Part shown: piece by piece, positions 1 to 64,000 of the stretch
How positions within the stretch are numbered: the stretch's first letter is position 1
Layout of the letters: every line of letters starts with the position of its first letter
IMG/VR virus record: IMGVR_UViG_3300044996_000496
Coordinates: 23,579 to 87,578 of that record
DNA length: 64,000 nt
DNA from: a virus
Strand: one strand, 5' to 3'
The notes under the pieces: generated by a model
What the model saw: only the letters and a program-made list of their open reading frames with translations
Told to the model about the DNA's origin: nothing
The model's database searches: none
Program-made: the position numbers and the translations under genes

Positions 1-1
1 A

Positions 2-157
2 CCATTTAAGGCTGTTTATATTCCAAGAATGATTTGGGTTGAGATGACATCCATGCAAAATAACTCAATAATTTTATGTTTAACAAATACTCATTATGAT
101 AAGCTTGATTATATTATAAATTATGAGGAGTTTGTATCATGCAAAAGAAAGTACTGA
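2..157 (+). CDS. C-terminal fragment of FdtA/QdtA/WxcM-like dTDP-sugar 3,4-ketoisomerase (cupin), truncated by the window start
   Basis: Not in ORF track. Frame from nt 2 reads PFKAVYIPRMIWVEMTSMQNNSIILCLTNTHYDKLDYIINYEEFVSCKRKY*, matching the FdtA C-terminal pattern (YIPxMIWxEM..., YDxxDYIxxYEEF). Stop overlaps the next gene. Confidence 0.8.
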   Translation, partial: PFKAVYIPRMIWVEMTSMQNNSIILCLTNTHYDKLDYIINYEEFVSCKRKY

Positions 158-1065
158 TTACTGGCGGTCTTGGTCACATTGGTTCATATTTAATTCATAA
201 CTGGAATAAGAATGATCAAATTATTGTAATTGATAATCTGTTAACGCAAAGATATTGTTCTTTGTTTTATTTGCCAGAAAATGTAAGATTTATTGAAAAA
301 GATGTAAAACATATTAGTGATGAAGATTTAAACGGAGTTACACATATTATTCATTTGGCCGCTATAGTTGATGCTGCAAATAGTTTTTCCGATCCGTCTA
401 CAATAATGAGTGTTAACTGTGAGTATACGATAAAACTTTTAGAACTTTCAGAAAAATGCAAATCACTTGAATTTTTTATTTTTCCGTCAACAACTAGTGT
501 TTACGGTTCAGGCACACCAAAACAGATCTTTACCGAAGATAATAGTACACTTCTTAACCCGCAGAGTCCGTATGCAGAGTCCAAAGTACTGGCAGAGCGT
601 GCTATAATGAAATCTAGTGTTCCTTTTCTAATATTAAGATTTGGCACAATATTTGGGCGTAGTATAGGAATGAGGTTTCAGACAGCGGTCAACAAATTAT
701 GTTTTCAGGCGGCATTTAATCAAAAATTAACAGTATGGAAAAAAAATATAGAATACTTTAGACCGTATTTAGGACTACATGATTGCTATAATCTTATCAA
801 TGGGTTGGTTTCTGGTAGGCAGTGCTTGAAATCTAGAAGTACATATAATGTTATAAGTTGCAATGAAAAACTTTCTAATATATTGAATATTATATGTTTC
901 TATGTCGGTAAATTAGCTATTGATTATGTTGATTCTCCGCTATTGAATCAAAATAATTATTTTGTTTCTGATGAAAAGATAAGAGAGTTTGGGTTTATTC
1001 CAGGCGACATGTTGGAGAATGGAATTTTTGAAACACTGTCTTATTTAGGTGTTAATAAAGTATGA
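139..1065 (+). CDS. NAD-dependent nucleotide-sugar epimerase/dehydratase (extended SDR)
   Basis: ITGGLGHIG Rossmann motif, HLAA, STTSVYG, catalytic YxxxK (YAESK). Confidence 0.92.
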   Translation: MQKKVLITGGLGHIGSYLIHNWNKNDQIIVIDNLLTQRYCSLFYLPENVRFIEKDVKHISDEDLNGVTHIIHLAAIVDAANSFSDPSTIMSVNCEYTIKLLELSEKCKSLEFFIFPSTTSVYGSGTPKQIFTEDNSTLLNPQSPYAESKVLAERAIMKSSVPFLILRFGTIFGRSIGMRFQTAVNKLCFQAAFNQKLTVWKKNIEYFRPYLGLHDCYNLINGLVSGRQCLKSRSTYNVISCNEKLSNILNIICFYVGKLAIDYVDSPLLNQNNYFVSDEKIREFGFIPGDMLENGIFETLSYLGVNKV

Positions 1066-1724
1066 AAAATATCGTATTTTTTGGTGGTTCTGGACAAGCA
1101 ATTGTAATGCGCGGTATTGCTGAAGATTGTGGATTTGGGATTATTGCTATTTTGGATGAGTTTTTAAGTACAAAAAGAGTTTTTGATGATATACCATTTT
1201 TTTGTGGACCTTCGTGTATTGATGAGTTTGTGGGTTCTGGAGAACTTACCAAAAACGGAGATATTTATTGTGCTGTTACGATAGGCAATCCAAATGGATT
1301 TAGACGTATTGAATTATACAATAAACTTAAAAATGAATTTGGTTTCTTGCATACTAGTTTAATAGATAAAACAGCGATCTTGCGTTCACCATATTTGATT
1401 GGTGCAGGGGTTCAGATTCATCCTGGTGTTGTTGTTATGCCTAGATCTATGGTTGGGTCTTTTGTTATATTAAATACAAAATCACTGGTAGAGCATGAAT
1501 GTATTTTAGAGGATGGAGTTGAGCTTGGCCCAGGGGCAATATTGTGCGGGTGTGTTACGGTGGGGAAGTGTAGTTGGATAGGTGCCGGGGCAGTTGTCAG
1601 ACAGCGTATTACAATAGGCGATAATTCTATTGTTGGAGCCGGGGCCGTGGTCGTTAAGGACGTCCCGAGTAATGTTATTGTTGTTGGTAATCCTGCTAGA
1701 ATATTGAAGTATAACAAACAATAG
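1062..1724 (+). CDS. Sugar N/O-acetyltransferase, NeuD/PglD/PerB family (hexapeptide repeats)
   Basis: N-terminal GGSGQA, IGNP..R, VEHEC, left-handed beta-helix repeats, VVGNPAR C-terminus. Confidence 0.92.
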   Translation: MKNIVFFGGSGQAIVMRGIAEDCGFGIIAILDEFLSTKRVFDDIPFFCGPSCIDEFVGSGELTKNGDIYCAVTIGNPNGFRRIELYNKLKNEFGFLHTSLIDKTAILRSPYLIGAGVQIHPGVVVMPRSMVGSFVILNTKSLVEHECILEDGVELGPGAILCGCVTVGKCSWIGAGAVVRQRITIGDNSIVGAGAVVVKDVPSNVIVVGNPARILKYNKQ

Positions 1725-1736
1725 AGGGATAGTATT

Positions 1737-2414
1737 ATGACAAAAAATGAATTTTGTGCTATTTTCAATTCTTTTGACACAACGAAAGTTACGTGTTCTG
1801 AGTGTTCGCATTATTCATTATGTTATTATAAACATTTTTCAGAATTATTAAATTCACAAAAGGTAATAAAAATTCTAGAATTCGGAGTTGATAAGGGGCA
1901 ATCTCTGCTTATGTGGAATAGATTATTCGCCAATTCAGAAGTGGTTGGTGTTGATAACAAAGAAGATAGGGTTGCGAATGCTGGTTTAATTTGTGCAGAT
2001 ATGGATATTACTGTTGTTTGTGGGGATCAGTCTAATATTTCGTTTTTGTCTGATTTGATAGATAATTTTGGGAAATTTGATATAATTATTGATGACGCTA
2101 GTCACATAAGTACTCAACAAATAACATGTTTTGAGTATATGTTTGAGCACGGTCTTCTCGATTCTGGGCTTTATGTTATAGAAGATCTTGGCACATCTTA
2201 TTGGTCGGACTGGTGTGACGGGGAAACGACAATGATAAAATATTTGCAAAAACTGGTTGACTCTGTGAATCATAGATTTTGGAAGCATGGGCGAATAAAT
2301 GTAAAGCAATTGCCAGGAACTCGCGTTGACGGAGCATCCTATCTTGAGGAAAATGTAACCAGTATATGTTTTCACAGAGGAATATGTTTTGTTCAAAAAG
2401 GTAATAATTTTTAA
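1737..2414 (+). CDS. Class I SAM-dependent methyltransferase, sugar O-methyltransferase-like (MycE/TylE-type motifs)
   Basis: ILEFGVDKGQSL, GVD, GDQS, FDIIIDDASH, LYVIEDLGTSYW. Confidence 0.8.
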   Translation: MTKNEFCAIFNSFDTTKVTCSECSHYSLCYYKHFSELLNSQKVIKILEFGVDKGQSLLMWNRLFANSEVVGVDNKEDRVANAGLICADMDITVVCGDQSNISFLSDLIDNFGKFDIIIDDASHISTQQITCFEYMFEHGLLDSGLYVIEDLGTSYWSDWCDGETTMIKYLQKLVDSVNHRFWKHGRINVKQLPGTRVDGASYLEENVTSICFHRGICFVQKGNNF

Positions 2415-2425
2415 TTTTTTATGGA

Positions 2426-3538
2426 GTGGTTTTTATGTTTAATTTAATGGATTTTGCCGCTGGTCCAAGTATGACGAGCTTAGAAGAATCGTATGTTTTA
2501 GACGCCATGAAGAACTGGTACGGCAAGGACGCATATAAATATTGTGAAATGTTCCAGAAGCAGTTTGCGGATTATCATGGCAGAAAGTACGGTGTTATGA
2601 CTACTAATTGCACATCGGCAATACACTTAGCTTTGATAGCTGCCGGGGTTCGTCCAGGTGATGAGGTTATTGTTCCAGAGCTTACTTGGACTGCCACTGC
2701 AGAGCCTATTGTCTGGCTTGGTGCTAAACCAGTTTTTTGTGATGTTGAGTATAGATCTTGGTGTATTAGTCCACGTTCTATTATAAATAAAATAACAAGA
2801 AAAACTAAAGCAATAATAGCAGTTGATCTTTATGGCAATATGCCGGATTTTAATGAAATTGTTGATATTTGTAATGATTATCATTTATCTTTAATAGAAG
2901 ATTCTGCCGAGGCGCTGGGATCTAAATATATGGGTAGATTGGCTGGTACATTTGGAGAATCGTCTGTTTTTAGTTTTCATAGAACGAAAACGTTGGTGTG
3001 CGGAGAAGGTGGAATATTGTTGACTGATGATAAAAAAATATATGATTGTGCTATGTATTTTCGAGATCATTGTAGAGATAAAAATAGAATGTACTATAAT
3101 TTAAATATTGGATATAAATACATGCCTTTTAATGTTCAGGCGGCTATTGCATATGGGCAATTGCAGAGAATAGATGAGTTAATTTCTATTAAGAGAAGAC
3201 ATCTTGATTTGTATAGGACTAGATTGGAGAAAATTGGAATGTTAAATATAGATAATGATAATGTGTATAATGGTGCGTGGATAACTTGTTTTATGCCTGA
3301 AAAGCGTCTTTATAAAGAGACTGTTGCTGAGACGGCAGCTAAATTTAATATACCAATAAGACCATTTTATTATCCGTTGTCTTCTTTGCCGGCTTATGGT
3401 GAATTTGCTAATAAATGTAAGTTAAATGAATCGTCATACTATTATAGTCAATATGGAATCAATCTTCCTGGTGCAATGATTTTAAGTGATGATATGATTA
3501 TGTATATTTGTGATATTTTGGAGAAATGTTATGATTAA
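2426..3538 (+). CDS. DegT/DnrJ/EryC1/StrS PLP-dependent sugar aminotransferase (perosamine-synthase-like)
   Basis: TSAIHLAL, GDEVIVP, VDLYG, IEDSAEA, SFHRTK(PLP Lys)...GEGG; real start may be ATG 2435. Confidence 0.93.
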   Translation: MVFMFNLMDFAAGPSMTSLEESYVLDAMKNWYGKDAYKYCEMFQKQFADYHGRKYGVMTTNCTSAIHLALIAAGVRPGDEVIVPELTWTATAEPIVWLGAKPVFCDVEYRSWCISPRSIINKITRKTKAIIAVDLYGNMPDFNEIVDICNDYHLSLIEDSAEALGSKYMGRLAGTFGESSVFSFHRTKTLVCGEGGILLTDDKKIYDCAMYFRDHCRDKNRMYYNLNIGYKYMPFNVQAAIAYGQLQRIDELISIKRRHLDLYRTRLEKIGMLNIDNDNVYNGAWITCFMPEKRLYKETVAETAAKFNIPIRPFYYPLSSLPAYGEFANKCKLNESSYYYSQYGINLPGAMILSDDMIMYICDILEKCYD

Positions 3539-4490
3539 GTTATTTAATATTGGAAATTTTGAGATAAATACGTCTAGGTTTGATAATTTGTTGCATGGAA
3601 AAGTTGTTTTTGAGTTTGAGCGTAAATTTTCCGAGTATGTTGGCGCGAAGTATGCGTGTTCTTTTTCAAGTGCGAGTATGGCAATTTTTGCCATTTTTAA
3701 GTTATTTGATGATTTGCGTAGTATTATAAATATACCAACAATGATACCACATGTTGTTGTTAACTCAATATATAACGCAGGATACAAAATCAATTTTGTT
3801 GATAATAACCAGTGGGTGGGCAATTGCTACTTATTGCATACATTTCGAGATGGGGTTAAGATATTTGATTCTGCTCAACAGGTTGAACGTTTTCAATATA
3901 AAAATATGTGTAATGACAATGATATTATGATATTTAGTTTTTATCCAACTAAACCTATTGGTAGTTGCGATGGAGGGATGGTTGTTTCAAATGATATGGA
4001 TGTAATTAAAAGATTAAGAGAATTTTCAATTAATGGAACTGCATTTAGTACAAACAGTTGGGATAGGGTAATTACCATGTGTGGCGGCTGGAAAGTGTAT
4101 ATGAACTCAGTGCAGGCATACATGGCCAGTTGTAATTTAGATAATTTTGAGAATAAAATTGAAAAGTTAAATCAAATTAGAAAAATATATAATAAATTTA
4201 TTGGAGAGATTTCTGTTACAAATAATAGTAATCATTTATATAGAATAAGAGTAAGCAATAATAAAGAATTTTGTGCAAAAATGCTTAAAGCTGGAATTAT
4301 GTGTGGAATACACTATGAAACACTTCATAATCATGACAAGTATAGAGATATCTGCGTCAATGATGTTGGTTGTGATTTTGTTAAATCTATATTTGATTCC
4401 AAAACAGTGGCAAGCATACCATTTCACGATAATATGAGTTATAGCGAAGCAGAGTATGTCGTTAAAAGCGCTATTGCATTAAGTAATTGA
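3510..4490 (+). CDS. Second, shortened DegT-family sugar aminotransferase
   Basis: FERKFSEYVG, DSAQ, SFYPTKPIGSCDGG, GIHY, SIPFH; likely start ATG 3531. Confidence 0.85.
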   Translation: MIFWRNVMIKLFNIGNFEINTSRFDNLLHGKVVFEFERKFSEYVGAKYACSFSSASMAIFAIFKLFDDLRSIINIPTMIPHVVVNSIYNAGYKINFVDNNQWVGNCYLLHTFRDGVKIFDSAQQVERFQYKNMCNDNDIMIFSFYPTKPIGSCDGGMVVSNDMDVIKRLREFSINGTAFSTNSWDRVITMCGGWKVYMNSVQAYMASCNLDNFENKIEKLNQIRKIYNKFIGEISVTNNSNHLYRIRVSNNKEFCAKMLKAGIMCGIHYETLHNHDKYRDICVNDVGCDFVKSIFDSKTVASIPFHDNMSYSEAEYVVKSAIALSN

Positions 4491-5354
4491 TTTTGATATT
4501 TCAATTATTTTTTTTGCCCAGTTGTTTCTGCTATATTTTTGAACCCCAATAAATCCATTATATCTTATTCTATTTCTTTCATCTGTATTTTTTAAGTAAT
4601 ATTGTATTTTTTCATTTAGATCACTTATGGAGTCGAATATGACCAAGTGTTCTTTATCAATAAATATGTCAGATCTTCCGAGCCAATCATTTGTTAGTAG
4701 AAATCCTCCAGCGGCCAATATTTTGTATACCCTATCCGACATACAGTTAGCTGTACACATATTGAGATTGATTTTACTTCTGCTAACAACGTTTGCATGC
4801 TCCTTGGCAAATGCGTTCTGGAATACCTGTATTTTTGTTGTTACAGAATTTATAAGATCTGCTCTGTAGCCGTATATACTCCCAATAAATGAAACATCTA
4901 TGTCCTGTTCAGTGCAATGTCTTGGCCTGTCAATGTCCTGGTCGAAGCCCTCTGGAACTAAAAAGGTATTTTTGTTGAGCCTGTATGCATCTTGATATAC
5001 TTGTGGTTTGTCACAGCATACAAATGAGCAGTAGAGGGCTTTTGTTCTAGCCTCGGCGTCCCAATTTGGTGTTGCATCCATAAACCATAGGCATGTTTTT
5101 GAATATTTATTGCACTCATGAATTACTCGTATGTTTACAAGATTTCCTTTGCTGAAGATAACTAAGTCTGGAAGTTCGGTTTTGCATACTTCAATTATTT
5201 CTAGGTCTCTTTTTTCCCTGCTGCCAAGCTCGTCTGCGCGTACCCTAAAATTGTATTTTATTACCTCTGCTCCGCTGTGTTCTAGTCCCCTGGCCTGCGA
5301 ATTGTTCGTTGACTTGTTAAGTTCGTCAAATACTGCAATAAATAATATTTTCAT
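4479..5354 (-). CDS. Glycosyltransferase, CgeB-like GT-B
   Basis: PDLVIFSKG, LWFMD, DVSFIGS...R, SKINLN, RVYKILAAGGFLLT, EHLVIFD. Confidence 0.85.
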   Translation of the reverse strand: MKILFIAVFDELNKSTNNSQARGLEHSGAEVIKYNFRVRADELGSREKRDLEIIEVCKTELPDLVIFSKGNLVNIRVIHECNKYSKTCLWFMDATPNWDAEARTKALYCSFVCCDKPQVYQDAYRLNKNTFLVPEGFDQDIDRPRHCTEQDIDVSFIGSIYGYRADLINSVTTKIQVFQNAFAKEHANVVSRSKINLNMCTANCMSDRVYKILAAGGFLLTNDWLGRSDIFIDKEHLVIFDSISDLNEKIQYYLKNTDERNRIRYNGFIGVQKYSRNNWAKKIIEISKSIT

Positions 5355-5761
5355 TTATTTTGGTATCCTTCATAAAATTTAATATCTTCTTCGGATATTT
5401 GTTTGTGATGATTTTTATCTATATGGGCATCAAGATAAACATTTATTGCTTTTAATAATTTTGGGCGTTTTATTCTGCATATAAAGTCTATTTTTCTTTT
5501 TATTTTTTTGATTTTATATGCATCACTAGTTGCCGATACCTCGTCTTCCATTTTCCAGAGTCTTATGTGCAATATTATTAGTTTTTCTAGCATTTCAGCA
5601 AAATTATCACTAAACTCAAGATCAAGATCGGACAGTGGCTCTTTGTAAAATCTTTGTGCAATTTCTTGTAATATTAAATCTGCTGCTTGTTCTATGTTTG
5701 GTTGTTTTCCGTTTGACATTTTATTGATTTTCCAAGATTTCGTTGATTTTTGAGTATACAC
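5351..5761 (-). CDS. Hypothetical helical protein of the DUF4254/DUF6165-like type seen in phage sugar-modification clusters
   Basis: LEKLIILHIRLWKMEDEV...R..L...IN pattern; likely start ATG 5719. Confidence 0.45.
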   Translation of the reverse strand: MYTQKSTKSWKINKMSNGKQPNIEQAADLILQEIAQRFYKEPLSDLDLEFSDNFAEMLEKLIILHIRLWKMEDEVSATSDAYKIKKIKRKIDFICRIKRPKLLKAINVYLDAHIDKNHHKQISEEDIKFYEGYQNK

Positions 5762-6653
5762 TATTAGGCTGCGGCTGTCTGCCGATTTCTTGAACTATTT
5801 TGATTTTTACATTGAAAGGGTTCCAGTCTCTGGTGTATCTGTTCAGATACTCTTCTATTCCGATAACAAGAACTCGCGGACATGAACACAGGGCGGCTAG
5901 ATTGATTGGCCCGCTCGGACATCCGATCATACATTTTGCATTGTTTAACATGTATATTTCATTTTCTAGATTAATTCCTCGCATGTCTTCTATCCCAGGT
6001 AATGATAGTGACCCATGTATATCTCCAATGGTGCATATTGATAGATTTTTGTGTTTTGATTTTTTTATTATATCAATTAGAGATAGCCAATTACCAACGT
6101 GCCAATTTTTGTTGGCGGAATTTCCTTTTGTAGTTGATCGTGCGTGTATTATTATATCAAATGTCTTTTGATTGTCCATTTTTATATTATATGGTATGAA
6201 TGATTGATTAATTTCGTAAAATTGATTTTGGGGATTATTTTGATTAGACCAAAACATTGAATTATAGTTAATAACCTCTTCATTCGGAGGTATCCATATA
6301 TACTCTTTTTTGTCGGTGCTGCAGAATGATAAAACGTAGTATTGTCCGCAGTTTAAGGGTGTATTTAGTACAGTAAACTTGGTTTTTATTGGTATATGGG
6401 AATTTATTGTGTCTAAAACACTTTGGTGCATGTGGTCAAATCCCCACATGCGAGACATTGATGTGTCTCCGTACATATATGTTTGATATGGTATAAATTT
6501 TTCAGCGAAGTCTTTGTATAATATTTTATGGTTTGGATTATCAACTACTGTTATTTCATATCCAATTTTTGATAGGTATCTAAGGTGGGCCTGCCAGCAG
6601 AATAGCTTCCACCCAAACTCTCCGACAAATGGGCCAGCTATTATTTTTTGCAT
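5721..6653 (-). CDS. Glycosyltransferase family 9-like (heptosyltransferase fold) protein
   Basis: GEFGW, IIIHAR...KNW, DMRG, IGCPSGPINLAALC. Confidence 0.7.
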   Translation of the reverse strand: MQKIIAGPFVGEFGWKLFCWQAHLRYLSKIGYEITVVDNPNHKILYKDFAEKFIPYQTYMYGDTSMSRMWGFDHMHQSVLDTINSHIPIKTKFTVLNTPLNCGQYYVLSFCSTDKKEYIWIPPNEEVINYNSMFWSNQNNPQNQFYEINQSFIPYNIKMDNQKTFDIIIHARSTTKGNSANKNWHVGNWLSLIDIIKKSKHKNLSICTIGDIHGSLSLPGIEDMRGINLENEIYMLNNAKCMIGCPSGPINLAALCSCPRVLVIGIEEYLNRYTRDWNPFNVKIKIVQEIGRQPQPNSVYSKINEILENQ

Positions 6654-6654
6654 G

Positions 6655-7224
6655 TTAAATTATTTTGTCTATAAACCCGAGCTTGAGTGCTCTTACTGGT
6701 GATAAATAAATATCATTGCCCTCTCTGAGCATTTTGTCTAATGTATTATAGTGCAGTTTGGTGTTGCTTGATATGATTTTGCAGTATATTTTGTGTATTC
6801 TGTTGAACTCTTTAAGCATTTCCTCCATTGCACGCAGGTTCGAGTCTGATATTTCAGTTTCTTTTATTCCATGCATCATTATTGTGCTTTGCTTAAACGC
6901 ATGTCTGTTTCCGATTGTTCCGGCAACAAGCGGTAGGACAGCTGCCGATGCTGCTATCCCGAGACAATATGTATTTATTTGACATTTTGCATTTTTTATT
7001 AGTTCATATATTCCTATTGAGTAGTATACATCCCCACCGTCGGATGATATAATTATATCTATTGGATCTGCTTTTTTATCCATAAAATCGAAATCATAAA
7101 ATTGTTTTGATATTTCCGAGCACGTTGATGAGTCTATTATTTTGCCAAAAAATATTTCTCGTTTTTTACGTGGTAATTTTTTTGTCACATACCACCCCCC
7201 TTTATTACATAGATACATTATCAA
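6655..7224 (-). CDS. clpP: ClpP-family serine protease
   Basis: ISSDGGDV, AASAA (Ser), TIMMHG (His), NDIYL (Asp), ALKLGFIDKII; likely start GTG 7188 after a G-rich SD. Confidence 0.88.
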   Translation of the reverse strand: MIMYLCNKGGWYVTKKLPRKKREIFFGKIIDSSTCSEISKQFYDFDFMDKKADPIDIIISSDGGDVYYSIGIYELIKNAKCQINTYCLGIAASAAVLPLVAGTIGNRHAFKQSTIMMHGIKETEISDSNLRAMEEMLKEFNRIHKIYCKIISSNTKLHYNTLDKMLREGNDIYLSPVRALKLGFIDKII

Positions 7225-7253
7225 TTGCGTAATTTGTTATTATTCACTATATT
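7225..7253 (+). promoter_or_regulatory. Putative sigma70-type promoter at the divergent junction
   Basis: TTGCGT (7225-7230), 17 nt spacer, TATATT (7248-7253), upstream of the GGAGG SD and ATG 7278. Confidence 0.5.
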
Positions 7254-7277
7254 ATGTTGTGAACCGTTGGAGGGGGT

Positions 7278-7682
7278 ATGGATAAAAAATGTTCTTGCTG
7301 TGGGCATGAGATAAAAAAAATACACAAATGTGATCTTTGTGGGGAGGATGTGTGTAATAATTGTCTTATTGAGTGGACAGTTGCGCCTGGGTACATAAAC
7401 AATAATAACTGTTTTGAGTTTACGTGTGTATTTGATGCCACCGCAAATGAATATAACAGTGGGGTCGATGGGATGGGGTCTGTCTTCGGTTTGTGCCACA
7501 TGTGTTATGCGGCCAATCAGGATTTGTTTGTAGGATTTTGGAGAGATGCAACTAAAACAATAGTTAGTATATTGAATAAATTTATTGCAGATAATAAAGA
7601 GAAGATGAAAGAAGAAATTTTTAGGAGGGATGAGAGATTAAGTCAGATGGAGAGAAGTCTAAAGAGGGCGGCAGAGGATTAA
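7278..7682 (+). CDS. Cys-rich (zinc-finger-like) hypothetical protein
   Basis: CSCC, CDLC, CNNC, CHMC; strong SD. Confidence 0.6.
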   Translation: MDKKCSCCGHEIKKIHKCDLCGEDVCNNCLIEWTVAPGYINNNNCFEFTCVFDATANEYNSGVDGMGSVFGLCHMCYAANQDLFVGFWRDATKTIVSILNKFIADNKEKMKEEIFRRDERLSQMERSLKRAAED

Positions 7683-7729
7683 TTGAAAAAGATAAAATAC
7701 CAAGCAATATCGGGAAAAAACTGGGTTGC

Positions 7730-8002
7730 TTGGCAGATGTTTTACTATGTGATGAAGTAATTGATTTTGTTTCACAGGATTCATTTGAAAAGTTGAAATC
7801 TAAAGTAATTGCAAATCTTAGAAAACTGTATATTGATAACAAAATAGATTTGTCTAATGTTGACGATGATTTAGGCAGCGTTTCAGTTGCCGACAGAGAA
7901 AAAAGAATATTAAAAAACAAAACTAAAACAGAGCTTTTGAGGAAGGGAAATGCAGGGAAACGAGTTAACACTGGACAGAGGGGCACAGCGAGGATTTATT
8001 AG
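7730..8002 (+). CDS. Hypothetical protein (start uncertain)
   Basis: ORF fills the gap in a tightly packed operon; frame is open upstream to about 7634. Confidence 0.4.
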   Translation: MADVLLCDEVIDFVSQDSFEKLKSKVIANLRKLYIDNKIDLSNVDDDLGSVSVADREKRILKNKTKTELLRKGNAGKRVNTGQRGTARIY

Positions 8003-8420
8003 AGATGAGATGATTAGATTCCAAAATTTGCTTGGGTCAATTACTGAGTCTGTATATGAGGCAGAAGTTGCATACAAAAGACAAGAATTGTTTTGCAAAA
8101 TTTTGGAGAGGGCGTTATTGGTTGAGGTGTTTGAGTCCGAAGAGGCGAAGTCTAAAAATTGGTCAGTAGATATGAAAAAGGCCAATGCGTTTCTTGCATC
8201 AATATCTAGGGAAAAACTTCTCAGTCGCCATGGAATAGATAAAATAATCCCGCCAGACAGGGCAACCTTTTCATTGTCAGAGGAAAAAGCGGTAGAGTTA
8301 GAGCTTGAGGCTTTGTGGAATCGTCTTAGAAACCGCATGGCGGCTATAAATGTTACAATAGATGTAGCTAGGAGCGGACTTTCATACGATAAGTCGGAGG
8401 CTGAAAACTATGCCAAGTAA
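7950..8420 (+). CDS. Hypothetical helical/coiled-coil protein
   Basis: SD GGAAGGG before ATG; overlaps next gene. Confidence 0.55.
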   Translation: MQGNELTLDRGAQRGFIRDEMIRFQNLLGSITESVYEAEVAYKRQELFCKILERALLVEVFESEEAKSKNWSVDMKKANAFLASISREKLLSRHGIDKIIPPDRATFSLSEEKAVELELEALWNRLRNRMAAINVTIDVARSGLSYDKSEAENYAK

Positions 8421-8727
8421 TAGGGGTGAGTTGAATTTATCCGCATATGAGGAGATTATTACAGAGGCTCGTAAGCTGGCTGAGGAAAAGTATAAGGGTT
8501 ATGGTCCTGATAATATAGGGGCTTTTGCTGATTTTGGATGTTTAGTCAGGGCAAATGATAAAATACAAAGAATGAAAACAATTTATTTGCGTCGCTTTAA
8601 TTCAGGAGTATCTGAAGATAAAGCGTTGGTTGGGGCCGTTCCAGACGAAAAGATAGATGATGATATTAAGGATGCTATTAATTATTTAGTTTATATGTTG
8701 ATGTGTCGGAGGGGACAGTGGATGTAA
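8410..8727 (+). CDS. DUF1599 / nucleotide-modification-associated domain 1 protein
   Basis: K..GYG..N, G..VR..DKIQR, DE..DDDIKDAINY pattern. Confidence 0.75.
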   Translation: MPSNRGELNLSAYEEIITEARKLAEEKYKGYGPDNIGAFADFGCLVRANDKIQRMKTIYLRRFNSGVSEDKALVGAVPDEKIDDDIKDAINYLVYMLMCRRGQWM

Positions 8728-9995
8728 ATGTAAGTAGTGTAAAGAATAATAAAATATGTAGAATAATACGCAATTGTTATCTTGAGAAGAATTTGTCTTG
8801 TGATATTTTTGTTGCCGGAGAATATCTTGTTGGGCAGCTAATTGGAGATAATAAATTAAATGAAATAAAAATAGTTTTTGATGGGTCATTACCTGATGAT
8901 AAGATTAGACGATTTGTCGAATATGTAATATCTTCGTTGGGATGGGTACATAAGTTTGATGATCATGATTTGTTAAATTTGATGTATTTTGACAAATATT
9001 CTGATAATAATGTATTGTTTAGATTTGTTGTTGATATTGAAAATGTTGTTTTTATTTTTTATGTTTATAAGAGTTGTAATTTGTTAAATGATGTATACGA
9101 TAGAGTTGCCGGGGGATTAAGCAATGATCTAATTTGTTATGATGTTAAATTAGACGTTGGCGTTGGGGTGGCCAGAAGTTGGGAACAGAACATAATTTCT
9201 CCAAAGGGCGATTATATATCGTGGATTAGGGATGATTTTAGTAGAATTATGAAAGTGTTTCGTTATGCTTGTGATTATAATTGTGATTTGTCGTATATGC
9301 TAACTGGATTTATTGGACAACTCGTTGACTCAAAAGATTCTGAGTTTATTAACTATTTTAAGTTTGATAATTTTGCTGCGTATAGGGCAGAATTTATAAA
9401 ATGCATTATGTCGGACAATGCTAGTAAAATTTTCACTAGATTGCATGATTGTGGAGTTTTAAAGTATATTCTTCCGCAGGTTTCCATTCTATCAACAATT
9501 AAACAAAATAAACCAACAGCAAATAATGCATTTATTCACACAATGCAGGTTTTAAAGTTGTGTCCTAGAGATCTTGGGCTTAGAATAGCTGCAATTTTTC
9601 ATGATGTCGGGAAGTATGAAACCAATTCGGCTGTTGATGATAGATTTTATAGACATGAGGTGATTAGCTCAAATAAAGTAATCAAATGGTTTAAATGTAC
9701 TGGGTTTGGATCGCAAATTATTGATGGTAATGTTGAGTTTGTTGTTCCAGTTGTTCCAATATTAATTTCTAATCATATGCATATAGGTGGTTTGGTCAAA
9801 TCTGGTGTAATTACATCAAATGCGGTCTCAAGACTTCATACTAGGTGCAGAGGTGAGCATTTAAGATCTGTACTGTTAGCAATGTATGATAGACTATGTA
9901 GCGTTAAAGAAGAAAATAGGGTTAATGAGTCAATAGAATATTATAGGTTAATTTTTGAGCTTAACAAAAGGGAGCTTGAGCTTAAACATGGATGA
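8703..9995 (+). CDS. CCA-adding/poly(A) polymerase-like protein with HD domain; nucleotidyltransferase motifs degenerate
   Basis: DDFSRIMKVFRYA (EDPLR-like), GVLKYILP, FIHTMQV, FHDVGK, FYRHE, NHMH; head motifs GGxVRD/DxD/RRD not conserved; likely start GTG 8718. Confidence 0.75.
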   Translation: MSEGTVDVNVSSVKNNKICRIIRNCYLEKNLSCDIFVAGEYLVGQLIGDNKLNEIKIVFDGSLPDDKIRRFVEYVISSLGWVHKFDDHDLLNLMYFDKYSDNNVLFRFVVDIENVVFIFYVYKSCNLLNDVYDRVAGGLSNDLICYDVKLDVGVGVARSWEQNIISPKGDYISWIRDDFSRIMKVFRYACDYNCDLSYMLTGFIGQLVDSKDSEFINYFKFDNFAAYRAEFIKCIMSDNASKIFTRLHDCGVLKYILPQVSILSTIKQNKPTANNAFIHTMQVLKLCPRDLGLRIAAIFHDVGKYETNSAVDDRFYRHEVISSNKVIKWFKCTGFGSQIIDGNVEFVVPVVPILISNHMHIGGLVKSGVITSNAVSRLHTRCRGEHLRSVLLAMYDRLCSVKEENRVNESIEYYRLIFELNKRELELKHG

Positions 9996-10158
9996 TGATA
10001 TTGTTGATGGCGATTCTGAGTTTATTGATGCCATAAGTGGGCCATGCATCAATCGTATAAAACGAAAAATGAAAAAGATAAAAAAGAAAAAATTATGGCC
10101 GGGGAGGAAGCAAATTATTGACAATGAAGAAGAGGGACAAGAAGGAGCCGATAAGTAA
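9955..10158 (+). CDS. Small charged hypothetical protein
   Basis: Likely start ATG 9988; acidic-basic-acidic composition. Confidence 0.45.
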   Translation: MSLTKGSLSLNMDDDIVDGDSEFIDAISGPCINRIKRKMKKIKKKKLWPGRKQIIDNEEEGQEGADK

Positions 10159-10576
10159 ATCTAAGGGGCATATTATTGTTGGTGAGATTTTAAAGAATAT
10201 GTTCCCTATCAGTAAAATTTATGAAGAATATAAATATAATAGATTGTTATTAATGTTTTATAAGAAAAATTCATTTGTGGTTAGGGATAATGCATTAATA
10301 GCAAAAGCTGGTCGCCTAAGGGCTGATTGGGTGGTTTTGGATAAAAGGTTGATAGTTGAAATTCAGGGTGATCAGCATTACGGTCCAGTTAGGTTTGGTG
10401 GAAGTGTCGATAGTTCTGAAATGAGATATTATGATCAAAAAATAAATGACAATACAAAAAGAATTATAGCAAATGAGATGAATTGGTTGTTGGTTGAGAT
10501 TCCATATATACATGGAGTTAGTTTGAATGAAAATTATGTGAGGGGGATAATAACAAATACCTTGTTGTCTTCATAG
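10118..10576 (+). CDS. DUF559/Vsr-like PD-(D/E)XK endonuclease
   Basis: LRADW...LIVEIQGDQHY...DNTKR...LVEIPY. Confidence 0.8.
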   Translation: MTMKKRDKKEPISKSKGHIIVGEILKNMFPISKIYEEYKYNRLLLMFYKKNSFVVRDNALIAKAGRLRADWVVLDKRLIVEIQGDQHYGPVRFGGSVDSSEMRYYDQKINDNTKRIIANEMNWLLVEIPYIHGVSLNENYVRGIITNTLLSS

Positions 10577-10584
10577 GTGTAGAA

Positions 10585-11001
10585 ATGCAGAAAGGTATTG
10601 TAACTTCTAATATTCTGGAAGGCACAGATAGACTGGTTGTGCCTCCTGCGTTTTTTATTGCAAATTTTAAATCCAGGGAAGCCGAACCATTTCCAGTTTT
10701 GTATTATCAGTACTTACAAAAACCATATCACATAAGAGCCTTGTGTCGTTGCAAATGTTGTAAAACGTATATGTGTGAAAAAGTGCTGGAATATGGTCAG
10801 TACATTGGAAAGTATCAAACCAAATTTGGTTATTTGTCTCCTGGGATGTATGAGGGGATTGAGTTGATAACCATACCATTGAAAGAGTATCCCGGCTCTG
10901 TTGGTAGATTGTATAAACGAGTAGTTAGAATAGAAAATGTAATTGACATGTACGATGGGAGGTTTTTTGCGCACATAAGGGAACTAGGTGATATAAAATG
11001 A
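10585..11001 (+). CDS. Hypothetical protein (CxCxxC)
   Basis: ORF coupled to next gene by ATGA overlap. Confidence 0.55.
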   Translation: MQKGIVTSNILEGTDRLVVPPAFFIANFKSREAEPFPVLYYQYLQKPYHIRALCRCKCCKTYMCEKVLEYGQYIGKYQTKFGYLSPGMYEGIELITIPLKEYPGSVGRLYKRVVRIENVIDMYDGRFFAHIRELGDIK

Positions 11002-11759
11002 TAGAAAAAAAACTAAAAGTTAGTCAAAGTGAAATTGATGAGGTTAGAGATAAATTAATTGGTGCCAAGATTGAAAATGATATGACTGAAAATGAAAAAA
11101 AAGAAATAATGAATGAAATTGATGTAAAAATACAAAGAGCGATAGATGGATGGAATACTGCTCCAAAAGAATTTAAGATGAGATGTATGATTTTGTTTGG
11201 TGTTGATGAGAGTTGGCTTCCAAGGAACAGAAGAACTCATGATCAAACAGAGGTTGATGATATAGATACAAGTTATGATAGGGAAATGTTGTCTGGGCTT
11301 ACAAATAGGGAAAAGCGTATATTTAAACAAAGAGTTGAATCTTATAAAAAGGAATTTGATTTAAATGACTCATCTGATTATGCCATGATACTGCAAATAG
11401 TTGCGGATGAAGTTTTGCAGAGAAGATATATTAGAGACATACTTTTAGAAAAGAAAAATGATGTCAGTAAGTTAATTGATTTATTAAATAAGCGATTATC
11501 TTCTAACTTGGAGACTCTTGGTATTACTAGAAGTAAGCGTAAAGAACTTCAAGAAGAGCAGGAGGGGCACGTTGCTCAAATATCTGACTCTCTTGACGAG
11601 AAGTTAAGAAGCATAGCGAAAATTCATAAAGAACATATGGAAGAAGAAGATATGTATATGAAAATGAAAAACAGTAGATCTGGTCCTGTTAATGTTATTC
11701 CGTCTATGCAAGAACTTCAGGAAACAGCTGAAGAGTTTGGGTACGAGGCGAAAAGCTAG
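10998..11759 (+). CDS. Putative terminase small subunit
   Basis: Helical protein directly upstream of the large terminase; LETLGITRSKRK segment. Confidence 0.55.
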   Translation: MIEKKLKVSQSEIDEVRDKLIGAKIENDMTENEKKEIMNEIDVKIQRAIDGWNTAPKEFKMRCMILFGVDESWLPRNRRTHDQTEVDDIDTSYDREMLSGLTNREKRIFKQRVESYKKEFDLNDSSDYAMILQIVADEVLQRRYIRDILLEKKNDVSKLIDLLNKRLSSNLETLGITRSKRKELQEEQEGHVAQISDSLDEKLRSIAKIHKEHMEEEDMYMKMKNSRSGPVNVIPSMQELQETAEEFGYEAKS

Positions 11760-11760
11760 A

Positions 11761-13368
11761 ATGGCAGATAATAGTATAAAATTAATGAAACATGAAAGAT
11801 ATTATTTGACCAACAGTGAGCAACTTATTGATTTATATAGAGCGGATCCCGTTATGGCTGCTCATGATTTATTGGGTATTCGTTTAATTTGGTTACAACG
11901 TATTGCATTGAGGACAATGTGGTTTAAGTTGTATGTTGCTTTAAACTGGGGGCGCGGAACCTCAAAAACATTTATTTTGGCATTGTTTTGTGTATTAAAG
12001 GCGATGCTGTACCCAGGTATGCGTATAGGTGTTTTTGCCCCAAGTTTTAGACAGCAGGGATTTATTTTTGATGAAATAGAACGTATGATGTCAAATAGCC
12101 CATTTTTGCGTATGTGTGTTAAGGGCGGGAAAATATCTAGGGGCCAAGGAAGAATTTACATGCAGATAGGAAAGTCTATGATCGAAGCTTTGCCGACCGG
12201 ACATGACGGCGGGAAGGCCAGGGGTAGACGTTATGGTGTTGTGGTATGTGATGAGTATGCGCAAATTCTTCCAGATATAATTAAACTTGTTATAAGACCG
12301 ATGTTGAACATTAAAATTGGTGGAGTTTCTAACCAGTTTATAGTTGCCTCGTCTGCATTTTATAAATGGAATCATTTTTATGGATTATGGTGTCATTATA
12401 AAGTTATGGAGGAGAAGTTTCCAGAGCAGTATGGTGTTCTTGATTTTGATTATAGAGATATATTAATGACTAAGAATTCTCCGTTTGAAGTTGATACATC
12501 GATTATAGATGCACAAAAAAGTGACATGCCACATGAGCTTTTTTTGATGGAAAATTTGTCTGTGTTTCCAGATGAAAGTGTTGGATACTTCCCAGCAAAG
12601 CTTTTGGAGGAGGCCACACCGAAAAGAACTCCTATTGCAATAGAGCCAAATAAAGGGGATCACGACGGTATTTATACTCTTGGGATTGATTGTGCTCGAA
12701 CAAAGGGCGGGGACAATTTCTCTGTTGCTGTTTCTAAGGTAGTCGGTGGCAAAATACACTTGGTTAGGCTTGAGTCAATGAACGGCAAACCATTTCAGGA
12801 GATGGTATATCTAATTAGAGTGCTGCTACGTGATTACCCGATGGCGCGTATATATAATGATTATGGTGGTGGAGGTCAGGCAATAACCGATTTGCTTAAT
12901 GAGCCGTGGGCCGACTATTCTAGTGGGAGAAGAGTGGATTATCCGCCAATTTTAGATATAGATGAATATGACGAGTATTCATCATATGAGGGTAATAGGA
13001 TTCTTAAGCAGTTTAAATTTAGTAATGATAGTAAATCTGCTATATTTTCATCCTTTAAGGCAGATTTGGAAAATGGTGTGTTTAAGTTTCCACTCGGTGT
13101 TTTTAAAGATGATGATCCAGATGTAGAGAGAATTGGTCTTGAGATTAAATGTGCAAAATCCGAGTTTATGGTTGTAATGACTGAGCCGACTAGTCATGGA
13201 TATAGATTTGTTACTCCAGAAAATATGAGAGATGATAGGGCGACTTCCATTATTTTATCTCATGCTGCTGCAAGAGATATTATGAAAATAGAGAGAGAGA
13301 CTGGTGAAGTTGAAGATGTTCCAATGCCGTCGGTTGGTGTTTGGGTTGGGGATAGAAGTACATTGTAA
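11761..13368 (+). CDS. terL: Terminase large subunit
   Basis: Walker A-like WGRGTSKT, ARGRR, Walker B VVCDE, VASSA, RNase H-like GIDCAR and DDRAT; ATG 11761 preferred over track start 11692. Confidence 0.92.
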   Translation: MADNSIKLMKHERYYLTNSEQLIDLYRADPVMAAHDLLGIRLIWLQRIALRTMWFKLYVALNWGRGTSKTFILALFCVLKAMLYPGMRIGVFAPSFRQQGFIFDEIERMMSNSPFLRMCVKGGKISRGQGRIYMQIGKSMIEALPTGHDGGKARGRRYGVVVCDEYAQILPDIIKLVIRPMLNIKIGGVSNQFIVASSAFYKWNHFYGLWCHYKVMEEKFPEQYGVLDFDYRDILMTKNSPFEVDTSIIDAQKSDMPHELFLMENLSVFPDESVGYFPAKLLEEATPKRTPIAIEPNKGDHDGIYTLGIDCARTKGGDNFSVAVSKVVGGKIHLVRLESMNGKPFQEMVYLIRVLLRDYPMARIYNDYGGGGQAITDLLNEPWADYSSGRRVDYPPILDIDEYDEYSSYEGNRILKQFKFSNDSKSAIFSSFKADLENGVFKFPLGVFKDDDPDVERIGLEIKCAKSEFMVVMTEPTSHGYRFVTPENMRDDRATSIILSHAAARDIMKIERETGEVEDVPMPSVGVWVGDRSTL

Positions 13369-13382
13369 TTTCGGGTGGTATT

Positions 13383-15059
13383 ATGGAGAGTAAAGTTGGC
13401 GCTCGTCCTGACAGTAACCAGGTTTGCGTTGATAGGCGTAAGCGTGAGGTTAAGTTTGTAGAACAGGTTACTGGACAAAAGGTTGAATATGGTATGAATA
13501 GCAGGGACGAGCTTGGTGGTCCTGTTATTGTTTATTATTCTGGTGATGGTCAAAAACTCGGCTCCAGCAGAGATATGCACGATTCTTCAAAATCGCATGG
13601 TGATATTGATCCTGTTGTTGGATTTGTAGTTCCAAGAAAACAACAAACTGCTATTAAGTATTTAGACGAGGCTAGGGAGTATAATGATCAAAATGCAACA
13701 ATAAATAAACAAATGGAATTATCCAATAAATTATATTTAAATGAGGGAGTTATAGGAACTGCAATAGATATTTTGGTTGAGTTTGCTGTTACTGAACCAT
13801 ATTGGGAGAATGTAGATAACCAAAACGCTCTTGAAATATTAAATCAGTGGAAAGATTATTTAAATTACGGGAAACCGAATATAGTTCAGGGAATAGAGGG
13901 GTTGAGTCGCGAAATGGCTTTAGATTGGTTTATTTGTGGCAATGTTTTTCCGTTTGTATCTTGGAGTTCTAAGGCTGGAAGGCAATTTAAGTTAAGAAGA
14001 GACAATGTGTCTCTTCCAGATTCTATATCGCTTTTAAATCCTCTTGCTGTAGAGATTCCAGATGGACCAGTTGAGTTTGGGCAAAAAGTAATTTTTCTTA
14101 AATTAAGTGATAAAGTTAGGGATGCAATTAAATATAAAGGAAACGATGATATTGAATTAAAAATTATTAGGGATAATATGAGTCAGGAATTGATAAATAG
14201 TATAATTAAATCAAAAGATGATAAATTGTTTATTCCAATTGATCCAAGATATGTTTGTCACCTAAGGAGAAAGGGAAGAAGCTATCAGCCATATGGCGTT
14301 CCGTACTTGACGAGATCATTTGGCGCAGTTGCCCATAAAAGAAAACTGAAAGCTTTGGACGATGCTACTACAGACGGTTTGATAAATAAAATTACTGTTT
14401 TTAAGATTGGTGATAAGGACAATCCTAAAACATGGAAGCCAGAGCGTATACGTGCATTTGCTCGCTTGTTATCTAGCCCGACCGCTACAATGTACCTAGT
14501 ATGGGCGTATGATATTGATAAAATAGAGGTTGGGCCTAGTGGAGATGTGCTAAATTTTGACAAGAAATATGAGAACGCAAACAGGGATATCCTTGAGGCG
14601 CTCGGGGTGCCGACCACACTTATTCTTGGGGCGCAAGGCGGAAACCTGCAGGACATTTGGGTTACTGTTTTGGCACTTCTTGAACGTCTTGAAGATTTTA
14701 GAAAAAATGCTGCTATATATTTTAGCAATATTGGTAGAGAAATTATGATAAATAATGGATTTGGTAATATTTATCCAAAGCTAGAATATGGTCCGGTAAT
14801 GCTTAGAAATGAAGAAAAGGTTAAAGATCTTATACTTAAGCTTTATGATAGAGGGTTGTTATCGTTTAAGACAGCCATACGTGATGCTGGTTACAGTTAT
14901 GAGAAGGAACTAAAGATAAGGAGAGAAGAGGCCAAAGAAGAGCTTGATAAAGTTTTTATGCGCAGAGATCTGCCATATTCTCCTGCAAAAAATAAACAAG
15001 AATTAAATAGCCCAGAAGATGGGAGACCTAGCGATTCGAGTGATGATGGCGTAAAGTGA
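13383..15059 (+). CDS. Portal protein
   Basis: Follows terL; AIDILVEFA, WFICGNVF, HLRRK...YGVPYL, ILEALGVP. Confidence 0.82.
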   Translation: MESKVGARPDSNQVCVDRRKREVKFVEQVTGQKVEYGMNSRDELGGPVIVYYSGDGQKLGSSRDMHDSSKSHGDIDPVVGFVVPRKQQTAIKYLDEAREYNDQNATINKQMELSNKLYLNEGVIGTAIDILVEFAVTEPYWENVDNQNALEILNQWKDYLNYGKPNIVQGIEGLSREMALDWFICGNVFPFVSWSSKAGRQFKLRRDNVSLPDSISLLNPLAVEIPDGPVEFGQKVIFLKLSDKVRDAIKYKGNDDIELKIIRDNMSQELINSIIKSKDDKLFIPIDPRYVCHLRRKGRSYQPYGVPYLTRSFGAVAHKRKLKALDDATTDGLINKITVFKIGDKDNPKTWKPERIRAFARLLSSPTATMYLVWAYDIDKIEVGPSGDVLNFDKKYENANRDILEALGVPTTLILGAQGGNLQDIWVTVLALLERLEDFRKNAAIYFSNIGREIMINNGFGNIYPKLEYGPVMLRNEEKVKDLILKLYDRGLLSFKTAIRDAGYSYEKELKIRREEAKEELDKVFMRRDLPYSPAKNKQELNSPEDGRPSDSSDDGVK

Positions 15060-15086
15060 TACATTAAAACTTAGGGGGTTAAACTG

Positions 15087-15464
15087 GTGGAGCGTACAGA
15101 AAATAAAAATGATAGTAATGGTAGATCATTTAGCATTATTGCCGTTATTACAATGTTAGTTGGATTTGCAACTATATGGAATGTGATGAACGCACAAATA
15201 AATTCACTTAAGAGTACCATTGATGCAATTGGTGTTAAGGCCGAGGCCCACTCATTTGTTGATAGTCACCCAGGTACTAGTGAAAGACTTGGCAGACTGG
15301 AAGAAAGATTATCAGCAACGGAGGCGTCAATTTGTCACACTCAAGATGTAGCCAATGTTAGACACCAGGAGATACAGATTGACACGCAAATGTTATGGAA
15401 AAAGGTTTTTGGTATCGATTATCCGTCCAGGGAGTATTGGCCGTTTAAAGGGGGATCAAAATGA
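15087..15464 (+). CDS. Single-TM plus coiled-coil membrane protein (holin-like candidate)
   Basis: FSIIAVITMLVGFATIW hydrophobic helix, then RLGRLEERL. Confidence 0.5.
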   Translation: MERTENKNDSNGRSFSIIAVITMLVGFATIWNVMNAQINSLKSTIDAIGVKAEAHSFVDSHPGTSERLGRLEERLSATEASICHTQDVANVRHQEIQIDTQMLWKKVFGIDYPSREYWPFKGGSK

Positions 15465-15568
15465 TTTTGTCATTTGTGTTGGTAGCGTTGGCGATTTTGT
15501 TTGCGTTTGAACCCAGGCTCGTTACCAACCATTTATATCATTTGGCTGATCGAATTTTTGGTAAGTAA
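15461..15568 (+). CDS. 35-aa hydrophobic peptide
   Basis: Not in ORF track: MILSFVLVALAILFAFEPRLVTNHLYHLADRIFGK*; ATGA overlap with previous gene. Confidence 0.5.
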   Translation: MILSFVLVALAILFAFEPRLVTNHLYHLADRIFGK

Positions 15569-15593
15569 TACTTATTTTCTTTAAGGAGGAAAT

Positions 15594-16388
15594 ATGTTTA
15601 AGAGAGTTGCTATAGCTATTATTTTATGTTTTGTTATGAGTTCTAATGTTTTTGCGGACGCTCTTTCAAACTATTATTTGCAACTTATTTATGAAGAGTT
15701 AAATGGAACTGCTCCATTGGGGCGCGGTGAAGCTGTAACTGACTCTATGCTCCTAGAGTGGATTCTTGATTCTTTGGAGGTTATAACTGTCCAAGATTCT
15801 ACTCAAATTTCTCTATATAATACTTTATTTGAGATTAAGGATTCTTTAGTATCTAAGTTAGATTCGGTAATTTCGTGTAATTTGATTTTGGCGGATAAGC
15901 AGGACTCATCTTTAGGCTGGCTTGGTTCTATAGATTCAACGGCCAATGATATGGAGGTTACTTTGAATGCAATACAGGCTTCTATCGATGATAGTGTTAT
16001 TGCCAAACTGAATCTTATCTTTAGGGAACTTGAACCCTCTGATACGATGGCGATATTCCAATATCCAAGTGCATCTCTTGAATTGAACGATTCTTTTACT
16101 GTTATTTTAGCGAATACGGATAGTAGCGTGTATTATCCTTCAAAGTTTTGGGGATATGATCTAGTAAAATATGGAACAAATGATGGACCAATTAGGGCCA
16201 TTTTACATTTTACAAGTGGTCATATTGATACTTTGGATATTCCATTTACTGGCCTGAGTCTTGGTGCGCAGGGGAGTTTTCTTCCTTCTGCCGTTTTTTA
16301 CCCAATGGAATTGGATTCGATTCGTATTAAGTGTACGGAGGCACTTGATTACTTGTCTATATTTTGGTTTGCTAAACATACTCAGTAA
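15594..16388 (+). CDS. Exported protein A (signal peptide, helical stalk, C-terminal beta domain); paralog of 18178-18948
   Basis: MFKRVAIAIILCFVMSSNVFA|D signal peptide; AAGGAGG SD; 10 D(S/T)(AILVMT) motifs. Confidence 0.8.
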   Translation: MFKRVAIAIILCFVMSSNVFADALSNYYLQLIYEELNGTAPLGRGEAVTDSMLLEWILDSLEVITVQDSTQISLYNTLFEIKDSLVSKLDSVISCNLILADKQDSSLGWLGSIDSTANDMEVTLNAIQASIDDSVIAKLNLIFRELEPSDTMAIFQYPSASLELNDSFTVILANTDSSVYYPSKFWGYDLVKYGTNDGPIRAILHFTSGHIDTLDIPFTGLSLGAQGSFLPSAVFYPMELDSIRIKCTEALDYLSIFWFAKHTQ

Positions 16389-16524
16389 TGGAGTGTGAAA
16401 GTGGGCGACGACGAAGGTTGGGACATTTTCACCGTATGTTTTAGAAATTTTGTTATTTTTGTTGTTTGTATTTTTATTGCCGTTGTCGTTATTTCTTATG
16501 TTTGTAAATAAGGAGTGGTTTGAC

Positions 16525-17370
16525 ATGAGGGTTTTGAGTTTATTTTTAATTTTATTGTTTAGTTCTTTAAGTTTTGCCGATACGGCTCGACCTTTGATAA
16601 GCACGAGTTTTGAAGATGGTTTTGCCGGATTGGCCGGATTAGGGGCTGATACGTTAGAGTGGGGTATAGTGTTATACAATGGGGACGGCGCGAGCTGTTA
16701 TATTGATTCAACGGTTTCTTATTTGGGTTCTAAATCTTTAGCGGTTACTGGAGATTCTGGAGCAGCTGGCATAAGGTGCTGGGCTGAGATTTTCTTTCCT
16801 ATGAGCAAATGGTTACACGTTAGGTATATGGCTCGTTATGATCGGCCATTTGTTGGTCTTGGAGAGCATCCATCTGGATTGATACACTATTGGAATGACG
16901 TTAAAGATAACCCAATTGGTGATGGTAAAAAAATGTGCAGAATTGGTTTACAATCCTCAAGTGTAACCCTTATGTCGTGCGGACTGGAAGACACACTTCG
17001 AGTGTTGCCGTCAGATTCGTTGGCGCTTTATTTTGTTACACGCGATGATACATGTGGTTTGAATTCGCAGTTACCGACTAGGTGTTATGGAATTATCAAA
17101 AGGGATGAATGGCATCGTTATGACATAATAATGAAAAATGAGTCAAGTGGATATATTAAGCGTTATGTTGATGGCAAATTGGTTTATTCTGAATCAGCAG
17201 TATTGGATACATCTGCGGCGAATTATTTGCATCTTGGAATTTGGAATTCTTTTGGTACTCAGATTGGTGAAGGTTCTTATTATTATGATTGTTTATTAGT
17301 TGATACTTCATATAGTATTCCGTGTCGTGCGGCAGAGTTGGGGCTTGATTCGCTTCCGATGAGAAGGTAG
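16525..17370 (+). CDS. Exported protein B, concanavalin A/LamG (polysaccharide-lyase-like) beta-sandwich
   Basis: Start ATG 16525 after AAGGAG; signal MRVLSLFLILLFSSLSFA|D; SFEDG, YLGSKSL, DEWHRY, YVDGKLV, YYYD. Confidence 0.7.
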   Translation: MRVLSLFLILLFSSLSFADTARPLISTSFEDGFAGLAGLGADTLEWGIVLYNGDGASCYIDSTVSYLGSKSLAVTGDSGAAGIRCWAEIFFPMSKWLHVRYMARYDRPFVGLGEHPSGLIHYWNDVKDNPIGDGKKMCRIGLQSSSVTLMSCGLEDTLRVLPSDSLALYFVTRDDTCGLNSQLPTRCYGIIKRDEWHRYDIIMKNESSGYIKRYVDGKLVYSESAVLDTSAANYLHLGIWNSFGTQIGEGSYYYDCLLVDTSYSIPCRAAELGLDSLPMRR

Positions 17371-17378
17371 GTGTTGAT

Positions 17379-18161
17379 GTGAAGAAAATTATTGTTGGGA
17401 TTATATGTTTAACTTTTATTTCAAGTTTAGTTTTTCCGTCCTCTCGGATTTTTTATGCTGGCATGGAAACTGGAGATTTTAGTGAATTTTCTAGCACAAG
17501 AACGAACGGGACTGCAACATTAACAAATACTGGGGTATATCAGTTTTGCGGAACAAAGAGTGCAATGTCATCTGTCTCATCTGGTGTTAGTAGTAGAGCA
17601 TTTGCAAACAAAGGAATTACGTCATCCAGTTATTTGCATATCAAGACAAGATTTTGCAATCAGTGGGATTCTGGTGGCTCAAACCCTAAAACAATTTTTG
17701 GATGTTTTAAAGTTAGTGACGGAACAAATTCAAGATTGACGGTTCGTTTAAAAGATGCAACTCCGAGTAATTATAATAGTAACTTTACATTCAATGTTGC
17801 GGTAAAAGATTCTGCGGCTCATGCAAATATTTCGACCGACATTGCTACTCCATTGGTTACTGACAGTGTATGGTTTGATTTTGATGTTTTTATTTCAAAG
17901 GGTGTATCAGATGGAGAAATTTCTCTTTGGGTAAACGGAGTTTTACTGCTATCGCTTGATACACTACATACAAGTGGTGCCATGCCAGATAGTATTTCTT
18001 GGGGATGCATAGCAGGTTGGACCACTGGAGATATTGGTACTGTTTGTTTTGATGAAATTGTTATGGACACGATGAGTTGTGGCCCTCCGTGTGGTTTGGT
18101 TTTTAGAAATGGAATTAGACAGGTTTGGTCTGGGATGAAGAGTTGGTTTTCATGGCTATAG
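17379..18161 (+). CDS. Exported protein C, concanavalin A/LamG-like beta-sandwich
   Basis: Signal MKKIIVGIICLTFISSLVF; METGDFSEF, GTKSA, WFDF, GEISLWVNGVL, CFDEIV; Trp-rich C-terminus. Confidence 0.7.
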   Translation: MKKIIVGIICLTFISSLVFPSSRIFYAGMETGDFSEFSSTRTNGTATLTNTGVYQFCGTKSAMSSVSSGVSSRAFANKGITSSSYLHIKTRFCNQWDSGGSNPKTIFGCFKVSDGTNSRLTVRLKDATPSNYNSNFTFNVAVKDSAAHANISTDIATPLVTDSVWFDFDVFISKGVSDGEISLWVNGVLLLSLDTLHTSGAMPDSISWGCIAGWTTGDIGTVCFDEIVMDTMSCGPPCGLVFRNGIRQVWSGMKSWFSWL

Positions 18162-18177
18162 ATTGGGGGAGTGTTTC

Positions 18178-18948
18178 TTGAAAAAATTATTTAGTGTTCT
18201 ATTTTTCTTACTTGTTGTTTTTCAATCGTTTGGATTCTGCGATCAGGATTTTGATGCAATTTCTAATTATTATTTAAATGAAATTCACAAAATATATATG
18301 GGAACAGGAGTGGCGAGGACAGATTCTCTACTGTATGAGCTGATCCGCAGTGAATTGGGAAAACAGAAGCTTCAGGATACAACACAAATTAAGGTTTATG
18401 ATTTAGCCGATACAATATTAACTATATTTGTAACAAAAGCGGACTCTATGATTTTGTGTAATCTTGATTATGGTATATTACAAGACAGTATAAACGCTAA
18501 ATTATACGGAATTGATGGATCTTTTACTGCAGCAGAGGAAACACTAAATTTTATTCAAAATGTAATTGATGACAGTGTTTCTTCAAAACTTAATTTAATT
18601 GAGTATAACATTGCTCCGAAAGATACGTGTCTTATAAGGCTTTTCTCTTCTCTTGCTGCGGATTCTACGTTTCTTATTTATTACCCAGGATATCCGTCTT
18701 TTCGGTGGAGTTATAATTTTGTGAGATATACCACAAATGATGGTCCAATTAGGTTTTTGCTATATTTTACTAGTGGGCGTGCCGATACTTTAGACGCTCC
18801 GTTTACTGCCCTAAATATTGGTGCTTTGGGTGGATTTTTACCACAACCCGTTGTTTTTTCGATGGAGCTTGATTCTATTCGAGTTACTGCTACTGGGGCG
18901 TTGAGTTACTTGGAGGTTATTTGGTACGCGAAACATACTTTGCAATAA
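18178..18948 (+). CDS. Exported protein D; paralog of 15594-16388
   Basis: TTG start gives an MKKLFSVLFFLLVVFQSFG signal; shares SNYYL, IDDSV.KLNLI, TNDGPIR, FTSG..DTLD.PFT, MELDSIR, W.AKHT with protein A. Confidence 0.8.
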   Translation: MKKLFSVLFFLLVVFQSFGFCDQDFDAISNYYLNEIHKIYMGTGVARTDSLLYELIRSELGKQKLQDTTQIKVYDLADTILTIFVTKADSMILCNLDYGILQDSINAKLYGIDGSFTAAEETLNFIQNVIDDSVSSKLNLIEYNIAPKDTCLIRLFSSLAADSTFLIYYPGYPSFRWSYNFVRYTTNDGPIRFLLYFTSGRADTLDAPFTALNIGALGGFLPQPVVFSMELDSIRVTATGALSYLEVIWYAKHTLQ

Positions 18949-18986
18949 TTTATTAGCACAATAGTTGTTGATTTTATTGTTATTAA

Positions 18987-18995
18987 TGTATATAG
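18987..18995 (+). promoter_or_regulatory. Candidate late-promoter element TGTATATA(G)
   Basis: Same 8-mer in intergenic gaps before the protease (here), tail tube (31569) and tail fibre (46404) genes. Confidence 0.4.
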
Positions 18996-19017
18996 TTTAT
19001 GAAAGGAGTTTTATACA

Positions 19018-20811
19018 GTGGAAAACAGTTTGTCCGTAGGCACAGTAAGCGCACTTGACGGCACACTAGTTGTTGATGATTTAATTATTGCGTATGTTAA
19101 GAAAACTCCCAATAAAAATGAATGGTGTATTTATTCAAAAAGCGGAAAAAAGATGGGATGTTATAAAACTAAGGATGAGGCTGTTGAGAGACTTAGACAA
19201 ATAGAATATTTTAAACATAATAAAGCAAATGAATTTATTGATGTTGATGATGTTATTGCGTCATTTGTAATTTATAATTTAGTTTTAAATGGTAGTGAAA
19301 TTGATGTTTGTGATTATTTTGATGAATATTTGTGTGGATGTGATGAGTTAGCAGAGGGTGTTGATGTTACCGAGAATTATTTGCGTTTTAGGCAAACGGA
19401 ACCAGATAAATATGATTCTTTCAGAATTATTAACATAAGTGTTAAACAAGGTATTAAAGCCGTTTTGGGGATAATTAATGGACCACCAAAAAAAACAGAA
19501 ATACAATCTTATTTGTTTGATAAGAGTAAGTGGACGACCAAGGATGCGACAAAGTGGATTAAAGATCATGGCAAGAAAGCATCAGCGTCAGCTAATTCCA
19601 ATATGTTAAGAATAAAGTTTAATGTATCTGATGTGAAAATTGAACAGCCTGATGCTGTGGCGATTGCTAACATAGACTCATTTTTTGATGAAATTGATAA
19701 AAATAGACAAAAAGATTTAATGTATATAGCATTTAAGCTTGTTCACGAGGGCACGAATGCAAATTTAGATCATTTTTTGTATGATGAGTTAAAGTCTGCG
19801 CAAAAAACGCCTATAAATAAACCATTGAATTGGCTGCATTGGGAACCAAATATTGGTGTTATTTATGACGCGACTTTAGTTGACGCTACTGATATTGAAG
19901 GGGCATATATTGAGGCCCATGCAGTAGTTTGGAAGTATAAGTATCGCGATTATGCTATGGAAATCGAAAACCGTCATAGCGAGGGAGAGCTTTTCTTTAG
20001 CATGGAAGTATGGTATTCGCAGTCAGAGTGCCCAATTTGTAAGAAAACATACAGTGCTAGGGAAGAAGCTGCTGGCAAAACCTGTGAACATTTGGCTAGT
20101 AGATTTTACGAAAGAGCGGAAGACCCTAACATGGCAACATGTTACCGCATACTTCGAGGTCTTACATTTGGAGGTGCTGCTGTAGTTGATCTCCCGGCTG
20201 ATAAGGGAGCGGAGGCTTTGGCGGTTGCCTCCAAAAACAAAGCTGATAGTGATAAGGAGGTGTTTGATGCTATGAAGCGACTTGATGATGGGACGTTAGT
20301 TTATACTGAAGCAGAGATAGAAGAGCTTAAGGATAAGGTTAGAGCAAGCGTCCGCGAGGAATTGAGTAACGAGGGTGCCCATGCTAAGGAGTTGGAGGAT
20401 CGCGATAAACAGATAGCTGATCTGCAAAAGACAATTGAGGGCTTAAACACAGAGTTAGCCGAGGCACAGAAGAAGCTGGATGAAACAATAAAAGAATTTG
20501 ATGAGCATAAGTCTAGTATAGAGAAAGAAAAGCTTGTAGCGAAAAGAACGGCTAGTTTGATAGAGGCAGGATATCAGTTTAGTCAAGATGAAAAGGAAAA
20601 AGAAGCTGTTATTGCCTCGTTTGTTGCTATGGATGAGAATGCATTTGAATTTGTATTAAAGACAATTAAGGATAAGAATGAGGAAGTGGCAGCAGCTACT
20701 GCAAGTAGAAAAACTGGTGGAGTTCCAGTTGGTTCTACGGTAACTTCCTCGGGCGGAACAACGCTTGGGCAAAAGATGAGCAAGATTAAGGATTTATTGA
20801 CAAAGGTTTAA
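19018..20811 (+). CDS. Prohead protease / scaffold fusion with extra N-terminal domains
   Basis: NANLDHF...KPLNWLH...FSMEV...FGGAAVV..PAD protease core with CPIC/CEH; long acidic coiled-coil C-terminus; upstream of decoration and capsid genes. Confidence 0.75.
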   Translation: MENSLSVGTVSALDGTLVVDDLIIAYVKKTPNKNEWCIYSKSGKKMGCYKTKDEAVERLRQIEYFKHNKANEFIDVDDVIASFVIYNLVLNGSEIDVCDYFDEYLCGCDELAEGVDVTENYLRFRQTEPDKYDSFRIINISVKQGIKAVLGIINGPPKKTEIQSYLFDKSKWTTKDATKWIKDHGKKASASANSNMLRIKFNVSDVKIEQPDAVAIANIDSFFDEIDKNRQKDLMYIAFKLVHEGTNANLDHFLYDELKSAQKTPINKPLNWLHWEPNIGVIYDATLVDATDIEGAYIEAHAVVWKYKYRDYAMEIENRHSEGELFFSMEVWYSQSECPICKKTYSAREEAAGKTCEHLASRFYERAEDPNMATCYRILRGLTFGGAAVVDLPADKGAEALAVASKNKADSDKEVFDAMKRLDDGTLVYTEAEIEELKDKVRASVREELSNEGAHAKELEDRDKQIADLQKTIEGLNTELAEAQKKLDETIKEFDEHKSSIEKEKLVAKRTASLIEAGYQFSQDEKEKEAVIASFVAMDENAFEFVLKTIKDKNEEVAAATASRKTGGVPVGSTVTSSGGTTLGQKMSKIKDLLTKV

Positions 20812-20850
20812 TTTAATTGTTTTACATTGCACTGCAGGGGGGTGAGATAG

Positions 20851-21501
20851 TTGATAAGTGTAAAGGTTCATGGATTGAATGATTTTGCGTATGCTGGTGA
20901 GGCGTTGACGAAAGGTAGATTTGTTTATTTTGCTGGATTTTTTGCCGCTGGTGACGCCGCAAAAGCAACTCCTGGGTATTCTTCAAATGGAGATAGAAAA
21001 GTTTTGGTTGCTAATGGATTCACTCTTCATGGAATTCCGTCTATTATGTTTACCGCTGGTGCTCCGACGCTTTCCGGCGGCATGGCCGCTCCAAAGGACG
21101 TATACCCGTGCAATAAGCTAGAGTATACAATTGAGGACTCAGATTATGAGCTAGATGCTATTGCATCAGGGGAGTCGTGCTTGTTCTATCGTTCTGGTCA
21201 ATATCAGACCGACCAGTGGTCACAGGGTGACGCAACTACAACTGACATGACTGCAGCAGAGTTTGGGGCATTGTTGTATCTTGATAATCTTGGTAGGCTA
21301 ACTCGTTCAACTGGATACACAATCAGTGGTTTCGTTGTAGCAAGATTTATTAATTTGACAGCAGAGCCTTCTGCAACTGGCGCTGGTGTTGCGTATCCAA
21401 ACTGGCAGTACAGTTTTTATACCTTGGTAAATCATGCACAGACTGGTACAGCCTCTAACTCGGCTAGATTATTGTGGTTTGATCTAATTTCCGCTGCTTA
21501 G
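20851..21501 (+). CDS. Capsid decoration/cement protein
   Basis: Between scaffold and MCP; AGEAL.KGRFV, G.Y.TDQ, G.LLYLD..GRL motifs; TTG start with GGGGGTGA SD. Confidence 0.65.
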   Translation: MISVKVHGLNDFAYAGEALTKGRFVYFAGFFAAGDAAKATPGYSSNGDRKVLVANGFTLHGIPSIMFTAGAPTLSGGMAAPKDVYPCNKLEYTIEDSDYELDAIASGESCLFYRSGQYQTDQWSQGDATTTDMTAAEFGALLYLDNLGRLTRSTGYTISGFVVARFINLTAEPSATGAGVAYPNWQYSFYTLVNHAQTGTASNSARLLWFDLISAA

Positions 21502-21505
21502 TAAA

Positions 21506-21537
21506 CCTTCAGGGGGGGGCAATACCCCCTCCTGAGG
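21506..21537 (+). terminator. GC-rich stem-loop between decoration and capsid genes (no U-tract)
   Basis: TCAGGGGGGGG-CAATA-CCCCCTCCTGA, about 11 bp stem. Confidence 0.5.
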
Positions 21538-21568
21538 CAAATAGTTAGTTTTAAGGGGGTGAAATAGG

Positions 21569-22486
21569 GTGGATATAGAAAAATTAACTTACAGAGAAAT
21601 TGATATTGAATTACAAAAGGCATTGGCGTCTATAAACTGGAGGGATCCGCAAGAACGTTCGGCATTTGCTGAGACTATTGTGGAGGTTGTTAAGTATGAT
21701 GTTGAAAGAGACAATCTAATAGATTTGTTTGCCGAACAGGAGGTTATTCCAGTTGGAGCCTCGAAAGAATGGGTTGTTCGTAAGGGCATAAAAGCTTACA
21801 TTCATGAGCCTGGTTCATATGCTCCAAGATCAACGATTACTAACATTACCAACACAATCCAGTCTGAAATGGCATCGGTCCATCCTCAGATGGAGCTTGG
21901 CCAGCTAGAGTCCGGTCGCTATGGAACCGTTGCTGATATACGAAAAATGTGCAAGGATGAGCTTTTGGGAATGAAGTATGGCACAATTTGGAACGTTATG
22001 ATAGCGTCAATTGCTTCTAGTGATAGCAACTATCAAACGTATTCTGCAACAAATGATAATTTGGTTACAAAGAAAAACGTACTGGTTTCTGGTTTGAAGT
22101 GGGTAAATGATATAGGTCAAGGGGCTAAGGCCATAGTTGGTAGATATTCCCTTGTTTCTGACATTACTGAATTTGATGGATATTCAGAAACGTGGAAAGA
22201 GCAGGTAGACAGAGAGGGATTCCTTGGTGCATTTAGAGGAGTTCCTATTTTGTCACTTAAGCAATACACCAATGGTGATGGCATTAGGATGATTAATGCT
22301 GATAACGTATTTATTTCTTCAAATGGAACGGCCAAAATTGCAGTAACCCAGGAATTGCGCGTTGAGGAAGATAAGGATATTGATACATTGTTCTGGCATA
22401 TGCATATGTACGAGAAGTACGGATGTGCAGTGTTCTTCCCTGAGCGAAATTACAGAATTGCTGTTACAAGCAGTCCTTGGGGTTAG
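21569..22486 (+). CDS. Major capsid protein (HK97 fold inferred)
   Basis: 305 aa after protease/decoration; KAIVG, G.LGAFRGVPI, YEKYGCAV C-terminal pattern; flanked by hairpins. Confidence 0.82.
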   Translation: MDIEKLTYREIDIELQKALASINWRDPQERSAFAETIVEVVKYDVERDNLIDLFAEQEVIPVGASKEWVVRKGIKAYIHEPGSYAPRSTITNITNTIQSEMASVHPQMELGQLESGRYGTVADIRKMCKDELLGMKYGTIWNVMIASIASSDSNYQTYSATNDNLVTKKNVLVSGLKWVNDIGQGAKAIVGRYSLVSDITEFDGYSETWKEQVDREGFLGAFRGVPILSLKQYTNGDGIRMINADNVFISSNGTAKIAVTQELRVEEDKDIDTLFWHMHMYEKYGCAVFFPERNYRIAVTSSPWG

Positions 22487-22503
22487 TATTCGGCAAGTAA
22501 GCC

Positions 22504-22525
22504 GGGGCGAGATTTTTCTCGCCCT
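22504..22525 (+). terminator. Stem-loop after capsid gene
   Basis: GGGCGAGA-TTTT-TCTCGCCC perfect 8 bp stem, no downstream U-tract. Confidence 0.55.
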
Positions 22526-22545
22526 CAGTTCGAGGGAAGGAGAGG

Positions 22546-24942
22546 GTGATGAATGGTCAAATTGAATTTAACAAGGATCTTATAACGCTTCTTTGGTATG
22601 GAGATTCTCCGTGTGTATCAACTGGATTTGGCATAGTCAGTCAGAGTGTATTGTTTAGATTATGGCAAACTGGTAAATATAGAATAGTTGCCGTTGGAAT
22701 TAATGATCGAGGCGAAGACCACCCATTAAAAAAGCTCCCAAATTTCCATGTTATGCCCTGTCCTTATCTTGACAGGGATCCATATGGTTATCAAGTGTTG
22801 CCGGAAGCGATTAAGCGATTTAAACCAGATGTCATTTTTGCTTTAAATGACATTTGGTTACTTGCTGGCGATAGTGGTAAGGGGAATCTAAATTGGTGGG
22901 AGAGTTTGTTGCGCCAGCATGCCCCAGGTGTGCCGTGGGCAATATACTTCCCAATTGATGGTCGTCCTCTTGCTAAGGAGTGGGGGCGCGTTATGCGCTC
23001 CTCGTGGTCGCCTGTTGTATACAGTAAATACGGATATGATGTTATTAAAGATGAAATACCTGATGTTAATCCTGAGTTGATTTATCATGGAGTTGATCTT
23101 GAGACGTTTAGGCCGATAGGTGATAAAGAAAAAATACTTTTTGTTAGAAGACATTTGGGTATTCCAGAAGATCATAAACTTATTGGTGTAGTTGGCAGAA
23201 ATCAGCCAAGAAAGAACATACCGCTTGCTCTTAGGATATTTAAGTATTTTAAGGATGGGTATAAAAAATGTAAAAATTGTGGTGGATATGCATCATTACA
23301 TGAAAGATCGTGTGAGTTGTGTGGTATGAGTGATTTTGATAAAGTATATGATGGATTTAACAAAGTTTCTATGTATTTGCATATGAACTTAAGAGATGGA
23401 TTTGGATTTAACATTCCTAAGGTAATAGCTGATGAGAAGGTAAGTGGAATATCTTTTAATCCCGATCATCATATTGCTCATGGCGTTCCGGCTGAGGTTT
23501 TGAATTTACTATATAATTCTTTTGATGTTATGTTTTTGCCAACTATGAGTGAAGGATTTTGTCTTCCAATTTTGGAGTCAATGGCCGCTGGTACACCAGT
23601 GATAGCAACAGCCGGAACTGCCCAAAAAGAATTACTTGTGGATGGTGGCGGAATTCCAATTATTCCACAAGATTATATTATTTTAACCGATGCTGCAAAT
23701 GTAAGACGACATATTATGCGTATACCGGACGCAGTAAATGCTCTTGAAAAGATTCTAACTGATCAAAAATATCATGATGAGTTGGCAATAAAAGGGCTTA
23801 GATACGCAGCCTCTCGCGGGTGGGATGTGTCGGCTCAGCAGTTTGATGAGTTAGTTACTAAAATGTTGAATAAGCGTATATCAGTTGTTGATTCTTTCAA
23901 TGAAACTAAAGAACCAAAAATTTTATTCTATAGACCAATAGGTTCTGCTGGAGATATATTAATTACAACCCCAGTAATACACGCTGTTCGTGAATTGTAT
24001 AAGGATTCAGATATAGTGTATGCTGTTCCTGAAAAATATATAGAGTTATTAGATGGGAACGATGATATAAATAAAGTTATTCCATGTGATTTTATGTGGG
24101 ATGGCAGTAGAAGAAAGGGCGCTGCACAGTCAACCAAAATAGCTAAAGTTGATTTATTTGGAGTCGAGGATAGAATAGAGTCTGCTTTAGCTCCAAATGT
24201 TATTTTTAGTAGACAAGAGATTTATTCTAATCATTGCAAGGTAAAGCCAGAGAGTATGAAGTCGGTGTACAATATTTCTGCACAAGAAAAAGAGTGGGCA
24301 GATGCTCTAATTCCGCAGAACGGTGAGTACAAAATAGGTATAAAGGTTGACACCGAAGAGCCGTATTTGGCTATTAGTGCTGGAGAATGGATAAAATTAA
24401 TTGAGTTTTTCGTAAAACGTAATGATGAGAAAATTTATATTTTCGTACAAGATAGAGCGCATTTCCCAGTTGATGAGTGGATGAGGCTTGTTCCAGATGG
24501 AGTTACTGTTTTTTGTTTTGATAAAGAAGAAAAACCATACAGAAAAATGATAGCAGCAATGAATAATATGAATATGATCGTTTCTTGTGATGGAAGTTTT
24601 ATTCACTTTGCTGGGATGCTTGGGAAACCGCTTGTTGCAATTTATGGACCAAATGATTGGCGACAAAAGTTAAAACATTATAAGAATGTGTTTCCGGTAT
24701 TTAACTCAATGTGTCAAATGATGCCTTGCTGGAGAAATCAGAATTCTCCATGTAGATTAACTGGTCAACAAGAGAGTGTGTGTTTAAGGGAAATGAAGGC
24801 CGGGATGATAGTATCCGCTATAATTAAGGCAAAAAAAGAATCGCTAATATCTGAAAATAAATCAGTAGCAAAAACACAAGAAGAGATTCAAAGAAAAACA
24901 ATATTAAGGGAAAAAAGAAAGCAAAGAAGGAACAGAAGATAA
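22546..24942 (+). CDS. Bifunctional glycosyltransferase (GT4-like plus GT9-like) with zinc-ribbon insertion
   Basis: GDSP...TGFG, IYHGVD, GRNQPRKN, SEGFCLPILESMAAG; then GSAGDILITTP, VSCDGSFIHFAG...VAIYGP, C.PC...C...C; insert CKNC..CELC. Confidence 0.9.
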   Translation: MMNGQIEFNKDLITLLWYGDSPCVSTGFGIVSQSVLFRLWQTGKYRIVAVGINDRGEDHPLKKLPNFHVMPCPYLDRDPYGYQVLPEAIKRFKPDVIFALNDIWLLAGDSGKGNLNWWESLLRQHAPGVPWAIYFPIDGRPLAKEWGRVMRSSWSPVVYSKYGYDVIKDEIPDVNPELIYHGVDLETFRPIGDKEKILFVRRHLGIPEDHKLIGVVGRNQPRKNIPLALRIFKYFKDGYKKCKNCGGYASLHERSCELCGMSDFDKVYDGFNKVSMYLHMNLRDGFGFNIPKVIADEKVSGISFNPDHHIAHGVPAEVLNLLYNSFDVMFLPTMSEGFCLPILESMAAGTPVIATAGTAQKELLVDGGGIPIIPQDYIILTDAANVRRHIMRIPDAVNALEKILTDQKYHDELAIKGLRYAASRGWDVSAQQFDELVTKMLNKRISVVDSFNETKEPKILFYRPIGSAGDILITTPVIHAVRELYKDSDIVYAVPEKYIELLDGNDDINKVIPCDFMWDGSRRKGAAQSTKIAKVDLFGVEDRIESALAPNVIFSRQEIYSNHCKVKPESMKSVYNISAQEKEWADALIPQNGEYKIGIKVDTEEPYLAISAGEWIKLIEFFVKRNDEKIYIFVQDRAHFPVDEWMRLVPDGVTVFCFDKEEKPYRKMIAAMNNMNMIVSCDGSFIHFAGMLGKPLVAIYGPNDWRQKLKHYKNVFPVFNSMCQMMPCWRNQNSPCRLTGQQESVCLREMKAGMIVSAIIKAKKESLISENKSVAKTQEEIQRKTILREKRKQRRNRR

Positions 24943-26051
24943 TGAAAAAGCTAAATGTATTTTTCCCAGTGCCAAGAATTTATGGTCCATCGTTGCACGA
25001 GACAAAGAATAAGTTATTTGAATACGGTAAAGATTTTGCAAAAGAGGCTGACGATTGGATAGATGCTGATGTTATAGTTTTACAATTAATAGGAGACCCG
25101 GACAGAAAAAATTTAGTTCATCCGTCTGAGGTAGTTTTTAGTGATTTAATTAAAGTAATTATGGATAATATGAATCATATTCCAACTATTGTTTTTCCGT
25201 TGTGCAATATAAACAATACCAGCAATTGGAGATATTTATTTGAAAATGCTTCTATGATTTACAGTTATTTAGATGTTGATTATCAAATTAAGCACGTTGA
25301 TGGGCAATTATTACCATTTGTGTTTAATAAGTCAGTTGTTGTGCGAGAGCCTCTTGGGGTGGAACCTGGAGATTTTTTTAGAGAAGACGATATGCAAAAA
25401 CAATATTTAATTTATACATTTGGATTTGATAAAGAGACAGAATCAATAGACATAATTTTTGATGCAACAGTATTATTTAACTCAACCAGAGAAAATTTGG
25501 GTCTTCCGATATTGAAGATGTTGCATAGCGGGAGGGACTTTGGTTTTGATAGTAAGTATTATCAATTTGAGACGCCTGCTCCACAAAATCAAAAGGGTAT
25601 AGTTAGAGCTAGGTACAATAGTTCTTACTTTGCCAATGCGCTTAGAGCAGACGCTTGGGTTGAGGGTGGATTTGAGATGGCTAACATAGAGGCTCCGTTG
25701 TGTGGATGTCAACCTATAACTTATAATTTTGAGTGTTATCAGCATTGGTTTAAGGGTATTTCGGAATTTGTTAATGTTCCACTAAACACAGACCCAAGAA
25801 GTTTATCTAATAGAAAACACGTTGTTGAGCAATTGGTTAATATTTTTAATCGTGGAACTAATGGAAGAGATAAAATCTATAAGTATACTGTTTCAGTTAA
25901 TGATAGTGATGATGAAGATGAAAAAACTAAAGAAATTGGAAGTAAATTAGATTTGTTTGACGATAAAAGAAACATGATTTATGAAAGATTTTTGTGGGAA
26001 AATGTTGCAAGTACATTTTGGAAAGAGGTGTTGAATAAATGTGCAAAATAA
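24942..26051 (+). CDS. GT-B (GT4-like) glycosyltransferase
   Basis: PLGVE, RYN...ALR, EGGFEMANIEAPLCG (ExxxxxxxE), FLWENVA. Confidence 0.75.
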   Translation: MKKLNVFFPVPRIYGPSLHETKNKLFEYGKDFAKEADDWIDADVIVLQLIGDPDRKNLVHPSEVVFSDLIKVIMDNMNHIPTIVFPLCNINNTSNWRYLFENASMIYSYLDVDYQIKHVDGQLLPFVFNKSVVVREPLGVEPGDFFREDDMQKQYLIYTFGFDKETESIDIIFDATVLFNSTRENLGLPILKMLHSGRDFGFDSKYYQFETPAPQNQKGIVRARYNSSYFANALRADAWVEGGFEMANIEAPLCGCQPITYNFECYQHWFKGISEFVNVPLNTDPRSLSNRKHVVEQLVNIFNRGTNGRDKIYKYTVSVNDSDDEDEKTKEIGSKLDLFDDKRNMIYERFLWENVASTFWKEVLNKCAK

Positions 26052-26776
26052 GTATTGTTACTGTTTTAAGAAATTCAGCTCATATATTTGATAAGTTTAT
26101 TGATTGTATTGCCAGTAACATGGGTTTAGATTACGAATTAATCTTAGTTGATAATCATAGTAGAAAAGATTGTGCTAGTTTTTATGATTATGTGTTGTGT
26201 AAGCATTCATTGCAAGATAATGTTTTATTTATTAATAATGATAAAAATTTAATGTTTACAAGAGCCGTAAACCAAGGATTGGAAAAATCCAGTGGACAAT
26301 ACATATGGTTGTTAAATCCAGATGTATATATCGAAAAGGATGTTGATAAAAAATCTGTTGATTTTTTTGTTAATCATTTAAATATTGGTATTGCTGGATA
26401 TAAACTTGTTAAAGTTGATGGATTTATTGAGCATGCCGGAATATGGGAAGAGGGTGGCGATCATAGGGGGCGTGGAGAGTTAGACGGTGCCGATAAGTAT
26501 AATACTCCAGAGTGTTGTAGGTGGGTTACCTTTGGCGCTGCCATGTTTACTCGTGATCTGTATATTAAGTTAGGAACATTGGATGATAAAATATATCCAC
26601 ATTTTGGATCAGACAGAGAGTATTGTGATAGGGCTAAAAAAAGTGGATACGATGTGTGGTATTTGCCGTATAAGTTAATACATGTTTATGGTAACTCTTG
26701 TAGACCTTATGTTTTTGATGATTTACCTGATTATCTTATGGAAAACGGGAAACCAGCAAGAAAAATATGGAAGTAG
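26039..26776 (+). CDS. GT2 glycosyltransferase (WbbL/rhamnosyltransferase-like)
   Basis: ISIV, LILVDN.S, N..FTRAVNQG, LLNPD, VTFGAAM, SDREYCDR, LIH. Confidence 0.88.
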   Translation: MCKISIVTVLRNSAHIFDKFIDCIASNMGLDYELILVDNHSRKDCASFYDYVLCKHSLQDNVLFINNDKNLMFTRAVNQGLEKSSGQYIWLLNPDVYIEKDVDKKSVDFFVNHLNIGIAGYKLVKVDGFIEHAGIWEEGGDHRGRGELDGADKYNTPECCRWVTFGAAMFTRDLYIKLGTLDDKIYPHFGSDREYCDRAKKSGYDVWYLPYKLIHVYGNSCRPYVFDDLPDYLMENGKPARKIWK

Positions 26777-26791
26777 GATGGTGGATCTTTT

Positions 26792-27853
26792 ATGTCTTAT
26801 TCTGATATAACAATTACTTTTGATGCTATAGCTGAGGCAGAGTCTATAAACATTTGTAAGGCTGATACTGAAGGCGGGGTATATGCTGTTATAGCGAATG
26901 TTGCCGCAGACTCAACAAGTTATGTGGATAAATTTGGAACAATAGGAAGTTGGTACGCAGTAGCCCCTGTTATTAGTGGATTTGAGTATGGCTCTTTGAG
27001 AAACTGGCAAATGGGGTTTGGCCGCGATATAGATTTAATGGCGGATCAGGTAAGAAGATTATTGCCAGATCCCAAATCTACGTTTTCCCCGCAGACTCGC
27101 GAGGAGCTTGGCACTGCAAGTGGATCACTAGCATCTCCCACAGATGAGGAATTTGAGGTTGACTATTTGCCGATGGCTGCTTATGGCGTTTTTCTTTGGG
27201 TTGACCGATATCCATACGAATTAATTATTCATTCTGGATTTTTGGACTCTAATCGCAATCAGGCTATTTTGAGCAGGGAGAATGGTACGTTTGTTGTTCC
27301 GTATTGTAAACATTCTGGAACGGTATACGCTAACTATATTTGGGAAGAGCCTAAAGCATATAAATTTTCCGATTATGAGATAAGGCTGTTCTTAAAGGAC
27401 TCGGTTCCAGAAATCAATAGTATGTTTGGATGTTCGATAGCAACCAGTGGACTTGGTGACGATTTAACATTTACGTCAACCCTTACACCAACTCAATCGC
27501 AGGCTCTTGTTCTTATGGCTACAATATCGGCCAAGCAGGCGCTGAAGTCAACTGGTACTCTTGACGCAATTTACATAAAAGATGGAGACACGGTAATTGA
27601 TACATCTAGAGCACTAAAGACAGCAAGAGATGAAATTAGCGACTTACGGCATAGATTGCAGCAATTATTGGAAAATAGTTACATGTATGATCAGGTTGCA
27701 GAGTCAGCTGGATATTGGGTTGGATACCGTATAGACAATTATTCAACCGCCGTAGACGATACTCAAACTGGTTTGATTTCAATAGGGGCATATATGGAGT
27801 TGAATAACATAAGCGAAGGGAAGGCGCTTATGCAAGGATACGATAATTCATAA
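26792..27853 (+). CDS. Head-tail adaptor with N-terminal and inserted accessory domains
   Basis: VRRLLPD...YKFSDYEI adaptor motif split by an insert of about 100 aa; IKDGD..IDTS; position. Confidence 0.6.
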   Translation: MSYSDITITFDAIAEAESINICKADTEGGVYAVIANVAADSTSYVDKFGTIGSWYAVAPVISGFEYGSLRNWQMGFGRDIDLMADQVRRLLPDPKSTFSPQTREELGTASGSLASPTDEEFEVDYLPMAAYGVFLWVDRYPYELIIHSGFLDSNRNQAILSRENGTFVVPYCKHSGTVYANYIWEEPKAYKFSDYEIRLFLKDSVPEINSMFGCSIATSGLGDDLTFTSTLTPTQSQALVLMATISAKQALKSTGTLDAIYIKDGDTVIDTSRALKTARDEISDLRHRLQQLLENSYMYDQVAESAGYWVGYRIDNYSTAVDDTQTGLISIGAYMELNNISEGKALMQGYDNS

Positions 27854-27867
27854 ACAATGGAGGAAAC

Positions 27868-28113
27868 ATGTCACTGCAAGCTGCTAGTCAAGCAACTATT
27901 GGAGTAAGAAAAGTGTTTGCGTACTGCGTGTGTATACTTAGCGTCACGCTTCTTGCATATTTTGATAAACCTATTCCAGAGCAGATTATATGGATTACTG
28001 GATTTTTCTTTGGCGCTAATTTAATTGGTCAACAAATTAGTAAATCATCCAATGGAGCCAATGGATCCAGTGTGAGTAATGGCAAAAGCGGAACAGCTGG
28101 TGGTGTTAGTTAA
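27868..28113 (+). CDS. Two-TM small membrane protein (holin-like)
   Basis: RKVFAYCVCILSVTLL and IIWITGFFFGAN hydrophobic helices; GGAGG SD. Confidence 0.55.
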   Translation: MSLQAASQATIGVRKVFAYCVCILSVTLLAYFDKPIPEQIIWITGFFFGANLIGQQISKSSNGANGSSVSNGKSGTAGGVS

Positions 28114-28115
28114 TT

Positions 28116-28592
28116 ATGGGCGGTAAGTACGTTAAAGATCATCACGTAAAGTTGTTTCAAACAATTACAAGTCAAGTTCGCAGAGATCTTGGACGTACTA
28201 TATATATTTATGTTGTTAATTCGGATCCGACAGTTACTACCGAAGATGGATATGATCCAATTAATAAGGAGCAGGTAAACCCGTCTGATACTCTGGAAAG
28301 AGATGAAACTGTGTATACTATAACCGATGTTTCAATTAAGTACGGCCCAGAGTCTGAGCAATTTATTCTAACGCCAGGAGGTAGGCTCGAAGACGGCGAA
28401 GTAAGAGTAAAAATGGATTTATCAAAAGTTCTTGTTGATCCGTCTGATGTCAATGGGGACACATTATTTGATAGTGCAAGAATTATAGTTGTTGATGGTA
28501 GAGATTATGTTTTAAAGGGTAAACCAATCAAGGGGGGGCTTAGGGATCTATACTCTCTGGTAGCCAGACTTAAGCTGGCTGATGTGGATTAG
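28116..28592 (+). CDS. Head-closure/stopper protein
   Basis: GYDP, GG.L..G.VRV, IVVDGRDY; position after adaptor. Confidence 0.6.
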   Translation: MGGKYVKDHHVKLFQTITSQVRRDLGRTIYIYVVNSDPTVTTEDGYDPINKEQVNPSDTLERDETVYTITDVSIKYGPESEQFILTPGGRLEDGEVRVKMDLSKVLVDPSDVNGDTLFDSARIIVVDGRDYVLKGKPIKGGLRDLYSLVARLKLADVD

Positions 28593-28600
28593 GAGACAAC

Positions 28601-28843
28601 ATGGAAAGAAATATTATAGAGGAAATAATTTTAGTTGATGATTCTGTTACTGGTGAGTTAAATATTGCTAAAAACTCTGCTATAAAGCATATCATGAGAG
28701 CGATTGAGTTAGTTATTCCAAGGGATCATCCAAAGAAAAGGGATATTAGAAGTATTGTTTTGGATGAGATAAATGCATATCATAGAATTGTTTGTAAGTT
28801 AATGAGTGATACCGCAAAGGATGTAGATAAATGTGGGAGTTAG
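28601..28843 (+). CDS. Small hypothetical protein in neck module
   Basis: AGGAG SD; helical. Confidence 0.55.
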   Translation: MERNIIEEIILVDDSVTGELNIAKNSAIKHIMRAIELVIPRDHPKKRDIRSIVLDEINAYHRIVCKLMSDTAKDVDKCGS

Positions 28844-29678
28844 AGCATTTGTTGATCCAGAAATAGAAAGTACTTACGCAATTTCTTGTACATTTGCTGT
28901 TTCTGAAGGATATATTAAAAATCTTATGGACGCGGCTGATTATGTAAGTGCCGCGTTTGTTATTTTTAATAAATCACATGTTCGCAGGTTGTTTTCAGCA
29001 GGTGCTGCTGTTAATTTTTATAAACAAGCAAAATCTTTGTCTGATGGGTTGAAAAAGTTATCAAAAATATCAAATAACAATAGATCAAAAATAATGTTAA
29101 ATAGAATTGCAAAGAGAATTTGGAGAAATATTGTTAATAGATATGATGCATATCCAGACAGAACCTCTCCAAAGGAAACTAATCCCCTCAGGGGGGCCGG
29201 GGCAATTAGCAGAGTGCTTAAGGATCCAAGCGTGATGATTAGTGAAGTTAAGGAGCTAAAGCGAGGTCAATCTACACAAGCTATTAATGTTGGAATAGGC
29301 AATATAAGTGCTTTGAATGAGTCTACAAATTGGATTTATAGAAGACCAAGGGGCGCTGGGAATGAAGATGCGGAAGCTCAAAAAATGCCGTTTAGATCTC
29401 TTTATCCTGATTACAGTACGATATTTAGTCAAAAGATTGTTGGAAATGTTGAGGGATGGTGGGAGTTTCAACAGACTGGACCATTCCCGCCACCAAATTT
29501 TCAATCAAAAAATAGAAAATTTATGATTCTTGGAATGACTGGAAGACAGTTCAGTATCCACAGTGAGGATGTTGAGTTATTTGATAGTATTTCTGCTGAT
29601 GTGTTGTATAATAATTTATTATCGGAAGTAGTAAGAATTGCTAAAAAAGTTCATAAATATAAGCAGGCACAACAATGA
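28833..29678 (+). CDS. Putative neck/tail-completion protein
   Basis: Basic protein at the position where gp10-like tail completion genes usually sit. Confidence 0.4.
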   Translation: MGVRAFVDPEIESTYAISCTFAVSEGYIKNLMDAADYVSAAFVIFNKSHVRRLFSAGAAVNFYKQAKSLSDGLKKLSKISNNNRSKIMLNRIAKRIWRNIVNRYDAYPDRTSPKETNPLRGAGAISRVLKDPSVMISEVKELKRGQSTQAINVGIGNISALNESTNWIYRRPRGAGNEDAEAQKMPFRSLYPDYSTIFSQKIVGNVEGWWEFQQTGPFPPPNFQSKNRKFMILGMTGRQFSIHSEDVELFDSISADVLYNNLLSEVVRIAKKVHKYKQAQQ

Positions 29679-31024
29679 AGTCTATAGCAGTATATCCAAA
29701 ATTTGAGACAAGTACTATTGTTGTTAATGGTTTACCTATTTTATATGGTTATTCTTTTGGGTATTTTATGGGATTCTCTAGAACATCTTATACTAGTTCT
29801 CGTTTGTTTGTTTATGATAATTCATTTGTTGATACTGATGGAATTGTGTTTGGTCAATCGCATACATATAATCCAAGACTTCCTGGTGGCATTAGGGATA
29901 ATTGGTATGTTATGAGAGGGTTTGTAAAATTTGATACAAAATGTATAGGAAATCTGTTAACGTCTGGATATAGATTTGCAAGTTGTCAATTGGTAATTAA
30001 TCCTAATTATGTGTATTATGATAATGACTGGAATTTGGTTATTTATTTTGATTCTGGAAAACGCGGGAACAGTGTATCTATGATTGATGCTGGAATGACG
30101 AACAATATTTATTATGATCAAAATAGTAATTATGCTATTTCTGGATATGATAATATAATTTTTTCTTGGAATGATGTTTTTATAGGCGAGACCGAGTTTG
30201 AGCCATATTTTCTTAAAAATTTATTTTGGGATTATTTTGCTTCTTGTTTTGATCAAGTTGCTGCAACTGTTTCGGTTAGTGGAAATTTTAGTGCGGGGTT
30301 AAATACATTTATTCAAATCCCATTATATTGTATTAATGTATCTGGATGTACTGAACTAAAATTTGTTAATGAAAACGAATTTAATCAATCAAGCCCAGGG
30401 GGCGCTGGTGAGACTACGGCATCGGAGTATATTTCGTGCGGTACTGATGATTTATATTTAAAATTTTCATTGTTTCAGATGAAAACTTTGCGTTTGACTG
30501 ATATGAGTGTAATATATACTATTCAAGATATGTTTAATAATGCTGCATCTATTAGCGGGTATCTTGATAACTCTGTTTCTGATGGTTACCCGGAAACGCC
30601 AGATGGTTTGTCGTTACCGGAAGTTGTCGTTGAACATCTGGCAACTGCCGATGATTCTGTTCAAATAGCTGGAGATTACATGTATTATGTTAGAGATTTT
30701 GGTATAGAAATTTTTGCTAAAAATTTTGGAGAATTAGATGATATAATAAATATATTGCATAGTGGATTTTCTGATACATTATGGTTTCCGATTTATGACT
30801 GGAATATGAGTCCAGATGGTCCTGCAGATATTTTACCGATAATTGGTTATTTTGAAATAACAGATATAAGGTCAGTGCCAATAAATGATAGAAGCGACCA
30901 TGTTAATTTAAAAAATAGATCATCTCTTATTATTAGCACAAGGTCGAAAATGCATAACTATAAATTTGATAATTTTTATTTAAATATTGGGTATTCAAAT
31001 TGGTATGATATGGTGAGGGCATAA
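29675..31024 (+). CDS. Tail-terminator-like protein with about 270 aa N-terminal beta domain
   Basis: C-terminal third aligns by eye with 31027-31548 (YPE.PD.LS, Q.G...RDF.I.IF...G..DD); N-terminal RGFVKFD resembles DNRLRE-type domains. Confidence 0.55.
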   Translation: MKSIAVYPKFETSTIVVNGLPILYGYSFGYFMGFSRTSYTSSRLFVYDNSFVDTDGIVFGQSHTYNPRLPGGIRDNWYVMRGFVKFDTKCIGNLLTSGYRFASCQLVINPNYVYYDNDWNLVIYFDSGKRGNSVSMIDAGMTNNIYYDQNSNYAISGYDNIIFSWNDVFIGETEFEPYFLKNLFWDYFASCFDQVAATVSVSGNFSAGLNTFIQIPLYCINVSGCTELKFVNENEFNQSSPGGAGETTASEYISCGTDDLYLKFSLFQMKTLRLTDMSVIYTIQDMFNNAASISGYLDNSVSDGYPETPDGLSLPEVVVEHLATADDSVQIAGDYMYYVRDFGIEIFAKNFGELDDIINILHSGFSDTLWFPIYDWNMSPDGPADILPIIGYFEITDIRSVPINDRSDHVNLKNRSSLIISTRSKMHNYKFDNFYLNIGYSNWYDMVRA

Positions 31025-31026
31025 CT

Positions 31027-31548
31027 ATGACGTACTTAATGTCTCCAATAAGGATGGCGAGCCAGTCCATGGTTTACTACACAGTTAGTGGACTTATAGA
31101 CTCCATGTATTCGCCTAACTTGATAGCATATGAAAACATAATAATATCATATCCAGAATTGCCGGATAAACTGTCTAATTCTACGGTTGCTGTTAATATT
31201 CATAGATTATCTGAGTATGATTTTCAGTTGGGAGATAAAAACTCTTTTCAGAGAGATTTTGATATTACTATTTTTGTAACCGCAGATGGTTATAGAGATG
31301 ATGTTGGACAGGCGTTATTTGATCATTTTAAAGAAGCTGAGATATATTTAAAAAATTATAATAATGGATTCCCTCAGCCGTTCGGCGATGCTGCAGAACC
31401 CGAGACAATAGGTATAATAGAGGTTCAAAAGGGTCTTAGTATGTTTCCTATCTATACATATTATTCCACAGGAAGCGCAATTTCTCAGAATTTGTTAAAA
31501 CATGTTATGCGCATACAAGGTGTCGTGTGGATTACTTATGAAGTATAG
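31027..31548 (+). CDS. Tail terminator/completion protein
   Basis: Directly upstream of tail tube; YPELPD, FQLG, RDFDITIF, RDD. Confidence 0.6.
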   Translation: MTYLMSPIRMASQSMVYYTVSGLIDSMYSPNLIAYENIIISYPELPDKLSNSTVAVNIHRLSEYDFQLGDKNSFQRDFDITIFVTADGYRDDVGQALFDHFKEAEIYLKNYNNGFPQPFGDAAEPETIGIIEVQKGLSMFPIYTYYSTGSAISQNLLKHVMRIQGVVWITYEV

Positions 31549-31568
31549 TCCAAACTAAGTAGTTAAAT

Positions 31569-31576
31569 TGTATATA
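31569..31576 (+). promoter_or_regulatory. Candidate late-promoter element TGTATATA
   Basis: Intergenic, upstream of tail tube. Confidence 0.4.
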
Positions 31577-31634
31577 AATGTAGAGAATTAGGGCACTTGT
31601 GTACCTTTAATTTGTTCAGGGGGTGAGATAAAAC

Positions 31635-32993
31635 TTGACAACTACAGCTAAACCAAAACGTGTACGTTATTCTGGTGTTGGCGTATTTGCTGATGGGACT
31701 CTACTAAGTAGAGTTCAATCATTAAGTAGTGACACAGATCTTGCTACTGAAAATTTGAACGAGTTAACTAACGCCAACATCGTTGAAGTATCTGAGGGTT
31801 TGCCGACGATTTCTGTTTCAGTAGAGACAAATGAGTTTGGATCTTGTCAAAACTTATATGCTTTATGTGGAAGAAATCCAATTGGATATGTTGGCAATAA
31901 TGCAGTAATTGATGAAACTAGCTTTGACGGAACATCTGTTGACTTTTCTATTTTGGTTGAGCAGGATAACGTTTTAAAGAGAAGTTCAATTATTGAAGGA
32001 GCATTTTGTTCTGCTGTTGCGTGGTCGTTTGATGTTGGTGGGGTCGCCACTGAGAACTACACGTTTGAGGCGGACAATAGAATATGGTATTTTAACCAGC
32101 GAAAAGAAACATATTCAGTTTATGCATATAGAATTAATGATTTTGGTAGTGGGTATGTTCTCTTGATATCTGGAGTTAATGCTTCTTCGTGGGGTGCTGG
32201 TATAGCCGTCGGCGATTTGCATGGTCACAATTTGATAAAAATTACTGAGGATAACGTAGATATTGTTTATAGCGGTGGAACATATGATAAGGGGAATGTT
32301 ACATTTGTATATTCTAGCAGTTATGAGGGACACCAAGGATTGCTAGTGTCTGGTTCAGATTGGGATGCAAATACATTTGCTTCTGATGGTTCTCGCTATA
32401 GAGTAATTTTTTCAGTAGATGCAATAGATAATAGTGTTACCAATACTAGAATTCCAACTACTGGATTTGGAACTATGTTCCCAGGATTGTCCAGTAGTGC
32501 AATTGGTGGTATACGTAAGGGTATGATACAGATTCTACTTGCTTCAGGTGCTAATATGCTTACTCCTTATTCTGATTCTGATGAAATGCTTAGGTTGCAA
32601 ACATGCTCCGTTGATGCTGATTTGTCAAGGGAGGCGCTGGAGGAGCTTGGTAACTACAAAGCCTTTGACCGCTCGTTGACGTTCCCGATTACTGTTACAG
32701 TTGGCTTCTCAGCACTTTCATCTGATCTTGAGGAATGGGCTAAATTTGCACATGTTGGTTTTACTACTGCCACCGATATCGATGTTACTGACTTCGTTCG
32801 TGCGGCTGGTGTAGTGATTTATATTTATGACGATAATGAAGGCGCTGCCTCTAGAAATTTGTTAAAGAAGATAGCGGTCGAGAATTTGCGTGTTACAAAT
32901 GAGTCATTCTCTGTCGATCAGGGCGGGAATGCTACTCAAGAGTTTACGTGTACAAGTGATAACTTTGCGGTTTCTGGCGGTATTTACGCTTAG
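31635..32993 (+). CDS. Major tail tube protein with central inserted domain
   Basis: RVQSLS...ELTN and LQTCSV..DLSRE.LEELG repeated halves; FDVGG.ATE / VDQGGNATQ; upstream of chaperone and TMP. Confidence 0.78.
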   Translation: MTTTAKPKRVRYSGVGVFADGTLLSRVQSLSSDTDLATENLNELTNANIVEVSEGLPTISVSVETNEFGSCQNLYALCGRNPIGYVGNNAVIDETSFDGTSVDFSILVEQDNVLKRSSIIEGAFCSAVAWSFDVGGVATENYTFEADNRIWYFNQRKETYSVYAYRINDFGSGYVLLISGVNASSWGAGIAVGDLHGHNLIKITEDNVDIVYSGGTYDKGNVTFVYSSSYEGHQGLLVSGSDWDANTFASDGSRYRVIFSVDAIDNSVTNTRIPTTGFGTMFPGLSSSAIGGIRKGMIQILLASGANMLTPYSDSDEMLRLQTCSVDADLSREALEELGNYKAFDRSLTFPITVTVGFSALSSDLEEWAKFAHVGFTTATDIDVTDFVRAAGVVIYIYDDNEGAASRNLLKKIAVENLRVTNESFSVDQGGNATQEFTCTSDNFAVSGGIYA

Positions 32994-33035
32994 GCGTTTG
33001 CCTAACGCTGCGGCGGTTTGTGCCGCCGCTTAATT
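32990..33035 (+). terminator. Tandem stem-loops after tail tube gene
   Basis: TTAGGC-GTTT-GCCTAA (32990-33005) and GCGGCGGT-TTGT-GCCGCCGC (33010-33029), then TTAATT. Confidence 0.55.
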
Positions 33036-33048
33036 GGAGGTTTGGAAA

Positions 33049-33786
33049 GTGACGGAAAAGGCTGCTAAGAGGAATGTTGCTGCTAAAGATTTTACTGATC
33101 CCTCTACTGAAATGAATGTTTCCGATGAGGCGAAAGTGGAATCGGAAATTGTTTTGGGATACAGAAGAGTGGAAGTTAGCGAGTTTGCAAAGTTTGGTGG
33201 GAAGAAAGCTTCTGAAGATAAAGATAAAAAATATGTTAGAATACATAAAACAACCATAGGCCAGGAATCTACTTTAGATGCTTTTTATTCTGAACAATAT
33301 TCAGAAATGTTAAAAAATTCTTCTATTTTAACCGAAGAAGAAACTGAGTGTATTTTGTTAAAACGTGGGATGAATCTAGCAGAATTGCGAGAACAGTTAG
33401 ATGATTTGGATGAAGAGCAGAAAAACGTTATTAAGTCTTTGCAGGCGCTTAATGCAGAAAAAGCTAGTGAGAGCTTAATCGCAAAAGCAAAAAATCAAAG
33501 GGATGACTTGAAAAAGCAAAGAATTGAATTGTGGGAAAAAATTAGAAATTGTTATAAAAATACAATAGAAAGACGTTGTGAAGAATATAGAACATTATGC
33601 AAGTTGCAATTATGCGTCAAGGATGATAATGATAAATTATTGTGGAACTCTGTTGAAGAACTTAAAAACGAACCAGATGATGAATTTGTGGGGTCGATTT
33701 TAAGTAAGGCTCTTTATTTCTGGGTTGGTATAGACGAGACTTTTTTCGACAAATCGCTAGACGACCTCGCTGGTTTGACAGGATAG
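33049..33786 (+). CDS. Tail assembly chaperone (gpG-like)
   Basis: Between tube and TMP; GTG start after GGAGG; slippery heptamer near the 3' end. Confidence 0.75.
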   Translation: MTEKAAKRNVAAKDFTDPSTEMNVSDEAKVESEIVLGYRRVEVSEFAKFGGKKASEDKDKKYVRIHKTTIGQESTLDAFYSEQYSEMLKNSSILTEEETECILLKRGMNLAELREQLDDLDEEQKNVIKSLQALNAEKASESLIAKAKNQRDDLKKQRIELWEKIRNCYKNTIERRCEEYRTLCKLQLCVKDDNDKLLWNSVEELKNEPDDEFVGSILSKALYFWVGIDETFFDKSLDDLAGLTG

Positions 33787-34085
33787 CTGCGAGTTCCGAC
33801 GGCGGTCCTCAGATATTTAAAGGATCTATTTTAGATTGGACTAAAGAGCAGCTTGAGCTTTATAGATGGGCTGGTTTTTATTATAATTTAAGAATGATGC
33901 CCAATCGAGAGCGTCCGAGTAATGAAATAATAGACAGTGATTACTTGTTAGATAAGTGGTTGATGGAAAGAAATCTTGAAGAGCAAAAAGAAGCGATGGG
34001 TCTTCGGTCTCAAAAAACCGTAGGGAAAGGCAAAGACAGGGAATCATATAGCGAGAATATAATAGGTTCTCACGGGACTTATTAG
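33741..34085 (+). CDS. -1 frameshift extension of tail chaperone (gpGT-like)
   Basis: T TTT TTC at 33741-33747; -1 frame is open from the slip site (FFRQIARRPRWFD...LDWTKEQ...FYYNLR) into the 33894-34085 ORF. Confidence 0.8.
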   Translation, partial: FFRQIARRPRWFDRIAASSDGGPQIFKGSILDWTKEQLELYRWAGFYYNLRMMPNRERPSNEIIDSDYLLDKWLMERNLEEQKEAMGLRSQKTVGKGKDRESYSENIIGSHGTY

Positions 34086-34108
34086 CTTAGTTTGGATGGT
34101 GTTTAGGT

Positions 34109-37100
34109 TTGGCCAATAACATAGAACTAGTTCTTAGTTCAAAACTTACAAATTTTTTGGCACAATTAGAAGTAGCTAGATCTGTATTTGGTAAACTAAC
34201 ATCTGAAATGAAAACAGATTTAGATGCTTTGTCGAAACGCTCCGCAGAACTTCTTAAAGCTATCTCTCAGGCAAAAAATACTCTTGCTAAAAAAGATCCA
34301 ACTGGCGAAATGTCCAAGAGTATGCAAAGGCAAAGTGAAAAATTTAAAGAACAACAAAGTCAATTAAAATTGATTTTACGGAGTTTGGATTCTTATGCTA
34401 AAAAAATGGAAAGGATTGCAACGGCGGCAGGAAACGCATCAGCTGTGTTTAAAACAAATAAAAAAGTAGCTGGCGCAATGGGCAGACCTGAGGTGCAGGC
34501 CAGATTTACTGCCACCGATCCGAATTTGGTTCTAAAATTGAAAGACGCTTTTGAGGCATTTAATAGAGCGCTGCTTGCGGTTATTGATACAAGAAAAATA
34601 TCCGTGCAAACATCTATTGAACACACAAAAGCATTAAAAGAAGAGCTTACCGCTCTTAATGTTCTTACAGGAAGGGCTAAAGTTGTAGCAAATGCAATAA
34701 ATAACAAAAATAAAGCTACAAGAGATTCGGCCAAAGCTACACAATCAGCGTCAGTTGAGCAGAGAGATTTTGCAAATATGATGGGTGTTGCTATTGGCAA
34801 AATTATACGCTATAGAATTGCCTATATTGCATTGAGCAGAACTGTTGAAGCATTTAAGGAATCTGCAAATTTATTTATTAAGTTTGAATATGAGCTTGGC
34901 CAAATTCACAAGGTGCTTCCAGACCTAAGGGCCGACATGGACGCACTAAGATCTTCCGCCACTGAGTTTTCTGCAAAATTTGGTGTTGACTTGCTTAAGG
35001 TAGTAGATATAATGAAAATTTGGGCACAACAGGGTTATGAAGTAAATGATCTAAACCAGTTAACGGAAATTACTTTACGCGCAGTTGTTGGCGCTGGTCT
35101 TGACACTACACAAGCTGTGGAAATGTTAACCGCCACGATGAGACAGTACGGATTAAGCATAGAGGAAACGATTGGCGTTATTGACAAAATTACATATGTG
35201 CAGGCAAAACATGCAGTTACTACACAGGACTTGGCCGACTCTATAAAAATCCTTGGAGCAACAGCGGCTGTTGTCGGAGTGTCCATTGATGAATTTCTTG
35301 GTCACGTTGCGGCAATGGGTGAGGTTACTCGTAAATCAGGTAATGCAGTTGCACAAAGCTTAAAAACAATTTATGCAAGAATTTATCGCCCAGAGGCAAT
35401 TAAGCAGTTTCAAAATCTCGGTATTGCAGTGCGATCATCGTTGACAGAGATCCGTCCGGTTAGCGATATTTTGTTTGATTTGAAGCAACAATGGGACGGG
35501 TTAACTCAGGCTCAAAAGCTTAATATTGCTATGGCTGCTGGTGGCGTTCGTAGGTATGCTGATTTTATTGCTATGATGGAAACATATGACGTTGCTCTTA
35601 AAGCCGCTAGTGAGTCTGCTACATCAATTGGATATTCTCAGAGAATGATGTCTATTGAAATGGATTTACTTTATCGTAAAATGGAACAGGCCAAGGCGTC
35701 TGTTAAGGCATGGGGGCAAGAGTATGGTAAAAACTCTACAGCTAAACTCGTTGAATTTTTAGTTGCCTCTCAAAGAGCCGCTGATAATATGGGCTTGTTG
35801 TCCAAGGGTGCTGCAAAAGGTGCTGCATCGTTTTCTGTGTTTGCTGTTAAGGTTGCCGCTGGTTTTGGGGCCATGGCGGCAATGCGCGTTGGAATTAGAG
35901 AATTGAATAAGTTAATGATTAGATCCGTTGCTTCTACTGGTGTATGGAATTTTGGTTTAGGATCTTTAGCTAAAGCGTATATTAATGTCGGAAAAAATGC
36001 TAAAGATATGGCCAGGAGTGCGAGGATAGCGGAACTTGATATTAGGGTTTTAAATGTTGGTATGAGCAGAGCCGAAATTGCTGCTCTTAAATTTGGAACT
36101 GCAATTAGAATTGCTTCAATAAATGTTCTTGCTTTTGTGTCCAGGGTTGTCATTGCGGCTGGTGCATTGGTTGCGCTTGCTGCCAAATTTGCAGTATGGA
36201 CACTGGTTGCTACAGGTGTGTCCTATGTTCTTGAAAAAATAATTAAAAAGTTTACTAAAGCAAAAGTAGAAATAAAAGAGTTTGACGATTCTGTTTTTGA
36301 TACAATTGTTACTACAAAAGATGCTATTGATGCATATGATAAACAGGCTAGCAGGGGCCAGATGTTAAGTAATCAGATTAAAAAAATGGCCGATTTATAT
36401 GATGGGGTTAATGCTGGTTCAAATGAGCATAAATATATATTGATTGAAATGATTGGAACAATTCAGAAATTAAATTCTGTTTTAGGAACGAATATTGAGT
36501 TTAACGGAGATACTAAAAAATTATTAGATGACTTAAATAATGCAGAAAAGAAAAGAATAGATTATTTGAATGATAGAGTTGAAAAAGAAGAAAAGTTGTT
36601 GTTAATACAAATAAAAAATCAAAGAGCATCGTTAAGCGGTAAAATAACATCATATAGAAAGGCTGGTCAAGCTCTCGATGAATTGTATAATAAGGCCAGA
36701 TTATTTGAGGTTAATGACACAAATATTTTATCTAAGCTTAGAGGAGAATTAAAAGATCCAGATAAACTTGGTAGAGATTTATCCCAACAGCTTAATGAGG
36801 TTTTTAAAGGAACTGATATTAAATTTGAATTTGAGCCATTTGCTTTCGGATATGATGAATTTAAAAATACAATTGCTGCCGCTGAAAAAGATTTGATTGA
36901 TTATGGTATTGTTTCTGAGGAAACAATGCATCGAATAGATAAAGCGTGGGAAGATTATTATACAAATGTGTTGCAATATGCCAGTGATGTGGACGCAGAA
37001 GCTATTATGGTAGCTCAGGAGAGAATGGACAGGCTTGCAGAATCTATAGACAAAATTGGTGAGAAACGAGCCACTCAATTTTTAGGCATGAGTGAAGATG

Positions 37101-39901
37101 AGTTCCAGGCATTTACTGATAAATACGTTGAAGCTGGGGCCAAAATAGTAGAAAGCGCAAGAATACAAATTCGCGAAGCTGATAAATTAAGGGCCAGTTA
37201 TGAAAGTTTTGGGTTAGGTTACGACAAAGTTGGAAGATCTATAGAGACATACGAGAGTGCGGTTGAGGCTTTAATTTCTAAGCAAATTCAACTTAGAGCT
37301 GCGGAATATGCTTCAAATAAATCAGCTGGAATTTATATGGAAACTATGGCTAAATTAAATAATAGAATGGGTGACGCTGCTAGCCGTGCAGAATTGTGGG
37401 AGGAAGTTTTAGAAAGAATAGATCATGCATTTGGGACTGCAGTAGGGGCTGGTCCTGGTGGCACGAGGTTTGGCACAAGTTTTGGTTTACCAGAAGGTGG
37501 TTATGTTGAGGCGGACGGCAGAAGTCAGCTTGAAGTCCTTCAAAAACTTGAAGAAGAAAAGACAAAAGTATCTGGAGAAGCAAATAAAAAAAGAATTCAG
37601 GAGGAAATAGATAGGTTTAGAACATTTATTTCTGAGGCTCATGCCTATTTATCATTTTATAATAATGTAGTTTCAAGAGCTTTAAATGATCCAAAAATGG
37701 CCGCGGAACTTAATCTTGATAAAATTATTCCAAGAATTGAGGCAATTAAAAAATCATATAGTGAACTTGGATTTACTGAGAGTGATCGAACAATGAAAGA
37801 AATTAATTTATTACAAGAAATGTTTTTTACGCTTAAAGTGCTTAAACCTCTTTATGAAGCTAACGTCAATAAGCAGCGTGAAACTGCTGCTACTTTGCGC
37901 GAGCAGTCTTATTTGTTTGATGAAGAACGCGCAAAAATGGAAGGAATAAATAAATTAGCAAGTCATTATGGCGGATCTCTCATTGGTACTTATAGAGAAC
38001 GATTAAACGCAATCGATCAAACACTTGCTAAAGAAATTGAGGAAACTAATTTAAAGGAAGATTTAACAGATAGTCAAAAAACATATAATAATATGATATC
38101 AACGAGTAATGCATTGCACTCTAAGAGTGTTGCTTTACTTGAATATGAGTATGAAGTTAGGGAACGCAATCTTGCAAAAATTGAAAAATTGTTAAATAAT
38201 ATTAATAGTGCAGAATTGAGTAGTATTAAGATGCGCGGGAATATGCAGAAAGCATTTGCAATTACCGAGTCTCAAAGAGCAAAGCAAAAAATAAATGAAA
38301 TTAATGAAGAAATAAGATTAAATGATTATTTAACAAATCTTAAAGCTAGAGTTATAAAAAGTGCTGGATTTGATCCAGATGTTGAAGCTGAGTTGCTTAA
38401 AGATTTATACAAAGAGTCATATTATACATTCGCTGATTATGAGAGAAAAAAGGCAGAGGTCGCTAACGAGGCCGCTGCTGCATATGTATCGGCTTGGTTA
38501 AAGGCTGCGGAAAGCGTTACTAGTGCTATTACTTCTATATTTGTTAATCTTCCAAGAAATAGATCAAGAATTTATGAATCTATTTATGACATGGAGGATA
38601 AGATATTTGAAAAAAGAAGAGATATATTTGATCTTGAAAAACGACTTACTGAACAAGAGGAAAAATATGCTAACGCAAAAGATAAGACCGCAAGCGGAAT
38701 AGCTATTGAAAATATTAATATGCAATTAGACGTTGAAAGACAAAGATTGGAAAGGTTAAATGATGAGATGTCTGATTTGCATGATTGGTGGAGGGCAATT
38801 TATAATACTGTTGGTGATGTTGCCACAAAAATAGCGGATATTTATGTAGAGTCAATTGCAGAGAATCTATCAAATGAAATGACGCAGTTGGTGAGCAGGG
38901 GCGCAAATGGTGGAATGATCGGGAAGATGGTTGAGGTTTTGGGAACTGTTGATAGGGCGCACTACGAGGCTCTGTCTACTCTTAAAACCGAAATGAGAAA
39001 CGATAATTTTGAATTTCTTAAACAAAAAAGAATGTGGGAACAGGAATACTTGAATAGGTTGCAATCCATTTATGCAGGTGCTCCAGGTGGAAGCAGGTCA
39101 TATGCTGCTTCGATGCCGGGGAGTGGTGTAGTAATTGGAACCGGGGTTGGGGTTCGATCTCCTGGGTTTGCTAAAAAATATAACTATTCTAGCGATTTAC
39201 CGTATGCCCCAGCCAACATAGCAAATGATTATAAAAGCATAATATCTGAAGGTGCAGAAAAAATTGGTGAACAAAAAATAGATCCCGATAAGGGAAAGTG
39301 GAAAGATGTTTTCGAGTATGCCGCGCAGCTTATGGCCGTTAGCATAGGGCAATCAATAGGTGGCGGGGGGCCTGGGGCTGGTACTGGTGCCGCCATAGGA
39401 TCGGCGTTGGGAATGATGTCTCCGCTTGGCCCAGTTGGGTCTGTTTTGGGTGGTGGGCTTGGTGGCTGGTTGGGCGGGTTGTTTGATAAGTCAAATAAAA
39501 AAGATCCATTAAGAGATCCAATTGTTGACAATACGGATGCAACTGATAAAAACACGGATGAGCTTTATAAAGTAAGTACAGCAATTAATGACTTAAGATC
39601 TGAAGTTATTAACGCTCCGTCTAGTTTTATTTTACCACCAGCTGCACGAATGCCGTTCTTTGCTAATGGTGGATATGTTTCTAGGGGTGGGGTTGGAGTT
39701 TTGCATAAAGGCGAAAGTGTTGTTCCAAGAGGCGTTGATATTGGCGGGATCCAAATTCACATTCATGGTAACGTAACAAATGATGTGATTGATCACGCCA
39801 TAAAGAAAGCAAAAGATGAGTTTGGAAAAGTAAACATGTCTGATGATAGATTTTCAAATCAGAGAAGGCAGTCATCGGGTTCTAGGGCTAGAGTTTTGTA
39901 G
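34109..39901 (+). CDS. Tape measure protein (TP901-type core)
   Basis: 1930 aa helical; FE..L..I.KV, GVSIDE..G, RKSG..VAQSLKTIYARI, FANGGYV...LHKGE.V. Confidence 0.93.
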   Translation: MANNIELVLSSKLTNFLAQLEVARSVFGKLTSEMKTDLDALSKRSAELLKAISQAKNTLAKKDPTGEMSKSMQRQSEKFKEQQSQLKLILRSLDSYAKKMERIATAAGNASAVFKTNKKVAGAMGRPEVQARFTATDPNLVLKLKDAFEAFNRALLAVIDTRKISVQTSIEHTKALKEELTALNVLTGRAKVVANAINNKNKATRDSAKATQSASVEQRDFANMMGVAIGKIIRYRIAYIALSRTVEAFKESANLFIKFEYELGQIHKVLPDLRADMDALRSSATEFSAKFGVDLLKVVDIMKIWAQQGYEVNDLNQLTEITLRAVVGAGLDTTQAVEMLTATMRQYGLSIEETIGVIDKITYVQAKHAVTTQDLADSIKILGATAAVVGVSIDEFLGHVAAMGEVTRKSGNAVAQSLKTIYARIYRPEAIKQFQNLGIAVRSSLTEIRPVSDILFDLKQQWDGLTQAQKLNIAMAAGGVRRYADFIAMMETYDVALKAASESATSIGYSQRMMSIEMDLLYRKMEQAKASVKAWGQEYGKNSTAKLVEFLVASQRAADNMGLLSKGAAKGAASFSVFAVKVAAGFGAMAAMRVGIRELNKLMIRSVASTGVWNFGLGSLAKAYINVGKNAKDMARSARIAELDIRVLNVGMSRAEIAALKFGTAIRIASINVLAFVSRVVIAAGALVALAAKFAVWTLVATGVSYVLEKIIKKFTKAKVEIKEFDDSVFDTIVTTKDAIDAYDKQASRGQMLSNQIKKMADLYDGVNAGSNEHKYILIEMIGTIQKLNSVLGTNIEFNGDTKKLLDDLNNAEKKRIDYLNDRVEKEEKLLLIQIKNQRASLSGKITSYRKAGQALDELYNKARLFEVNDTNILSKLRGELKDPDKLGRDLSQQLNEVFKGTDIKFEFEPFAFGYDEFKNTIAAAEKDLIDYGIVSEETMHRIDKAWEDYYTNVLQYASDVDAEAIMVAQERMDRLAESIDKIGEKRATQFLGMSEDEFQAFTDKYVEAGAKIVESARIQIREADKLRASYESFGLGYDKVGRSIETYESAVEALISKQIQLRAAEYASNKSAGIYMETMAKLNNRMGDAASRAELWEEVLERIDHAFGTAVGAGPGGTRFGTSFGLPEGGYVEADGRSQLEVLQKLEEEKTKVSGEANKKRIQEEIDRFRTFISEAHAYLSFYNNVVSRALNDPKMAAELNLDKIIPRIEAIKKSYSELGFTESDRTMKEINLLQEMFFTLKVLKPLYEANVNKQRETAATLREQSYLFDEERAKMEGINKLASHYGGSLIGTYRERLNAIDQTLAKEIEETNLKEDLTDSQKTYNNMISTSNALHSKSVALLEYEYEVRERNLAKIEKLLNNINSAELSSIKMRGNMQKAFAITESQRAKQKINEINEEIRLNDYLTNLKARVIKSAGFDPDVEAELLKDLYKESYYTFADYERKKAEVANEAAAAYVSAWLKAAESVTSAITSIFVNLPRNRSRIYESIYDMEDKIFEKRRDIFDLEKRLTEQEEKYANAKDKTASGIAIENINMQLDVERQRLERLNDEMSDLHDWWRAIYNTVGDVATKIADIYVESIAENLSNEMTQLVSRGANGGMIGKMVEVLGTVDRAHYEALSTLKTEMRNDNFEFLKQKRMWEQEYLNRLQSIYAGAPGGSRSYAASMPGSGVVIGTGVGVRSPGFAKKYNYSSDLPYAPANIANDYKSIISEGAEKIGEQKIDPDKGKWKDVFEYAAQLMAVSIGQSIGGGGPGAGTGAAIGSALGMMSPLGPVGSVLGGGLGGWLGGLFDKSNKKDPLRDPIVDNTDATDKNTDELYKVSTAINDLRSEVINAPSSFILPPAARMPFFANGGYVSRGGVGVLHKGESVVPRGVDIGGIQIHIHGNVTNDVIDHAIKKAKDEFGKVNMSDDRFSNQRRQSSGSRARVL

Positions 39902-39909
39902 GAGTACGT

Positions 39910-40344
39910 ATGTCAACAATAAATCGTATGATGTTTCAGTATTATGATCCAGTTGCGGCACAGGTGTACTCGTTGACGTTGCCAATAAATCCAATTGAAG
40001 TTGATTTTGCCGAATCGTCAAATTCAAACATTATTGATACAATAGATGGCGAGCCGATTGAGCAGTTGCCAGCTTTTGACTCAAGGCCAAGAACATTAAC
40101 GTGGAACAATTTACCAAATAAAGATAAATATTTGGCAATGCTGCAATTTTTTAGAGATATGCAGGCTGTCGAGTCCGGTGGGCAAATGCAGAGACAGGAT
40201 CTAGGAATTATTGTTGGCAATGTTTGGGAACCAATTAAAGTAATAGATGTTTCATATAGTTTAGGGAAAGGGCCTCCTTCAGCAAATAATTCTTTAAAAT
40301 TTAATTCTTTGATTGTTAAATACATAGTAAGGCAAAGCGAGTAA
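39910..40344 (+). CDS. Distal tail (Dit-like) protein
   Basis: Directly after TMP; LPINP...DTIDG...R.LTW. Confidence 0.6.
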   Translation: MSTINRMMFQYYDPVAAQVYSLTLPINPIEVDFAESSNSNIIDTIDGEPIEQLPAFDSRPRTLTWNNLPNKDKYLAMLQFFRDMQAVESGGQMQRQDLGIIVGNVWEPIKVIDVSYSLGKGPPSANNSLKFNSLIVKYIVRQSE

Positions 40345-40356
40345 AGGATGGGTTAG

Positions 40357-43300
40357 ATGAAGTACGTAGCTTCGAGTGACGAAGTAAACAAAATACATGT
40401 TGCAAGAAGAAAGGTTCCTATTTTTAAAATTGAGTATTTTGATTCTCCGTATATGGTTCCATCTCGCGGAATGGAAATGAGGGTTTATAATGGAACCGAG
40501 TTTGCCGGATCTGATCTTTCATTTGTTGGATACGATAACATACTGTCTCATGACTGGTCTAAAAACGGGCCACCTGGAACCGCATATAGTTATTGTGTCC
40601 AATGGCTTGGATACTTTTACGCAAAGTACAGCGGGGCATACACGTTCTTTTTGACATGCTCAGACAGTGCCAGAATATGCATGTCAACCTCACAATCAGT
40701 TCATCCGAGCGGATTGCAGGCTGGCGACATCTTATCTATGCAAATGGTTCATAATGCTATGGAGTCCATGAGTTCTAGGGACGACTCATGGGAAAGACAC
40801 ATTGATCCATATACCTATAAAGCCTCCATTGTTTTGACAGAAGGAACCTGGTATCCTATTAGAGTAGATTTTAAGAAATTTTATGAATCAGATAATAATG
40901 GACTTGGAACAATAGTTGTTCAATATATTGAGCCAAGGTATGTTGCCAACTCAAGCGGTGAGTATAGTGATAATGAGCCGTGTGCGTTTTATGACGTAGC
41001 AAACGAAATATGTAATGCTGTAGGAAGCAATGCTATAGCGTGTTCTGGGGCACATTGGGGAATTGATTGTTTTTATGGAGAGCTTCATAATGGTCAGGGA
41101 ACTACGGTAAGTGGTCATTTATTTCCAGTTATACATAAAAAGATTCTGAGCGCTGGAGTTGTTAATTATGGTAATGGTGATGGGTGGCGCAATGCTGCGG
41201 ATAGTATGGTTGATTTTATTCAACCAGTTGAACTTGGGGATATTATTGCAGCCCAGGGCAATAAGAGAACCGGGGAAGTTTCCCAATATCTTGTAACTAT
41301 TCCGTTAGGAACTAATTCTAGTTCTAGTTATTTTTTTGATGGAAGTGCTGATAATTTCTTTAGTACAAAACTTGGAACATATATAAGGAAAAATAGGTTA
41401 GTTAAAATATATTCGTCTTATCAAACAAAATGTAATAACTATTCCGCTGGAACGTGTTCACTTGGATATGACTTAACCGCAAGTGGTTTATGGTGGTCTA
41501 AAAATTTATGTTCGAATGGTGGTAACAATATTTGTCCACACTCAACTCCCACTGATAATGATTGGGTTGGTGTATTTACCGGTGTTATATCTGATTTTAG
41601 GATAAATAGATCTGATTCTACTATAACTCTTGTATGTGATGATTTCATGTCTTTTATTCAAACTTCGATTAATGAAAACTATCCAAATATTGCCTCGTAT
41701 GCTGCTGGTGGTGGTGTTACTGGTGATACTTTGTTTTTACATAATAAATTTAATTCATTTAGACCAAATGGAGAGTTGCAAAGATATTCTCGTGATGTTG
41801 TTAATGCATATGATGGTTGGCCAGTTGGAGACGCTATAAGAGATATTCTTACAAAATGTGGCATTGATCCAACTTTGCAATATGGAAGAAAAAAAATAAT
41901 TAATGTTGATGGGACATATAGTTGGGGAGATTATTTTATTGAGAGTAATAAGTACGTTTTATCAGCCCCAAAGAATTTTGGATATGGTGATAGTACGGTA
42001 ATAGCAGATGAGAAAGAAAAAAAAGATGATAAATATATTTGGGGAAGCGACTTTGGTTCGTATCTAAATGACATATATGGTAGAATCGCTGATTTTTATG
42101 GCGTTATAACAGGATTTACTGATGATGGTTATGCAAAGTTTTTGCCATATAATGTTTCTAAAATACTGCATCCATCTCAGATAGGGTGGGACAAGAGCAG
42201 CGGCGCTAGTTTAACTACTGATATAAATGCATATAGAGGAGCTTATTTAAATCTTGGGTCTTCGGATGACTGGGCGTCGGTTAATTTTAATGGCAGTAGT
42301 ATGGACTTAATTATGACGCTCGTTAGTGGAAATGTTCATAATAAATTTAATTTAATACACGATATGTTATTAAGCACTCAGTACTCATCTTTTAATAGCG
42401 TGTTTCGTAATCGTGGCGGATATGGTAAAATGGGTGTTGATTTTGATTATCTACATGTTGGACATATAATTGGTCATCATAAATATTCAAGAAATCGTAG
42501 TTCAGATTCACAAGTTAGTGTGAGCGGGATGACATATTATTGTTATTTTATTCCTAAGGTTACTATGGAAATTAATTCATTGTCTATGTTTTGTGAAAGC
42601 GCGTTTAGAAATAAAAATATTGGAATGAATGTAAATATTAGCATAGGGCACTCGTATTATGGAGCGGGTCACTCTAGTCCAACTGCCCCACTTTTTTATG
42701 TTCATCCAGCATTTAGAAATGGAAAACATACAATTATATCAAATTGGGATCCATTCGCAACTGATGTAGTTAGCGGAAGAACATCATTTGTTTTAACTAA
42801 AGAATTTGATTTTCCATATACCATTTCTGGAAATCAAACATATTTGATTGAATTTAAAACAGATGATATTGTGGCATATGGAACTCCATTAACTGATAGC
42901 GATATTGGGTTTTATAAGTATCAAATTCCATTAGATGGAATAAAAACTAGATTTTGGTTTAGCGATTCATATAATGATTCTGGAATTGCGCATATTATGA
43001 ATACTTATCTTCATGTTAGCGATGGTGGGGAATGTGTTGGATTTATGGGAGCGGCAGATACGACTATTGGAGATATGGGATATATGGATTCTACTACTAT
43101 ACACAAAAATGAATCTACAGTTGCGACTCAGTCTATGCCAGATATTGCTTTTTTGGGATCAAACATAAATAGTCTTGTAAGGGTTTGGGCTGTCCGTGAC
43201 GGCACAACTGTGTTTGATAAGTATGTTTGTCCGATTATTCCATCCGGTCTTGTTGGTGAGTGGGGTTTAATGAGATATTTTCTAGATGGTGAAGATATTG

Positions 43301-46300
43301 GATTTTATGGGTCTAACCCAACCGTATTTCCAATTAGTGCAATGGATTTGGTTGGCCAAAATGAATATGGAAGCATAAATTCTTATGGTAATTACACATT
43401 ATATGTTTCTGGTGGAAATGGATATTGCAATATTGAAGGAGTAAGAATATTTGAGATTGATACCGACTCTCCTTTGCATGAATTTAATACTTATGGGAGA
43501 AATGCTGATTTATTTGAGCTTGATGTAAATGCATCGACTTCCGATTTGCGTAATGACGTTATAGTTGTTGGCGGCGAAAAGGGAGCGGTAATTAATGAAG
43601 CAATCAACAGGACACTAAATAGTAATAACCCAAGAATAAGATATTATTTTTCTCGTATTACAGATATTTCGTCTATTTATGATTTAAATCATAGAGACAA
43701 TATTGGACTTAGAAAGCCAATAATTGTATATGAGCCATCTATTATTAGTGACGAGCAAGCAGATGCAATAGCTAATGCGGTTATACAAAAATATTCCAAA
43801 TCAATAAAAGATCTACAGTTTGTAATACCTGGGATGCCGGATCTTGAACTTGATGATTGTGTTTATGTGAATGATTCACATACTGGTATATTGTCTCATA
43901 ATGGTAAAAGACAATGGGTTTTGGGGATTTCTGATGAAATAAAAAATGGAAGTTTTATTACAACAATTGAGTCATCCTCGTCCAAGAGATGGAATAGTGT
44001 TGAGTTTAAAGATCCGCCAGATAGCTCATTGTTTGGCAGGAATTGTGTGGTCAATGTTAAATTAACAGATGACACAGGACTTGTTAGGATAAGCGGCAAT
44101 GGGTTTGGACCCGTTTATGATCCATACGAGTCCGAAGGGACATCCTATTGGCATGTTGGGGATCTTGATGCGTGGACTAGACAGCTAATGGGATCTTTTA
44201 ATGTTGTAATTCCTGGTGAATATTTAATTTATGTTATTCCTATGATAGATATAAAAAATAGCGATTTTTCTCATATAGAAAATACAAATTTTAGTAGTAT
44301 GTCAACCGAAATTCCTGTTGCATATTTACGTCCAGGCAAAAATCCATCATCTGAGATGGAGTGGTTTTATTTGGGTCCAGGTTCGTATGAGGTTTATTGG
44401 GATGGTGTTGACTATAGTGGGGTTACTCATGGATTTTATTCTATGTCAGCTTTGGCCAAAGAAGAGGATATGGCATTGAATCTCACAGATTCTCCTGTTT
44501 ATTGTCACGATGGGAGTTATTGTATTGTTTTTAAAAGACGAAATATCGGAGAATATTCTTATGCAAATGAGAAAGGTGATACTATTGTTTCTAGTCGTTT
44601 AAATAGTTTGTATAATGATTCAGATTATGGAGTTCAGACGCAAGATGGTGGGAATACACATTCGTGTTTTTGGGATATAGTTAAAGGGCCTGGTATTAGA
44701 CTTGAAGTTATTACATATAGAGATGATGATGTGCCAGGAATTCAATTAAATAACAATGTATTTCCGCACTCTTATGGATATAGATCACATGGTTGGCATG
44801 ATGTATTTACTTCAGATCTTACGCTTGGTCTAGCTATTCAAAATGATTTTTGGAATAAACTTTCTTCACATGGAGATAAGTCTTATATAGAATTTCATGA
44901 AAGCGATAATGGTGGCAGAGGACTAAAAATAGCATTTTATCCATCTGTTTCTGGAAATTTGGATTTGGGTAATAAGCGTTTAATGGCATGTGCGGTTAAG
45001 AATCAATTTTGGAGAGCTACATGGATGCTCCCAGAAACAAAATATTCTATGGATAAAGACTCAAATCTCAGGTGGCAGGGATCCGATCCAGGCGTAGAAG
45101 ATAGATGTAAAGCTTTGTCGTTTCATGGACATCCGGCGCATTGTGTTGGGCCTATAGTGCCGATTGTTGGTGATTCCATAGGAGGCGACGATGGCAGAGA
45201 CAGGGAAAATGTTTGGAGGCGTTTGACATATGGGCATATGACATTATGGAGCGATGCCCATCCAATGAATAATTTGACAAATGATAGCGGGTACATGCCG
45301 AAGTATCCGTTGGTTTATTTGGCGGACGGCGGCTCAAGCGTTTCTCACACTGATCCAATTTATAATTCGTATGTTGGTTCTGTTTTTGAGGGGCTAGAGG
45401 GTCTCGGTGATTATGCGGCCAGGGGAATATTGAGTTTAAAATCACCATTAAATGAATTTGATGTTGATGAGCTTGGAAAAATAGAAATGCTTGAATTTCA
45501 ACCAATTGGTAGTGTATCTTTATATATTGATATTAATCAAGATGCTTTTAAATTAGATGGAGATAAAAAACTTGCTAAATTTTCAATGTCTAAGTATATG
45601 ACACCTGATAGGATGTTTCCATCAAATTCTGATGATATAAATTCAAAAGAACTTATGGAGTTTTTTAGTTCTTTGAGCGATCCAAATAGTGCTGGAGTGT
45701 GGCCCAAGAGTGTTCTATTTGCTAATGCGTTTTGGTTAAAAATATCAATGTGGGATAGATCTGGTAGAAGTATATTGTTAGCAAGTGGATCCCATGTTGC
45801 GCAATATTTGGATAATACTGATATGAGATATAAGTTTATTGCTTTTAATGATTGTGGATTTGTTAACAGAGAAGTTATAGGAAATGCAAAATATAATATG
45901 ATGTTCGTCAATGGAGAAGTTTTAAATGAACATAGTGATAATGATGATCACACTTTTTGGTATTATGGGAAAACAGAGTTTGCTAAAACAAATGAATTTT
46001 ACATAAGAGCATTCTGGAGTCCGGTTGGTGATAGAATTTGGTGGGAAGATTACTCTAAATTCTCTAGCAAGGTTGTTGCTGGTGGAGCGTGGGGATTTGA
46101 CTCAATATGGGAATCAATATCGAAAGATCCAGAAAATTACCCAATTACAACTAGTGGATTTGTTTGGGTTGATACAATTAAGCTTGTTACAGAGTTAAAG
46201 GACGGCGATTCAGTTTCTGGGACCGGGGCAACAATTGACAGAATGCCAAATGGGGCAATAAAATGTAAATTGTTTAAAATGTATTATTTAATATCAAATT

Positions 46301-46401
46301 TAAGAACTTTTGTTAACTCCGCATCACTTGGTGACCTGTCTGTACTAACTCCGTTTCCACCATGTGGTCCGCTTGGTTCCGTTGATGCTGAGTATGAATA
46401 A
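40357..46401 (+). CDS. Tail tip/hub (Tal-like) protein with PA14 and FlgD-Ig-like accessory domains
   Basis: PA14: WLGYFYAKYSGAYTF...GTWYPIRVDF; hub: VFTGVISDF, LRNDVIVVG, PGMPDLELDDCVYV; GSYEVYWDG..DGSY. Confidence 0.7.
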   Translation: MKYVASSDEVNKIHVARRKVPIFKIEYFDSPYMVPSRGMEMRVYNGTEFAGSDLSFVGYDNILSHDWSKNGPPGTAYSYCVQWLGYFYAKYSGAYTFFLTCSDSARICMSTSQSVHPSGLQAGDILSMQMVHNAMESMSSRDDSWERHIDPYTYKASIVLTEGTWYPIRVDFKKFYESDNNGLGTIVVQYIEPRYVANSSGEYSDNEPCAFYDVANEICNAVGSNAIACSGAHWGIDCFYGELHNGQGTTVSGHLFPVIHKKILSAGVVNYGNGDGWRNAADSMVDFIQPVELGDIIAAQGNKRTGEVSQYLVTIPLGTNSSSSYFFDGSADNFFSTKLGTYIRKNRLVKIYSSYQTKCNNYSAGTCSLGYDLTASGLWWSKNLCSNGGNNICPHSTPTDNDWVGVFTGVISDFRINRSDSTITLVCDDFMSFIQTSINENYPNIASYAAGGGVTGDTLFLHNKFNSFRPNGELQRYSRDVVNAYDGWPVGDAIRDILTKCGIDPTLQYGRKKIINVDGTYSWGDYFIESNKYVLSAPKNFGYGDSTVIADEKEKKDDKYIWGSDFGSYLNDIYGRIADFYGVITGFTDDGYAKFLPYNVSKILHPSQIGWDKSSGASLTTDINAYRGAYLNLGSSDDWASVNFNGSSMDLIMTLVSGNVHNKFNLIHDMLLSTQYSSFNSVFRNRGGYGKMGVDFDYLHVGHIIGHHKYSRNRSSDSQVSVSGMTYYCYFIPKVTMEINSLSMFCESAFRNKNIGMNVNISIGHSYYGAGHSSPTAPLFYVHPAFRNGKHTIISNWDPFATDVVSGRTSFVLTKEFDFPYTISGNQTYLIEFKTDDIVAYGTPLTDSDIGFYKYQIPLDGIKTRFWFSDSYNDSGIAHIMNTYLHVSDGGECVGFMGAADTTIGDMGYMDSTTIHKNESTVATQSMPDIAFLGSNINSLVRVWAVRDGTTVFDKYVCPIIPSGLVGEWGLMRYFLDGEDIGFYGSNPTVFPISAMDLVGQNEYGSINSYGNYTLYVSGGNGYCNIEGVRIFEIDTDSPLHEFNTYGRNADLFELDVNASTSDLRNDVIVVGGEKGAVINEAINRTLNSNNPRIRYYFSRITDISSIYDLNHRDNIGLRKPIIVYEPSIISDEQADAIANAVIQKYSKSIKDLQFVIPGMPDLELDDCVYVNDSHTGILSHNGKRQWVLGISDEIKNGSFITTIESSSSKRWNSVEFKDPPDSSLFGRNCVVNVKLTDDTGLVRISGNGFGPVYDPYESEGTSYWHVGDLDAWTRQLMGSFNVVIPGEYLIYVIPMIDIKNSDFSHIENTNFSSMSTEIPVAYLRPGKNPSSEMEWFYLGPGSYEVYWDGVDYSGVTHGFYSMSALAKEEDMALNLTDSPVYCHDGSYCIVFKRRNIGEYSYANEKGDTIVSSRLNSLYNDSDYGVQTQDGGNTHSCFWDIVKGPGIRLEVITYRDDDVPGIQLNNNVFPHSYGYRSHGWHDVFTSDLTLGLAIQNDFWNKLSSHGDKSYIEFHESDNGGRGLKIAFYPSVSGNLDLGNKRLMACAVKNQFWRATWMLPETKYSMDKDSNLRWQGSDPGVEDRCKALSFHGHPAHCVGPIVPIVGDSIGGDDGRDRENVWRRLTYGHMTLWSDAHPMNNLTNDSGYMPKYPLVYLADGGSSVSHTDPIYNSYVGSVFEGLEGLGDYAARGILSLKSPLNEFDVDELGKIEMLEFQPIGSVSLYIDINQDAFKLDGDKKLAKFSMSKYMTPDRMFPSNSDDINSKELMEFFSSLSDPNSAGVWPKSVLFANAFWLKISMWDRSGRSILLASGSHVAQYLDNTDMRYKFIAFNDCGFVNREVIGNAKYNMMFVNGEVLNEHSDNDDHTFWYYGKTEFAKTNEFYIRAFWSPVGDRIWWEDYSKFSSKVVAGGAWGFDSIWESISKDPENYPITTSGFVWVDTIKLVTELKDGDSVSGTGATIDRMPNGAIKCKLFKMYYLISNLRTFVNSASLGDLSVLTPFPPCGPLGSVDAEYE

Positions 46402-46403
46402 CT

Positions 46404-46412
46404 TGTATATAG
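46404..46412 (+). promoter_or_regulatory. Candidate late-promoter element TGTATATAG
   Basis: Intergenic, upstream of the tail fibre gene. Confidence 0.4.
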
Positions 46413-46454
46413 AGATAGGTAAGTAGGAGCGGTTTTTCCATAGGAGTGGTTTAA

Positions 46455-49400
46455 GTGCCTCGCAAGCGTCAAATAGACGAAATTAAAAGAATAATCACAG
46501 AAAATAATACTAGGCTTGGTAATATTGTGCCAGGAAAGCAAAGATGGACTTCAAAAGAGCCATCTAATATGGATACGGGTTATCAAGTAGACCAAAATCA
46601 AGGGGCCAATTTTTCGTGGTCTGTCTTGTATATTGATGAAAATATCGTAAGATGTTCAAGCTATTACCCAATTCCAATAGGTAGCAATGGAACGTGTATA
46701 GGCAGTGGTTCGCAGGATCCAACGGCTAGCGGATGTTACGAGGCATGTTGGCAAAAAGATGGACTTTGTATATTTGGCAATAGACCATCTATGTGGGGTA
46801 ATCCCACTCTTGGAGAACTAATAGCATCTGGATTTTCTCCAAATGATATGTATTTATTTGATGAGCTTGATATTTTAAGAAGTAGCGATATTAAATATAA
46901 AGTAATAACGTCAACAAATGGCGATTTTATAGATTCGCATATTCCACAAAATAGAAATGTTAGATATTCAACAGATATAAGAAGATCAGAGAATGGCACA
47001 GTAAAATTTGGAATAAAAACTTATGGAGAATCGGCGTGGAGAGTAGAGGTTAATGGTTTAATTGTGGCCAACAGTACGTCAAGGGTTGGAGAGGACTCTG
47101 AGGTTGAGTTTTTTGTTGGATCTGGATCTTGGTACTCTGTTGATATTTATTATGTAGCAAAACACTATTATGAGGCATCTAATAGAATTGAGATATATGG
47201 TGACATACTATCTCAAATTGATCACTTTAGATTTCCAGCTGATTTAAGCGCTCCATATGATCTTGCGGCAACGCAAGGGACAATGGACAAAGCCATACAG
47301 CTAAACTGGGATTCTGACTACGTTGGGCCTAATGCATATACCGCAATTTTTGTTTCTGGAAGCGTTGATCAGGCTACAAATTTTCCAAATTGGGAATTAA
47401 TTGATCTTGTTCCACTTAGTATTTTTAGCTATATTGATGACAACCTGTATGATGGTGAAATTAGATATTATAGATTAAGACATTTAAATTTAAATGGAGA
47501 TGTTTCCGATTTTTCTGATGTAATTTCTGGATATTCACGCTCTATAGTTTCTGCAAAATTAAAAACTGTATCCGTTGTTGCAAATGATGATAGCACCAGG
47601 AATACGATCTATGGAAGACCAAATGGTACATTTGCTTCAACTGACACAATTACGATAACAATGCAATCCAATGTTCCGCTGTCACAGCAGCCGGATGTGT
47701 GGCTGTATACACAAAATGGAATTGGTGGGCAAATTTCTACATTGGCTACATATGTATCGCAAACTGGAGTTGGGTATATGGAAACAACATATACCCTTGA
47801 TTTATCATATTTGTCAAGCGCGAATGATGGATTAGCTTTTGTAGTTGCGTCTGGTTCAACCTTGGATTCAATGGTAAATTGGAATGTATCTAATGCGAAT
47901 GTTGGTATTTTATTTGACGCACCAAATGGATTGTTAACTATTGACAATCTTGGGCCGACTTCTTCAACTGGTGGAGCACCTGAAATAGAGCTTTTAACCG
48001 GATATTGGCAAGAAGGCTCTGGTCTTCCAATCGCAATTGATAGAAACGTTACTATACAACCAACAAGAAATCAAGTTACTGGTAGACCCAATGTAATAGA
48101 CAATGAAACTATTTCTCCATTTTTCCATGGTGATCTTTATCAGGCTAGGTTTTTGAACTCTGGTACTGGTGGGCCAATTGGTGATTGGTCGGATTGGGAG
48201 CCATATTCGGAAGGTTCGATTAGGGCGTGGATTTTACCAGATAGTGATGAGCCAGAGATTTCTGGTAATCTTGTTTATGTTTATGCTCAATTTAGGGATA
48301 GAGTATACAATACACATGATCCAGTTTATGCAAGTGTTGTTATAGATACCGTTGCTCCTGCGGCTCCAACTGGGCTTGTTGCGTCTGGCGGCTTGAATGT
48401 AGTTGACGTTAACTTTATTAAAAACTCAGAGCCGGACATGTATGCATATTATATTTATGCCAGTGATGATTCTGCTGTGGATGGAGGTGGTGATTTTATA
48501 TCTGTATTAACTGGTTATCCAAAAATTGCTATGCAGCCTGGATCAACCTCATCTCGTGTTCATTTTATCGATTTTGTTCCTGGTAATACAATAAGATATT
48601 ATCAAGTTAGTGCTGTTGATTACTATTACAACGAGAGTGCTCGAAGTGTGGTCGCAAGCGGTAGCACTGCGGATACCGTTCCCCCGGCTACTCCATCTTG
48701 GGCCATAACGGATCCGTTGATAAGTTGGGTTGAAATAGACCTGGACTCTCAGACCCAGGTATCTTATATACAAGCAACATGGATAGCAAACGCTGAAAGC
48801 GATCTTAAGGGCTATAAATTTGAGTATAAACCATCAACTGGTGACGGGTGGAGCCAGCTTGATGTTGACGTAGATGGAACAGTAGCTACTGTTGAAGTAA
48901 CTCCTGGTTTAATTTATTATTGTAGAGTTAAAGCATATGATACATTGGGTAACATAAGCGATCCGAGCAGTGAGTTAAATATATTGGCGTCCGGGGATGT
49001 TACGCCTCCTGGCGAGTGTGTCAATTTAGAGTTATCATCGGCTGTTTCCATAAGCCCAGAGGGATTTTTGACAAGCACTATTTCTGCTCTATGGGACTCT
49101 CCTCCAGATAATGATATCAAGGGTTATTATGCAGAATTGTCTGTTAGTGGCGCAATTAGTACATATGGGTGGAACAGGGTTGTTGTTGATCATGTTAATG
49201 GTGTTACAGCTGATTATGGGTGTACTTTTCAAAACTTGGAGTCTGATACGGTTTATGTAGTCCGAGTTGCCGCCTTTGATCTTGTTGGTAACGTGGGTCC
49301 GTTTATTTCTGGTTATGCTTATGGTGGTAGGGATTACAATCCTCCGGTTAGACCAACTGGATTATCTGCTGATAGTCTGTATAATCAAGCTTGGCTTACC

Positions 49401-52400
49401 TGGGATGATAATTATGAGGTTGATTTATTTAAGTATTATGTGCTTAGATCCGATTCTCTCACCGTTCCATATGTAACTAGTGGATTTTTAATTCAAGCAT
49501 GTGAACAGGGTGATGGAGAAGTTTATATAGACGTTATTAGTGATGCTGCCGTTGTTGCTGGCAGAATGTTGTCCATTTCTCCAGATACAACAAATGAAGA
49601 TAATATTATAGTTAGTGGATATAATTCTACTACTGGTCTTACTGGATTATCTAATTTTGTTAAATATAGTCATAATACAAATATTCCTATAAGAATTTAT
49701 GATATTCGTTCTTCTGTTTATGCTTCTTATTTTATTGATTCTACTACCTCTACTAGATATTATTGTGTTTGTGCAGTTGATAAGAGTAGTAATATAAGCC
49801 GTAAATCTAATGATGATGGTGCATGGGTATCGTGTACCCCAGTTACTATTATTGACACATCTTTGGATATTGGATTTTTGCAATATCAAACAACAATTAA
49901 TATGTTGAAAAATGGTAGTTTTGAAATAGGTTCAGGCACTCTCGATGCTGATAAGAGGGATATATTTTGGAGTGATTATTGTGGAACTCCAACAACAGAG
50001 GATATTAAAACTGATTTTGGTATTGATGCTGCTTTCGGAAGAACTGTCGCAAAATTAGACAATGGAGATGGGTATTATCAGATAGTTCAAATACAGGGCG
50101 ATACTCCATATGTTCTATCTTTTTATGGGTGCTCTTCGGCTGGTTCTGGAACGTCTAAGGCTAGTATGTATCTTTATTATTCTTTAGACGGCTCGTCTTG
50201 GGATTTTAAGGCGGCATATTTAACTGATGCTTTAGTTCATTATGCTGGTGGATTTGATAGATTTATAATATATGATGAGGTTACGAGCGGTGGATACGTA
50301 AGCGCATCATATCATCGTTATGCCAAAATTATAGTTAGTGGTTATAATACAACTGGTGGATCTAGATATGCAATGATTGATGGAATTATGTTTCAAGCAG
50401 GAAACAATGTTACTCAATATATTGATTACTCGGATGAATTTGTATTAGGCACTGAGTGTATTACTGGAGTTGAAATTACATCTGGATCAATTACTGCTCC
50501 AAAAATAGCTGCCGATAGTGTTTTGGCAAAACATATTTTGGCTGGACAAATTGGAACCTATCATCTTACTGCAGCTATGAAGCCAATGTATTTTAATTTT
50601 GGAATTATTCCAAACTGGCTTGGTACAAGAAACACTCTTGGTATAACATGGTCTGGTGGAAAAGTTTTATTACCTTCAGGCGCAGGCGCTCCTGGGAATA
50701 CTGCAGCTACATGTTATATTGAGAATACTGTTCCATCTGGAAATTGGTTATTTAGTTCCCCAACTGGTCTTGGTAGTAAGGTTTATTATCCATATTTAGA
50801 GTATGATGCTGTTACTAGTACAAGTAATGGATTTATTGGAGAACCAATAAATGGTCACACTGCATATATAAGAATAACTGACGTTTTATCAAACACTATT
50901 TCAAATTATGGTGTTAGTCCACAAAAACGTTTACTTGGTTATATAGAAGTTTTTGAGAACGCAAACACTGAAATGACATTTAAAACAGTTTATGCAGGAA
51001 CCACTATAGATGGCAGGGGAATTAGTGCTTTAAGTATTAACGGTGTATCGATATCATCAGACACGTTAACCAGTAGGCACATTCAGGCTTACTCAATTAG
51101 TGGGTATCATCTTAGTGCAGATGTGCTTACAGCTGATAGAATAATAAGTATTATAAACGCTCATGCGACTTATGTTATATCAGGTAATCGTGTTGAAGGG
51201 CTTGGTGACCAAGATCCACCAGACTTTGAAACACCATTTTCATTTACCGCAACTGCACAGTCTGATGGATCTATTAAACTAAGCTGGGTTGCCGCTACCG
51301 ACAGCGACAGCGGTTTAGACGGATATAAAATATGGAGAATAGAAGGGTCTTCTCATGCGTCGGACTGGACGCTTTCTTCTCTTGTTGCCGATGTTAAAGC
51401 AGAATCTGCCGTCAATCCATACGAATACTGGGACGATAGCGCAGAACTTGTCCAAGGACAAGCTTATACGTATTGGGTTAGTGCATACGATAAAAATGGG
51501 AACGAGACAACTCCACCACAACGTATGACGACTCCATCTACTCCCACTGGAGTAACTGTTAACGACACTACTGCTCCAGGAATTGTTACGAAACCCGATG
51601 GAACCGCTGGATTTGAGTATGCTGGTGGTATTGGTAGAATTATTCTTCGATGGAGAATGCCATCCGATAAAGATATTGCATATGTTAAAATAGAACGATA
51701 TCCAGGCACCGGATCTTTTACCGATATTGCTCACGTTACTGGATGTACGTTTACTGATTTTATATCTAATGTTTCTGAGGCCACTGCTGCAACGTATCAA
51801 TATAGACTAACAGTGGTTGACGTTGATGGTAACACAAGCTCATCCTCTGTTACAAAAACAACTTCTGGAATGGTTGGTTACGTTCCCGGTGAAGGCGGGG
51901 GGAATCCGTCTCCTCCAACAAAATATTCTACTAATGGTTATGCTCTTGATGGGGATGGCGGCATAACTTTACAATTTGTTGAGCCTACGGACGCAACTAA
52001 AACAAGTATTGAAAGCTATAGAATAAAAGTAGTAGAAAAAAATCTTGGAACCATTGTAAATTCTGGTTTTTATGATTTTTATTATCCATATAATGGATAT
52101 AGTTACTTATCTTATCATATTACTGGATTAAAACCTAAATTTGGATATCCAAGAAATGAGATAAACGATTATTATTATGATTTTAGTATATATTCCATTG
52201 ATACTCAGGGCAATGTTGGGACAACTCCGTTAAATTATACAAATGTTTATGTTTATGATTATAATGTTCATCAGTATTCAACCGTTAATAACTTTAATGC
52301 AGTTATTAGTGGATTTGGAGTGCAACTATCGTGGTCGCACGATCCGACAAAAGTAATTGGAGCATATATACACAGAAAAAATAACGTAGACTCATCAACG

Positions 52401-54896
52401 TATCCAACATGGACTGATAAAGATGTTGTTATTCGCGTAATCGGAAGCGGATATCATGATAATAATCTAAGAAGATTTGATACATCTGATAGATATTATT
52501 CTTATGCTGCGTTTTCGTTTGACAAGTTTGATAACTATAGAACCGTAGTTAGTGGTAACGTTATCGGCACCAGGGGAACCGGAAACAAAACACATGTTAG
52601 ATTTGATAACCATGTTGGTGCCGATGATGTCGCGGGTTGGGCTAGAAATGATGGCACTCCAGCAAACTTTTCATATATTGAGGGCGGAAAGATTTATACT
52701 GGAACCGTTACTGCCGATAGAATGTCAATTATGTCAAGAAAATATACATCGAATATGGCTTATGATATTATTGTTTTTAATTTTGGATTTCCCGCTGTTC
52801 AATATATTAGATTGCGTTCATTTATTGGTAATGCCTCAAGTGGGTTAACGAACGCATGGATATGGATACACGGAGAGCCTGATCCAATATCGGTTTCTAG
52901 CATACCGTGGAGTACTGGTTTATCGACCGCGTATCCGTTATCGAACTTTTCTTCTGATGGTAATATTGTATATATTTATTACTATATTCCAGGTGTTACC
53001 AATGAAGAAAAATTTGTTTTAAAAACGAAAACGGAGCATGATGCAATTGTTGCTTTAGATATGAACGGTAGTGCATGTGATGATTATTTATTGCTATTAA
53101 TAGCAGATATTTCTAATATTAGTAATATACATTATACTGCACCGTATGGCAATGGAACGGATATTGATGGTGCGTGGCTAAGAACTGGTGAAATTGATGC
53201 GAATAGATTTAAAGCAGATTCTATATCTGTTAATAAATTGCTTATAGGTTCTACTGCGAATTTGTTAAATGAGTATCAGTCAGTATTTGAGAGTTTACCG
53301 TCTGGATGGCAGGGATATCTTACTTGGCCCGGAAAGGATGGTGTAGATAGTTCTATTGGAGATTTTATTGTTAACGAAGATACGGCAACTAGTTCTACTT
53401 CGATTATAGGTAAAAAATCAGCATATATGAAAATTAAAAAAAGTGGTGAAGGAAGTAGAACAATTGCATTTTTAACTAAAAATAATGATCCCAATAGCGC
53501 AACGTATACGCAATGGTACTTTAATGATCCAAATCCTACGTTAGTATCTGATATTTCCATTGAACCCGGAACGGCTGATAAAAGATATGTTTTGTCAGCA
53601 TATATTAAAATTAAAACTCCATTTGCCCCTGGGTCAACAACACCTAATGAGTTACAGGCGTATGTTGGAATTCAGTTTTACAAAGCAAATGGGAGTAAAT
53701 CGACTGGATTTATTACTAGTTATGTAAATTATAGCGCATATCCAAATAAATGGCAACGTACCAGTGTAGTTTGTAATAATATTCCGTATGATGTCACTAG
53801 TGCTAGGATTTATCTTGGGGCCTATGGTGGTGGGCATCTCGTAGTGCAAACTCCCAATGCTGAGGTATTTTTTGACGCTATACAGCTTGAGTATGTAGGC
53901 AGTTCTGGAGAGAAGAGTGAACCTGGGCCTTTTATGCCTCCGTCTGCAACGTATATTGATGGAAGCGGAATTAGAACTGGTAGAGTAGATGCAAATCTTG
54001 TTAGTATTAGAGGGAATACTTTTAATGAAGATTACCCTGTAATTATAGGTAAAGTAAATTCTGGTGAGGATACTGGTCTTGATAAATCTGGACTTATTTT
54101 AATAGGAAAGTGGGACTCTGCTCAAACTCCTGGCAGTGTTTCAGTCCCACCGTCTGGCGGAATGCTTGTTGCCCATGGCGATAGTGCAACGCTAGTTAGT
54201 AATCAAGGATTTTTTAGAATAGATGATACCGGAGTTATTAGGCATTATAAAACGTATACCGCTAGGCATGAATGTGGAATATTGGATGCATATGGAACAG
54301 GAACTGGAACATCATATTTTGGTTCTTTGTTAAGCTATATAAGTGATGTATCTATATTTCAAACTTATTGGGTTCCAAGCGGAGGCGCAAAAACAACCTG
54401 GGGATCATCTATTGGAGATGGCGACCATAATCTTTATGCTCCCAAGTATGTAGTTGATTTTCTTGAATCGTTAAGTAATTCAGATAGAGTTAAATACATT
54501 AGGGTATCAGCTGGTGATATCAATATAATGCCAGCTGGTTCATCGTCTAATCAAGTTTCTGATACATTAGGTAAAATGGCAATTTGTAGTGGCGGGCCTG
54601 GAGCCGGATATGGATACTTTGTTCATAATAGTCGATATATTAGTTATTCTAATTTAAGAACAGTTTGCGGGTTGAGCTTGAGCAGCTATCTAGGCTCTAG
54701 TAATTTTTTGAGGGTTGACGACACTCATTTTAGAGTAAAAGTAGATGCTTATGTTATGTATTATGACATTAGGGCTGCTGGAACTACTCCAGGGAACTGG
54801 GACGTTGTAACTCCTGGGTATGGTCTTCTCCGTCCGGCGTATGGGTCTCCTGCTCGCGGAGGAATCTTGTCTACCATTGTTAGTATAAATGTTTAG
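46455..54896 (+). CDS. Giant tail fibre / host-specificity protein with FN3 repeats, CBM-like domains and beta-helix spacers
   Basis: Repeated D..PP..PT.L...W...Y.V.A.D..GN FN3 units; NMLKNGSFE and NLL...FE CBM4/9-like starts; GSITAPKI, GTVTADRM, GEIDANRF, GRVDANLV spacers. Confidence 0.82.
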   Translation: MPRKRQIDEIKRIITENNTRLGNIVPGKQRWTSKEPSNMDTGYQVDQNQGANFSWSVLYIDENIVRCSSYYPIPIGSNGTCIGSGSQDPTASGCYEACWQKDGLCIFGNRPSMWGNPTLGELIASGFSPNDMYLFDELDILRSSDIKYKVITSTNGDFIDSHIPQNRNVRYSTDIRRSENGTVKFGIKTYGESAWRVEVNGLIVANSTSRVGEDSEVEFFVGSGSWYSVDIYYVAKHYYEASNRIEIYGDILSQIDHFRFPADLSAPYDLAATQGTMDKAIQLNWDSDYVGPNAYTAIFVSGSVDQATNFPNWELIDLVPLSIFSYIDDNLYDGEIRYYRLRHLNLNGDVSDFSDVISGYSRSIVSAKLKTVSVVANDDSTRNTIYGRPNGTFASTDTITITMQSNVPLSQQPDVWLYTQNGIGGQISTLATYVSQTGVGYMETTYTLDLSYLSSANDGLAFVVASGSTLDSMVNWNVSNANVGILFDAPNGLLTIDNLGPTSSTGGAPEIELLTGYWQEGSGLPIAIDRNVTIQPTRNQVTGRPNVIDNETISPFFHGDLYQARFLNSGTGGPIGDWSDWEPYSEGSIRAWILPDSDEPEISGNLVYVYAQFRDRVYNTHDPVYASVVIDTVAPAAPTGLVASGGLNVVDVNFIKNSEPDMYAYYIYASDDSAVDGGGDFISVLTGYPKIAMQPGSTSSRVHFIDFVPGNTIRYYQVSAVDYYYNESARSVVASGSTADTVPPATPSWAITDPLISWVEIDLDSQTQVSYIQATWIANAESDLKGYKFEYKPSTGDGWSQLDVDVDGTVATVEVTPGLIYYCRVKAYDTLGNISDPSSELNILASGDVTPPGECVNLELSSAVSISPEGFLTSTISALWDSPPDNDIKGYYAELSVSGAISTYGWNRVVVDHVNGVTADYGCTFQNLESDTVYVVRVAAFDLVGNVGPFISGYAYGGRDYNPPVRPTGLSADSLYNQAWLTWDDNYEVDLFKYYVLRSDSLTVPYVTSGFLIQACEQGDGEVYIDVISDAAVVAGRMLSISPDTTNEDNIIVSGYNSTTGLTGLSNFVKYSHNTNIPIRIYDIRSSVYASYFIDSTTSTRYYCVCAVDKSSNISRKSNDDGAWVSCTPVTIIDTSLDIGFLQYQTTINMLKNGSFEIGSGTLDADKRDIFWSDYCGTPTTEDIKTDFGIDAAFGRTVAKLDNGDGYYQIVQIQGDTPYVLSFYGCSSAGSGTSKASMYLYYSLDGSSWDFKAAYLTDALVHYAGGFDRFIIYDEVTSGGYVSASYHRYAKIIVSGYNTTGGSRYAMIDGIMFQAGNNVTQYIDYSDEFVLGTECITGVEITSGSITAPKIAADSVLAKHILAGQIGTYHLTAAMKPMYFNFGIIPNWLGTRNTLGITWSGGKVLLPSGAGAPGNTAATCYIENTVPSGNWLFSSPTGLGSKVYYPYLEYDAVTSTSNGFIGEPINGHTAYIRITDVLSNTISNYGVSPQKRLLGYIEVFENANTEMTFKTVYAGTTIDGRGISALSINGVSISSDTLTSRHIQAYSISGYHLSADVLTADRIISIINAHATYVISGNRVEGLGDQDPPDFETPFSFTATAQSDGSIKLSWVAATDSDSGLDGYKIWRIEGSSHASDWTLSSLVADVKAESAVNPYEYWDDSAELVQGQAYTYWVSAYDKNGNETTPPQRMTTPSTPTGVTVNDTTAPGIVTKPDGTAGFEYAGGIGRIILRWRMPSDKDIAYVKIERYPGTGSFTDIAHVTGCTFTDFISNVSEATAATYQYRLTVVDVDGNTSSSSVTKTTSGMVGYVPGEGGGNPSPPTKYSTNGYALDGDGGITLQFVEPTDATKTSIESYRIKVVEKNLGTIVNSGFYDFYYPYNGYSYLSYHITGLKPKFGYPRNEINDYYYDFSIYSIDTQGNVGTTPLNYTNVYVYDYNVHQYSTVNNFNAVISGFGVQLSWSHDPTKVIGAYIHRKNNVDSSTYPTWTDKDVVIRVIGSGYHDNNLRRFDTSDRYYSYAAFSFDKFDNYRTVVSGNVIGTRGTGNKTHVRFDNHVGADDVAGWARNDGTPANFSYIEGGKIYTGTVTADRMSIMSRKYTSNMAYDIIVFNFGFPAVQYIRLRSFIGNASSGLTNAWIWIHGEPDPISVSSIPWSTGLSTAYPLSNFSSDGNIVYIYYYIPGVTNEEKFVLKTKTEHDAIVALDMNGSACDDYLLLLIADISNISNIHYTAPYGNGTDIDGAWLRTGEIDANRFKADSISVNKLLIGSTANLLNEYQSVFESLPSGWQGYLTWPGKDGVDSSIGDFIVNEDTATSSTSIIGKKSAYMKIKKSGEGSRTIAFLTKNNDPNSATYTQWYFNDPNPTLVSDISIEPGTADKRYVLSAYIKIKTPFAPGSTTPNELQAYVGIQFYKANGSKSTGFITSYVNYSAYPNKWQRTSVVCNNIPYDVTSARIYLGAYGGGHLVVQTPNAEVFFDAIQLEYVGSSGEKSEPGPFMPPSATYIDGSGIRTGRVDANLVSIRGNTFNEDYPVIIGKVNSGEDTGLDKSGLILIGKWDSAQTPGSVSVPPSGGMLVAHGDSATLVSNQGFFRIDDTGVIRHYKTYTARHECGILDAYGTGTGTSYFGSLLSYISDVSIFQTYWVPSGGAKTTWGSSIGDGDHNLYAPKYVVDFLESLSNSDRVKYIRVSAGDINIMPAGSSSNQVSDTLGKMAICSGGPGAGYGYFVHNSRYISYSNLRTVCGLSLSSYLGSSNFLRVDDTHFRVKVDAYVMYYDIRAAGTTPGNWDVVTPGYGLLRPAYGSPARGGILSTIVSINV

Positions 54897-54911
54897 TATG
54901 GGGGTGATTGA

Positions 54912-55193
54912 GTGGCCACATCGCTAGAAATATCTAGAATAAATGAATTTATTGGGCGAATTGTGTATTTAAGTTCCCAAATAGAGGAACTAGAGTCCCT
55001 TGCCTCAACCATAGGTTGTCGATATGATTTTATAGTTTCTGGACTTGATTCTTATATTAGTGCAGAAACGTGGAACAATGTTCTTGGAGAAGATTCTGTT
55101 ATCATATCTGGCGGGGTTGACATTGCAAAGGAGCTTCCAGACTTAATTTCAGGGTGGAGAGCTAGAATGTCTGCGGTTGTAGAGAGTATATAA
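54912..55193 (+). CDS. Small hypothetical (probable virion) protein
   Basis: GGGGGTGA SD with GTG start; three (V/I)SG motifs. Confidence 0.55.
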   Translation: MATSLEISRINEFIGRIVYLSSQIEELESLASTIGCRYDFIVSGLDSYISAETWNNVLGEDSVIISGGVDIAKELPDLISGWRARMSAVVESI

Positions 55194-55195
55194 TT

Positions 55196-55915
55196 ATGAA
55201 ATATTCAATAATAATGTTAATTCATGATAATGTGGTTACAACTCGTAATTCTATTGAAAGAATTCACGAATATGGAGATCATCCAGACTCAGAATTATTC
55301 TTAATTTTTAATGGTGTTGGTGAAAGAATGCGTTCTGTTGTTATGGAAAATATTCCAGAATTTGTTTTTTGTAAAAATGTTAATATAATTGATAATAAAG
55401 AAAATATTGGGGTTATTGCAAGGAATCAGGCAATAGATCAATGTTCTGGTGATTATATAGTTTTTATTGATAATGATGTTTATGTTCAACCGGGATTTTT
55501 GATTAAGTTAGAAAGATTTTTTCAGTATGCTGGAGTTGGGTTTGTTAGTGCCCATGGTTGGAGGGCCAGAGTTATATCCGATGAATTTCAATTGTATAAA
55601 GACGATAAGTTAGAAAAGGGATCGGCAATAGATGTAGGATCCTGCTCTCTTGCGATGTATAGTATAGATAATAGAAATTTGTTAAAATTACCTGTGACAT
55701 TTTTGCAGTACGGAAGTGATGATATTTATATTTCGTTTAGATTATTAGAACATGGTTATAGTGGCATATTATCAACATGGAATAATATAGCTATTCATGT
55801 TGGACAAGCTTATGGTGGCATAAATTGTGGCAAGCTATATGAATCAAATTATTCAATCACAAAACGTGAATTTATGCCAAAAGTAAATTTACTTAAATTT
55901 GGAGGTAAAGAGTAA
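55196..55915 (+). CDS. GT2 glycosyltransferase
   Basis: YSII, ENIGVIARNQ, IVFIDNDV (DxD), YGSDD, IH. Confidence 0.85.
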   Translation: MKYSIIMLIHDNVVTTRNSIERIHEYGDHPDSELFLIFNGVGERMRSVVMENIPEFVFCKNVNIIDNKENIGVIARNQAIDQCSGDYIVFIDNDVYVQPGFLIKLERFFQYAGVGFVSAHGWRARVISDEFQLYKDDKLEKGSAIDVGSCSLAMYSIDNRNLLKLPVTFLQYGSDDIYISFRLLEHGYSGILSTWNNIAIHVGQAYGGINCGKLYESNYSITKREFMPKVNLLKFGGKE

Positions 55916-56259
55916 TGCCAGGAACCGATAGCACTAAACCAACGATAGAGGAATTAATTGACGCATTTGCTAAAGATTGGAAAAATAAAAAATATTCAAT
56001 TAAAAGTTTTAATCAAATCAAAATGATGGTACAAGATATAATAAAGATAGTGGAAACAGTGGATCCTGGTGATGGGCCAGTTAAAAAATCTTATGTAACA
56101 GAAATTGCGTTCGCCCTAATAACGATTATACCAATCAACATTAAGTTTCTTGGAGTGAAGATTCCTTCAATTTTTATTAAAATGGCATTAAAATCTATTA
56201 TTAGTAAGTTAATAGATGAAATAGTGGAACATTATAATGTAACTGGAATTTTTAAATAA
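55915..56259 (+). CDS. Hypothetical helical protein (possibly membrane-associated)
   Basis: G..KK..V, IP...IP..., LIDEIVE.YN pattern; last + strand gene. Confidence 0.5.
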   Translation: MPGTDSTKPTIEELIDAFAKDWKNKKYSIKSFNQIKMMVQDIIKIVETVDPGDGPVKKSYVTEIAFALITIIPINIKFLGVKIPSIFIKMALKSIISKLIDEIVEHYNVTGIFK

Positions 56260-57334
56260 TTTGTTCATTTTTATATTTTGGTAGTCCTTCTATATAGGAT
56301 GAGTGTGTTATTTTTGTAAATTTTGCCTTCTTTTGTAGGTCGGCTATTGAGCTTGCCCCGCTATAAGACAATCCGCGCTTGATTCCGGCGCATAGTTTAT
56401 ATATAATGTTTTCGGTTGGGCCAGAGTATTCAACTTCGGTTGAAATTCCTTCGTCTATTGCGTTTATGCCAATGCGGCTTTTTTGATTCCATCCAGATAC
56501 TTCAAATGTTGAGTTTCCTCTGTAAATGTGGCTGGTGCCTTCCTTATTCTTGGTCTCTGCTGCACTTGTTCCAGCCAGAAGCCTTCCTATCATGACAGCA
56601 TTAGCCCCAAGCCCAATGGCTTTAACAATATCCCCGGAAGACCTAATTCCACCGTCAGCAATGATTGGGAATAGCGATTTGGCTCTTATGTTTATTATTG
56701 ACTGAGCGAGCGGTAATCCATGTCCAGTTACTACTCTGGTAGAGCATACGCTTCCAGATCCAATCCCAACTTTAATACAGTCGGCTCCTGCACGCCAGAG
56801 ACTTTTGGCTCCGTCATGAGTAGCAACGTTTCCAGCGATAATAAAATACATGTTTGGATATTCTCGTTCATAGTATGATTTTATTTTCTTAATTGCATCT
56901 ATGCATTTTTGTGAGTGTGCGTGTGCTACATCGACGCATATTACCGCTTTTCTGTTGTGCTTTCTGAATGTATATTCCATTTTTATCGCTCTTTCTATTT
57001 CGTAATCCGTGATACCAACAGATATGCCGACTGACTCAAGCGGCTCAGTGGTGCTTAGTGATTTATTTAGTATATATATATTATCTTCAATTGACATAAA
57101 TCTATGCAATATTCCAAGTCCGCCAACTTTGGACATTGCTACTGCCATATTAAGTCCAGTTATGGTGTCCATATTGGATGATATTATTGGAATGCGTAGA
57201 AATAATTCATGTGAGTTGTTGTTGTTTTTTAGTGTTGTAGATATGTTTACATCTGATCTTGAGTTTAGTAAACTTTTTTGAGGTATAAGCAATAAATCGT
57301 CGAATGAAATTCCGCTATTGTAATTTATTTTCAT
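56252..57334 (-). CDS. guaB: IMP dehydrogenase / GMP reductase family protein, CBS-less
   Basis: [44 protein letters not shown] (catalytic Cys), ADGGI, EG. Confidence 0.88.
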
Positions 57335-57340
57335 TGTTTT

Positions 57341-58216
57341 TTACTCGTAGAGTTTTTTAAGTTCTTTAATTCTTTTTCTTATTTGTTTTCCCATTTGTTT
57401 ATCGCATTCCTCTTTTGATATTCCGATTTCTCTAATAATTTGTGACTTATAATATTCATATTCGTTTCTATGAGTATCTCGTATGAACTTAGTTGTCATA
57501 GTTTCTATTTTAGCAAACAACAGATCTTCGTTATCAGGGTGATCGTCATCCGCCTCTAACTTTGACTCTACTAAAGTTATATATTGTGGTTTAACAAATA
57601 CATTTGCAAATTCAAACATTAAGTTTTTGGCATTTTTTTCTCCAGATCTTGGTTTTCTTAATATTCTTGCCATTACCCATGTATTTTCGCCAGCAACGGA
57701 GTCAATTACTGGTGGTTCTGCAGTAATTAATATATTCTTAGAGTCGCTGTCTCTTAGGTTACTGGGCAGGTTCGTTAATTCAAATAACGTCTGAAACTTA
57801 AATGGTCCCTCGTATAATTTCGGAAATACCCCAAAATTCATGCTTTTAGCATATGTTTCTAGTCTTTCTCGTTTTACGAAATTATCGTCTTGATTTCTCA
57901 TGGCGAATACGTGATAAGTATCTCTGATTATTTCTCCATAGAATGTATATCTATACATTGGAATTAGTTCTTGAAATCTCCCATTTGCAAATGCGCGATT
58001 TACTAAATCATATTTAAATTTTGTATATTTTTTAGGCAATTCATCAAATGTATATTCTTTATTATTTACAAAAAATGATATCTCCCCTCGATTGAAATGC
58101 AGTGTAAATATTGATACTAAGTCAGTTTTTTCAGTTGCAATTACATTGTAACTTTTAATTGTATTTCTGCAATCTGATAAATCAAACACTTTTGGGAAAC
58201 GTGGTATTGCGTTCAT
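57341..58216 (-). CDS. Rnl2-like RNA ligase homolog, motifs degenerate
   Basis: ATEKTD (motif I-like), FYGE, HVFAM, PKLYEGPF; motif IV EG replaced by SKN. Confidence 0.55.
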   Translation of the reverse strand: MNAIPRFPKVFDLSDCRNTIKSYNVIATEKTDLVSIFTLHFNRGEISFFVNNKEYTFDELPKKYTKFKYDLVNRAFANGRFQELIPMYRYTFYGEIIRDTYHVFAMRNQDDNFVKRERLETYAKSMNFGVFPKLYEGPFKFQTLFELTNLPSNLRDSDSKNILITAEPPVIDSVAGENTWVMARILRKPRSGEKNAKNLMFEFANVFVKPQYITLVESKLEADDDHPDNEDLLFAKIETMTTKFIRDTHRNEYEYYKSQIIREIGISKEECDKQMGKQIRKRIKELKKLYE

Positions 58217-59361
58217 TTTGTAATCTCCTTTTCTTGCTCTTCCAGTAATTTTTTTGCTTTTGCGAATGTTATGTTTTTATAAAAAGCCAAAAATGAAATT
58301 GCATTTCCGTATTTCCCGCACCCAAAACAATAAAAAGTATTATTTGGATATATCACTAGTGATGGATTATTGTCATTATGTTGCGGGAATGGACAATAAA
58401 AAAATGCTTTTGATCCCTCCGACGGGTGTAGATCGAGATCGGATTTTGGTCTTGCGTACTTAATTGCAAGATCAAGTACGGTTATGCTGTTATCTGTTCT
58501 TACGTATTCTTTTTGTTGTGTTTGTGTTTTCTTTTGTTTCATTACATTTTTTCCGTACTCAGTATTCTTAAAAATGATTGGACATTTTACGCACTCTCTT
58601 AGTCTAGTTCTTCCGTGTGTACCTAACTTGTATAAGTCGTTGCAATCCATTCCATCAGGTAGTTCAACTAGGTATACATCTATAAATGATGATTGCTCTT
58701 CAGTAACTAATTCTCTTGCAAGCTTAAGGGCGGCTTTTTGCCCCGAGCTATTTAAGTCGTTGTCAAATATGATGTATATTTTTTTTAGATTTTTAAACCA
58801 ATTGCCAAATCTTTTGGGTGAGTACTGACACCCGAATAGTCCAACCGAAGGATAGCCCATTTGCACCATTGACAAACAGTCAAATGGCCCTTCGGTTATA
58901 TACGCCTCTTCCGTTTTGTCTAATATATCATGATTGTAGAAAATATTTATTTGACTTTTTGTATGTAAATGATGAATTAAAACCTTGTTCGATATTGCTC
59001 TTGACGTTATTGTTTTTACATTATTATTGAGCATCACTGGGAATATTATTCTTCTATTATGAAACAGGGGCATTGAGCCGCTATCTGCTTTATTAATAAT
59101 CAATCCGCATTCTATCAAATCTTTTTCTGTTATAAATTTTTTATCAATTATGTTTACTATTGGTTTTTCTGCTTCGTTTGATGATCCTATTCTAAATTCA
59201 TCCATTGTTTGGGCTGTTATGCCTCGTGCAAATAAATAATTTCTTGCTCTTATATCGTTTGATAAAATGTGCTCATAGTGTCTTGTGGCTAATTCTAATG
59301 CAGATATTTTACTTTGCGGTTTTTTGCTAATATTGTCAAGAATTGATATTGGATCTATCAT
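58213..59361 (-). CDS. dnaG: DnaG-type primase with C-terminal CHC2 zinc finger
   Basis: YL..RGI, RIIFP, ITEGPFD, IFDND, DCND TOPRIM motifs; CPF.H.D..PS...FYCFGCG at the C-terminus. Confidence 0.88.
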   Translation of the reverse strand: MIDPISILDNISKKPQSKISALELATRHYEHILSNDIRARNYLFARGITAQTMDEFRIGSSNEAEKPIVNIIDKKFITEKDLIECGLIINKADSGSMPLFHNRRIIFPVMLNNNVKTITSRAISNKVLIHHLHTKSQINIFYNHDILDKTEEAYITEGPFDCLSMVQMGYPSVGLFGCQYSPKRFGNWFKNLKKIYIIFDNDLNSSGQKAALKLARELVTEEQSSFIDVYLVELPDGMDCNDLYKLGTHGRTRLRECVKCPIIFKNTEYGKNVMKQKKTQTQQKEYVRTDNSITVLDLAIKYARPKSDLDLHPSEGSKAFFYCPFPQHNDNNPSLVIYPNNTFYCFGCGKYGNAISFLAFYKNITFAKAKKLLEEQEKEITK

Positions 59362-60011
59362 TTTTTCGCATCCAGATTTTCAAACGCAGTTTTTAACAAT
59401 TGCATAGTTGTGATAAGATCATCAATAGTTAGTTTGTTGTATATTATATTTCTTGATGAATGAGTAACTATAACTGTAATTTTTTGTTTTCCATGAGTTA
59501 CTGTAACTGGTTTATTTATTACATCTTGTAATGGTTTTGATAAGTCTAGATTTTTGCCTATTTCGTTGTAGCTTAGGAGCGTATACGCAACGCTTTTACC
59601 CAGCAATACCATTATTCGAGGAGCAACGATTGATAATTCTTGTTTTATATGTTTTTTGCATATTTCTAATGATCTATCTTTTTGATATAAACTTCTCCAC
59701 TCATAGTTTTTTGCGGGGCATCTTAATATTACGGTAAGCCCACATCGCTCAAGCATTTTCCCAGGCTCGTCAGTTACCCTTGACGCAGCAAGAAACAATC
59801 GGTTAAATACGGTTCCCTTGATTGGTATTCCGCATAATTCATCTGATTGTAGTATCTCATCTGAAACTATAATAGCTTTACAATTATCTGGATAATAACT
59901 TTGTACAAAAAATTTCCTATTCCACCACAATTGACAGTCTACACATGAAGCTACTCGTTTATTTATTTCTTTTAGGTTGAACATTTGTTCTTGTGATTGC
60001 GTAATATGCAA
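59358..60011 (-). CDS. Family-4 uracil-DNA glycosylase-like protein, catalytic motifs degenerate
   Basis: CVDCQL..R, RCP, EIC...QEL..V.PRIMVLLG, THSS; GEAPG motif replaced by SDEIL. Confidence 0.7.
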   Translation of the reverse strand: MHITQSQEQMFNLKEINKRVASCVDCQLWWNRKFFVQSYYPDNCKAIIVSDEILQSDELCGIPIKGTVFNRLFLAASRVTDEPGKMLERCGLTVILRCPAKNYEWRSLYQKDRSLEICKKHIKQELSIVAPRIMVLLGKSVAYTLLSYNEIGKNLDLSKPLQDVINKPVTVTHGKQKITVIVTHSSRNIIYNKLTIDDLITTMQLLKTAFENLDAKK

Positions 60012-60396
60012 CTGGTTTTAAAGAGTCTATATTTTTTACTATATTTTTTTGAGCTGGATCAATCACAATAATTTTATCTGCAACCGGAACAGCTATTACC
60101 CAGTGCCATATTCCTAAAGACGGCACAAAATTAACAGCAACAAGAGATAGTTTATTTATTTTGCTCCAGTCGCTTATTGTGACTGCTTTTGATAGTTTGA
60201 TATTAAAGTGAATAAGCGCTTTTCTTATAACTTTTGTTCTAGTATATCTTTTACTTGATTTTGGTAAATATTTTTTTATTATAGTCCATGATTTTTTATA
60301 TGTGGTATTTGCGATAATTGCAACGCAGGCAATACCGCAGTCATCTTGCCGTATTTGGTGTATGCGGCGTAGTGCTCCAGCTTTAAAGATGTTCAT
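59959..60396 (-). CDS. C39-like cysteine peptidase
   Basis: Q..QDDCGIACVA, WHWVI, IDP triad pattern. Confidence 0.8.
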   Translation of the reverse strand: MNIFKAGALRRIHQIRQDDCGIACVAIIANTTYKKSWTIIKKYLPKSSKRYTRTKVIRKALIHFNIKLSKAVTISDWSKINKLSLVAVNFVPSLGIWHWVIAVPVADKIIVIDPAQKNIVKNIDSLKPVAYYAITRTNVQPKRNK

Positions 60397-60405
60397 ATTA
60401 TATTT

Positions 60406-60750
60406 TTATTTGGATATTTCATCAGTAGTAAAAAATAAACTTTCCGGCAAGAAGCCCTTTAAATACTGTTCTATTGCAGATACAAGAACTTTAATTGCGC
60501 CAGCTATATCAGTTTCATTATAATCAACTGCACAATTTATTATTCTTGCAGCATTTACTTCTATTTCCATTTTTTCAATTGGTTCAAATTTGCTGGCACT
60601 GTGTCTAAAATCTACTATTTTTTCTACATTTGCATCAATTTTAGGAGAAAATATAGTAAATGTAACTCTAAATATTAATGCATTGCCATCTTTCCAAAAA
60701 CTTATCTTTTTTACCGAAAGGTGACTTTTGTCTTTATATAGATTATCCAT
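60406..60750 (-). CDS. Hypothetical protein
   Basis: Packed ORF in the minus-strand operon. Confidence 0.55.
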   Translation of the reverse strand: MDNLYKDKSHLSVKKISFWKDGNALIFRVTFTIFSPKIDANVEKIVDFRHSASKFEPIEKMEIEVNAARIINCAVDYNETDIAGAIKVLVSAIEQYLKGFLPESLFFTTDEISK

Positions 60751-60961
60751 TTTTATTTATCCTTCTGTTTTCTATCTTCGCTTTTCTTATGTTTGCCTCT
60801 ATGTTGCGAACTTCTCCCTTTAGTGCATTAATTTCTTCAATAAGCTCCATCATATTTTTATCGAAGTCCTCGATAGGAGCCTGCACATTTTCTATTGCCT
60901 TTTTACCTCTAGTTAAAAAATGTCCATAGTCTGCTTCTGCCAGATATTTGTATGTTTGCAT
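60743..60961 (-). CDS. Small coiled-coil hypothetical protein
   Basis: GGAGG SD; heptad pattern. Confidence 0.55.
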   Translation of the reverse strand: MQTYKYLAEADYGHFLTRGKKAIENVQAPIEDFDKNMMELIEEINALKGEVRNIEANIRKAKIENRRINKNG

Positions 60962-60989
60962 TGTGCCTCCCGCCCGTGGTTATGCGCTA

Positions 60990-61025
60990 TTGCAGTTGCA
61001 CTACAACATTGTAGCCGCACTGCAA
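60990..61025 (-). terminator. Imperfect long stem-loop directly downstream of nrdJ
   Basis: Plus strand TTGCAG-t-TGC-a-CTACA-acat-TGTAG-cc-GCA-CTGCAA. Confidence 0.45.
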
Positions 61026-61029
61026 CTCC

Positions 61030-63174
61030 CTATGAGTTAGGTAGTGTACACCTGTCGCTCTCGCAATAGGAACTTGCGAGCGGATCTTCTTGTGCATCAA
61101 TAGTTTGCCAGTCTACTGGTTGTATGTGACTTATTTTTTGTTCATATTCCTCCTTACTTATTCCTTCATACGGTATTTGTGCATATGCCCCTTTTTCCGT
61201 ATGTGGCAACATGCTTACAGACTTTATTACCGGGGCAAATTGTGCTAACATATATGGTATTTGTGATATTTCGGATTTATCAAAATAGATTGTACAACTA
61301 ACTGAGTTGTCAGACCATTCTCTTTGAAGAGTGGCCAGCATGGAGAACTGCTCCCACGCCGACACACCGCTTGCTGCCCTAGCTTTCTTAAAATGTATTG
61401 GAAATTCAAATACATAAGATATTTCCGACTCAACCGGAACCATTCCATTTTTTGCGAATGATAAGTATTTATCAAATATTTTTCTATTATTGGACTTTGT
61501 TTGTGCGATCATTTCTAGCATTGGTTCATACGGATACTGTGCATTAATTAATTTTTTTGCTAATGAATTATTTTTGTTAATTATAATTCTTCTTATTGCA
61601 TATCTAAATGGCGGAAAATGAATTCCAGATGACGCTCCGACAAGTTGTGGCACGGTTCCGCCCGGTTTTACGGTTGTTAGTCTGATTGATGGAGGAATTC
61701 CTGCATCCGTATTGTAAATCTTGTTTTGTTCTTTAACGTGTTTGTACCCATCGCGCATCCATCTTATGCATTGTGCCATTCCCCACGTTTCAGTCCATTG
61801 TGCTATTCCAGATAGAGAAACTCCCATTCTATGATTTTTTGCTATTATTTTATTTGTTTGTTCGTCATGTGTCGGCAGCAAATAAACAGTTGAACAATAA
61901 AATGTAGCATAAGTCAATGCATCAAAAAATTCTTCTTTTGAGTTTGACTTCATGGGAAACACTTCGGATATGTTGCACACCTCTTTTGATTCTAGGGGGA
62001 TCTCTCCGCAAGGGTTTATGCCAGTTGCGGGGTCTGGGCACTCTTCCCACATTCTGGCATATTTTTTAAGATTTTGTATGTTTATTATTCCAGGTTCTCC
62101 GTTTTCAATTATGTAATCTGCTAGTTTTTGCATTTGTAAAAAGTCTTGTTTTGTCTCTAGTCTAACAGAGTTATTACTCATCCACGCAATTGGTTGTCTT
62201 TCGGGGAATATGTTGAAATTCTTGAGATTTAAAAACGTAAAATCATTGATATCTCCAAGACAAATTTCAGCACTTCGTCTTGAGCTTCCTGCTATTACAG
62301 CAATTCCTATTGAATTACATATATCGGCTACAAGTCTTGTCCATCCATAATAATGGCATGAATCGGATGTGGCAACAATATTAGAAAATCTTCCGTCACC
62401 AAATGTTTTTAAATATTTTTCACAGTATTCAATTATTTCTTTGTGCAATTGGCGAAGAGGTTCAGGGCCGGACGCCGTGCCTCCAAAGCTTTTTAGCTCT
62501 TCTCCTTGCGCTCTTATATTAGAGTAATCAAATTTTACTTTTGGTTTTCCAATTGTATAGCATTGAAGTAGTCTTCTTACGGAATCAACCCACCCCTCTC
62601 TGGAATCTTCTATAACAAATATTTCTATTTCATTCTCTTCTACTGCTTTGGGCCATTTGAGTTTTATTATCTCATTCGGACTATATTTTGTTCCGAATCC
62701 CACTCCAGTCCCATACATTAGGGATTCCATAAACCATGAGCAATCCTCTGCGAGATCCTCTACTTCTGTATATGCACAATTGTACAGCGCAAAACTTCCT
62801 CTTTCATAAATGAAGTTAGTCCCCATGGCAAACAATCCTCTGCCAGCGGGAAGCCACCTCATATTCAGCATTGATATCGCCATATGAAACGCAAAATCTT
62901 GCATTTGCTCTTCGTTCCACAGTAATTTATGTTTTTTGTACCACCATTTTCTTATGGTAAAAATTCCATTAATCACCCTTATTACAGTATCGTGCCAGCT
63001 TTCTCTGGATCCATCTTCTTTTTTTCGTGAGTATGTTCTTAGGTATACAACTTCTCCAAATCCAGATTCTGGAAATCCAAATTCATATTTTGTTAATCTT
63101 ATTTCTTTTTCTTTTTCGTCCCGTAACTTAAAACGTATATTTTGCTCTATGAACATTTTTTGCCCCCATTGCAC
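61030..63174 (-). CDS. nrdJ: Class II (adenosylcobalamin-dependent) ribonucleotide reductase, monomeric RTPR type
   Basis: VYLRTYSR, PAGRGL, LYNC, FGGTASGPEPL, RRSAEI, NPCGEIPLE...C, TTVKPGGT, DNSVSCT, C-terminal CxxxxC; likely start ATG 63156. Confidence 0.92.
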   Translation of the reverse strand: MQWGQKMFIEQNIRFKLRDEKEKEIRLTKYEFGFPESGFGEVVYLRTYSRKKEDGSRESWHDTVIRVINGIFTIRKWWYKKHKLLWNEEQMQDFAFHMAISMLNMRWLPAGRGLFAMGTNFIYERGSFALYNCAYTEVEDLAEDCSWFMESLMYGTGVGFGTKYSPNEIIKLKWPKAVEENEIEIFVIEDSREGWVDSVRRLLQCYTIGKPKVKFDYSNIRAQGEELKSFGGTASGPEPLRQLHKEIIEYCEKYLKTFGDGRFSNIVATSDSCHYYGWTRLVADICNSIGIAVIAGSSRRSAEICLGDINDFTFLNLKNFNIFPERQPIAWMSNNSVRLETKQDFLQMQKLADYIIENGEPGIINIQNLKKYARMWEECPDPATGINPCGEIPLESKEVCNISEVFPMKSNSKEEFFDALTYATFYCSTVYLLPTHDEQTNKIIAKNHRMGVSLSGIAQWTETWGMAQCIRWMRDGYKHVKEQNKIYNTDAGIPPSIRLTTVKPGGTVPQLVGASSGIHFPPFRYAIRRIIINKNNSLAKKLINAQYPYEPMLEMIAQTKSNNRKIFDKYLSFAKNGMVPVESEISYVFEFPIHFKKARAASGVSAWEQFSMLATLQREWSDNSVSCTIYFDKSEISQIPYMLAQFAPVIKSVSMLPHTEKGAYAQIPYEGISKEEYEQKISHIQPVDWQTIDAQEDPLASSYCESDRCTLPNS

Positions 63175-63677
63175 TTGTCTTTTTTTAATCCAGAGTAGGC
63201 AACGGCTATTGCGTCATACTCGTCTGAGGTTAAGTTGTCCGATATTTGAAATTTAGTTATGATTACTTTTTTTACTTCGGTTTTTTGTGCTCTACCATTT
63301 CCTGTGATTATTTTCTTGACCGATTGAGGGGGGATGAATTTAGTCTCCAGCTTATGCTTGCCAGACGCTAGCCATAGAACCATTCCCTGTACCCATGGTA
63401 TGACCTTAGCCCCAGCACCCTGGTGAATAAAATAATCTTCTATTGTTATGGTCAGTTTATCGTTTTCATTAATTTCAATTTTAAGTAACTCAATAATTGA
63501 CTCTAGCCGTTCACGTATGTATTCGAGTCTTTCGCCTATTGTTTTATGCGTACTCTCTGGTGGATGTATTACTCCGTGATCAATCACTTCCTCTTTGCCA
63601 GAAGCGTGCTCCAGTTGAACAACGGCCCACCCAAAGTATCTAGATCCTGGGTCTATTCCTATGTTAATTTTTTTCAT
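63147..63677 (-). CDS. ruvC: Holliday junction resolvase RuvC
   Basis: GIDPG..FGWAV, TIED, P..VKK.ITGNGRA.K, DEYDAIAVA. Confidence 0.92.
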   Translation of the reverse strand: MKKINIGIDPGSRYFGWAVVQLEHASGKEEVIDHGVIHPPESTHKTIGERLEYIRERLESIIELLKIEINENDKLTITIEDYFIHQGAGAKVIPWVQGMVLWLASGKHKLETKFIPPQSVKKIITGNGRAQKTEVKKVIITKFQISDNLTSDEYDAIAVAYSGLKKDKCNGGKKCS

Positions 63678-63679
63678 AT

Positions 63680-64000
63680 TTACTCTTTATTGATTGCGTT
63701 TATCTTGTTCGCTATTTCAATCAGATCATCCTTGCTGGCCCCTCTTGAGTATTGCATACAAATGCTCATTTGCGGATTAAATGAGTCCGTTCCAACGATA
63801 CCGATATTAAATGGGCATCCATTGCAACATCTATAATGTTCATATATAAAAGATGGATGATATAAATTATTTGATTCCATGTGTTCCAGGTGTCGTATTA
63901 TGTCAAATAATTGTTTTATCTGCCAGTCTTCTACTTGATGATTTTTTATTGATACTTTTGGTTCTTTGGTTTTATATATAAGATTAAATCCAACACAATC
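63680..64000 (-). CDS. C-terminal part of a PD-(D/E)XK (Cas4/RecB-like) nuclease, truncated by the window end
   Basis: The track ORF (63680-63880) is open in frame to nt 64000: DCVGFNLIYKTKEPKV...HP...CNGCPF...C. Confidence 0.6.
   Translation of the reverse strand, partial: DCVGFNLIYKTKEPKVSIKNHQVEDWQIKQLFDIIRHLEHMESNNLYHPSFIYEHYRCCNGCPFNIGIVGTDSFNPQMSICMQYSRGASKDDLIEIANKINAINKE

Follow-up and report, generated by a model that had tools for sequence, protein, structure and literature searches.

Four consecutive genes (A, B, C and D) in the head-gene cluster of an uncultured phage from lake water encode putative exported proteins that contain 30 copies of the tripeptide D[ST][AILVMT], where 5.24 were expected. 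Our data support that the D-S/T tripeptide is selected as such, at the protein level, in both protein families to which A-D belong. The explanation we prefer, at a probability of about 0.45, is that A-D are exported and may be O-glycosylated at the motif by a host system with a wider range than known. Export, glycosylation and any role of the four proteins are what we infer from the window, by which we mean the whole stretch of 64,000 nucleotides that was analysed.

Gene organisation of the cassette

The genes A to D have the same orientation and follow the order portal, 125-aa ORF, A-D, protease/scaffold and major capsid protein (MCP). Their coordinates (15594-18948) confirmed the location between portal and prohead protease that the initial annotation had given.

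13383..15059, + strand: portal protein, upstream border of the cassette (PHROG 2739 portal, E 4.7e-17)
15087..15464, + strand: 125-aa membrane-anchored ORF preceding A, with one N-proximal hydrophobic segment (from the ORF list)
15583..15589, + strand: Shine-Dalgarno (SD) site AAGGAGG, 4 nt 5' of the ATG of A, read from the sequence
15594..16388, + strand: protein A, 264 aa, 10 motif copies
16525..17370, + strand: protein B, 281 aa, ATG at 16525, 6 motif copies; SD site AAGGAG at 16510-16515; the ORF opens at TTG 16450
17379..18161, + strand: protein C, 260 aa, GTG start, 5 motif copies
18178..18948, + strand: protein D, 256 aa, TTG at 18178, 9 motif copies; SD site GGGGGAG at 18165-18171; the ORF opens at 18163
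19018..20811, + strand: prohead protease/scaffold-like protein, bordering the cassette downstream (weak matches only)
21569..22486, + strand: MCP (PHROG 16565, E 7e-25; PHROG 2522 major head protein, E 6.9e-5)

With the corrected starts of B and D the four proteins total 1,061 aa, and each gene is preceded by its own SD site. Protein D is the database protein P0004. The 125-aa ORF, absent from the initial annotation, contains no motif copy and weakly matched PHROG 1863 (function unknown). The weak matches of the protease/scaffold-like protein were to PHROG 16389 (E 2.7e-16), the scaffold PHROG 73 (E 0.0097), the protease PHROG 18299 (E 0.04) and Pfam Phage_GPO (E 0.005). The MCP is 22-25% identical to head proteins of Bacillus phages of the Slash/Stills type and of the Microcystis phage MaeS.

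Two other contigs, L001 and L002, were compared. The portal is 46% identical to that of L001, where an A/D homologue also comes after the portal gene, and in L002 the cassette adjoins the MCP gene, on its downstream side. These gene positions are what would point to A-D as head decoration or head-fibre proteins. The same cassette was found in a phage of 65% GC with unrelated head genes, with B and C fused. Besides the mobility of the cassette, the analysis shows how its genes are built, how strong and how finely structured the motif is, and that the motif is conserved across the family.

Enrichment of the tripeptide

The recount reproduced exactly the 10, 6, 5 and 9 motif copies of A, B, C and D that had been annotated (30 in about 1,060 aa). 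Shuffling each protein within its own composition gave 1.55, 1.22, 1.32 and 1.17 expected copies; the observed number was reached in none of 20,000 shuffles for A and D, and in fractions of 0.0005 for B and 0.0066 for C. For the pooled proteins the Poisson probability was 9e-14, whereas the other 97 ORFs of the phage held 84 copies against 77.5 expected. In A-D, 39 of the 77 Asp residues were followed by Ser or Thr; outside them this held for 195 of 1749 (odds ratio 8.2, p 1.5e-16). In protein A alone this was the case for 13 of 21 Asp, the same count as before. Neither E[ST] (4/34 Glu) nor N[ST] (7/42 Asn) was raised in A-D; the -1 position requires Asp.

At all 39 sites of A-D the +1 residue belonged to the set L, I, V, T, A, S, M, G, F and C, for which 0.66 was expected from composition (p 8e-8). 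Leu was the commonest +1 residue, and Ser (25) exceeded Thr (14) at the hydroxy position. Because 12 different codon pairs encode the 39 D-S/T pairs, the enrichment is not a DNA motif. The tripeptide had been identified with the O-glycosylation motif of the Bacteroidota, and the published residues were indeed matched at -1, 0 and +1: the review PMC12871550 lists the same +1 residues with Leu first, names Asp instead of Glu for the -1 position and notes a slight preference for Ser.

Cytoplasmic proteins of the phage had 0-1 motif copies; among them, the protease/scaffold-like protein at 19018..20811, which has a coiled-coil-type stretch, had none against 1.99 expected. The motif was also missing from the GH12 lipoprotein (0.83 expected) and from a 133-aa signal-peptide protein (0.38 expected) of the phage. 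Since these other exported proteins lack it, the enrichment is specific to A-D and not to the compartment. Two fibre proteins without signal peptides were mildly raised, with 33 copies against 21.6 together (about 1.5-fold). A second motif, [VIAT]SG, was raised in the fibre proteins (12 against 4.4 and 21 against 8.3) but not in A-D (1, 0, 1 and 1 copies), which supports the earlier proposal of two motifs divided between two sets of proteins.

Signal peptides

The N-termini of A-D and of 11 relatives were judged with a home-made heuristic for n-, h- and c-regions. In 15/15 proteins the n-region had a charge of +1 to +4 without an acidic residue, a 10-residue h-window had a mean Kyte-Doolittle value of 2.6-3.5, and small residues were present at -3/-1. 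Cleavage was predicted at VFA|DAL in A (signal peptide about residues 1-21), at SFA|DTA in B and at GFC|DQD in D; C has an N-terminal signal peptide by the heuristic, without a clear cleavage site. The Sec-type signal peptides annotated for all four genes were thus recovered, with starts backed by SD sites, and this supports that A-D are probably exported by signal peptides conserved in both protein families.

The signal peptide of a bacterial lipoprotein ends in a lipobox with the consensus [LVI][ASTVI][GAS]C. By this measure D is not a lipoprotein, as it has Phe-Gly-Phe-Cys there, unlike the GH12 protein of the phage with its Leu-Ser-Gly-Cys; A has no Cys at this place. A sorting domain of the type IX secretion system (T9SS) was not matched in A-D, either in Pfam (Por_Secre_tail; E <= 0.1) or in NCBIfam (E <= 1), searches that a divergent domain could escape. 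The Atlas structure rows of A-D to T9SS proteins had TM scores of 0.12-0.16 by row.

Predicted folds

Protein A matched no Pfam, PHROG or NCBIfam family. Its low-confidence model (mean pLDDT 59) has a predicted helical stalk at about residues 21-146 and a jelly-roll head at 152-260, and four D[ST] sites (D50, D68, D114 and D133) lie at or beside helix N-termini in it. A and D are paralogues in a new family, whose members probably consist of a signal peptide, a helical stalk that varies and a jelly-roll that is conserved at the C-terminus. Foldseek with the model of A found Tuc2009 BppL (5e7t), the BC2L-C N-terminal lectin (2wq4) and Ena2A (9i0y), with E values of 3e-4 to 4e-3 and TM scores by target of 0.37-0.41.

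Protein B scored 29.1 bits as the long ORF and 30 bits in a six-frame search against the Pfam family PF14099 (Polysacc_lyase; cut-off 29.9), and its homologue P0003 (75% identical) scored 32.5 bits. The match in both lies in the C-terminal third, and that of B covers only positions 138-207 of the 210 profile positions. For C, the score of 16.5 bits (E 0.008) is below the gathering cut-off of 29.9, and an AF2 model (pLDDT 38.7) was unusable. Weak evidence points to an all-beta, Polysacc_lyase/Cip1-like protein, with an Atlas language-model feature score of 0.94 to the Cip1-like/Polysacc_lyase-like cluster. C can be aligned both to B and to the C-terminal half of a 465-aa protein of L002, and its tail contains a C-terminal Cys-x-Pro-Pro-Cys-Gly-Leu and ends in aromatic residues. 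B and C may be ConA-like or polysaccharide-lyase-like; this does not imply lyase activity, and they may be lectins.

Conservation of the sites

All nine metagenomic homologues of the A/D family that were tested were enriched in the motif (about 5-8 fold), one of them from a 65% GC contig. When the homologues were pooled with the 465-aa protein of L002, Ser or Thr followed 89 of 168 Asp, and the +1 residue was in the set at 86 of the 89 sites. The enrichment also extends to unrelated folds, with 6 copies against 1.2 in B, 5 against 1.3 in C and 4 against 1.8 in the 465-aa protein. An alignment of 11 family members contained 89 sites in 32 columns; since 5 columns are common to at least 6 sequences and 14 are singletons, motif sites have been both kept and newly made. 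In P0009, P0013 and P0014 the motif lies, by our own reading, in segments with Cys that are repeated along the chain.

Proteins A and D are 48% identical and have 8 D[ST] sites in common columns, with a ninth shifted by one residue. Earlier, the aligned sites had been described as swapping Ser and Thr; the alignment of the sites held, but only one swap (DST/DTT) was found, and in the two remaining examples the hydroxy residue is unchanged.

Markers of the host

A core SD sequence was present at 47/101 ORFs of the phage against a background of 6.9%, and an SD duplex with a dG of -6 or lower was found at 60/101 ORFs compared with 188/1000 random positions. In L002, a strong duplex occurred at 14/15 starts against 404/1000 random positions, and in L001 at 2/4. 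The classical classes of the Bacteroidota use SD sites at 0.1-2% (PMC10783764). Gln directly after the signal peptide (the Q-rule) was seen in at most 2/15 proteins; for this rule a figure above 48% was given for 332/334 Bacteroidetes species (PMC5837995). The Bacteroidetes-type promoter pattern was not enriched in the phage (5 matches, 3.86 expected). As to other clues, no relatives of the phage were found in GTDB genomes, the phage has no tRNA and no host is assigned to it.

The host in the initial annotation, an FCB-group diderm with the glycosylation pathway, gained no independent support, and SD use and the Q-rule contradict a classical member of the Bacteroidota. By these two markers the sequences suggest a host that is not a typical member of the Bacteroidia, and hence O-glycosylation of A-D needs a pathway that reaches further than demonstrated. 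The host may belong to an SD-using lineage of the wider phylum or of the FCB group.

Alternative explanations

An origin of the motif by chance, or as a by-product of amino-acid or nucleotide composition, was rejected and has next to no probability, given the shuffles that rarely or never reached the observed counts, the Poisson value of 9e-14, the 12 codon pairs and the enrichment reproduced in 9/9 homologues on other contigs. It is very improbable that the hydrophobic N-termini are uncleaved membrane anchors or start-codon artefacts, with A-D remaining in or at the cytoplasmic membrane or serving as ordinary head accessory proteins in the cytoplasm. The unclear cleavage site of C and the cassette position, usual for head decoration genes and beside the MCP in L002, would fit this. 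However, the SD site of each gene is placed for the start that gives a Lys/Arg-rich n-region, and the n-, h- and c-regions with small -3/-1 residues were found in 15/15 proteins.

The most credible competitor, though a doubtful one, takes the tripeptide as a structural or ligand-binding element intrinsic to both families, unglycosylated, in a host outside the FCB group and with a coincidental match to the Bacteroidota sequon. In the stalk it might act as a helix N-cap or an Asx/ST turn; elsewhere it might supply polar pairs to beta edges or to sites for metal or sugar. Capping could explain the four sites of A at helix N-termini, and in five columns of the alignment the site is retained by 6-8 of the 11 family members, as would be expected of a structural element; the Cys-containing repeats, the absence of the motif from other exported phage proteins, the raised fibre proteins and the host markers point in the same direction. 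On the other hand, two unrelated folds have the enrichment in common, the cytoplasmic proteins, the scaffold-like one with its coiled-coil-type stretch included, do not show it, and 14 of the 32 site columns are lineage-specific. A +1 rule obeyed at 39/39 and 86/89 sites and a -1 position closed to Glu and Asn fit the specificity of an enzyme better than several structural roles. Such an enzyme might instead belong to an undescribed modification or processing system for exported proteins that is unrelated to that of the Bacteroidota and perhaps linked to the large sugar toolkit of the phage, which includes an amino-sugar pathway and at least 5 glycosyltransferase-type genes. In line with this idea, clear selection of the motif is seen in phages of SD-using hosts that do not follow the Q-rule. 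We consider it unlikely, as we know of no such other system and the sequences agree closely with the Bacteroidota motif. According to PMC12871550, the Bacteroidota oligosaccharyltransferase is still undiscovered; its range is therefore untraceable by homology, a point that also leaves room for another system.

Proposed mechanism and significance

In the explanation we prefer, the four genes would be an accessory cassette that is transcribed late, lies inserted among the head genes and encodes Sec-exported proteins with folds of the sugar-binding type. Asp-(Ser/Thr)-(Leu/Ile/Val/Thr/Met...) is selected as a unit, most likely as the attachment site of an O-glycan outside the cytoplasm. The glycans would be added by a general O-glycosylation system of the host, of a type known in Bacteroidota, with a load of about one per 26-50 residues, and the modified proteins would act at the envelope or outside the cell. 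Surface polysaccharide could be their target there, for binding or cutting, or they could attach to released particles after lysis. A bolder version, which we regard as quite unlikely in all its parts together, would place Asp-Ser/Thr-aliphatic O-glycosylation of the Bacteroidota type in an SD-using lineage outside the class Bacteroidia that is free of the Q-rule. Phages of 35-65% GC would share a mobile cassette of exported lectin-like proteins with up to one sequon per 26 residues, coated with the host glycan. At lysis these glycoproteins would bind to capsids or to the cell surface, so that the phage would gain a sugar coat from the host over the one that its own cytoplasmic transferases make.

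A working sequon would mean a dense sequon load on exported phage proteins of a new family. It would give a handle on how far O-glycosylation of the Bacteroidota type, with its unidentified transferase, reaches beyond the classical classes, and on whether tailed phages use extracytoplasmic glycosylation of the host for particle parts or accessories; the motif could also mark the host lineage of uncultured phages. Without a sequon function, a very strict tripeptide rule (125/128 sites) in two unrelated folds still needs explaining.

Comparison with known systems

The periplasmic proteins of the T4 Spackle type are phage-encoded, exported by Sec and active at the envelope of the infected cell, as is proposed for A-D. 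To our knowledge, Spackle has no sequence or fold relation to A-D, no sequon load and no place in a head cluster. Like Tuc2009 BppL, the BC2L-C lectin and Ena2A, A and D combine a helical N-terminal part with a small jelly-roll head after it, as far as the weak matches indicate; they lack sequence similarity to these three, which are not Sec-exported products of phage head-cluster genes. The ConA-fold clan of PF14099 and Cip1-like proteins is approached by B and P0003, at or just past the cut-off, and by C through its features (0.94), but B matches only part of the profile and C remains below the cut-off.

A further comparison is with the O-glycosylation substrates of the Bacteroidota. According to PMC12871550, enrichment of the motif among noncytoplasmic proteins is found mainly in Bacteroidota (GTDB), and the motif occurs in roughly half of the noncytoplasmic proteins. 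Unlike in the classical Bacteroidota, SD sites are used in this phage and its signal peptides expose no Gln. As far as that source describes the substrates, A-D resemble them in having a signal peptide and the same motif at all three positions, with a +1 residue from L, I, V, T, A, S and M and rarely G, F or C; they differ from them in being phage-encoded and known from sequence alone, and in a far higher motif density, 5-8 times that expected by chance.

Gene cluster and motif enrichment

The four signal-peptide genes A to D lie in the head cluster, between the portal gene and a protease/scaffold-like gene, and each of them has its own Shine-Dalgarno (SD) site. The cluster is located in a window that covers bases 23579-87578 of the 87,578-bp virus record (36% GC), which is linear according to IMG/VR and 61% complete according to the CheckV estimate. 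The DNA of the window was present in contigs from 7 lake-water metagenome runs. The genes of the cluster are, in window coordinates:

11692-13368, TerL
13383-15059, portal
15087-15464, 125-aa ORF with one hydrophobic segment, directly before A-D
ATG 15594, A, 264 aa, SD AAGGAGG upstream
ATG 16525, B, 281 aa, SD AAGGAG upstream
GTG 17379, C, 260 aa, AAGG..GGTG stretch upstream
TTG 18178, D, 256 aa, SD GGGGGAG upstream (database protein P0004)
19018-20811, protease/scaffold-like gene
between the last and the next gene, 216-aa gene
21569-22486, major capsid gene, end of the listed cluster

Since the SD site AAGGAG belongs to the ATG at 16525, the listed ORF of B from TTG 16450 is overlong. At the starts 20851, 21569, 31635 and 54912 of the window, which belong to several strongly placed late genes, a GGGGGTGA-type SD pairs deeper into the 16S tail, often with a GTG or TTG start.

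The motif D[ST][AILVMT], the O-glycosylation sequon of Bacteroidota, was recounted, and the numbers of the initial annotation were reproduced: 10, 6, 5 and 9 copies in A, B, C and D, where 1.55, 1.22, 1.32 and 1.17 are expected from the composition of each protein. When each sequence was shuffled 20,000 times, the observed count was reached in a fraction of 0, 0.0005, 0.0066 and 0, respectively. Pooled, the four proteins contain 30 copies for 5.24 expected (Poisson 9e-14), whereas the remaining 97 ORFs of the record contain 84 for 77.5, neither an excess nor a depletion. The motif enrichment in A-D was confirmed. Ser or Thr followed 39 of 77 Asp in A-D and 195 of 1749 Asp elsewhere (odds ratio 8.2, p 1.5e-16), and D[ST] was followed by A, I, L, V, M or T at 30/39 sites in A-D compared to 84/195 elsewhere (p 1.7e-4). 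In A-D, Ser or Thr came after only 4 of 34 Glu (E[ST]) and 7 of 42 Asn (N[ST]), which is composition level. The 39 pairs are encoded by 12 different codon pairs (TCN, AGT or ACN after GAT or GAC), and therefore selection acts at the protein level. A DNA-level motif such as GANTC as the cause of the excess was rejected on the same codon usage.

The signal peptides are conserved in distant relatives

Signal peptides were predicted with a simple n/h/c test in 15 proteins: A-D, the proteins of another phage contig, L002, and nine database homologues. In all 15, 1-4 Lys or Arg and no acidic residues precede the hydrophobic window, and the h-region contains a 10-residue window with a mean Kyte-Doolittle value of 2.6-3.5. 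Small residues at -3 and -1 come next in each protein, for example at the predicted cleavage sites of A (VFA/DAL), B (SFA/DTA) and D (GFC/DQD). The four Sec-type signal peptides of the initial annotation were thus recovered, together with those of 11 relatives, and only C of the 15 proteins had no clear cleavage site in this test. The best evidence that A-D would be exported is that this N-terminus is kept in relatives 22-46% identical to A and 21-24% identical to C.

Asp directly follows the predicted cleavage site in A, B, D, a 133-aa protein of the same phage (G000:C1:14661-15062, upstream of the window) and the database proteins P0005, P0006 and P0010, and a Phe-Ala/Asp-type junction recurs among them. 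D as a lipoprotein was considered and dropped. A recognisable T9SS sorting domain in A-D was likewise dropped, with no such match in Pfam (E <= 0.1) or NCBIfam (E <= 1).

The motif excess extends through the A/D family

A and D are paralogues with 48% identity. About ten aligned D(S/T) sites with exchanges of Ser and Thr had been claimed for them; eight sites share a column, one more is offset by a single residue, and one Ser/Thr exchange was seen. Neither protein matched a family in Pfam, PHROGs or NCBIfam, and when 5.8 billion proteins were searched by word index, A itself was the sole match. The A/D profile was then run with HMMER exhaustively against 1.84 billion representatives and gave 12 proteins at E <= 0.001. 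These were A, D, the database protein P0012, which was dropped as a spurious coiled-coil match, and nine true homologues of 143-303 aa, all of metagenome origin. In this family, the signal peptide is followed by an N-terminal part that varies between members and by a C-terminal domain, about 110 residues long, that is conserved. One homologue, P0007, is without signal peptide in its database form; its 160-aa cluster mate P0016 has one.

All nine homologues showed the motif excess, about 5-8-fold, with 3-14 copies for 0.5-2.4 expected (p <= 0.0002 in seven, about 0.01-0.02 in two). When 11 non-redundant members were aligned, 89 D[ST] sites were found over 32 columns; the variable part holds 56 of them, the conserved domain 33. 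Five columns were common to 6-8 members and 14 were singletons, and therefore sites have been both kept and newly created.

An AF2 model of A from 13 sequences had a mean pLDDT of 59, with 65-83 across most of the last 110 residues. Helices are predicted at residues 21-146 and a beta sandwich at 152-260. Foldseek gave weak jelly-roll matches to Ena2A (E 2.7e-4), the BC2L-C N-terminal lectin (E 2e-3) and Tuc2009 BppL (E 3.5e-3). The VIA wide structure search was dominated by helical hairpins (Z <=8.4 over residues 64-147) and was uninformative, as the beta domain was barely probed, and the Atlas matches for A had scores of <=0.83, which is chance level.

B scored at the Pfam Polysacc_lyase cut-off, and the database protein P0003, which is 75% identical to B, scored above it. 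C was below this cut-off; it can be aligned to B and is similar to Cip1-like/Polysacc_lyase-like clusters (AF2 model with pLDDT 38.7).

The cassette is found in unrelated phages

L002 is an IMG/VR contig of 24,210 bp with 65% GC. Its TerL and MCP belong to lineages other than those of the window phage and are distant from known ones, the nearest being from Thermus, Halorubrum and Vibrio phages. Directly 3' of the MCP gene lies an A/D homologue, in which the motif occurs 14 times for 2.4 expected, followed by this gene:

L002:10319-11716, 465-aa signal-peptide protein

B and C both align to the N-terminal part of the 465-aa protein, and the tail of C, with its Cys-x-Pro-Pro-Cys-Gly-Leu stretch, aligns to the C-terminal end, which terminates in Trp. 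The layout suggests a gene fusion or fission, which would link B and C functionally. Its 4 motif copies for 1.8 expected are not significant alone, and the other 14 L002 genes tested had no motif excess. The contig L001 (35% GC) has a portal 46% identical to that of the window, followed by two small genes and then an A/D homologue. P0003 (B-like) and P0005 (A/D-like) each occur on 6 contigs with the same longest length of 128,076 bp, which suggests that they are on the same contig.

Pattern scans of IMG/VR, of GTDB genomes and, with P0003, of JGI metagenomes found no relative; later scans with family alignments gave only L001, L002 and this same phage again. The gene orders show that the pairing of an A/D-type gene with ConA-like genes inside the head cluster is conserved in at least 2 unrelated phage lineages, and that the cassette is mobile.

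SD use and signal-peptidase sites point away from a typical Bacteroidia host

The initial annotation had proposed an FCB-group diderm as the host. The tests for SD use and for Gln after signal-peptidase-I cleavage came out against classical Bacteroidota, and similarity, tRNAs and prophage relatives gave no assignment. An SD core (GGAG, GAGG or AGGA at -18 to -4) preceded 47 of 101 crude ORF starts and 6.9% of random 15-mers. A duplex with a generic 16S tail of dG <= -6 was found at 60/101 ORF starts compared to 188/1000 random positions. Strong duplexes were present at 14/15 starts of L002 (404/1000 random) and at 2/4 of L001. In classical Bacteroidota classes 0.1-2% of the genes are SD-led (PMC10783764, Tables 1 and 2), the one contrast that is safe, as the thresholds of that study differ from ours. 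The corresponding share in that study is 32% in Ignavibacteria, 13% in Chlorobia, 22% in Gemmatimonadetes, 37% in Fibrobacteria and 74-81% in classes of Bacillota. Ribosomes of Bacteroidia do not recognise SD sequences, according to the abstract of PMC10798248. The pairing register peaked at the core and fell off through a shoulder on either side, and this symmetric histogram therefore gives no pointer to a host class.

Excerpts of PMC5837995 state that Gln is exposed in >48% of the signal-peptidase-I substrates in 332/334 Bacteroidetes species (mean 71%), in 77% in Ignavibacterium album and in <9% in most Chlorobi. Here, at most 2 of 15 proteins could expose Gln after cleavage (P0006 and the L002 465-aa protein), both via alternative cleavage sites only. 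Because of the heavy SD use and the rare Gln, a typical member of the class Bacteroidia is unlikely as the host. The host may come from a lineage in the wider phylum or the FCB group that does use SD sites, or from another phylum altogether.

Bacteroidetes-type promoter patterns were at chance level (5 matches for 3.86 expected); sigma-70-like sites numbered 35 for 46.3 and terminator-like sites 7 for 7.3. The promoter pattern is uninformative on the host because the phage encodes two sigma factors of its own, which may explain the missing host-type consensus in the late region:

G000:C1:13400-14038 (+), sigma-70-family factor with regions 2 and 4 (locus L005, upstream of the window)
G000:C1:16030-16644 (-), sigma-70-family factor with regions 2 and 4 (same locus)

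Neither the window nor the full record contained a tRNA, and the phage collection had no DNA match and no protein match to A. TerL, MCP and portal had relatives of only 20-30% identity (Bacillus phages Slash, Stills and Basilisk, Microcystis MaeS, Clostridium Amboise), and in MaeS nothing is inserted between the portal and protease genes. One metabolic gene was also considered:

window 56252-57334 (-), GMP-reductase/IMPDH-barrel gene, CBS domains absent

It gives no host clue because its best homologues are 40-46% identical and mixed metagenomic, with names including an archaeon, Patescibacteria and Acidobacteria.

Proposed export and glycosylation of A-D

We propose that the cassette would be transcribed together with the head genes and that A-D would be exported by Sec. 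Outside the cytoplasm, a host system of Bacteroidota-type specificity would attach O-glycans to their Asp-Ser/Thr-aliphatic sites, and the glycoproteins, with lectin- or lyase-type folds, would then target surface polysaccharide or bind released particles. For this whole mechanism we estimate a probability of about 45%. The phage carries an amino-sugar pathway and several transferases. Other genes of the phage are:

G000:C1:10622-11437 (L005, upstream of the window), GH12 glycoside hydrolase, Pfam E 2e-14, lipoprotein-type signal Leu-Ser-Gly-Cys
window 40357-46401, 2014-aa tail or fibre protein, N-terminal PA14/GLEYA carbohydrate-binding domain (E 1.8e-9)
window 59959-60396 (-), stand-alone Peptidase_C39 domain protein, 145 aa
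window 6655-7224 (-), ClpP-family protease within the glycosyltransferase block

Judged by its signal and domain, the GH12 protein is a further putatively exported glycan-active protein of the phage. The 2014-aa protein has 29 Cys and a 2813-aa FN3 protein 22.

Several results weaken the sequon reading. The motif is absent from the GH12 lipoprotein (0.83 expected) and from the 133-aa signal-peptide protein (0.38 expected), and the reading is also weakened because the 125-aa ORF before A has no copy. Two giant fibre proteins without signal peptide contain 12 for 7.7 and 21 for 13.8 expected, about 1.5-fold, and the sites D50, D68, D114 and D133 of A are at or beside helix N-termini in the low-confidence model. 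That D[ST]x is an intrinsic structural motif, as such positions might suggest, is a serious but doubtful alternative, set against the singleton columns. The motif might instead serve another modification system, for which the transferases of the phage could be named and against which the close match to the Bacteroidota motif speaks; we consider this rather improbable. It is very hard to reconcile the n/h/c pattern of all 15 proteins with A-D not being exported, even with the indistinct cleavage site of C, and chance can practically be dismissed after the shuffling, in which C gave the largest fraction.

A second sequon, [VIAT]SG, had been proposed to form a separate system in the same operon. 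It occurred 1, 0, 1 and 1 times in A-D (0.3-1.0 expected, no excess) and was raised in the fibres, with 12 for 4.4 and 21 for 8.3. The counts fit the proposed split, as only A-D are strongly enriched in D[ST]x, with both motifs being candidate sequons.

Comparison with the Bacteroidota sequon

In the literature, a search for phage-encoded proteins and the Bacteroidota O-glycosylation motif gave no motif term among the matches listed, which does not imply absence from print, and the matches listed by a second search, on general O-glycosylation sequons of other phyla, included nothing relevant. Excerpts of PMC12871550 describe the motif as enriched in predicted noncytoplasmic proteins, mainly within Bacteroidota (GTDB), and its oligosaccharyltransferase as undiscovered. 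In the same excerpts, Ser is slightly favoured over Thr, and the +1 residues are, commonest first, Leu, Ile, Val, Thr, Ala, Ser and Met, with occasional Gly, Phe and Cys. The sites of A-D have Ser 25 times and Thr 14 times, followed by Leu (10), Thr and Ile (5 each), Met, Val and Ser (4 each), Ala, Gly and Cys (2 each) and Phe (1). All 39 are within the published set, for which composition predicts a fraction of 0.66 (p 8e-8). In the homologues pooled with the L002 465-aa protein, Ser or Thr followed 89 of 168 Asp, and the +1 residue was in the published set at 86 of these 89 sites. By these residue preferences, the fine structure of the A-D motif matches the published Bacteroidota sequon.
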